Positions 1 to 32,027 are shown, numbered from the stretch's first letter. The stretch is 32,027 nucleotides of DNA from Pirellulales bacterium (GCA_040397625.1 JBBAVQ010000002.1:5112-37138), one strand, 5' to 3'. Translations and numbers: made by a program. The notes: generated from the sequence alone by a model not told the origin.

Positions 1-52
1 CGGCATCCGGCGTGGTGCAGCGCAGGTTGAAAACCTACGCTACAGGAAACCA

Positions 53-829
53 TCAGCCGAGCGCGTCTTCGAGCGCCTTGAGCCGCGCGTGCAGCGCGGC
101 CACCTCGTGTTCCAGATCGGCGATCCGCCGCTCGAACTCGGCCGTCGACGGTCCCGGCACCGCGGGCGGCGAGACGGAGGCTCGCTCGGCCACTGCCGCG
201 GGCTTCGTCACCTCAGGCTCGTCATCAGCCGACGCGTCGGCCGACGGTGCCGCCTGGGCCGCAGCCGCCATCGCCAGGCCAAGCTCACGCCGCACCTTCT
301 CGAGCTTCTCCTCCGGCAAAAGCCCATGCGTCAGCATCCGGCCACGGCCGGGCGGCGACAGCCAGATCACCAGGCCCCGCTCGGCCAGCCGGTCGAGATG
401 GCCGCGGAGCGTGTCGAGATCGGGAATCGGATCCATCCGGCTGGCGCGGCCCCGCAGGTCGCCCTCGGTCTGCTCGCCCCTGAGCAGGAGTTCGCCCATG
501 ATCGCGAGTTCCTCCTTGCCGACGCCGAGCCACTCGTAGGCGAGATGCCGGTACCGGGGCAGCTTTCCGCTACCGAACACCTCCGCCGCCGCGCCGCACT
601 TTCGCAGCCCCTCGAGCGCGCGAGCCGCCTGCTCCTCGTCTACCGTCATCACCGGATCGCGGTTGCTCTTCTGATTGCAGCCGGTCACCACGCCGTTGAG
701 CGACAGCGGATACTGGTCGGGCGTGGTCTTAGCCTTCTCGATGAGCACGCCGAGCACCCGTCGCTCGAACGCGTCGAGCGGCCGGATGCTTTTCCCCGCT
801 GTCGTCGCCTCGCCCGTTCCCACTTCCAT
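53..829 (-). CDS. DUF480 (YceH/UPF0502-like) protein with a C-terminal coiled-coil tail
   Basis: The 258-aa ORF has an N-terminal block 'LDAFERRVLGVLIEKAKTTPDQYPLSLNGVVTGCNQKSNRDPVM' and a later block 'ELAIMGELLLRGEQTEGDLRGRASRM'. These closely match the two conserved repeats of E. coli YceH (LEKQ.TTP.QYPLS.NG...ACNQK.NREPVM; LLLRG.QTPGELR.R..RM). The C-terminus has a heptad-like 'FERRIADLEHEVAALHARLKALEDAL', as in YceH. An AGGAGG lies 4 nt upstream of the ATG. Confidence 0.85.
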   Translation of the reverse strand: MEVGTGEATTAGKSIRPLDAFERRVLGVLIEKAKTTPDQYPLSLNGVVTGCNQKSNRDPVMTVDEEQAARALEGLRKCGAAAEVFGSGKLPRYRHLAYEWLGVGKEELAIMGELLLRGEQTEGDLRGRASRMDPIPDLDTLRGHLDRLAERGLVIWLSPPGRGRMLTHGLLPEEKLEKVRRELGLAMAAAAQAAPSADASADDEPEVTKPAAVAERASVSPPAVPGPSTAEFERRIADLEHEVAALHARLKALEDALG

Positions 830-841
830 CGCTCCTCCTGT

Positions 842-1240
842 CTAGAGTCCGGTCAGGATCACCACCAGCGCCGCCAGCCCCACCGCCACCAGCGCCATGG
901 CCATGTAGCGAGCGATCGGTGGCCGGTCGGCGTAGCGGTAATCGTCGCTGGCGATCGCCTGCAGCATCCGCCGATGCTCCCACATCCCCGCCAGCGTGGC
1001 GGCGATCCCCAGTGTCACGAGCACGGCCCCGCCGATCCGGGTTCGGATCGCGGAGAAGCCGGCGAGTTTGCCGTCGAGTTCGATCGCTGCCTGCCCGAGC
1101 CGCTCGATGCCAAACCCGAAGCTGATCAGTGCCAGGCTGGTACGGATCCAGGCCAGGAGCGTCCGGTCGGCCGCCTCGCGGTTCCGCTCGCGGGCGAGCT
1201 CGTTGGCGAGTGATGTCGGGGTGTCGGGCAGGTTCGCCAT
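842..1240 (-). CDS. DUF202 (YidH-like) small inner-membrane protein
   Basis: The 132-aa ORF begins 'LANELARERNREAADRTLLAWIRTSLALISFGFGI', which is typical of the DUF202 N-terminus (ER...A.ERT.LAW.RT.L.L...G). Two further hydrophobic helices follow. The start lies 25 bp downstream of the A2M stop, and the stop lies 12 bp upstream of the DUF480 start. Confidence 0.75.
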   Translation of the reverse strand: MANLPDTPTSLANELARERNREAADRTLLAWIRTSLALISFGFGIERLGQAAIELDGKLAGFSAIRTRIGGAVLVTLGIAATLAGMWEHRRMLQAIASDDYRYADRPPIARYMAMALVAVGLAALVVILTGL

Positions 1241-1265
1241 GGGGAGCAGGATACCAGCCTCCCCG

Positions 1266-4200
1266 TCACTTCACCTCCAGCGGCACCGCAGCGGAGTGGG
1301 CGGAAAACTCGGGGGCATAGCGGCTCTGGATCCGCGCGAAGCCACTCGAGGCCGTGCCCCGGTGGGCCGCCCGCAGCGAATACTCGAAGACATGCGTGCC
1401 CCGGGGCAGCCGCTCGAAGAAGAACTGCGTGCTCGCGTCGCGAACGGCGAGATACCAGGCGGCCCCGTCGCCAAACCGCCAGCCCGAAAGCACGTCCACG
1501 GGCTCCGTCAGGCTCGGCCGGTGATCGGCGAGTTCGAGATACTCGTAGTCGCGGTCGCTCGTCACCACCAGCCGCACCACCAGTTCGTCGCCGGGCTCGA
1601 CCACGGTCGCCGGCTCGAGAACAGGCCCAGCCTTCGTGAACCGCTTCACGAACAGCTGCTTGTCGATCGCCAGCTCCTCCCGACCCGCTGCGGGCACGTT
1701 CGCGATGTCGTCGAGGTACTGCCAGTGGACGCCCCCCCAGGCCAGGCCGGCGTCGGGCTTTTTCATGACGACCTCGCCCATGGCGGGCAGGATCTCCCGC
1801 CGGACGAACCGTTCCTCGAAGAAGCCTGTCCCCGCCTCCACATTCGCGGGCTTCACGGCTTCACCGCCGACTGTCACAGCGACGAGTTCACTCGACCCGA
1901 GGAGATCCTTTCCCCGACCAAGCAAGGCCCCCACGGCGTCAGCCGTCGCCATGCTGCCGGGCCACCGGCTCGTCCGCTTCTGCGACAGGAGCCACGCCTT
2001 CATCGCGTCCACAGCGTCGGCATCGCCCGCGACCTCGTCGAAGGCCTCGATCATCACGCTCTGTGTCTCGATCGGCGCCGAGGCCCAGCTCCACCAGGCC
2101 GGATGCTGGTCCCGCCACCACATGCCCTGCCACGAATCCTTCTCGCTGCCCGGCTTCACGTCGGCGTCCACCGCCCGCTGCTTCAGGCTGTCGATGATGG
2201 AACGGGCCGTATCGCGGTCGCCGGAACGGTGCAGCGCGAGGGCCACGTGCCCCTGCGACCGGCGGCCGAGTTTCATCCACGACTTCTTTCCCACGGCGAG
2301 CCCCCAGCGGATCGCGTCGGCGGCCTCGCCCTCCGGCGGCGCGTCGCCCTTGAAGAAGCTTCGCGCGAACAGGGCGTAGGCGCCGGTGGGCGTGAGCACG
2401 GGATCGTCGATGTCTTTGGCCCGCAGCTTCTCCTCGCGAAGCCGGCCGTCGAGCCAGGGGATCGCCGCCACCGCGGGCTGCACGTCGATCGCCACGCCAT
2501 TGGCCCGCAGGCGGCCGAAGCCGGCGATGATCGCGAGCGTGACAGGGTCGCAAGAACGGCCCCCGGGAAACCACGGCCAGCCGCCGTCACCGTTGCGGAG
2601 CGACTCCAGCCGCTCGAAGGCCGACCGCACCTCGTTCTCCGCCCGCGTGGCGTCGAACAGCAGCCCGATCCGTGCCCGGGCCTCGCGCTCGTCCACCGCG
2701 TCATGCACCCACGGCGTCTCCGCGAGCAGCGTCTTCACAAGATCGGTGTTCTTCTCCAGCGGGCTCTCCAGGGCCGCGGTGCCCTTCCACTGCTCAAAGA
2801 TCTTCGCGATCCGCGGGTCGGCCGTGGCCACGTGGCGGGCGTAGGCGTTGGCATAGAGCCTGGCGAAGAGCGTCTCGATGCTCTCATCGTTCTCCTCCAT
2901 GAGGCAGGGCAGGGCGAGCACGCCATACCATGCCGGGTTCGACGCCGCCTGCACGACGAACGACTCGCTCCTGATCTCCGTGCCGGCCGACTGAAGCAAC
3001 CGGTCGAGCTTCACCCGCCGCTCGCCCGGACCGCGGATCGTGATCGGCACGGTGTTGGTCACTGGCACCCGCCGCGGCAGCACCGCCACGAGAGCCTCTT
3101 CGCCGTCGGCGGCCCGCTTCGCCGAGGAGGTCGTGACACCCGTCGCCGTGTAGCGGAGCACGTCGGTGCCGTCGGCCACCTTCACGGTGAACACCAGCGG
3201 CTTCGATTCACCAGCCGCGAGGTCGAAGGCCTGCTGTCGCGGCCCCTCGATCAGCGCGTCTCGCGAGTCGCCCGTCCGCGCGTCGGCCAGCGCGAAGCTC
3301 ACGTCACCAGCAAATCGGCCGGTGGAGGTGTTGCTCACCTTCACCGGGATCTGCACGATGTCGCCCTCGCGAAGGAAGCGCGGCATGAGCGGCTCCACCA
3401 TCAGGTCCTTCGCCGACACGCATTCATCGACGAGCGTGCCGCTCCGCAGGGCCGCATCGTGGGCGAGCGCCTTGAACTGCCAGGTGGTGAGCGTGTCGGG
3501 GAGCGTGAACTCGATCGTCACGATCCCGTCGGAGCCCGACACGAGCGTGGGGAGAAAGAAGGCCGTCTCGGCGAGGTTCGTCCGGGGCGGCGGGGGCGAA
3601 CCGCGGCCCGCGTTGGCCGACGGCTGGCCTTCACCACCGTGGCGATCGGCTGCGGCTTGCATGCTGTCTCCCGCGGTCGCATCCTTACGGCGGATCTCCT
3701 GATCAAACGCAAAACTCCCCTGCTCGGCCGGCGCAGAAGCCGGCGCCGCCGCCGCCGCCATCACGGGACCGCCGCGTCGCATCCGCATCATCTGAATGCC
3801 GCCACCGCCGCCAAACCCACCCCTCGCCCAGCCGCCTCGGGTGGGTGAACCGAAGGGCGGCCGGAGTTCCCGGTAGCTGATCTCCACCTCGTCGAAGGCG
3901 AGATCCCAGCCGCCACGGACGCCGTTGAACGTGTTTGCCGAGTTGGTGAAGGCCACGTCGGCCGCTCCCCACTCGCTCCGAAAAAGTCCTTGGAGGCCGG
4001 CACCGGGGAACTGGTGCTCGGCGATCGCGTCGAGCGACTGGTCGTAGAGCAGCGCGAGCATCTCGGCGACGGCCGGCGCCTCGGGACCGGCGAGCGGATC
4101 GGCCACGCTCGTGATCTTCGCCCGCCAGACCTCCTTGGCCGCTGGCTCGAGCTTGCGAGTGAACCGCTCCCAGGTGATCGCGAGTTTCTTGTTCGTCCAC

Positions 4201-7200
4201 GGCACCTGCACCGTCTTCTGCTGGCGGTGAAGCCGACCGTCGCGAACGAGCCAGGCGGTCACGGTGAACCCGCCGCGATCCTCGTCGGCCACCGCCACAC
4301 TCACGGGCCACTGCGTCCGCCCCGGCTCCGTCCAGAATCGCTTCAGCACGCGGCCCGCCCGCGAGATCTCCACGAGCGCGCGGCCGCGGTCGTAGCCCGT
4401 GCCGAGAATCGCCTGAAACTCGCGGCCCGCCTCGACAGAATCTTTTTCGGCGGCCAGCGCAAACGGCCGCTTCACGCGATCACGATCGGCCGTGGGATCG
4501 ATCACCGTAAACGTCGACTCAGTCCGCACCTCGGGCACACCCTCCTTGCCGGGGACCGTGAAGATCGCCCGGTAGATGCCCGCCGGCAGGGTCGCCGTGA
4601 CCTCCGCCTGGCCCGTCTTGGCGTCGGTGGCCGCTTCGCGAGTAACCAGCGCCTCACCGAGCTGCCAGGTATCGGGATCGGCGGGCTTCGGCGCCGGCGC
4701 GGGCCGCAGATCGCCGGCCGCTGCCGCGGCCTTCGCCTTCCGCGCCGTGCCAAAGGGCCGCGCTGGCGGCGGCGTCTGGGGGTCGCCAAGGAGGTCGCCG
4801 CGGTCGACCGTAGCGGGCTGCACGAGGGCGTGGATCGCGAGCCTTCCCGCGGCGGCACGGGGCGAGCCGTCGAGCGAGCGGGTCACGAGCGTGAGGGTCA
4901 CCGGCGCTGCCGGCTGGCCCTGGTCGTCCTTCACGCCAGCCGCCACTGCCTGCCAGTCGCTCCGCTCGATCGCCGCCTCCACGTCGGTGTAGCCGGCTGC
5001 CACGTTCCGCGAGTCGCTCCGCGTCTCGCCGCTGGGATCGGTAACGTCGGCCACCACCTCGTAGGTGAACACCGGCAGCGCGGCCTTCGGCACGCTCCGG
5101 TCGGGCACGGCAGGAAACCGAATCGTGAACGTGCCGTCGGCACCGGTCACCTCCGTGCCCCGGGCAATCTTCCGCCCCTCGTTGCCGAAGGGGAGCCAGG
5201 GAAAGCACCAGCGGCACCACAAGGGCAGCCGCATGCGCCGCTCGACCCGCCACGACACCTTTGCGCCGGCCACCGGAAGGCCGGTGTAGGTGGTCGCCGT
5301 GCCGGAGAGGGCAACGGCCTCGCCGAGCCGCACCGTCTCGGTCGGCGGCGCGAGGTTCACCTGGAACTTTGGCCGCTTGTATTCCTCGACCCGCACCGCA
5401 ACGCCGCCATTGAAGCCCTCCGTCTCGGCCAGCAGCATCCACTGCCCCGGCAGCGCGCCGGTCGCGATCGGAAACGAGCCGTGAAAGGAGCCGAAGTCAT
5501 TCGTGACATGCTCGGCCTTCGCCACCTCCCGGCCGTTGGCGTCGCGAAGCGTGACCGTGGTTGCCCGCTTCGCAAGGGCGTGGTAGTCGCGGCGATCGTG
5601 ATCAAACGAGCCGATGATGCCCTTGTAGAACACCGTCTGGCCCGGGCGGTGGATGCCGCGGTCGGTGACGAGCACGATCGACGTGTCGGCCTGCGGCCGC
5701 TGGCGCCGCCAGACGTTCACCGGTTCGGCGGGAACCACGTGCGTTTTTCCGTCGAGCGTGGCCTTCGCCACGAGCAGGATTTCCCTTTCGGCCTCGGCAG
5801 CCAGTTCATAGCGGCCGTCGGCGTCGGTCGTGGCCGACCGCCGCTCGACGAATCCCGTCGGATTTCCCTGCTGCTCGCGCACGAAGATCGTCACCGTGGC
5901 CCCGGCGATGGGCTCGCCGGAGGCGATGTCCACCACGTGCCCGGCGAGCGACTCGCCCTTCGGGCCGTTCGGCGAGGCCTGCCCGGCGACGATTGCCAGC
6001 CGCGTGATCCAGACAAGCGTGGCGTGGACCACGTTGTCCTTCTCGCCGAAGCCGGGATCGTGGCTGGCGATCACCCAATAGGCACCAGGCTCCAGCGACT
6101 CCGGCTCGAATGCCGTCACGGGCACGTCGTGGTGCCGCGAGTGAAAGTCGGCCGTGGCGGGCACGTCGATCGCGACCGTCTTGATCGCGGGGAGCCCGGG
6201 GATCGTGGCCCGATCCTCGTCGTCGAGCCAGGCGGGGCTCGGCCTACCGGCACGGAGCCGCGCCGGCCAGTCGGCCTTGGCGAGCTTCAGGTGCACCTTC
6301 GTGAGGTTGCGGTACGTGACGCGGATCACGGGCCAGGGGGCCGCCCAGGCCTCCTCCGTGGCCAGCGCCAGTTCCCGCGACTCAATCTCCTTGATCAGGT
6401 TTCTACAGAGCTTTCCACCGGGGCTATCGGGGTGCCGTTCGACACCCTGCGCCGCGATGGCCCGGGCTTCGACGAGATCGTCGTGCCCGCGGGCGATCTC
6501 CGCCAGCGCATGCCGCGCCTGCGCCGCGATCTCATGATCACCCGCCTGCGACAGAAACGACTCCAGGGCGTCGGCTTTCCGGTCGGCCACGGTGATGTCG
6601 CCGGCATCCACCGCCACGCCCGCGGCCCAGAGGATCCGGTCGAGGTCGGCCGCGAGGAAGGCGGTGCGATCCGCGTCGGCGGCGTGAACGTCGAGCAGCG
6701 ACCGATAGAGTGCCGCCGCCTGCACGATCGGCGAGTCGGCGTCGGTGACGGCCTGGTCCGTGTCCGGTTTCCACGCCCGAAACTCGTCGGCCGTGCCGAG
6801 CGCCGGGCTCGTGGCCGCAAGTTCGAAGGCATCTTCGGGAGCGGTGAGCCCGCGTTCGCCCGACGAGGCAAACTCGATCGCGTCGCGGATCACGACGTCC
6901 CACACCGTGGGCCGATAGGCATCGGGCATCGTGCCCTTCGTGAGGATGGCCGACCAATCGCCAACCTTGAACGTCTTCAGTCCTTCGCCCTTCTCGACCG
7001 CCGCGACGAACCGGCGGCGAATCTCCGCCACGATCGTGGGCAGGTCCCATTCACCGATCCGCGCGAGATCGGCTGCGTCGGCCCCACCCGTGGTCCGCTG
7101 CTGGAACCGCCAGCGGTTCATCTGAAAATAGCCCCACGTCCAGTTGGCCTGGATCGCCTCGAGCACGTCTTGCGTCTCGGCGGGTGCCTTCGTGATCGCG

Positions 7201-7529
7201 GCGGCGAGCCGCACGAGCCTCTCGGGATCGTCGGGGGAGCGATCGCCGGTCTCGGTAAGGATCCGCGTAGCGATCGCCCGAGCCACTTCGGCCCATGCCT
7301 TGTCAGTCACGGCTGCCTGCTCGATGCCCGCGAGGGCCTCGGCGGCTGTCTTCGGCTTCCCCTCGTTCAGGGCCTCTTCGACCCGCTTCCAGGCCTCGGC
7401 CCGGGGACCGGGAGGCAGATCGTCTGCACGAGTTTGGTGACGCGGCACGGTCAATGCTCCGGAGATGGCGAGGCCACACAAAAAGGCGGCGAGTCGAACC
7501 GCACATGGGAAAACATTCCTCGCTCGCAT
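1266..7529 (-). CDS. Alpha-2-macroglobulin family protein (2087 aa), secreted, lacking the canonical CxEQ thioester
   Basis: The N-terminus is a signal peptide (MRARNVFPCAVRLAAFLCGLAISGA). A roughly 450-aa helical N-domain comes next, then a long beta-sandwich (MG-like) region. A Gly/Ala/Met/Arg-rich bait-like linker precedes the conserved block 'NLAETAFFLPTLVSG...TTWQFKALAHD'. A helical TED-like region follows ('RNGDGGWPWFPGG'), then a C-terminal 'LELADHRPSLTEPVD' MG8-like block. The thioester position reads 'LPCLMEEN' instead of CxEQ. Confidence 0.9.
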   Translation of the reverse strand: MRARNVFPCAVRLAAFLCGLAISGALTVPRHQTRADDLPPGPRAEAWKRVEEALNEGKPKTAAEALAGIEQAAVTDKAWAEVARAIATRILTETGDRSPDDPERLVRLAAAITKAPAETQDVLEAIQANWTWGYFQMNRWRFQQRTTGGADAADLARIGEWDLPTIVAEIRRRFVAAVEKGEGLKTFKVGDWSAILTKGTMPDAYRPTVWDVVIRDAIEFASSGERGLTAPEDAFELAATSPALGTADEFRAWKPDTDQAVTDADSPIVQAAALYRSLLDVHAADADRTAFLAADLDRILWAAGVAVDAGDITVADRKADALESFLSQAGDHEIAAQARHALAEIARGHDDLVEARAIAAQGVERHPDSPGGKLCRNLIKEIESRELALATEEAWAAPWPVIRVTYRNLTKVHLKLAKADWPARLRAGRPSPAWLDDEDRATIPGLPAIKTVAIDVPATADFHSRHHDVPVTAFEPESLEPGAYWVIASHDPGFGEKDNVVHATLVWITRLAIVAGQASPNGPKGESLAGHVVDIASGEPIAGATVTIFVREQQGNPTGFVERRSATTDADGRYELAAEAEREILLVAKATLDGKTHVVPAEPVNVWRRQRPQADTSIVLVTDRGIHRPGQTVFYKGIIGSFDHDRRDYHALAKRATTVTLRDANGREVAKAEHVTNDFGSFHGSFPIATGALPGQWMLLAETEGFNGGVAVRVEEYKRPKFQVNLAPPTETVRLGEAVALSGTATTYTGLPVAGAKVSWRVERRMRLPLWCRWCFPWLPFGNEGRKIARGTEVTGADGTFTIRFPAVPDRSVPKAALPVFTYEVVADVTDPSGETRSDSRNVAAGYTDVEAAIERSDWQAVAAGVKDDQGQPAAPVTLTLVTRSLDGSPRAAAGRLAIHALVQPATVDRGDLLGDPQTPPPARPFGTARKAKAAAAAGDLRPAPAPKPADPDTWQLGEALVTREAATDAKTGQAEVTATLPAGIYRAIFTVPGKEGVPEVRTESTFTVIDPTADRDRVKRPFALAAEKDSVEAGREFQAILGTGYDRGRALVEISRAGRVLKRFWTEPGRTQWPVSVAVADEDRGGFTVTAWLVRDGRLHRQQKTVQVPWTNKKLAITWERFTRKLEPAAKEVWRAKITSVADPLAGPEAPAVAEMLALLYDQSLDAIAEHQFPGAGLQGLFRSEWGAADVAFTNSANTFNGVRGGWDLAFDEVEISYRELRPPFGSPTRGGWARGGFGGGGGIQMMRMRRGGPVMAAAAAPASAPAEQGSFAFDQEIRRKDATAGDSMQAAADRHGGEGQPSANAGRGSPPPPRTNLAETAFFLPTLVSGSDGIVTIEFTLPDTLTTWQFKALAHDAALRSGTLVDECVSAKDLMVEPLMPRFLREGDIVQIPVKVSNTSTGRFAGDVSFALADARTGDSRDALIEGPRQQAFDLAAGESKPLVFTVKVADGTDVLRYTATGVTTSSAKRAADGEEALVAVLPRRVPVTNTVPITIRGPGERRVKLDRLLQSAGTEIRSESFVVQAASNPAWYGVLALPCLMEENDESIETLFARLYANAYARHVATADPRIAKIFEQWKGTAALESPLEKNTDLVKTLLAETPWVHDAVDEREARARIGLLFDATRAENEVRSAFERLESLRNGDGGWPWFPGGRSCDPVTLAIIAGFGRLRANGVAIDVQPAVAAIPWLDGRLREEKLRAKDIDDPVLTPTGAYALFARSFFKGDAPPEGEAADAIRWGLAVGKKSWMKLGRRSQGHVALALHRSGDRDTARSIIDSLKQRAVDADVKPGSEKDSWQGMWWRDQHPAWWSWASAPIETQSVMIEAFDEVAGDADAVDAMKAWLLSQKRTSRWPGSMATADAVGALLGRGKDLLGSSELVAVTVGGEAVKPANVEAGTGFFEERFVRREILPAMGEVVMKKPDAGLAWGGVHWQYLDDIANVPAAGREELAIDKQLFVKRFTKAGPVLEPATVVEPGDELVVRLVVTSDRDYEYLELADHRPSLTEPVDVLSGWRFGDGAAWYLAVRDASTQFFFERLPRGTHVFEYSLRAAHRGTASSGFARIQSRYAPEFSAHSAAVPLEVK

Positions 7530-7753
7530 GGTGGAAACCCCTCAACGGCCTGGTTTTTCAGTCCGCGAAGTCTACGCATCTGCCGAAAAACAGTCGCTGA
7601 AACCGCCGCGGGCTGCGCGTTGTTGCGATGAAAAACGAGTGCTAAACTTGGGGGTGGTACGAAGAACGGCGGAGCGCAACGCCGATTCCTTGGTTCGCAC
7701 GTGCAGAATGCCCCGGCCCCTCGGCAGGGGCGTGTCGGCAACGAGGAGTTCGC

Positions 7754-10700
7754 ATGCGTCGATCCGTGGTCACTCTCGCCCCTGTGCTTGCGGTTTTCGC
7801 CGCCGCATCATCTTTTGCGGGCGACGTGTCCTTCAATAAGGACATTCGTCCGCTCCTGGTCGAGAACTGCTTCTCGTGCCACGGTGCAGATTCGGCCTCA
7901 CGACAGGCCGGCCTCCGTCTCGATCGCCGCGACGAGGCGGTTGATTCGGGGGCAGTCGTTCCTGGTGATCCCGATTCGAGCGTCATGCTCGACCGCATCT
8001 TCTCCGACGATCCGGAAGAGGTGATGCCGCCCCCATCGACGAAGAAGGTGCTCACGGCGGACCAGAAGGAACTCCTCAAACGCTGGATCGCCGAGGGCGC
8101 CGAATACCAGCCGCACTGGTCCTTCATTCCACCGGCACGTCCCGAGCCACCGGCCGTGAAGAACGAGGCGTGGGTCAGAAACCCGCTCGACCGGTTCATC
8201 CTCGCCAGGCTCGAAGCAGAGGGCCTCGCTCCTGCCCCCGAAGCCGATCGCCGCACGATCGCCAGAAGGGTCGCGCTCGATCTCACCGGCCTGCCCCCCG
8301 ACCCAGCGGTGGTCGATGCCTTCGTCGCCGACCCCGCCCCCGACGCCTACGAACGGCTCGTCGATTCGCTCCTGGCGAGCCTCGAATGGGGCGAGCACCG
8401 CGGCCGCTACTGGCTCGACTACGCCCGATACGCCGACACGCACGGCATCCACATCGACAACTTTCGCGAAATGTGGACCTACAGGCAGTGGGTGGTGGCC
8501 GCATTCAATCGCAACCTGCCGTTCGACCAGTTCACGATCCTGCAGCTGGCCGGCGACCTCGTGCGGGATCACGGTCCCAACGCCTCCCCCGATCAGATCC
8601 TCGACAACCGGATCGCCAGCGGGTTCAACCGCTGCAACATCACGACAAGCGAAGGGGGGGCGATCGACGAGGAGTATCTCGTGCTCTACGCGCGGGATCG
8701 CACCGAGACCACCTCGGCCGTCTGGATGGGGCTGACGACCGGTTGTGCCGTCTGCCACGACCATAAGTTCGATCCGCTCTCACAGCGCGAGTTCTACGAA
8801 CTCGCCGCCTTCTTCAATAACACGACGCAGAAGGCGATGGACGGAAACGTCCGAGACACGCCACCGATCCTCACGGTGCCGGCGCCCGAGGACAGGCTGC
8901 GGTTCGCGGCGCTCGAGAGCGAGATCCCTGCCGCGAAAGCCGCCGTGGAGGCACGCAAACAGACCGCCCGCCCCGAGTTCGACTCATGGCTGAGGGGGCT
9001 CGTGCCCGAGTCGCTCCCCGCCAATCCGCTCCGCGAGACGCCGCTGGTGCACCTGCCCCTTGCTGAAGGCACGGGCTCGACGACCCACGTCTCCCTGCTC
9101 GGCAAGGAGACCGACGTGCCGCTCACGGCGGCCACAACATGGCAGGCCGGGCCGCAGCGGTCGCCTGCGATCCTGCTCGACGGCAGGGCGGCCGAACTCC
9201 CCAGCGGCGACTTCGAGTGGAACGAGCCGTTCAGCGTGACGTTCTGGCTGCGGCCCTCCGGCACCTCCAAGCCGGGTTCCGTGATCGCCCGAATGGGCGA
9301 GGCACCTGCGAACCAGGGCTGGGATGTCTGGCTCGACGACCGGCGGGTCGCCATGCACCTATCCCACTCCTGGCCGGAGCACGGCCTCAAGGTCGTGGCC
9401 GGCGAGCAACTCCCCGCCGATGCGTGGACGTTTGTCGCAGTCACCTACGACGGCTCCGGCAAGCCGGAGGGCGTGGCGATCTCCTATAACGGCACCTCGC
9501 GGAAAACGGAGGTGAAGAAGCAGTCGCTCGGCGAGAAGTCGATCAAGACTTCGGCAGGCCTGACCATCGGCAGCCGGTCGAAGGGCGGTATGCTCCGCGG
9601 CGTCGGCCTCGCGGACCTCTCAATCTGGGGCCGAGCACTGCCGGTAGGCGAGGTTGCCGCGTTCTGGAAGGCACACCGGCTTCGCGACCTGGTGGCCCTG
9701 CCGGCGGACGAGCGGCCGCCGGCGGCGGGCGATCTCTACGACGGGTGGCTGACCGAGGACGAGCAGCACAAGACACTGTCTGCCGCCATGGGCACGCTCG
9801 AAGCCGAGATGGCGGAGATCAAGAAGCGGGGCACGATCGCGCACGTGATGCACGAGAAGCCCGAGATGGCGAAGGCCCACGTGCTCGAGCGTGGCGAATA
9901 CGACAAGCGGAAAGATGAAGTTCAGCCGGAGACGCCCGACATCCTGCCGGCATTTCCCGAGTCGCTGCCGAAAAACCGGCTCGGGCTCGCCCAATGGCTG
10001 CTGCTGCAGGACCATCCGCTCACCACCCGCGTGACGGTGAATCGATTCTGGCAGGAGGTCTTTGGAACCGGTCTCGTGAGAACGAGCGGTGACTTCGGGA
10101 TCACCGGCGAGCTTCCCAGCCACCCCGAACTCCTCGACTGGCTGGCGGTCGAGTTCCGCGAGACGGGCTGGGACGTCAAGCGGCTCTTCCGGCTAATCGT
10201 GACCAGTGCCACCTACCGGCAGGCCGCCATCGCCACGCCCGAGAAGCTCGCCAAGGATGCGGCCAACCGGCTTCTCTCCCGCGGGCCGCGGTTTCGCATG
10301 GATGCCGAGATGGTTCGCGACCACGCCCTCGCCGCCAGCGGCCTCTTGGTCCGACAGCTCGGCGGGCCGAGCGTGCGGCCCTACCAGCCCGAGGGCGTCT
10401 GGGAGGCTGTCGCCATGGACGGCAGCGACACGCGAAACTACGTCCGTGACAAGGGCGAGGGGCTCTACCGTCGCAGCATGTACTGGTTCTGGAAGCGGTC
10501 GGCACCGCCGGCGTCGATGGACATCTTCAACGCCCCGTCGCGGGAAAACTGCTGCGTGAAGCGGGAGCGGACCAACACGCCACTGCAGGCGCTGGTGACG
10601 CTCAACGATCCGCAGTTCGTGGAGGCGGCGCGGGCCCTCGCCGACCGGGCGCTGGAGCTCGCGGCCGGCAACGATGACCAGCGGTTGGAGTTCATCGCCG

Positions 10701-10918
10701 AGCGGCTCCTGGCACGGCGACTCTCACCCGACGAACTGGCTGTCGTGAAGAAGTCACTCGCCGACCTCGTCGCCTGGTACACCGCGCACCCCGACGAGGC
10801 GAAGCAGCTGATCACCGTCGGCGACTCGAAGCCCCGGGCAGCCGACGCGGTGCAACTCGCCAGCTGGACGATGCTCACCAACGAGCTCATGAACCTCGAC
10901 GAGGTCCTCTGCAAATGA
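7754..10918 (+). CDS. PSCyt1 + PSCyt2(DUF1549) + LamG-like insert + PSD1(DUF1553) protein (A1), predicted c-type heme binding
   Basis: A GAGGAG lies 6 nt upstream of the ATG, and the signal peptide is MRRSVVTLAPVLAVFAAASSFAG. An N-terminal CxxCH 'CFSCHG' sits at 7868-7882. The DUF1549 block is 'NPLDRFILARLEAEGLAPAPEADRRTIARRVALDLTGLPP', with a second CxxCH 'CAVCHDHKFDP' at 8744-8758. A concanavalin/LamG-like segment reads 'FSVTFWLRP...WTFVAVTYDG...LSIWGRAL'. DUF1553 blocks are 'ELLDWLAVEF...VKRLFRLIVTSATYRQ' and 'FNAPSRENCCVKRERTNTPLQAL'. Confidence 0.9.
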   Translation: MRRSVVTLAPVLAVFAAASSFAGDVSFNKDIRPLLVENCFSCHGADSASRQAGLRLDRRDEAVDSGAVVPGDPDSSVMLDRIFSDDPEEVMPPPSTKKVLTADQKELLKRWIAEGAEYQPHWSFIPPARPEPPAVKNEAWVRNPLDRFILARLEAEGLAPAPEADRRTIARRVALDLTGLPPDPAVVDAFVADPAPDAYERLVDSLLASLEWGEHRGRYWLDYARYADTHGIHIDNFREMWTYRQWVVAAFNRNLPFDQFTILQLAGDLVRDHGPNASPDQILDNRIASGFNRCNITTSEGGAIDEEYLVLYARDRTETTSAVWMGLTTGCAVCHDHKFDPLSQREFYELAAFFNNTTQKAMDGNVRDTPPILTVPAPEDRLRFAALESEIPAAKAAVEARKQTARPEFDSWLRGLVPESLPANPLRETPLVHLPLAEGTGSTTHVSLLGKETDVPLTAATTWQAGPQRSPAILLDGRAAELPSGDFEWNEPFSVTFWLRPSGTSKPGSVIARMGEAPANQGWDVWLDDRRVAMHLSHSWPEHGLKVVAGEQLPADAWTFVAVTYDGSGKPEGVAISYNGTSRKTEVKKQSLGEKSIKTSAGLTIGSRSKGGMLRGVGLADLSIWGRALPVGEVAAFWKAHRLRDLVALPADERPPAAGDLYDGWLTEDEQHKTLSAAMGTLEAEMAEIKKRGTIAHVMHEKPEMAKAHVLERGEYDKRKDEVQPETPDILPAFPESLPKNRLGLAQWLLLQDHPLTTRVTVNRFWQEVFGTGLVRTSGDFGITGELPSHPELLDWLAVEFRETGWDVKRLFRLIVTSATYRQAAIATPEKLAKDAANRLLSRGPRFRMDAEMVRDHALAASGLLVRQLGGPSVRPYQPEGVWEAVAMDGSDTRNYVRDKGEGLYRRSMYWFWKRSAPPASMDIFNAPSRENCCVKRERTNTPLQALVTLNDPQFVEAARALADRALELAAGNDDQRLEFIAERLLARRLSPDELAVVKKSLADLVAWYTAHPDEAKQLITVGDSKPRAADAVQLASWTMLTNELMNLDEVLCK

Positions 10919-11013
10919 AAAAGGTGACAGCCACCATTTGTCTGAAGACCCCGGCCGAAGGCCGGGGCCGTGTCGCCTTCAGCGACCGGCAAATGGTGGC
11001 TGTCACCTTTTTC
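10917..11013. repeat. 97-nt nested inverted repeat (perfect 24-bp outer arms, inner GC hairpin) filling the A1-B1 intergenic gap
   Basis: The left arm GAAAAAGGTGACAGCCACCATTTG (10917-10940) is the exact reverse complement of the right arm CAAATGGTGGCTGTCACCTTTTTC (10990-11013). The 49-nt spacer contains CCCCGGCC-GAA-GGCCGGGG (10949-10967), itself flanked by CTGAAG/CTTCAG (10942-10947 / 10977-10982). The stem has an A5 tract on its 5' side and a T5 tract on its 3' side. Confidence 0.9.
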
Positions 11014-11027
11014 GAGGAGAATGACGC

Positions 11028-12515
11028 ATGAATCCTCCGATCCGCTCGCCCCTCGATGAGCTGGGGCTGAACCTCACGCGCCGCCGGTTCTTCGAGCAGG
11101 GCAGCCACCTGCTCGGAGGCGCGGCGCTCGCGGCGCTCGCCGCCCAGGGTGCCGCCCGCGGCGCGGCCTCCGCGAGCCCGGCCTTCGACCGGGTGGCCAA
11201 CGCGATTGGCCCGCACTTCGCCCCGAAGGCGAAGCACGTCATCTATCTCCACATGGTCGGTGGCCCGCCGCAGCAGGATCTCTTCGACTACAAGCCGAAG
11301 ATGGACGACTGGTACGACAAGGACCTTCCCGAGAGCATTCGTAACGGCCAGCGGCTCACCACGATGACGTCGGGTCAGTCGCGGTTTCCGATCGCGCCCT
11401 CGAAGTTCAAGTTCATCCAGCACGGCGAGTGCGGGATGTGGATGTCGGAACTCCTGCCCTGGACCGGGAAGATGGCCGACGAGATGTGCTTCATCCGGAG
11501 CATGCACACCGAGGCCATCAACCACGAACCGGCGATCTGCTACATGCAGACCGGCAACCAGATCGTCGGCCGGCCGTGCCTCGGCTCGTGGACGAGCTAC
11601 GGCCTCGGCAGCCTCAACAGCGACCTGCCCACGTTCGTCGTGCTCGTGGCTCGGTCATCGAAGCCAGAACAGCCCCAGGCGATCGGTGCCCGGCTCTGGT
11701 CGAGCGGCTTTCTGCCGGGCGAATACGCGGGTGTGAGCTTCCGGAGCGCCGGCGACCCGATCCTCTACATCAACAACCCGCCGGGCGTGTCGGATGCCGT
11801 CCGCCGCACCACGCTCGACGGCCTCCAAGCCTTGAACCAGCGGACCCTCGAGCAGATCGGCGACCCGGAAACGCGGACGCGAATCGCCCAGTACGAGATG
11901 GCCTTCCGCATGCAGGCGAGCGTGCCCGAACTCACCAGCATCGCGAACGAATCGGCGAGCACGCTCGCCCTTTACGGCGACCAGGTGAAGGACCCGGGCT
12001 CGTTCGCCAACTCCGTCCTGATGGCGCGGCGGATGGTGGAGCGGGGCGTGCGGTTCGTGCAGATCTACCTCAACCACTGGGATACGCACGGCAACGTCGT
12101 CGGCCGCCTCACCAACGGCTGCCGCGACATCGACCAGCCCTGCTACGGACTCATGCAGGATCTCAAGGCCCGCGGCCTGCTCGACGAGACGCTCATCATC
12201 TGGGGGGGCGAGTTCGGCCGCACGGTCTACTCGCAGGGCGGTCTCTCGAAGGAGAACTACGGCCGCGACCATCATCCGCGATGTTTCACGATGTGGATGG
12301 CCGGCGGCGGCGCGAAGGGGGGCACCATCCACGGCGAGACCGACGACTTCTCCTACAACATCGTGAAGGATCCGGTGCACATCCGGGACTTCCACGCCAC
12401 GGTCTTGCACCTGCTCGGTTTCGATCACGAGCGGTTCACCTACCGTCACCTCGGCCTCGACCAGCGGCTCACCGGCGTCGAGCATGCCCGCGTGGTGACG
12501 GACCTGCTCGCCTGA
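11028..12515 (+). CDS. DUF1501 domain protein (B1), Tat-signal, alkaline-phosphatase/sulfatase-superfamily-like
   Basis: A GAGGAGA lies 7 nt upstream of the ATG. The twin-arginine motif is 'LTRRRFFEQGSHLLGGAALAALAAQGAA'. DUF1501 signature blocks are 'AKHVIYLHMVGGPPQQDLFDYKPK' and 'GRDHHPRCFTMWMAGGGAKGGTIHGETDDF...VHIRDFHATVLHLLG'. Confidence 0.9.
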   Translation: MNPPIRSPLDELGLNLTRRRFFEQGSHLLGGAALAALAAQGAARGAASASPAFDRVANAIGPHFAPKAKHVIYLHMVGGPPQQDLFDYKPKMDDWYDKDLPESIRNGQRLTTMTSGQSRFPIAPSKFKFIQHGECGMWMSELLPWTGKMADEMCFIRSMHTEAINHEPAICYMQTGNQIVGRPCLGSWTSYGLGSLNSDLPTFVVLVARSSKPEQPQAIGARLWSSGFLPGEYAGVSFRSAGDPILYINNPPGVSDAVRRTTLDGLQALNQRTLEQIGDPETRTRIAQYEMAFRMQASVPELTSIANESASTLALYGDQVKDPGSFANSVLMARRMVERGVRFVQIYLNHWDTHGNVVGRLTNGCRDIDQPCYGLMQDLKARGLLDETLIIWGGEFGRTVYSQGGLSKENYGRDHHPRCFTMWMAGGGAKGGTIHGETDDFSYNIVKDPVHIRDFHATVLHLLGFDHERFTYRHLGLDQRLTGVEHARVVTDLLA

Positions 12516-12545
12516 TCGGGTGTGTTTTCACAGATTCGCTGCGCG

Positions 12546-12635
12546 ACCACGCGTGGTGATCAGGCGCAGGAGGGGGATATACTGCTCGTTCGCCATCATG
12601 CGGTGATGATCGCGCCGTTCCGAACACCGTTCCGA
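12546..12635. promoter_or_regulatory. Candidate operator elements upstream of the SGNH/cytochrome gene: a perfect 12-bp palindrome and a tandem 9-bp direct repeat
   Basis: ACCACGCGTGGT (12546-12557) is its own reverse complement. CCGTTCCGA occurs twice (12615-12623 and 12627-12635) with a 12-bp period, 27-47 bp upstream of the ATG at 12662. Confidence 0.25.
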
Positions 12636-12661
12636 GATAGCGTTCTACGCGGGAGTCACTG

Positions 12662-15600
12662 ATGCCCTGTTCGTTCTCGTCTCGTGGCCCCAATGGTGAT
12701 CCCAGTCGCGGCCCCAGCCTTGGACGCGTCGCGGGAGCCGCCGTCGTCGTCCCATTGCTGCTGGCCCTCGCCGCCACGCGTCTGCCCGGAGCCGACGACA
12801 AGGACAAGCCTCCCGAGAGGGATCCGTTCACCACGGCCCGTGAGATCCTGGCCATCCCGCCGCGTCCTGCCCGCCCGGCGCTGCCTGCCAGCCAACTCCC
12901 GCTCGAGCTGCTCGACGGCGAGCGGATCGCCTTTCTCGGCAACTCCACCGCCGAGCGGATGAACCTCTTCGGCCACTTCGAGGCCCTCCTCCACCAGCGT
13001 TTTCCCGGCAAGCACCTCGTGGTCCGCAACTTCGCCCGCCCCGCCGACGAGGTCGGCAATCGCCAACGTCCGGGCGACTACACGAAGCTCGACGATCCCG
13101 TGGCCGCCTTCGGTGCCGACACGTACCTGCTCTTCTTCGGATTCAACGAGTCGTTCGCCGGGCCGGGGGGCGTGGCCAAGTTCACAGCCGACTACGAGAA
13201 GCTCCTGGATGAACTGGCACATCAGTATCCCCGTGACGACACCAAGGCCGCCCCGCGGTTTGTGATCGTGTCGCCGATCGCGGTCGAGGCCAGCGGCAGC
13301 CCCTACCTGCCCGACGCCGACGCCCAGAATGGTTCGCTCGCCCTCTACCGCGACGCAGCCAAGGCCGTCGCCGAGAAGCGGGGCCTGGCCTTCGTCGACC
13401 TCTTCGACGCCACCCGGAAGGAGTTCGCGGCGCAGCCAGGCCTCCAGCACACGATCAACGGCTGCCACGTCAACGAGGCCGGCGACGCCTTCGTCGGCGG
13501 CCTGCTCGACCGGTCCCTGTTCGGCGGCCCGGCCTCGAGCCAGCTCTCCACGGCCGCCTTCGAGAAGCTCCGCGCCGCGGTCAACGACAAGTCGTGGGTG
13601 CATCTGCAGGACTACCGGATGGTCAACGGCTGGTATGTCTACGGCGGTCGCCGCACGTTCGACACGGAGACCTTCCCGAGGGAATACGCCAAGATCCGCG
13701 GCATGGCGGCCGTCCGCGATGCCCGCGTCTGGAACATCGCCGAGGGCAAACCCGTCGCCGGCACGCCCGACGACTCCGCCACGGGTGAGCTGATCACGCC
13801 GCAGACCCGATTCGGTGAACCCGGGCAGGCCTACAGCGAGAACAAGGAAGGTGGGCCGACGATCCTGCCGCCCGCCGACCTGATCAAGACCTGCACGGTA
13901 CCCCCCGGCTTCGAGATGAAGCTGTTCGCCGACGAGACGAAGTTTCCCGAAATCGCCAAGCCCGTGCAGCTGGCCTTCGATTCGAAGGGCCGCCTCTGGG
14001 TCTCGACGATGCCGAGCTACCCGCAGTGGCAGCCGGGCGATCCGCCGCCGTCCGACAAGCTCGTGATCCTGGAAGACACCGACAAGGATGGCACCGCCGA
14101 CACGAGCACGGTGTTCTACGACAAGCTCCATTGCCCGACCGGCTTCCAGTTCTTCGACGGCGGCGTGCTCGTGATGGACCAGCCGCGGATGCTCTGGCTC
14201 AAGGACACCGACGGCGACGACAAGGCCGACGTCGTGGTGCACGTGCTCGACGGCTGGGCCACGGAAGACACCCATCACACCGCCGGCGCCTTCGAGGCCA
14301 GCCCCGGCGGCCTGCTCCACATGCTCGAGGGCGTGGCGATGAGCACGGCCGTCGAGACGCCGTGGGGTCCGTTTCGTAACTACGGCTCGTCAGGTGCCTA
14401 CGTCCTCGACCCACGGACATGGAAGCTTCGCCACTTCAAGACGCCCGGCTACGGCAACCCCTGGTGCTACGTCTTCAACGAGTGGGGCCAGGGCATCTGC
14501 GGCGACGGCACCGGCGCATCGCAGCACTGGGACACGCCCCTCTCGGGCGCCCAATACGGTGGCCGCAAGGGGCTCAACGCGGTGTTCGACACCGAGAAGA
14601 TGCGGCCCGTCGTGGGGAGCGACTACCTCCGCACGAGGCAGTTCCCCGACGACGTCCAGGACCAGTTCATCTACGCCTGCGTGATCAACATGAACGGCAT
14701 CCCGCGGTGGCACATGTCGGACGACGGCGCCGGCTACAAGGGCGAACGGGTGCGGCACGACCCCGCCGACCCCACCACGCCCTTCGATCTCCTCAAGAGC
14801 ACCGACAAGCACTTCCGGCCGGTCGATCCGCAGATCGGGCCCGACGGGGCGCTCTGGTTCGGGGACTGGGCCAACCCGCTGATCGGCCACATGCAGTACA
14901 GCCAGCGTGACCCAAACCGCGACCACGTGAAGGGGCGGATCTACCGGCTCTTCTACACGCAGAAGCCGCTGGTCACTCCCGAGACGCAGTTCGGCAAGTC
15001 GACCCGGGAGGTCCTGGATCAGCTCAAGGCGGCCGAATGGCGGACGCGGTATCGCGCCCGGGCTGACCTCCAATCCCGCTCCCGCGACGAGGTGCTCTCT
15101 GCGGCGCGGCAGTGGCTCGGCACGATCGGCTCCGATCCCCATGCCGACCGCCTGAAGACCGAAGTTCTCTGGCTCCAACAGAGTTTTCATGCCGTGGATC
15201 CAGGCCTCCTCGGCGACCTCCTGCAGGCCGCCACGCCCGAGGCCCGGGCCGCGGCCACGAGGGTGCTCGCCGACGAGCGAGACCAGATTCCGGGCGCCAT
15301 CTCCCTGCTGACGGCCAAGGCCACCGATGCCAATCCGCGTGTCCGCTGCGAGGCAGTCCGTGGCCTGAGCTTCGTTCCCAACCTCGACGCCATGAAGGCG
15401 GTCATCGCCGCGGCCGAGGTGGAGCCGGCCGACCGCTACGTTGACTACACATGCGATGCGGCCCTGGGAGCGAACATCGGCGTCTGGAAGGGCGAGTACG
15501 ACGCGGGCCGCTTCGTGACGGACGATTCGCGTGCCGAGAGCATCATCGACAGCGTTCTCGGCCTGGAACGGAAGGCCCAGGAGATCGTCCCCTATCTCGC

Positions 15601-16081
15601 GATCCTCACCAGCAAGGATCCGCAGTCCGAGGAGGCGCGAAACAAGGCGATGCAAGCCCTCGCCGACGTCAAGGGAGGCGACCGCCAAAACGGCAAGGTC
15701 GTGTTTCGCCGCGTCTGCATCGCCTGCCACAAGATCGGCAAAGAGGGATCGGACTTTGGGCCGCACATGGACGACGTCGGCAAGCGGCTCTCGTCGTACA
15801 AGCTCGTGGAGTCGATCATCCATCCCAACGCGGAGGTCGCCGAGAAGTATCTCTCCACGTCGGTCCTCACGAGCGACGGCCGAAGCATCGTTGGTCTGCT
15901 CGTCAGCGAAACGCCGGAGGAGGTTGTGATCTTCGACGGTAAGGAGAAGAAGACGGTCGCCGTGGCGGACATCGACGAGCGGACGCAACTCCGGCAGAGC
16001 AGCATGCCCGAAGGCCTCGCGGGCACGCTCTCGCCCAACGAGTTTCTCGACGTGATCGTGTTCCTGAAGAGCCTCAAGTAA
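12662..16081 (+). CDS. Multidomain PVC-type heme-binding protein: SGNH/GDSL-like hydrolase + membrane-bound-dehydrogenase-like beta-propeller + HEAT repeats + C-terminal cytochrome c
   Basis: A GGGAG lies upstream of the ATG, and the N-terminus has a hydrophobic segment 'VAGAAVVVPLLLALAA'. SGNH blocks are 'IAFLGNSTAERM', 'LLFFGFNESFAG' and 'INGCHVNEAGD'. The central region 'LAFDSKGRLWVSTMPSYPQW...VILEDTDKDGTAD...GGVLVMDQP...LKDTDGDDKAD' is typical of the PVC dehydrogenase-like domain. A HEAT-like segment reads 'NPRVRCEAVRGLSFV'. The cytochrome c motif 'CIACHKIGKEGSDFGPHM' (CxxCH at 15716-15730) has a distal 'LRQSSMPEGL' Met. Confidence 0.85.
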   Translation: MPCSFSSRGPNGDPSRGPSLGRVAGAAVVVPLLLALAATRLPGADDKDKPPERDPFTTAREILAIPPRPARPALPASQLPLELLDGERIAFLGNSTAERMNLFGHFEALLHQRFPGKHLVVRNFARPADEVGNRQRPGDYTKLDDPVAAFGADTYLLFFGFNESFAGPGGVAKFTADYEKLLDELAHQYPRDDTKAAPRFVIVSPIAVEASGSPYLPDADAQNGSLALYRDAAKAVAEKRGLAFVDLFDATRKEFAAQPGLQHTINGCHVNEAGDAFVGGLLDRSLFGGPASSQLSTAAFEKLRAAVNDKSWVHLQDYRMVNGWYVYGGRRTFDTETFPREYAKIRGMAAVRDARVWNIAEGKPVAGTPDDSATGELITPQTRFGEPGQAYSENKEGGPTILPPADLIKTCTVPPGFEMKLFADETKFPEIAKPVQLAFDSKGRLWVSTMPSYPQWQPGDPPPSDKLVILEDTDKDGTADTSTVFYDKLHCPTGFQFFDGGVLVMDQPRMLWLKDTDGDDKADVVVHVLDGWATEDTHHTAGAFEASPGGLLHMLEGVAMSTAVETPWGPFRNYGSSGAYVLDPRTWKLRHFKTPGYGNPWCYVFNEWGQGICGDGTGASQHWDTPLSGAQYGGRKGLNAVFDTEKMRPVVGSDYLRTRQFPDDVQDQFIYACVINMNGIPRWHMSDDGAGYKGERVRHDPADPTTPFDLLKSTDKHFRPVDPQIGPDGALWFGDWANPLIGHMQYSQRDPNRDHVKGRIYRLFYTQKPLVTPETQFGKSTREVLDQLKAAEWRTRYRARADLQSRSRDEVLSAARQWLGTIGSDPHADRLKTEVLWLQQSFHAVDPGLLGDLLQAATPEARAAATRVLADERDQIPGAISLLTAKATDANPRVRCEAVRGLSFVPNLDAMKAVIAAAEVEPADRYVDYTCDAALGANIGVWKGEYDAGRFVTDDSRAESIIDSVLGLERKAQEIVPYLAILTSKDPQSEEARNKAMQALADVKGGDRQNGKVVFRRVCIACHKIGKEGSDFGPHMDDVGKRLSSYKLVESIIHPNAEVAEKYLSTSVLTSDGRSIVGLLVSETPEEVVIFDGKEKKTVAVADIDERTQLRQSSMPEGLAGTLSPNEFLDVIVFLKSLK

Positions 16082-16105
16082 GCACGGGGCATCGCAGAAC
16101 GCCCC

Positions 16106-18682
16106 ATGAAGCCCCAAGCGAATCGTGGATCCCGCTGCGAACAAGCCCAACGCCGTGAGGCGTGGGGAGCGGCCAGGAACGGCGCAGCGCCCAACGTGTC
16201 GCGCCCGACGGCTGACGCCGTTCGGCTTGTACGCGATCACGCCGAAGCGGCGATCGCCCGCACGATTCGCCCTGGTGCATCGGCCTGGCTCTTGGTGATC
16301 ATCGCCGCCTTGAGCACCCCGGCCCGGGGAGTCGATTTCGCGCACGAGGTGGTGCCGATCCTGCGGAAGCACTGCGGCGAGTGCCACACCGGCGACGCCC
16401 GACAGGGAGGCTTCTCGCTCAACACCCGCGAAGACCTGCTCACCGGCGGCGACTCCGGCACGCCCGGAGTCGTCCCGGGCAGTTCGACCACCAGCGAACT
16501 CATGGCCCGGATCACGAGCGATGATCCTGACGATCGAATGCCGAGCGAGGGCGAGCCGCTGCCGCCCGACGCGATCGCCGTCCTGAAAGCCTGGATCGAC
16601 GAACAGGCCCCATGGGAGCCTGGCTTCGCCTTCAAGGGAACGGCGTGGGAGCCCCCGCTCGCCCTGCGCGAGGTCGTGCTGCCGCCGGCCGCGGACGGCC
16701 GCACCAACCCTGTCGACCGCGTGGTCGATGCCGCGCTTGCGGCGCACGGCGTGCCGCGGCCGCCCCGGTGCGACGACCGCACCTTCATCCGACGGGCGAG
16801 CCTCGATCTCGTCGGGCTGCTGCCCGGCCCCGACCGGGTCGAGGCCTTCGTGGCCGACACCGATCCCGGCAAGCACGCGCGGCTCGTCCGCGACCTGCTC
16901 GCCGACGATGTCGCCTACGCCGACCACTGGCTCACGTTCTGGAACGACCTCCTCCGCAACGACTACACGGGCACGGGCTACATCACCGGCGGCCGGCGGC
17001 AGATCACCACCTGGCTGCACCGGGCGCTCGCCGCCAACGTGCCTTTCGACCGGTTCGTGCGGGAACTCGTCTCACCGGCCGACGAGTCTCGCGGCTTCAT
17101 CGACGGCATCGTCTGGCGGGGCACCGTGAACGCCAGCCAGGCCGTGCCGATCCAGTTCGCCCAGAACGTCGGCCAGACGTTCCTCGGCATCAATCTCAAG
17201 TGCGCCAGCTGTCACGACAGCTTCGTCGATCGCTGGACGCTCCGGCAGACCTATGACCTCGCCGCGATCGCCGCCGAGCAGCCGCTCGAACTCGCCCGCT
17301 GCGACAAGGCGACCGGCGTGATGGCGACCCCGGCATGGATCTTCCCCAACCTGGGGCAGATCGACGCCTCGTTACCGTCAGCGGCACGGCTCGCGCAGCT
17401 CGCCGCGCTCATGACGCAGCCCGGCAACGGCTGGCTGTCGCGGACGCTCGCCAACCGCTTCTGGCACCGGCTCATGGGCCGCGGCATCGTGCATCCCGTC
17501 GAGAGCCTCCGCACGCAACCCTGGAGTGAAGATCTGCTCGACCTGCTGGCCGGCGACCTCGTGTCACACGGCTGGGACATGCGGCACCTGCTCGAGACGA
17601 TCTGCACGTCGGAGGCCTATGCCGCCGTTACGCCGGCCGTCGAGGGCCTGCCCCGGGGAGGCGACTACGTATTCCGTGGCCCGCTGCCCCGACGGATGAC
17701 CGCCGAGCAGTTCACCGACGCCGTCTGGACGCTCGCGGGCACGGCTCCCGCGAAGCCCGACGCCGAGGTGGTGCGGTTCGACCAGGATTCCACGCCGTCT
17801 GATCTCCATCCGGCGGCAACGTGGATCTGGAGCAACGAGGCAGCCGAGTCGCCCCCGGAAGAATCGCTGACATTCAGCAAGGATTTCGAGCTGCCGCAGC
17901 CCGCCGTGCATGCGGCCGTGGTTCTCGCCGCCGACAACTCCGCCACCCTCTTCATCAATGGCAAGTCGGTGGTCACGGGCAACGACTGGCAGCAACCGGT
18001 GATGGCCGTGGCCACGGCCGACCTCAAGGAGGGCGCGAACACCGTGATCGTCACTGCCGCAAATGCGGCAGCCGGCGGACCGGCCGCCCTTCGCATGGAG
18101 ATTCGCTGCCGGCTTGCCGACGGCACCATGCAGTCGATCGTCACGGATGGTTCGTGGAAATGGACGAAGGCCAAGCCCGATGCGAAGGGCCAGTTTCCGA
18201 AAGACACGAAGCCGACCGACTGGGCACCGGCCACGGTCGTCGCGAATCAGGCCACGTGGGCCACGGCCGACGCCCCCTTCGCCGCACACGTGATCGCGGC
18301 CACCGCGCCGGCGTCGCTGCCGATGGTTCGGGCCGGGCTCGTGAAGGCGACGCCGCTGATGGCCGCCCTCGGCCGGCCGAACCGCGACCAGGTCGTCACC
18401 AGCCGCCCATCCGACCTGACGACGCTGGAGGCGATCCTGTTGGCCAACGACCGGTCACTCGCCGACGAGATCGCCAAGGGAGGCAGCCGCATCCTCGCAA
18501 AGCACGGCCCCGATCCCGATCGAGTCGCTTCGTGGATCTTTACGGCCGCCCTCTCCCGTCCGCCAACGGCGGACGAGGCGGCGGTCGCCCGGGATCTGCT
18601 TGGGGCCGCGCCGACCGCGGAAAGCGTGGCTGATTGCCTCTGGAGCGTGGTGATGCTGCCAGAGTTCCAGTTGGTGCGATAA
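16106..18682 (+). CDS. PSCyt1 + PSCyt2(DUF1549) + galactose-binding-like insert + PSD1(DUF1553) protein (A2)
   Basis: CxxCH 'CGECHTG' sits at 16373-16387. The DUF1549 block is 'NPVDRVVDAALAAHGVPRPPRCDDRTFIRRASLDLVGLLP', with a second CxxCH 'CASCHDSF' at 17201-17215. DUF1553-like blocks are 'RRMTAEQFTDAVW' and 'LGRPNRDQVVTSRPSDLTTLEAILLAN'. The start is uncertain: the first ATG (16106) gives a roughly 55-aa charged leader before the hydrophobic signal 'ASAWLLVIIAALSTPARG', so an internal GTG start (for example near 16196) is possible. Confidence 0.85.
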   Translation: MKPQANRGSRCEQAQRREAWGAARNGAAPNVSRPTADAVRLVRDHAEAAIARTIRPGASAWLLVIIAALSTPARGVDFAHEVVPILRKHCGECHTGDARQGGFSLNTREDLLTGGDSGTPGVVPGSSTTSELMARITSDDPDDRMPSEGEPLPPDAIAVLKAWIDEQAPWEPGFAFKGTAWEPPLALREVVLPPAADGRTNPVDRVVDAALAAHGVPRPPRCDDRTFIRRASLDLVGLLPGPDRVEAFVADTDPGKHARLVRDLLADDVAYADHWLTFWNDLLRNDYTGTGYITGGRRQITTWLHRALAANVPFDRFVRELVSPADESRGFIDGIVWRGTVNASQAVPIQFAQNVGQTFLGINLKCASCHDSFVDRWTLRQTYDLAAIAAEQPLELARCDKATGVMATPAWIFPNLGQIDASLPSAARLAQLAALMTQPGNGWLSRTLANRFWHRLMGRGIVHPVESLRTQPWSEDLLDLLAGDLVSHGWDMRHLLETICTSEAYAAVTPAVEGLPRGGDYVFRGPLPRRMTAEQFTDAVWTLAGTAPAKPDAEVVRFDQDSTPSDLHPAATWIWSNEAAESPPEESLTFSKDFELPQPAVHAAVVLAADNSATLFINGKSVVTGNDWQQPVMAVATADLKEGANTVIVTAANAAAGGPAALRMEIRCRLADGTMQSIVTDGSWKWTKAKPDAKGQFPKDTKPTDWAPATVVANQATWATADAPFAAHVIAATAPASLPMVRAGLVKATPLMAALGRPNRDQVVTSRPSDLTTLEAILLANDRSLADEIAKGGSRILAKHGPDPDRVASWIFTAALSRPPTADEAAVARDLLGAAPTAESVADCLWSVVMLPEFQLVR

Positions 18683-18701
18683 TGAAGCAGGAGCATCCGA
18701 C

Positions 18702-20126
18702 ATGAAAAGCCGCCGCCAGTTCCTCGAGTGCCTGGCCGCCGCTGCGACCACCACGCTCGCCCTGCCGGAGCCACGGGCCCGCGGGTCGGAGCAGGGCCCC
18801 CGCATCGTGCATCCTGCGCCCCGGGCCGACGCGATGATCGTCCTCTGGATGGCCGGCGGCATGGCGGCTCCGGACACGTTTGACCCGAAGCGATACAAGC
18901 CGTTCGAGCCCGGCCTTGCGGTCGCCGACGTGATCAGCACGTTCCCCGCAATCCCGACCGCGATCGACGGCGTGCAGATCTGCAACGGCCTGCCCGAGAT
19001 CGCCAAGGTGCTCGACCGGGCAACGCTCGTCCGCTCGCACGTCCAGCCGGATCTCGGCAGCATCCTCCACTCGCGGCACCAGTACCACTGGCACACGGGC
19101 TACGTCCCTCCGCAGACCGTGGCCTGCCCGCACATCGGCGCGTGGATGGCCCGCGTGCTCGGGCCGCGCAACCCCGTCATGCCCGCGTTCGTGAACATCG
19201 GCCAGCGGCTCGAGGGAGTGGGCGAGAACGAAGAGATCAAGGCGTTCACCACCGCCGGCTTCTTCGGCAGCGAGTTCGGGCCGATGAACCTTCCCTACCC
19301 AGAACAGGCGGCCTTGGCCGTACGCCCCCCGGAGGGCATGTCCGCGGAGCGGTTCGCCGATCGCTACGCGGCCATGAAGCGGCTCACGGCGGCGTCGGCA
19401 CACCGCGAGTTCACAAGCGACTTCCACCAAGAATCGATGCTCCGCAGCATCGACAATGCCCACCGGCTGCTCGGTGCCAAGGAGCGGGAGGCCTTCGACA
19501 TCACGCGCGAACCGAAGGAAGTTCAGGAGCGGTACGACACCGGCCGCTTCGGCCGCGGCTGCCTGCTCGCGCGGCGGCTCGTCGAGAACGGGGCCCGCTA
19601 CGTCGAGGTGACCACGGAATACGTTCCCTTCGTCCACTGGGACACGCACGAGAACGGCCACGAGCGGGTGGCGGCCCTCCACGCCGAGATCGACCGCCCC
19701 ATCGCGGCCCTCGTTCGCGATCTCGACGAGCGGGGCCTGCTCGACCGCACGCTGGTGGTGATCGCCAGCGAGTTCAGCCGCGACATGATCACCGAAGGCC
19801 AGCCCGGCTCGGATGCCAAAGACCAGGCAAGTTCGCCGAAGGACTTCCTGCAGCTGCCGGCCCACTACGGCCAGCACCGTCACTTCACCGCCGGCTCGAG
19901 CGTGGTGCTCTTCGGAGGCGGGATGAAGCGAGGGTTCGTCTACGGAAAAACCGCCGACGAGCGGCCCTGCGTCGCGATCGAGAATCCTGTCTCGATCACC
20001 GACCTCCACGCGACCTTCTTCACCGCCATGGGCATCAGCCCGAAGACGGTCTTCGACATCGAGGATCGCCCCTTCTACGCGACGCTCGACGGCAAGGGCC
20101 GCGCCGTGGAGTCGTTGTTCGCGTAA
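18702..20126 (+). CDS. DUF1501 domain protein (B2), Tat-signal
   Basis: An AGGAG lies 8 nt upstream of the ATG, 19 bp after the A2 stop. The twin-arginine motif is 'KSRRQFLECLAAAATTTLALP'. DUF1501 blocks are 'ADAMIVLWMAGGMAAPDTFDPKRYKP' and 'VVLFGGGMKRGFVYGKTADE...ITDLHATFFTAMG'. It diverges from B1 in the 'GRDHH' region, which reads 'HYGQHRHF'. Confidence 0.9.
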   Translation: MKSRRQFLECLAAAATTTLALPEPRARGSEQGPRIVHPAPRADAMIVLWMAGGMAAPDTFDPKRYKPFEPGLAVADVISTFPAIPTAIDGVQICNGLPEIAKVLDRATLVRSHVQPDLGSILHSRHQYHWHTGYVPPQTVACPHIGAWMARVLGPRNPVMPAFVNIGQRLEGVGENEEIKAFTTAGFFGSEFGPMNLPYPEQAALAVRPPEGMSAERFADRYAAMKRLTAASAHREFTSDFHQESMLRSIDNAHRLLGAKEREAFDITREPKEVQERYDTGRFGRGCLLARRLVENGARYVEVTTEYVPFVHWDTHENGHERVAALHAEIDRPIAALVRDLDERGLLDRTLVVIASEFSRDMITEGQPGSDAKDQASSPKDFLQLPAHYGQHRHFTAGSSVVLFGGGMKRGFVYGKTADERPCVAIENPVSITDLHATFFTAMGISPKTVFDIEDRPFYATLDGKGRAVESLFA

Positions 20127-20261
20127 CAGCTTCCAGCGAGGTAGGCGGAGGGATCGGGACGAGGATGGCGAGCGTCGGCTATCCTGCCGCTGGCGAGCCA
20201 ACTCGGCCCGTCCCGCAGCCGGGTTTTCCCCGTTGGATGCGAGCCGCGGTATCCTGCCACG

Positions 20262-21938
20262 ATGGTCTGGGAACACACCTACGATCCGCTCGGCTCACCG
20301 ATCCTCTCCACACTCGTGGCGGCCGTGCCCCTCGTGGTGCTGCTCGGCCTGCTCGCCTTCGCGCGGTGGTCGGGCATGCAGGCGGCGGTGGCCGGGCTGA
20401 TCACCGCACTCGCGATCGCGATCGGCGTTTTCGGTATGCCAGCCGATGCGGCAATGGCGGCCGCCGCGCACGGCGCGGTGTTCGGGCTGTTTCCGATCGG
20501 CTGGATCATCGTGACAGCGATGTTCCTCTACCGGCTCTGCGTCGAGGCCGGCGCGCTCGACGTCATGAAGCGATCGGTGATGGGGCTCTCCGCCGACCAC
20601 CGCCTCCAGGCCCTCCTGATCGCGTTTTCCTTCGGTGCGTTTCTCGAGGGCGCGGCCGGGTTTGGGGCCCCCGTGGCGATCTCCGCCGCGCTGATGGTGG
20701 GCGCCGGGTTTCCGGCGCTGGAGGCGGCATGCCTGGCACTCCTGGCCAACACGGCACCCGTGGCCTTCGGTGCGCTCGGCACGCCGATCATCACGCTCGC
20801 GAAGGTCACCGGCCTCGACGAACGGGCCATCTCGGCGATGGCCGGGCATCAGTTGCCGCTCTTCTCGCTCGTCGTGCCGGCCTGGATGGTCTGCACGATG
20901 GCGGGCTGGCGGGGCCTCGCCGGCGTCTGGCCGCCGGTGCTCGTCTGCGGCGGCACGTTCGCCGCGGTGCAGTATGCGATGGCCACCTTCGTCGGAGCCG
21001 CGCTCGTCGATGTGGTCGGGGGCGTGGCGAGCCTCGTAGCCCTCGCCGCGTTTCTGCACTGGTGGAAGCCCGCGTCGATCTGGCGCCATGGTCATGGCTG
21101 GACCGATCGCGTCGCGACTTCGTCGATCGGGGGTGATTCCGCTGCGCGGATCGCCTGGGCATGGATGCCGTGGGTGTTTCTGTCCCTGGCCGTCTTCACG
21201 TGGGGCCTGCCCGCGGTCAAGGCGACGCTCGACGGAAAAGACACGCCTCCCCGCCTGTCGCGTGTCACCGTGGCGCCGGAACTCCCGATCCCGTTCCTCG
21301 ACGGCCGGGTCGCAAAAGTCCCCCCGGCCACCCGCGAGTCGCGGGAGATCGAGCGGGCCGTATATCGGTTCAACTGGCTCTCGGCGGCAGGCACCGGCAT
21401 CCTGGCCGCGGCGCTCGTGTCGATCCCGTGGCTCGGCATCTCCTGGCGGCGGGCCCTGGCGATCTGGCTTGAGAGTCTTTGGTCGCTCGGCGAGTCACTC
21501 GCCACGATCGCCGCCATGCTCGCGCTCGCCTTCGTCACGCGATACTCCGGCACCGATGTCACGCTCGGCCTCGCGCTCACCGCCACCGGCGCGGCCTACG
21601 CCTTCTTCGCGCCGCTCCTCGGCTGGCTGGGCGTGGCCCTGACCGGCTCCGACACCTCGAGCAACGCCATGTTCGGCAGCCTGCAAAGGGTCACGGCGGA
21701 GCAGCTTGGGCTCGACCCGCTGCTCATCTGCACCGCCAACAGCACCGGCGGCGTGATGGGGAAGATGATCGACGCCCAGAGTATCGTCGTCTCCGCCACG
21801 GCCACGGGCACGCACCGCCGCGAGGGCGAGATCCTCCGGCGGGTCTTTCCGCACTCACTCGCGCTCGCCGCCCTGATGGGATTGCTCGTCTGGCTTCAGG
21901 CCGGGCCGCTCTCGTGGATGGTGCCGTCGGCCCGCTGA
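20262..21938 (+). CDS. lctP: L-lactate/glycolate permease (LctP family)
   Basis: The 558-aa polytopic protein begins 'MVWEHTYDPLGS', compared with 'MNLWQQNYDPAGN' in E. coli LldP. It also has 'FGLFPIGWIIVTAMFLYRL' and 'FSFGAFLEGAAGFGAPVAISAALMVGAGF...LLANTAPVAFGALGTPI', which nearly matches the LldP/GlcA signature region. Confidence 0.9.
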   Translation: MVWEHTYDPLGSPILSTLVAAVPLVVLLGLLAFARWSGMQAAVAGLITALAIAIGVFGMPADAAMAAAAHGAVFGLFPIGWIIVTAMFLYRLCVEAGALDVMKRSVMGLSADHRLQALLIAFSFGAFLEGAAGFGAPVAISAALMVGAGFPALEAACLALLANTAPVAFGALGTPIITLAKVTGLDERAISAMAGHQLPLFSLVVPAWMVCTMAGWRGLAGVWPPVLVCGGTFAAVQYAMATFVGAALVDVVGGVASLVALAAFLHWWKPASIWRHGHGWTDRVATSSIGGDSAARIAWAWMPWVFLSLAVFTWGLPAVKATLDGKDTPPRLSRVTVAPELPIPFLDGRVAKVPPATRESREIERAVYRFNWLSAAGTGILAAALVSIPWLGISWRRALAIWLESLWSLGESLATIAAMLALAFVTRYSGTDVTLGLALTATGAAYAFFAPLLGWLGVALTGSDTSSNAMFGSLQRVTAEQLGLDPLLICTANSTGGVMGKMIDAQSIVVSATATGTHRREGEILRRVFPHSLALAALMGLLVWLQAGPLSWMVPSAR

Positions 21939-21952
21939 TACGGCCTGCGCCA

Positions 21953-24496
21953 TCAACGTCGCACACGCCGCCGCATCCAGCCGGCCGCCGCCAACGCTGC
22001 CGCCACGCCCATCATGCCGAGCGACGCCGGCTCCGGCACCCCGATGACCGCGGCACCACCACCGGCGCCCGGAAGCATCGGCAGGGCGCCGGCCGCCGGG
22101 AGGTACGGGCCTTCGTCGTACAAACCGCCGCTCAGGAAGAGCACGATGTCGAGAATGTCCACGATCCCGTCATAGTTGAAGTTGCCTTCCAACCACACGG
22201 AAGGAGTCTCCCGACCGAACTTGTCGGCCGACATGATGTTCGAAACGTCGAGGACGTCCACCATGCCGTCGAGGTTGGTGTCGCTCGGCGCGGCGAAGCC
22301 GATCGTGGCGACACCGGCCGAGTCAACGATCCAGCCGACGCTCCGCTCAGCCCCGGCTGACGACGACCGAATGCCACTCGTGCCGTTCCACGACCCGTCG
22401 CCCAGACCGGTCACCAGATCGGCCTCGATCGCCGCGCTGGTGATGCCGCCGGCCGCCACGGTCATCCGTCCGGTCCCGACGTCGATCACGCCGGTGCTTG
22501 CACGATCAAGCACCGTGACGGCCAGTGACGTGGATCCGAGCGCGAGTCCGGCACCGTCGGCCACGGTCAACGGGCCTGTGCCCAGCGCCAACGGCGACGC
22601 CACCGTCAGCGTGCCTGCCTGCACGACCGTGCCCCCGGTGAAGGAACTCGTGCCGCCGCGGACGAGTTCGCCGGAGCCCTGCTTGACGAGTCGGCCGGGC
22701 CCCGTGATGACGGCCGAATCGACCACCCGCTCGCCAGCCGCAACGATCCTGACCGTGTCCACCGGCCCCGAGGGCACGACGGTGCCACGGACGGTGAGCG
22801 TGAGCGTCTGGCTCGTGGCGCCCGCGAGATCCTCGTCGGAGGCGTTGAGGAGATACGTCGCGGCGAACGAGCCCGTGGTCGCGGTCGACATCGACAGGCT
22901 GTACGTGCGCGACGAGCCGGAGGCGAGGTTGGAAAAGGGAGCCAGGGTCGTTGAAAAGATGCCCGTCGACCCGCTCATCGTGACACTGTCGAGGTCGAGT
23001 TTCGCCGTCCACGCCGACCCGAGTGATCCGGCGCGGCCGAAGATGCCAAACGACCGGCTCGCCGCCGTACCTCCCTGGGTGAGCGTGCCGAAATCAACGT
23101 CGTACGCGGTCGTCGTGGTCGCGGCGGCAAACGACCCGATGGCGTGGTCGAGGACACCCAGTGACAACCCCTGCGTGAACGTGCTCGACATCGCCTGCGG
23201 GCTCGAGGCCGTCACGGTGGCACTCCCGCTCCGCAGCCCTGCGGCGGAAGTATCGACCACAAACGCATGACTGTTCGCGGTGCCAAGGGCGAGGGCGCTG
23301 CCGCTGCCGCTGCCGGCGAGCACACCCGTCGCCGAAAAGGTGTAGTCGAGACGGTCGGCGCCCTTGGCCGCCGTGACCGGCGCCGCGTTCGCTACCGTGA
23401 GCGTGTTGGTGACCGATGCTCCCCGGATCACCTGGGCCGGTAACGCAGCCAGGCTCGCCGACATCTTCGCCGGCAGTTGGTAGTCGGCCACGACGGCGAG
23501 GTGGTCAGTGACCTTCGTGAGGTTCGTGAGCACTGCCTGCGCCTGGGCGGTGGTGTAGCCGGGGATCAGCGCCGCCAGTGCATCGGCGCTGCCACTGTCG
23601 ATCGCTCCCTTCATGGTGTGGGTGCCGGTGTTGCCGAAGGCCCAGTACGATCCTCCGACGTAGTCGAATCCGCGTCCATCGAGCACCTCGCCGCTGGTCA
23701 TCTGGAAGTCGAACCGGTCGTCCATGCCACCGGTGACCTGGCCACCGAAGGCCGCGACCGTGGCGGGCGACTGCGTGTGGACGTCCATGAACGAACTGGA
23801 GCCGTGCCAGGAGCCGACGCGATTGATCGGATCGAACGCCTGGCCGTTGCCGGTGCCGGTCAGCGTCTGGAAACCGGATTCGCTGGACGTGTAGAAGTTC
23901 AAGTCGCCGGTATACAGGATGTTGGCTCCCTGCCCGAGCGCGTCGGCGTCAGCCCGATTGACCGTCACCTCGAAGTTTCGTTCCGCCACGTTCGCAGAGC
24001 CGGTCGAGGCCTTGAGATGGCTCGCATAGATGTAGAAGTCGGCCGACACGTCATACCCCACCGGCCGAAACTGATATCGCATCGTCTGTCGCGCCTGCGT
24101 CGAAAGCGAACCGAGCGGCTTCTCGCCCACCAGCGTCACGCTGTCGGTGTTGTAGACCACCACCGAACGTCCGCCCCCCGTCGATCCGGCATTGATGCTG
24201 TTGCGGTCGTAGCTGGTGCTGTTGAACACGCTGTCGAGCAGGTTGGCGTACTGCACGCCCGTCGTCGAGACAGTGTTGGCCTCGTTGAGCAGGAGAATGT
24301 CGATCGGCCGCGAGAAGCCACCCTTGGCCGACGCGCCGATCGCCGACATGACCGAATCCATGCCGGTCCGCGGTGCCGTCAGCGAGGTGTCGCTGGCGTT
24401 GATGTTGTAGGTGACAATCCGCAACTGCGCATGGGCGATCGTGAGTGGCAACAGGGCACTCGCGACGGCGATCGCGGCCAATCGGAGGTGCGGCAC
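21953..24496 (-). CDS. Secreted endonuclease/exonuclease/phosphatase (EEP)-fold protein with Ig-like domains, autotransporter-type beta-strand repeat, dockerin-like module and PEP-CTERM anchor
   Basis: I propose a GTG start at 24496, with AAGGGA 5 nt upstream. It yields a classical signal peptide (M)PHLRLAAIAVASALLPLTIAHA|QL. The EEP hallmarks are 'LRIVTYNINAS', 'IDILLLNEAN' and a terminal 'VTDHLAVVADY'. Two Ser/Thr/Ala/Gly-rich beta-sandwich-like segments follow. The beta-strand repeat reads 'GPGRLVKQGSGELVRGGTSSFTGGTVVQAGTLTV'. Two DxNxDGxxDxxD loops are present. The C-terminus is 'VPEPASLGMMGVAAALAAAGWMRRRVRR'. The ORF stays open upstream to 25414, and I treat that extension as non-coding. 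Confidence 0.75.
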   Translation of the reverse strand: MPHLRLAAIAVASALLPLTIAHAQLRIVTYNINASDTSLTAPRTGMDSVMSAIGASAKGGFSRPIDILLLNEANTVSTTGVQYANLLDSVFNSTSYDRNSINAGSTGGGRSVVVYNTDSVTLVGEKPLGSLSTQARQTMRYQFRPVGYDVSADFYIYASHLKASTGSANVAERNFEVTVNRADADALGQGANILYTGDLNFYTSSESGFQTLTGTGNGQAFDPINRVGSWHGSSSFMDVHTQSPATVAAFGGQVTGGMDDRFDFQMTSGEVLDGRGFDYVGGSYWAFGNTGTHTMKGAIDSGSADALAALIPGYTTAQAQAVLTNLTKVTDHLAVVADYQLPAKMSASLAALPAQVIRGASVTNTLTVANAAPVTAAKGADRLDYTFSATGVLAGSGSGSALALGTANSHAFVVDTSAAGLRSGSATVTASSPQAMSSTFTQGLSLGVLDHAIGSFAAATTTTAYDVDFGTLTQGGTAASRSFGIFGRAGSLGSAWTAKLDLDSVTMSGSTGIFSTTLAPFSNLASGSSRTYSLSMSTATTGSFAATYLLNASDEDLAGATSQTLTLTVRGTVVPSGPVDTVRIVAAGERVVDSAVITGPGRLVKQGSGELVRGGTSSFTGGTVVQAGTLTVASPLALGTGPLTVADGAGLALGSTSLAVTVLDRASTGVIDVGTGRMTVAAGGITSAAIEADLVTGLGDGSWNGTSGIRSSSAGAERSVGWIVDSAGVATIGFAAPSDTNLDGMVDVLDVSNIMSADKFGRETPSVWLEGNFNYDGIVDILDIVLFLSGGLYDEGPYLPAAGALPMLPGAGGGAAVIGVPEPASLGMMGVAAALAAAGWMRRRVRR

Positions 24497-24862
24497 GCCA
24501 ATCCCTTGGCAGAAGAGTCGAATCGGGAGAAGCCCGGGAACCCAGGCGGCCCATTTTCTAGCGAACGGCGAGCCGCCGAACCATCCCAAAACCCCCAGCG
24601 TTCGTGCCGGATGGGTCGACGAGCGTCTTGCCTGACCGCGGCGCAGCAAACCCCACTGGCCGTGAAGCCGCGGGCCGACCAGGCTGACCACGACGACGGG
24701 TGGTGGTTCACCCCACGCCTCATGGCGTTGGGCTTGCGGGCGCACTGGAGGTCGCACAGGCTCCACTGTGGTGACTCGCGTGGCATCCGACATCCGCTCC
24801 CCGCCGCAGCATCTCGCCGGACGCGAGACGTTTTTCCCCGCCGACCCCAGGAGACATCTCCG

Positions 24863-25327
24863 ATGACCCTCACGCCTGACGCATTTTTTCAGATCACCAA
24901 TACCGTCGCCCTGGGCGCCTGGGTGACGCTGGTGCTCCTGCCCGCAAAGCGGTGGGTGTCGCACGTTCTCTGCGGCATCCTCGTGCCGGCCGCTCTCGCC
25001 TGCGGCTATGCCGCCGTGATCGGTTGGAAGCTCACGCAAGACGGCCCGCCCCCTGGCGACCTCTCCACGCTCGGCGGCCTGAAGGGCATGTTCGCCGACG
25101 ACTGGGTGTTCGCGGCGGCCTGGGCCCACTACCTCGTGTTCGACATGGTGGTCGGGGCCTGGATCGCCCGCGACGCCATCCGCCTCGGCCTCCCCTGGCC
25201 GCTGCGGACGATCGCGCTGCTCCTCACCTTCCTGCTCGGACCGGTGGGATTTCTGCTCCACGTGATCACACGATTCGCCCTGCGGCAGGCGGTGGCGACC
25301 GACGACCTCGCAGCCACGACCACATAG
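24863..25327 (+). CDS. DUF4281 (ABA4-like) small membrane protein
   Basis: An AGGAGA lies 8 nt upstream of the ATG at 24863. The 154-aa protein contains 'FQITNTVALGAWVTLVLLPAKRW' and 'AAWAHYLVFDMVVGAWIARDA...LLLTFLLGPVGFLLH', which match the conserved DUF4281 pattern (W.HYLAFDLFVG.W...D; LLTF.FGP.G.LLY). Confidence 0.8.
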   Translation: MTLTPDAFFQITNTVALGAWVTLVLLPAKRWVSHVLCGILVPAALACGYAAVIGWKLTQDGPPPGDLSTLGGLKGMFADDWVFAAAWAHYLVFDMVVGAWIARDAIRLGLPWPLRTIALLLTFLLGPVGFLLHVITRFALRQAVATDDLAATTT

Positions 25328-26195
25328 CTGCAGCGACGGGCACGACGAGGCCGGCGAGCGCCATGACGAGCACCGCCGCCGTGGCGGGCACGACATCGAA
25401 CCGCGGCCGGCCAAGCACCGTCTGCGCGAGTGCGTAGGCGAGCAGGAGCATCGAGCCGACGCTCGCCATGGCCACGAGCCAAAAGCGGACGGGCTCGGCG
25501 ATCCCCGCCCGCCGCGCGAGCCAGGCCAGCGCCGGCAGCCACTGCACCGCGTGGATCACGACCCCGTGCGGGAACTTCGGCACGCCGGCCGCCCCGAGCC
25601 TCGTCGGGTCGAGCCCCTGATCGAGCCTCGCCTCCCCGTGTATGCCCACCCAGATCCCAAGCAGGCACGACACCACCAGCAGCACCATGCCGGCCCGGGC
25701 CGCCAGGAGCATGTCGGCGGCGACGGCCGGCCTCTGCAGAACGCGCTGTCGCGTCAGAATGAGCCGTCGCGTCAGTTCGGCGATCACGAGCGTCACTCCC
25801 ACGATCAGCACTCCCATCGCGTCGAACAGGAAGGAGTCGAGCGGCGTGTCGCGATTGAAGTGACTGCCCACGCCCCGCCAGCGCTGCAGGTCGATCAGCA
25901 ACACTTCGACGAAGAGCGCCCAGCCCGTTGCGGCGGCCAGCGGCACGTCACCCCGCCGCCACGGGAGCATCGACCAGACCCAGCCGAGCGAGATCGCGGT
26001 CAGGCCTCCCGAGATGCCAAACAGGATCGGCTTCCGCCAGGTGACCGGCCCTTCCCACGGGCCGCCGAGCAGGGCCCACACCGGGAGATGGGCGATCCCG
26101 CTGGCCACCATGATGACCCCGAGCACGGCGAGCGGCCGCGCGCGGCGGTCAGCCCACCAGGGATCGGCACGGCTCTCGGGGGCGTTCGCGGTCAT
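25266..26195 (-). CDS. Hypothetical polytopic membrane protein (about 8 predicted helices), family not recognised
   Basis: I chose the start at ATG 26195 ('MTANAPESRADPWWADRRARPLAVLGVIMVASG'). The longer ORF (to 26393) would run antisense through the start of the aldo/keto reductase gene. Hydrophobic helices alternate with Arg-rich loops, and I recognised no catalytic motif. Confidence 0.6.
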   Translation of the reverse strand: MTANAPESRADPWWADRRARPLAVLGVIMVASGIAHLPVWALLGGPWEGPVTWRKPILFGISGGLTAISLGWVWSMLPWRRGDVPLAAATGWALFVEVLLIDLQRWRGVGSHFNRDTPLDSFLFDAMGVLIVGVTLVIAELTRRLILTRQRVLQRPAVAADMLLAARAGMVLLVVSCLLGIWVGIHGEARLDQGLDPTRLGAAGVPKFPHGVVIHAVQWLPALAWLARRAGIAEPVRFWLVAMASVGSMLLLAYALAQTVLGRPRFDVVPATAAVLVMALAGLVVPVAAAMWSWLRGRRSPPPAAGRIV

Positions 26196-26235
26196 GCGGT
26201 GGAAGTGTAGGCGCCAATGCTTCACACTGCCGCTC

Positions 26236-27222
26236 ATGGACGCACGAACCTTCGGACGGACGGGCTGGCAGGTGTCGGAAATCGGCTTCGGCGCCTGGGG
26301 AATCGGCGGCGGGGCCTGGGGCGGTGCCGACGACGCCGAATCGATGGCGGCCCTCCATGCCGCGGTCGATGCCGGCATCACCTTCTTCGACACGGCCGAC
26401 GTCTACGGCGACGGCCGCTCGGAACGGCTGATCAACAGGCTCCGCCACGAGCGATCGGAGCCGTTTCGCGTGGCCACGAAGGCCGGCCGCAGGCTCGCGC
26501 CGCACACGGCCGCTGGCTACACGGCGGGGAACATCGCGGCCTTCGTCGATCGCAGCCTCGCGAATCTCGGCGTCGAACGAATCGATCTCCTCCAGCTGCA
26601 CTGTCCACCGACCGAGGTCTACTACAGGCCCGAGGTCTTCTCCGCCCTCGACGACCTGGTTGCCGCGGGCAAGATCGCCTACTACGGGGTGAGCGTGGAG
26701 AAGGTGGAGGAGGCGCTCAAGGCGATCGAGTATCCGAACGTCCAGAGCGTGCAGATCATCTTCAACGCCTTCCGGCTGAGGCCCACCGAACTCTTCTTCG
26801 AGCAGGCCCTGAGGCGGCGGGTGGCGGTGATCGCCCGAGTACCACTTGCCAGCGGGATGCTCTCAGGCTGCCTCACTCGCGACACGACGTTTCCCGACGA
26901 CGACCACCGCACGTTCAACCGCGAGGGTGCGGCGTTCGACAGGGGCGAGACCTTTTCGGGCGTGCCCTACGACACCGCCCTCGCGGCGGTCGAGCGACTG
27001 AAGCCCTTCGTGCCGGCAGGATCGACGCTCGCGCAGTTCGCCCTCCGCTGGATTCTCGCCTTCGAGGCGGTGACCTGCGTGATCCCCGGAGCTCGCGGGG
27101 CCGCCCGCGTGATCGAGAACGCCAAAGCCGCCGACCTGCCGTCTCCGGCTCCCGCCACGATGGAGGCCGTGCAGGAGGTCTACGACTCGCTCGTCCGGCC
27201 GCTCGTCCATCACCGGTGGTAG
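26236..27222 (+). CDS. Aldo/keto reductase family oxidoreductase
   Basis: The start 'MDARTFGRTGWQVSEIGFGAWGIGG...MAALHAAVDAGITFFDTADVYGDGRSERL' is the canonical AKR N-terminus. Later blocks are 'IDLLQLHCP', 'GKIAYYGVS' and 'ALRWILAFEAVTCVIPGAR'. Confidence 0.9.
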   Translation: MDARTFGRTGWQVSEIGFGAWGIGGGAWGGADDAESMAALHAAVDAGITFFDTADVYGDGRSERLINRLRHERSEPFRVATKAGRRLAPHTAAGYTAGNIAAFVDRSLANLGVERIDLLQLHCPPTEVYYRPEVFSALDDLVAAGKIAYYGVSVEKVEEALKAIEYPNVQSVQIIFNAFRLRPTELFFEQALRRRVAVIARVPLASGMLSGCLTRDTTFPDDDHRTFNREGAAFDRGETFSGVPYDTALAAVERLKPFVPAGSTLAQFALRWILAFEAVTCVIPGARGAARVIENAKAADLPSPAPATMEAVQEVYDSLVRPLVHHRW

Positions 27223-27224
27223 CC

Positions 27225-28556
27225 ATGCTGGCGATGGCTGACACCGCCGCCATGATCGATGCCGATCTGCTCGTGATCGGCGCCGGCGCCGCTGGGCTGT
27301 TCGCCGCCACGTGGGCCGGCCGCACGGCGGCGGCCGCCGGACGGCCGCTGGCGATCGTCGCCGTCGATGGAGCGAGGAAGATCGGCGCGAAGATCCTCGT
27401 GGCGGGCGGGGGGCGGTGCAACGTCACGCACCACGCGGTCACTGAGATCGACTACGCCGGCGGCACACCCCCGGCGATCCGCAAGGTGCTTCGGCGGTTC
27501 ACCGTCGCCGACACGGTGCGGTTCTTCGCGGACCAGGAGGTCGAGTTCTACCGCGAAGCAGACACCGGCAAACTGTTCCCCGTCACCGACTCGTCCCGGA
27601 CGATCCTCGACGCGCTCGTTCGTGCGGCGAACGCCGTGGGGGTGCGACTCGTGCATCCAGCCCGCGTCATCGGGATCGATCGCACCGAGGCTGGATTCGT
27701 GACCACCACGACCGCCGGCACCATTCATGCACGGCGGGTGATCCTCTGCACGGGCGGAAAATCACTCCCCAAGTCCGGCTCCGATGGCGGCGGCTTCGAT
27801 CTCGCGAGGTCGCTCGGTCACTCGCTCACCGTCCCGATCGTGCCGGCGCTCGTGCCACTGATGCTTCCCGCCGGACACTGGATCACGTCGCTGTCGGGCC
27901 TGGCGCTCCCCGCCACGCTCGTGCTCCGCTCCGGCTCCGGCAAGCGGCTCCACGCTGCCACCGGCAGCACGCTGTGCACGCACGTCGGCCTGTCGGGGCC
28001 CGCGGTCCTCGACATCAGCCGCCACTGGCTCGTCGCCCGCCACGCCGACCCTGCAGCGACGCTCTCGATCAACTGGCTGCCAGACCAGTCGGCCGAGTCG
28101 ATCGACCAGCTGCTCCTGGACGGCCAGCGGCGCGGCCCGCTGCCTGTGCTCCGCGAGCGGCTCACCGACCGGCTTGCCCGCCACCTCTGCGAGCAGGCCG
28201 GCGCGGCGATCTCCGGCGACCTCACCCGCGACGCGCGGCGGTCACTCGCCGCCCTCGTCACGGCCACGCCGCTACCGATCGTGGGCGACCGCGGCTTCGC
28301 CGTCGCCGAGGCGACCGCCGGCGGCGTCCCGCTCACGGAGGTCCGCCTGGAGACGATGGAGAGCCGCTGTTGCCCGGGCCTGCACTTCGCCGGCGAGGTG
28401 CTCGACGTCGATGGCCGCATCGGCGGCTTCAACTTCCAATGGGCATGGGCCAGCGGCTACGTGGCCGGGGAGTCCGCGGCGATGGCCGCCCTGCGGTCGA
28501 CGGCAGCGGGCCCGACCGGCCCGGAGACGGCTGGCGCCGACTCGAGGATCTCGTAG
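27225..28556 (+). CDS. HI0933/BaiN-like NAD(P)/FAD-dependent oxidoreductase
   Basis: The ATG lies 2 bp after the AKR stop. The dinucleotide fold is 'DLLVIGAGAAGLFAA'. Family signatures are 'KILVAGGGRCNVTH', 'LCTGGKSLPKSGSDGGGFDLA' and 'FAGEVLDVDGRIGGFNFQWAWASGYVAG'. Confidence 0.85.
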   Translation: MLAMADTAAMIDADLLVIGAGAAGLFAATWAGRTAAAAGRPLAIVAVDGARKIGAKILVAGGGRCNVTHHAVTEIDYAGGTPPAIRKVLRRFTVADTVRFFADQEVEFYREADTGKLFPVTDSSRTILDALVRAANAVGVRLVHPARVIGIDRTEAGFVTTTTAGTIHARRVILCTGGKSLPKSGSDGGGFDLARSLGHSLTVPIVPALVPLMLPAGHWITSLSGLALPATLVLRSGSGKRLHAATGSTLCTHVGLSGPAVLDISRHWLVARHADPAATLSINWLPDQSAESIDQLLLDGQRRGPLPVLRERLTDRLARHLCEQAGAAISGDLTRDARRSLAALVTATPLPIVGDRGFAVAEATAGGVPLTEVRLETMESRCCPGLHFAGEVLDVDGRIGGFNFQWAWASGYVAGESAAMAALRSTAAGPTGPETAGADSRIS

Positions 28557-29701
28557 CGATAGGAACCACGCGTCAGGTCGATCGTGCGCCGGCCATGCGT
28601 CGTTCGCGTTAGTAGCAGGCAACTCACGGCCGCCTCGACGTCTTCATAGGGAATATCGGCCGCATCGGCGCGGCCCAGCGGCCAGCGAAACCCGTCGGCC
28701 GCCCCGCACGCCGTCAGGATCTGCTCGGTGAGGGTCGGCGACACGCGGGCCGAGCGGAGCACAATCGACTCGGTCTGCCACGGCGACCAGCGGTTCGGGT
28801 CGGTCGGGCCCACGATCACGACGGCGGGCACGCCGACCGACGATGAGAGGTGGATGAGCCCAGTGTCGACGCCGACGCAGAGATCCATTTTCTCGGCGAG
28901 CGCCGCGGCATCGGCCAGCGGCACCCGCTCCGAGAGGTCATGCACGTGCGAGGCCACGTCCGGACCGACGGCCTCGCGAAGGGCGTCGTGGGCCGCCACA
29001 TCGGCCAATCCGCCGCAGAGCACGACCTCGCAGCCTCTCGAGTCGACGAGCCAGCGGATGAGCCGCTGCCAACGGTCGGCCGGCCAGTGCTTGAGCACGT
29101 CGGTCGACCGCACGGCGAGGAAGATCCGGTGCCGGCCGGCCGGCAGCCGGTCGACGAGCGGGCCGATGCGGGCGGCCGACGCCGACGGCACCCAGTTCTC
29201 GTTGCGGGCATCATCAATCGACAGCCCCTCGGCACGCAGCAGATCGAGGTAGGTCTCCACCTGATGCCGGCCGCGACGCCGCCGGACCCGACGGGTGAGC
29301 AGCGGGCTCGACTCGCCCGCAAACCCGATCCGACAGGGAATCCCGGCCAGTTTCGCGAGCGCGGCAGCCGAGAACGACGGCTTGAGCAGATAGGCCCGCG
29401 TGTAGCCGCGGGACTTGAGCCAGGCGGCCTGCGCCCGGAGGGCGGCAAACATCGAGACGACTCCCCCGCGGCGCTCACGCGGCGGCCGGCTCCAGGTCAC
29501 ACGGTCGTCGATGTAGGGACAGTTCGCGAGCACCGCCCGCGGCCCCCCTTCGGCACAGACGTCGATCACGGCGGCAGGGTGGGCCAGCCGGAGGTTGCGG
29601 AGGAAGGGCACGGCCAGGAGCGTGTCGCCGATGTACTGCGTGCAAACGACGAGGATCCGCTCGCGCGACCGCGCCGGCTGATCCGGTCGCCGCGTGATCA
29701 T
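28457..29701 (-). CDS. Glycosyltransferase family 9 (heptosyltransferase-like) protein
   Basis: The start 'MITRRP...RILVVCTQYIGDTLLAVPFLRNLRLAHP' is the typical GT9 N-terminus. Later blocks are 'KHWPADRWQRLIRWL', 'VVLCGG' and 'DLCVGVDTGLIHLSSSVGVPAVVIVGPTDP'. Its ATG overlaps the bamA stop (ATGA). Confidence 0.85.
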   Translation of the reverse strand: MITRRPDQPARSRERILVVCTQYIGDTLLAVPFLRNLRLAHPAAVIDVCAEGGPRAVLANCPYIDDRVTWSRPPRERRGGVVSMFAALRAQAAWLKSRGYTRAYLLKPSFSAAALAKLAGIPCRIGFAGESSPLLTRRVRRRRGRHQVETYLDLLRAEGLSIDDARNENWVPSASAARIGPLVDRLPAGRHRIFLAVRSTDVLKHWPADRWQRLIRWLVDSRGCEVVLCGGLADVAAHDALREAVGPDVASHVHDLSERVPLADAAALAEKMDLCVGVDTGLIHLSSSVGVPAVVIVGPTDPNRWSPWQTESIVLRSARVSPTLTEQILTACGAADGFRWPLGRADAADIPYEDVEAAVSCLLLTRTTHGRRTIDLTRGSYRYEILESAPAVSGPVGPAAVDRRAAIAADSPAT

Positions 29702-32027
29702 CGCGCGAAGCCCACGAAGAAGCTGAACAGCTGCTTGCTGTCGTAGGGGGCGTAGGCCACCGGGACGGCGAAGTCGAGCGCGATCGGGGCCGGCCCCATC
29801 GCCGGCAGCGTGATTCGCAGACCCACGCCCGGCGCCACGCGCATGTTGTTGATGGAGACGTTCGACTCGACCGTACCGACGTCGGTGAAGACCACGCCGC
29901 GGAGCGTGTCGTCGGCGGTGATCGGGAACATGTATTCGATCGTGTTGAGCCACTCGAACGGGCCGCCGATGATCGCCGCAGCCTGGCCCGCCGACGGCTC
30001 GGTGCCGGCGGGTGTCTGCCGCGGGCTCGCACCGCGAAACACGAAACCACGAATCGTGTTGTAGCCGCCCGCGAAGAAGTTGTCGTAGGCGGGCGTGTTG
30101 GAACCCGACACGCCGAGCACCGAACCGATCGAGAGCACGTGGCGGCCGGAGCCGTCGGGCCGCTCGTTGAGCAGGAAGTACTGCCGCGCCTCGGCGATGC
30201 CGCGGGGATAGACGAACGTGCCGATCACCTGCTCGAACTCGAACGTGGCGAGATGTCCCTGCGTGGGCAGGAACGGGCTGTCGCGCGTGTCGTGAACGAG
30301 CCCCGCACTGAACCCGTAGACGGAGTTGGTGCCAAGCATGTCGTTGATGGCGGGCGTGAGGATCCGCGGGTTGAAGACGTCCACGCTCTCGCCGCGGAAC
30401 CCGGTGTTCACGGAGAGGTCGGGGGCGAACTGGAACTGGTAGCCCAGCCCGATGCGGCCGCCGGTGCGGGCCTCGGCCCAGTCGTAGAAGTAGCGGGTGT
30501 AGTAGGAGGCCGAGAGCGAAAGGCCGATCCGCGTGTCGAAGAGATACGGTTCCTGGAACGTGGCCATGTACCGCTGCAGCTGCGTGCCCGGCGCGGCCTC
30601 GAGGCGGAACCGCTGACCGGCGCCGCGGAAGGCGGTGCCGTTCTTGATGTCGTCCCAACTGCGGGGCAGGCGGAGGATGTCGAAGTTCTGCTCATCGACC
30701 ACGATGTTGCCGACGAGGCCGGCGTTGGAGTTGACGCCGGCACCGATCATCAGTCGGCCGGTCTGCGTCTCTTCGGCGTCAACGTCGACGATCACGTAGG
30801 GCTCGTTGCCCGGAAACACCTGCATCGGGTCGGCGGCAAAGTCGGGCACCATGCCCGGCTGCTGGAAGGCGGGGGGCTGGTTGGGGTCGAACTGTGCCAC
30901 CGGCGTGGCGCCGAAGGGACCGCCGCCGGCGACGGCCGGCTGGAGGATCGGCTGCTGGCCAGGAGGGATCGCGCCGGGGAAGCCAGGGGCCACCTGCTGC
31001 TGCACGGTGTAGACGGGGGCGGCCGGCGCGACCATCCGCGAGTAGTCGATGGCCGTGGGAGCCGCCGGCGCCAGCGGCGCACCACCCCAGCCGGGCTGGG
31101 CCACCGGCTGGGCGGCGGCCGGCCAGCCCTGCGGGGGCTGCTGAACCACCGGCACCTGAAACGAACCCTGCTGCTGGACGGCCGGCTGGCCGACGAACGG
31201 CTGCTGGGGAACGGCGACCGGGTATGCGGGGCTCTGGCCACGCCACACCGGCTGCGCCGCCGTGGCCGGCGCCGCCGCGGGCGCGTCGGCTGGCTCCTGG
31301 CCACCGTCGGCCGACTGCACGGCATCGTTGTTCCACTCGCCCTCGAGCACGAGATCGAGCACGGCGGCATCGTCGCCGTCAGGGCTCTGGCCGCGGAATC
31401 CTGGCGGCCGCGCGGGCTCGGGCTCGCGGGCGACGCGGGTGTCGTCCTTCTCGGGCTTCGAAAACACGATCTTGGGCCCCTCGCCCTTCGACGCATCGGC
31501 GAGGAACAGGCTGCTCGACTTCAGCCGCCGCTCGTCGTCGCGGAGCTTGCGGATGTCGAGAATGTCGCCGGGCCGCAACGAGAGCCGGTTGAGCACGGTG
31601 CTGTGCCGCGTGTGCGGATGATCGCCGCGGATGCGGATGTTGATCTGGCCGACGCGATACCGCTGCCCCTCGGAGACGTTGTAGACGAGGTCGAGCTGCC
31701 CCGGCTCCTCGAGGAACCGTGGATCGGCGCGGATGTCGGCGAACACGAACCCCCGTCCGCCATAGATGTCGCGGATCAGGTTGAGATCGGCATCCATCTT
31801 CGACTGGTTGAAGTGCTCGCCTCCCTTGAGCTTGAGATCCCGCTCGAGGAACTCGTTGCGAAACTTCGTGTTGCCCACGAAGGAGACGTTGCGGACGGTG
31901 TACCGCGGCCCCTCGTTGATCACGAACGTGAGGTGCGTCCAGTCGCGGTTGCCCTCGTGCACCACCTCCACTTCGCGGCCCACCTTGGCCTGGAAGAAGC
32001 CGAGGCTTCGGTAGTAGGCGGTGAGCG
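29698..32027 (-). CDS. bamA: Outer membrane protein assembly factor BamA (Omp85 family), 5'-truncated by the window edge, with a Pro/Gln/Ala-rich insertion
   Basis: The frame is open to the window end; the upstream in-frame sequence reads 'LTAYYRSLGFFQAKVGREVEV', which is POTRA-like. POTRA motifs are 'FVINEGPRYTVRNVSFVGN' and 'VYNVSEGQRYRVGQINI'. The C-terminal beta-barrel blocks are 'ETQTGRLMIGAGVNSNAGLVG', 'FFAGGYNTIRGF' and 'RVAPGVGLRITLPAMGPAPIALDFAVP'. Confidence 0.85.
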   Translation of the reverse strand, partial: LTAYYRSLGFFQAKVGREVEVVHEGNRDWTHLTFVINEGPRYTVRNVSFVGNTKFRNEFLERDLKLKGGEHFNQSKMDADLNLIRDIYGGRGFVFADIRADPRFLEEPGQLDLVYNVSEGQRYRVGQINIRIRGDHPHTRHSTVLNRLSLRPGDILDIRKLRDDERRLKSSSLFLADASKGEGPKIVFSKPEKDDTRVAREPEPARPPGFRGQSPDGDDAAVLDLVLEGEWNNDAVQSADGGQEPADAPAAAPATAAQPVWRGQSPAYPVAVPQQPFVGQPAVQQQGSFQVPVVQQPPQGWPAAAQPVAQPGWGGAPLAPAAPTAIDYSRMVAPAAPVYTVQQQVAPGFPGAIPPGQQPILQPAVAGGGPFGATPVAQFDPNQPPAFQQPGMVPDFAADPMQVFPGNEPYVIVDVDAEETQTGRLMIGAGVNSNAGLVGNIVVDEQNFDILRLPRSWDDIKNGTAFRGAGQRFRLEAAPGTQLQRYMATFQEPYLFDTRIGLSLSASYYTRYFYDWAEARTGGRIGLGYQFQFAPDLSVNTGFRGESVDVFNPRILTPAINDMLGTNSVYGFSAGLVHDTRDSPFLPTQGHLATFEFEQVIGTFVYPRGIAEARQYFLLNERPDGSGRHVLSIGSVLGVSGSNTPAYDNFFAGGYNTIRGFVFRGASPRQTPAGTEPSAGQAAAIIGGPFEWLNTIEYMFPITADDTLRGVVFTDVGTVESNVSINNMRVAPGVGLRITLPAMGPAPIALDFAVPVAYAPYDSKQLFSFFVGFAR

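Follow-up and report, generated by a model that had tools for sequence, protein, structure and literature searches.

A Pirellulales locus of paired PSCyt/PSD1 and DUF1501 genes, an SGNH–cytochrome c fusion and a lactate-type permease, compared across its relatives

Introduction

Few uncharacterised protein families of Planctomycetes and Verrucomicrobia are as large as DUF1501 and the PSCyt/PSD proteins. The PSCyt and PSD domains reportedly go back to Studholme in 2004. R. baltica alone has 41 copies of PSD1, and our searches returned 23,988 clusters of DUF1501 at 50% identity. The closest described system is a gene pair, reported in 2012 and 2017, in which a PSCyt1/PSCyt2/PSD1 protein with lectin-like inserts is paired with a Tat-signal DUF1501 protein (Kamneva et al., PMC3542564; He et al., PMC5615132). 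Literature searches found no later functional papers on DUF1501, DUF1553, DUF1549 or PSCyt. A comparable operon pair of Proteobacteria, DUF1800 + DUF1501 (Goncalves et al. 2016, PMC5122149), likewise places a large helical protein before a Tat-signal DUF1501 gene, although DUF1800 has no cytochrome c domain. The “PVC-type heme-binding CxxCH protein” family (TIGR02604/TIGR02603) includes Lac161_ORF7 (AGW45552), a TIGR02604 protein with HEAT repeats and cytochrome c that was reported as a beta-galactosidase, glucose being released from lactose in one in-vitro assay. Here we compare these systems with a six-gene run in a 32,027-nucleotide window, the whole stretch analysed, from a Pirellulales bacterium.

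Results

Layout of the locus

Six plus-strand ORFs were confirmed between 7754 and 21938, separated by 109, 146, 24, 19 and 135 bp (Table 1). ORF calls together with domain and motif searches reproduced every coordinate, gap, domain, CxxCH motif and Tat motif of the initial annotation. Each DUF1501 gene follows its A gene on the same strand, B1 at 109 bp and B2 at 19 bp. P closes the run, facing a convergent PEP-CTERM/PATR gene whose end lies at 21953. An Rfam search for regulatory RNAs gave no matches, while promoter and terminator scans did no better than with shuffled sequence. A1/B1 and A2/B2 are indeed paralogous two-gene modules, but old ones: A1 and A2 share 32% identity over the N-terminal 356 residues and B1 and B2 share 27%, values that rule out a recent tandem duplication.

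Table 1 Features of the six-gene run, in window coordinates.
Feature	Position	Strand	Description
A1	7754..10918	+	Sec-signal; PSCyt1, PSCyt2/DUF1549, Laminin_G_3, PSD1/DUF1553
Palindromic insertion	10917..11013	.	Inverted repeats at A1/B1 junction
B1	11028..12515	+	Tat-signal DUF1501 protein
C	12662..16081	+	Signal peptide, SGNH esterase, DUF7133/TIGR02604, HEAT, TIGR02603 cytochrome c
A2	16106..18682	+	PSCyt1, PSCyt2, PSD1 interrupted by beta-sandwich insert
B2	18702..20126	+	Tat-signal DUF1501 protein
P	20262..21938	+	LctP-family (lactate/glycolate-type) permease

The A proteins

Both A proteins carry PSCyt1, PSCyt2 (DUF1549) and PSD1 (DUF1553) in this order within one chain, far above the Pfam cut-offs. 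The domains span residues 39–94, 144–358 and 741–1000 of A1; in A2, PSCyt1 (90–147) and PSCyt2 (202–390) are followed by a PSD1 domain split by an insert. Each protein has one CxxCH motif in the N-terminal cytochrome c domain (CFSCH at residue 39 of A1, CGECH at residue 90 of A2) and another within PSCyt2 (CAVCH at 331, CASCH at 366). Across 57 homologues, neither the two A1 motifs nor Met91-Pro varies, and the N-terminal domain of A1 is a class-I cytochrome c with Met91 as the likely axial ligand.

The inserts occupy different positions. That of A1 is a Laminin_G_3 jelly roll (residues 479–635, nt 9188–9658) at the PSCyt2/PSD1 junction, and that of A2 is a beta-sandwich of ~175 residues (approximately 556–733, nt 17771–18304) inside PSD1, with a weak match to Bac_rhamnosid_N. 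The AF2 model of A1, built on a shallow alignment of sequences at 69–93% identity plus A2, had a pLDDT of 58.9 and was reliable in no part other than the jelly roll with the helices beside it; this part resembles the lectin-like domains of clostridial neurotoxins in structure comparison. A PDB sequence search with A1 returned weak cytochrome c matches only. In one relative, L049, the A2 insert is cleanly missing although B2 is 97% identical, which weakens the earlier proposal that the insert sets substrate specificity. In the A2 ORF, the hydrophobic segment is preceded by 57 residues, and relatives align only from about residue 55–77; translation may instead begin at a GTG at 16196, with which the C–A2 gap would become 114 bp.

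The B proteins

B1 and B2 match DUF1501 in Pfam with E-values of 3.5e-152 and 4e-77, and their Tat motifs are TRRRFF (residues 17–22) and SRRQFL (residues 3–8), respectively. No solved structure was found in a PDB sequence search with B1. Its AF2 model (pLDDT 71.6, pTM 0.78) matched LtaS and S1 sulfatases with a Foldseek probability of 1.0, and by this model B has the alkaline-phosphatase/sulfatase-superfamily fold. Compared with type I sulfatases and LtaS-type enzymes, the core fold is shared at ~10% identity and TM 0.3–0.4; similarity at profile level extends over the C-terminal half (hhalign probability 95.7% against sulfatases), including a metal-ligand position at which Glu395 of B1 falls on the sulfatase Asp. 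Eight polar residues are invariant over 16 DUF1501 sequences of 20–75% identity (D151, H166, T175, D352, H354, E395, R398 and H415), and D352, H354 and E395 suggest a putative metal site.

In other respects B departs from the type I (S1, formylglycine-dependent) sulfatases and falls outside that class. The formylglycine motif C/S-x-P-x-R is absent from B1 and B2, Gly78-Gly79 stands where the Asp-Asp metal-ligand pair would follow strand 1, export is by the Tat route and a cytochrome gene is its obligate partner. The earlier view of B as a hydrolase thus holds for the fold, which fits the alkaline-phosphatase superfamily, but not for the sulfatase nucleophile motif; because both this motif and the Asp-Asp pair are missing, the hydrolase chemistry of B is not established.

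A1 and B1 as a gene pair

An A1-type gene lies immediately upstream of the B1 orthologue in nearly all of ~60 informative loci (B1 identity 56–88%). In 10 of 20 relatives the stop codon of A1 runs into the start codon of B1 as ATGA, and the identities of A and B co-vary, with a Spearman coefficient of 0.84 over 14 modules. These observations bear out the proposed pairing of A with B. Over the top 120 clusters, B1 orthologues are 74–95% identical. A natural A–B fusion in locus L108 was ruled out, the long ORF being the B frame left open through A in another frame.

In the window, the site of the ancestral ATGA overlap holds a palindrome with perfect 24-nt inverted repeats and a 49-nt spacer. 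Its predicted RNA fold has an energy of −76.3 kcal/mol (z = −10.5), and the element resembles a bidirectional terminator.

The C protein and the permease

C comprises a GDSL/SGNH domain (residues 91–275), DUF7133 from residue 405, HEAT repeats (850–924) and cytochrome c from residue 1010. The NCBIfam models TIGR02604 and TIGR02603 both score above their cut-offs (173.6 bits against 122.2 and 100.3 bits against 68.15). Like that family, C has DUF7133/TIGR02604, HEAT repeats and a CxxCH domain at the C terminus; it differs from the family's members, including Lac161_ORF7, by an extra N-terminal SGNH esterase domain. The SGNH residues are conserved (GNS with Ser95, Gly160, Asn162, His269), except that the Asp of DxxH is Asn266. 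In the cytochrome domain, CIACH at 1019 and Met1115-Pro are invariant. With CxxCH and a conserved distal Met, both the A and C proteins are c-type cytochromes by sequence.

In a PDB sequence search, matches to C were confined to its cytochrome, HEAT and GDSL parts, with none for the putative propeller. The propeller region has a weak hhalign match to PQQ-dependent soluble aldose dehydrogenases (68.7% probability, E 4.5e-5, 193 columns), and Pfam GSDH does not match C. The motif R..D...GPDG.L is shared with these enzymes (E. coli YliI/Asd, sGDH family), and a fused cytochrome c fits a dehydrogenase. P belongs to the LctP lactate/glycolate permease family (Lactate_perm E 3.6e-151 in Pfam; TIGR00795 498 bits against a cut-off of 341, full length); neither of the equivalog models, LldP and GlcA, reaches its cut-off.

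Gene order across relatives

A1-B1-C is ancestral in a single Pirellulales-like clade and restricted to it; the unrelated neighbours alpha-2-macroglobulin, HI0933 and BamA are also syntenic there. In a tree of 79 C sequences, linkage to A1-B1 is confined to a clade at 69–100% identity, and distant C orthologues stand without A or B. The full six-gene order was found only in L002 and L049, whose C proteins are at least 85% identical. Thirteen informative loci of the A1-B1-C clade are without A2-B2, and P occurs in only seven; in L006, L039 and L073 it directly follows C, 34–69 nt apart. Locus L167 reads A1-B1-C-A3-B3-A2-B2, and in L082 a DUF1800-DUF1501 pair replaces A1-B1 directly upstream of the C orthologue. 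For homology of DUF1800 to DUF1549/DUF1553, hhalign and relaxed Pfam scans gave no significant result.

Orthologues of A2-B2 lie near C at three separate positions in the C tree. We had taken A2-B2 for a purely recent insertion and revised this, as L167 and L028 have A2-B2 orthologues near C in other lineages. Distant A1-B1 orthologues never occur with C or P; they follow GntR/FCD regulators or adjoin classical sulfatases (9 of 83 loci). A membrane cytochrome is also among the genes adjoining A1-B1 in other lineages.

Around B1 orthologues, A–B linkage is near-universal, and the link to C is confined to one clade. The suggestion of a single six-gene system was not supported: gene order is mostly not kept beyond A–B, an outcome that the initial annotation had itself named as refuting, and A2-B2 and P are variable. 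Judged as a polysaccharide-utilisation-type locus, the run does not keep its gene content outside close relatives.

Discussion

The module in this locus is not undescribed, as had been supposed. The A–B pairing, the DUF1501 Tat motif and the Laminin_G_3 or Bac_rhamnosid_N-type inserts were already reported in 2012 and 2017 (PMC3542564; PMC5615132). The two-gene layout and domain order are the same, paralogous expansion and sulfatase neighbours also match, and we see no essential difference. What is new is the very conserved A1-B1 orthogroup with its ATGA coupling, the clade-specific link to a TIGR02604-family gene and the arrays of up to three A–B modules (L167).

Our preferred reading, which we put at roughly even odds (about 0.5), takes the locus for a mosaic, specific to the lineage, of module types already known from planctomycetes. 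The six genes would not make up one dedicated machine, and the A–B pairs would be the functional units. A1-B1 would be the ancient, strongly conserved orthologous pair at the core, C would have joined it in one clade, and P, A2-B2 and, in other genomes, further A–B pairs would have been gained or lost around this core. The occurrence of C-family genes beside several A–B orthogroups hints at more coupling than the word mosaic implies.

An unlikely reading, but the best placed of the others, makes C-family proteins and A–B modules coupled redox partners. Their cytochromes would exchange electrons, and the A–B chemistry would depend on redox instead of being purely hydrolytic, and would act on a sugar derivative that C also uses, around a core of A–B and C with extra A–B modules as interchangeable specificity cassettes. 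Class-I-type cytochrome c domains are present in all these proteins. C orthologues or paralogues adjoin, on the same strand, A–B-type modules of at least five orthogroups: A1-B1 (clade-wide), A2-B2 (window), A3-B3 (L167), the L062 pair and DUF1800-DUF1501 (L082). Paralogues of C also follow B1 in L091 and L158, and every C-family match in B1-anchored loci occupies the slot right after B1. Such recurrence is a suggestive lead towards coupling. Against it stand ~13 independent C contexts with no A–B module within 10 kb and ~50 B1 loci with no C-family gene. Moreover, the families are huge (the DUF1501 clusters counted above; 20 TIGR02604 genes in one Gemmataceae genome), so that chance adjacency of C and A–B is not negligible, and the estimate of enrichment was built on assumed, not measured, family densities.

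We consider it improbable that the six genes together make up a single periplasmic system for substrate processing, transcribed as one unit, in which A–B modules strip esters from a decorated polysaccharide, the inserts set the specificity, C deacetylates and oxidises the product, and P imports the resulting hydroxy-acid. The common strand and short gaps are consistent with it, as are the full order in L002 and L049, the three C-tree positions with A2-B2 nearby, the carbohydrate-type accessory domains at the locus and the sulfatase neighbours in relatives. The order is nevertheless missing in most relatives, and the unrelated flanking genes are equally syntenic at the same divergence. Between A1 and B1 there is now a terminator-like hairpin of −76 kcal/mol, the A2 insert is dispensable in L049, and neither C nor P is ever found beside distant A1-B1 orthologues.

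A bolder proposal, to which we give similarly little credence, is that A–B modules and SGNH–DUF7133–cytochrome c proteins constitute a so far unrecognised recurrent periplasmic system. A non-formylglycine, Tat-exported alkaline-phosphatase-superfamily enzyme under redox control of its di-haem partner would pass de-esterified sugar to a cytochrome-linked propeller enzyme, giving a planctomycete counterpart of polysaccharide-utilisation loci with A–B pairs as exchangeable specificity cassettes. Least probable of all is a role of A–B pairs outside catabolism, as redox sensors or maintenance factors of the envelope or of the stress response, with irrelevant neighbours; early papers pointed this way through intracellular-membrane association and ECF-sigma linkage. 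In its favour, one DUF1501 cluster type correlates with compartmentalised cell plans (Kamneva et al., PMC3542564), an R. baltica PSD1/PSCyt2 gene adjoins a stress-induced ECF sigma factor and B1 conservation is unusually high for a substrate-specific enzyme, but the lectin-like inserts of A, the sulfatase neighbours and organic-acid-sensing-type GntR/FCD regulators of related loci, and dozens of diverged paralogues per genome, which suit substrate diversification more than housekeeping, speak against it.

Under the mosaic reading, each A–B pair would most likely be a periplasmic two-subunit enzyme, the complex itself being inferred. B would be the metal-dependent catalytic subunit of the alkaline-phosphatase/sulfatase superfamily, folded in the cytoplasm and exported via Tat, with a non-formylglycine nucleophile for which Thr175 is the candidate. 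A would be Sec-exported, receive haem c in the periplasm, and supply a class-I cytochrome c domain together with a second CxxCH site in a helical DUF1549/DUF1553 body; its optional lectin-like beta-sandwich may tether a glycan-type ligand. Most likely, the pair would cleave off or transfer an anionic ester group, and the substrates may be periplasmic oligomers of carbohydrate origin that are sulfated, phosphorylated or acidic. Against this, such a model does not account for two haems in an ester hydrolase. C would be a separate periplasmic carbohydrate-active protein, with a de-esterifying SGNH domain, a catalytic domain of the beta-propeller type and cytochrome c as the outlet for electrons, and P would import small hydroxy-acids.

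For these very large families, the comparison picks out a tractable target, the A1-B1 orthogroup, which is ancient, highly conserved and coupled in translation. It also offers a testable hint that TIGR02604-family proteins may work together with A–B pairs.

Domain composition of the six-gene locus

The initial annotation placed six genes on the plus strand, separated by gaps of 109, 146, 24, 19 and 135 bp, and all six ORFs lie exactly where it put them. They encode, in order, a cytochrome protein (A1), a DUF1501 protein with a Tat signal (B1), a multidomain fusion protein (C), a second pair (A2 and B2) and a permease (P); every domain it named was confirmed with Pfam and NCBIfam. The window has a G + C content of ~68%, and an identical JGI freshwater-metagenome contig of 11 kb spans A1 to B2. 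The locus was correctly described and is a typical planctomycete PSCyt/DUF1553–DUF1501 locus beside a TIGR02604-family gene.

Features of the window and of related loci in other genomes and metagenomes (L numbers). Positions are those of the window unless a locus is named.
Feature	Position	Strand	Content	Motif or context
Locus A1–B1–C–A2–B2–P	7754–21938	+		
A1		+	PSCyt1–PSCyt2 (DUF1549)–PSD1 (DUF1553)	CxxCH at 39/331
A1–B1 gap insertion	10917–11013			
B1		+	DUF1501	twin-arginine motif TRRRFF
C		+	SGNH/GDSL + DUF7133 (TIGR02604) + HEAT repeats + TIGR02603 haem domain	CIACH at 1019
A2		+	PSCyt1–PSCyt2 (DUF1549)–PSD1 (DUF1553)	CxxCH at 90/366
A2 start, possible alternative	16196	+	GTG	
A2 insert	17771–18304	+	beta-sandwich	aa ~556–733
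B2		+	DUF1501	twin-arginine motif SRRQFL
P		+	LctP-family permease	
Alpha-2-macroglobulin	1266–7529	−	bacterial type, 2087 aa	divergent from A1
HI0933-like flavoprotein	26217–28556	+		
Glycosyltransferase-9 (GT9)	28457–30658	−		
BamA/Omp85	29698–31983	−		
GntR/FCD regulators	L084 4945–5724; L085 4969–5679; L098; L102; L116			Schlesneria and a TARA marine contig
DUF1800 + DUF1501 pair with C orthologue	L082 6877–13417			
A1–B1–C–A3–B3–A2–B2	L167 3206–19390			single strand, short gaps

The divergent arrangement of the alpha-2-macroglobulin gene and A1 is kept in at least 10 related loci. On the other flank, the GT9 and BamA/Omp85 ORFs overlap on the same strand by ~960 nt, and the GT9 start is probably over-extended because the GT9 domain begins at aa 414. 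The HI0933-like ORF, whose extra N-terminal region of ~340 aa has no Pfam match, may represent either a fusion or two separate genes; in L005 its two parts match stretches of DNA that are separated by 1.7 kb.

The two A–B modules are paralogous as proposed, but the duplication is old, with A1/A2 and B1/B2 identities of 32% and 27%, respectively. Both A proteins do contain beta-sandwich inserts, at differing positions. Both CxxCH motifs and Met91-Pro are invariant in 57 A homologues. In the A1 model, the jelly roll and flanking helices are the only reliable part; they resemble lectin-like domains of clostridial neurotoxins. The A2 insert occurs in the window and in L002 and L167, and is precisely absent from L028 and from the closest relative, L049; judged from sequence, nearly identical orthologues have gained or lost this beta-sandwich. 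As it is missing from these loci despite 97% identity of the L049 B2 protein, the insert is optional and, contrary to what had been suggested, does not set the specificity of B.

The AlphaFold2 model of B1 (pLDDT 71.6, pTM 0.78) matches LtaS and many S1 sulfatases with a probability of 1.0, at TM 0.3–0.4 and ~10% identity. A profile built from 16 diverse DUF1501 sequences matches neighbouring sulfatases over the C-terminal half (95.7% probability), aligning B1 Glu395 with the sulfatase metal-ligand Asp; residues D151, H166, T175, D352, H354, E395, R398 and H415 (B1 numbering) are invariant in those 16 sequences. Unlike the S1 sulfatases that it resembles in fold, B has neither the formylglycine motif nor the Asp-Asp pair, both of which were looked for. 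The fold and profile match with these motifs missing thus place B, as modelled, in the alkaline-phosphatase superfamily, with an active site that departs from the canonical one. The earlier assignment of B as a putative hydrolase is borne out in part, by the superfamily fold but not by the sulfatase motifs.

The Ser, Gly, Asn and His of the SGNH catalytic site are retained in C, and 20 C-family sequences all share C1019, C1022, H1023 and Met1115-Pro. The cytochrome domain of C matches the anammox di-haem cytochrome c 7ZS0 (E 9e-28), and its putative propeller region gives a weak profile match to the PQQ-dependent aldose dehydrogenase YliI of E. coli (probability 68.7%). Some C paralogues carry 3-keto-disaccharide hydrolase, F5/8-C, LamG or cupredoxin domains. 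Together, the features of C and the paralogue domains point to a putative carbohydrate-related periplasmic chemistry.

Conservation of the A1–B1 pair

B1 is strongly conserved, at 74–95% identity in the top 120 clusters. Across 80 B1-anchored metagenome loci (B1 identity 56–88%), an A1-type gene lies directly upstream in almost all and a C orthologue is found in L092 only. In 10/20 relatives the stop codon of A1 overlaps the start codon of B1 (ATGA), and A and B identities correlate over 14 modules (Spearman 0.84), all of which bears out the pairing of A and B. Distant A1–B1 orthologues in five loci have a GntR/FCD regulator directly upstream on the same strand; such regulators typically respond to organic or sugar acids. 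Classical sulfatases occur near B1 orthologues in nine loci, and DUF480 in four. Directly after B1 in L151, L155, L157, L163 and L164 is a membrane protein with DUF2231, PSCyt1 cytochrome c and LRR regions, a candidate membrane electron partner of the A–B pair.

In the window, 112 nt with perfect 24-nt inverted repeats have been inserted precisely where the ancestral ATGA overlap lay, and ATGA occurs on either side of them. The inserted sequence folds as a hairpin of −76 kcal/mol (z = −10.5) that includes both an A-tract and a U-tract, and by sequence resembles a bidirectional terminator. The insertion is absent from 166/166 other loci. JGI annotates a 38-aa ORF within it.

Gene order around C

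C has >1,800 homologues; those in the top 120 clusters cover its full length at 72–92% identity. Scanning 185,579 species genomes yielded 80 C loci, onto which the window proteins were mapped, and 79 C sequences were placed in a neighbour-joining tree. Among the loci mapped, A1–B1 was never linked to C orthologues of 60–68% identity (Gemmataceae, Isosphaeraceae, Planctomycetaceae). Within the clade of 69–100% identity, A1–B1–C linkage is ancestral because nearly all sub-clades have B1 directly upstream of C. Notable exceptions are one sub-clade with a Gfo/Idh/MocA oxidoreductase after C, L022, L028, the paralogue L168, and L082, where a proteobacterial-type DUF1800 + DUF1501 pair without cytochrome takes the A1–B1 position directly upstream of the C orthologue (74% identity). 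The divergent alpha-2-macroglobulin, HI0933, GT9 and BamA genes are likewise syntenic in this clade, so that the conservation of A1–B1–C does not exceed general synteny. L168, a second C paralogue 50 kb from the L167 array, has HI0933 and GT9 neighbours resembling the right flank of the window. Much longer C paralogues (1400–1735 aa, 28–41% identity) directly follow the C orthologue or B1 in L092, L030, L026, L158 and L022.

C-family genes directly adjoin A–B-type modules of at least five orthogroups, which favours redox coupling of C-family proteins to these modules; however, the estimate of adjacency enrichment is built on assumed, not measured, background densities, and we regard such coupling as unlikely. 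A single pathway of all six genes is less probable still. The locus had been read as possibly one substrate-processing system, but its exact order is limited to L002 and L049. C is followed by P only in the sub-clade of the window, with a spacing of 34–69 nt where A2–B2 is absent, and A2–B2 orthologues follow a third pair (A3–B3) in L167 and lie 3.7 kb upstream of C in L028. The linkage and coupling of A1–B1 and the patchy occurrence of C, P and A2–B2 show that what is conserved is the A–B pair and that the layout of all six genes is specific to the lineage.

Discussion

The A–B pairing, put forward as undescribed, is already in print. Kamneva et al. 2012 reported that DUF1501 genes, often with a Tat motif, adjoin PSCyt1/PSCyt2/PSD1 genes, which may contain Laminin_G_3 or F5_F8_type_C domains (PMC3542564). 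He et al. 2017 described PSCyt2 genes beside DUF1501, with sulfatase neighbours, and named Laminin_G_3 or Bac_rhamnosid_N the ‘CBM’ of PSCyt2 genes (PMC5615132). A DUF1800–DUF1501 operon pair has been noted in Proteobacteria (PMC5122149). Our literature search found no later functional study of the A–B pair families. Biochemical data on the C family come from one report, on Lac161_ORF7 (TIGR02604 + HEAT + cytochrome c), which released glucose from lactose (Km 1.8 mM); TIGR02604 has since been handled as a putative beta-propeller glycoside-hydrolase family.

We favour, with a probability of about 0.5, a reading in which each A–B pair is one two-subunit periplasmic enzyme for anionic esters, with C and P separate and the other parts accreted around an A1–B1(–C) core. 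B would be a metal enzyme that leaves the cytoplasm by the Tat route, and A, exported by Sec, would be the subunit for haem and binding; the pair would act on anionic esters of carbohydrate-derived oligomers; the complex, its substrate class and its nucleophile are what we infer beyond the observed domain content, pairing, coupling, fold and distribution. C would be an esterase/propeller/cytochrome enzyme in its own right, and P would import a hydroxy acid. A non-catabolic envelope or stress role for the A–B pairs seems very improbable.

What is new here is modest. The adjacency of C-family genes to A–B modules is recurrent, if statistically unproven, and a very conserved, translationally coupled A1–B1 orthogroup has been delineated, with informative neighbours in other lineages.
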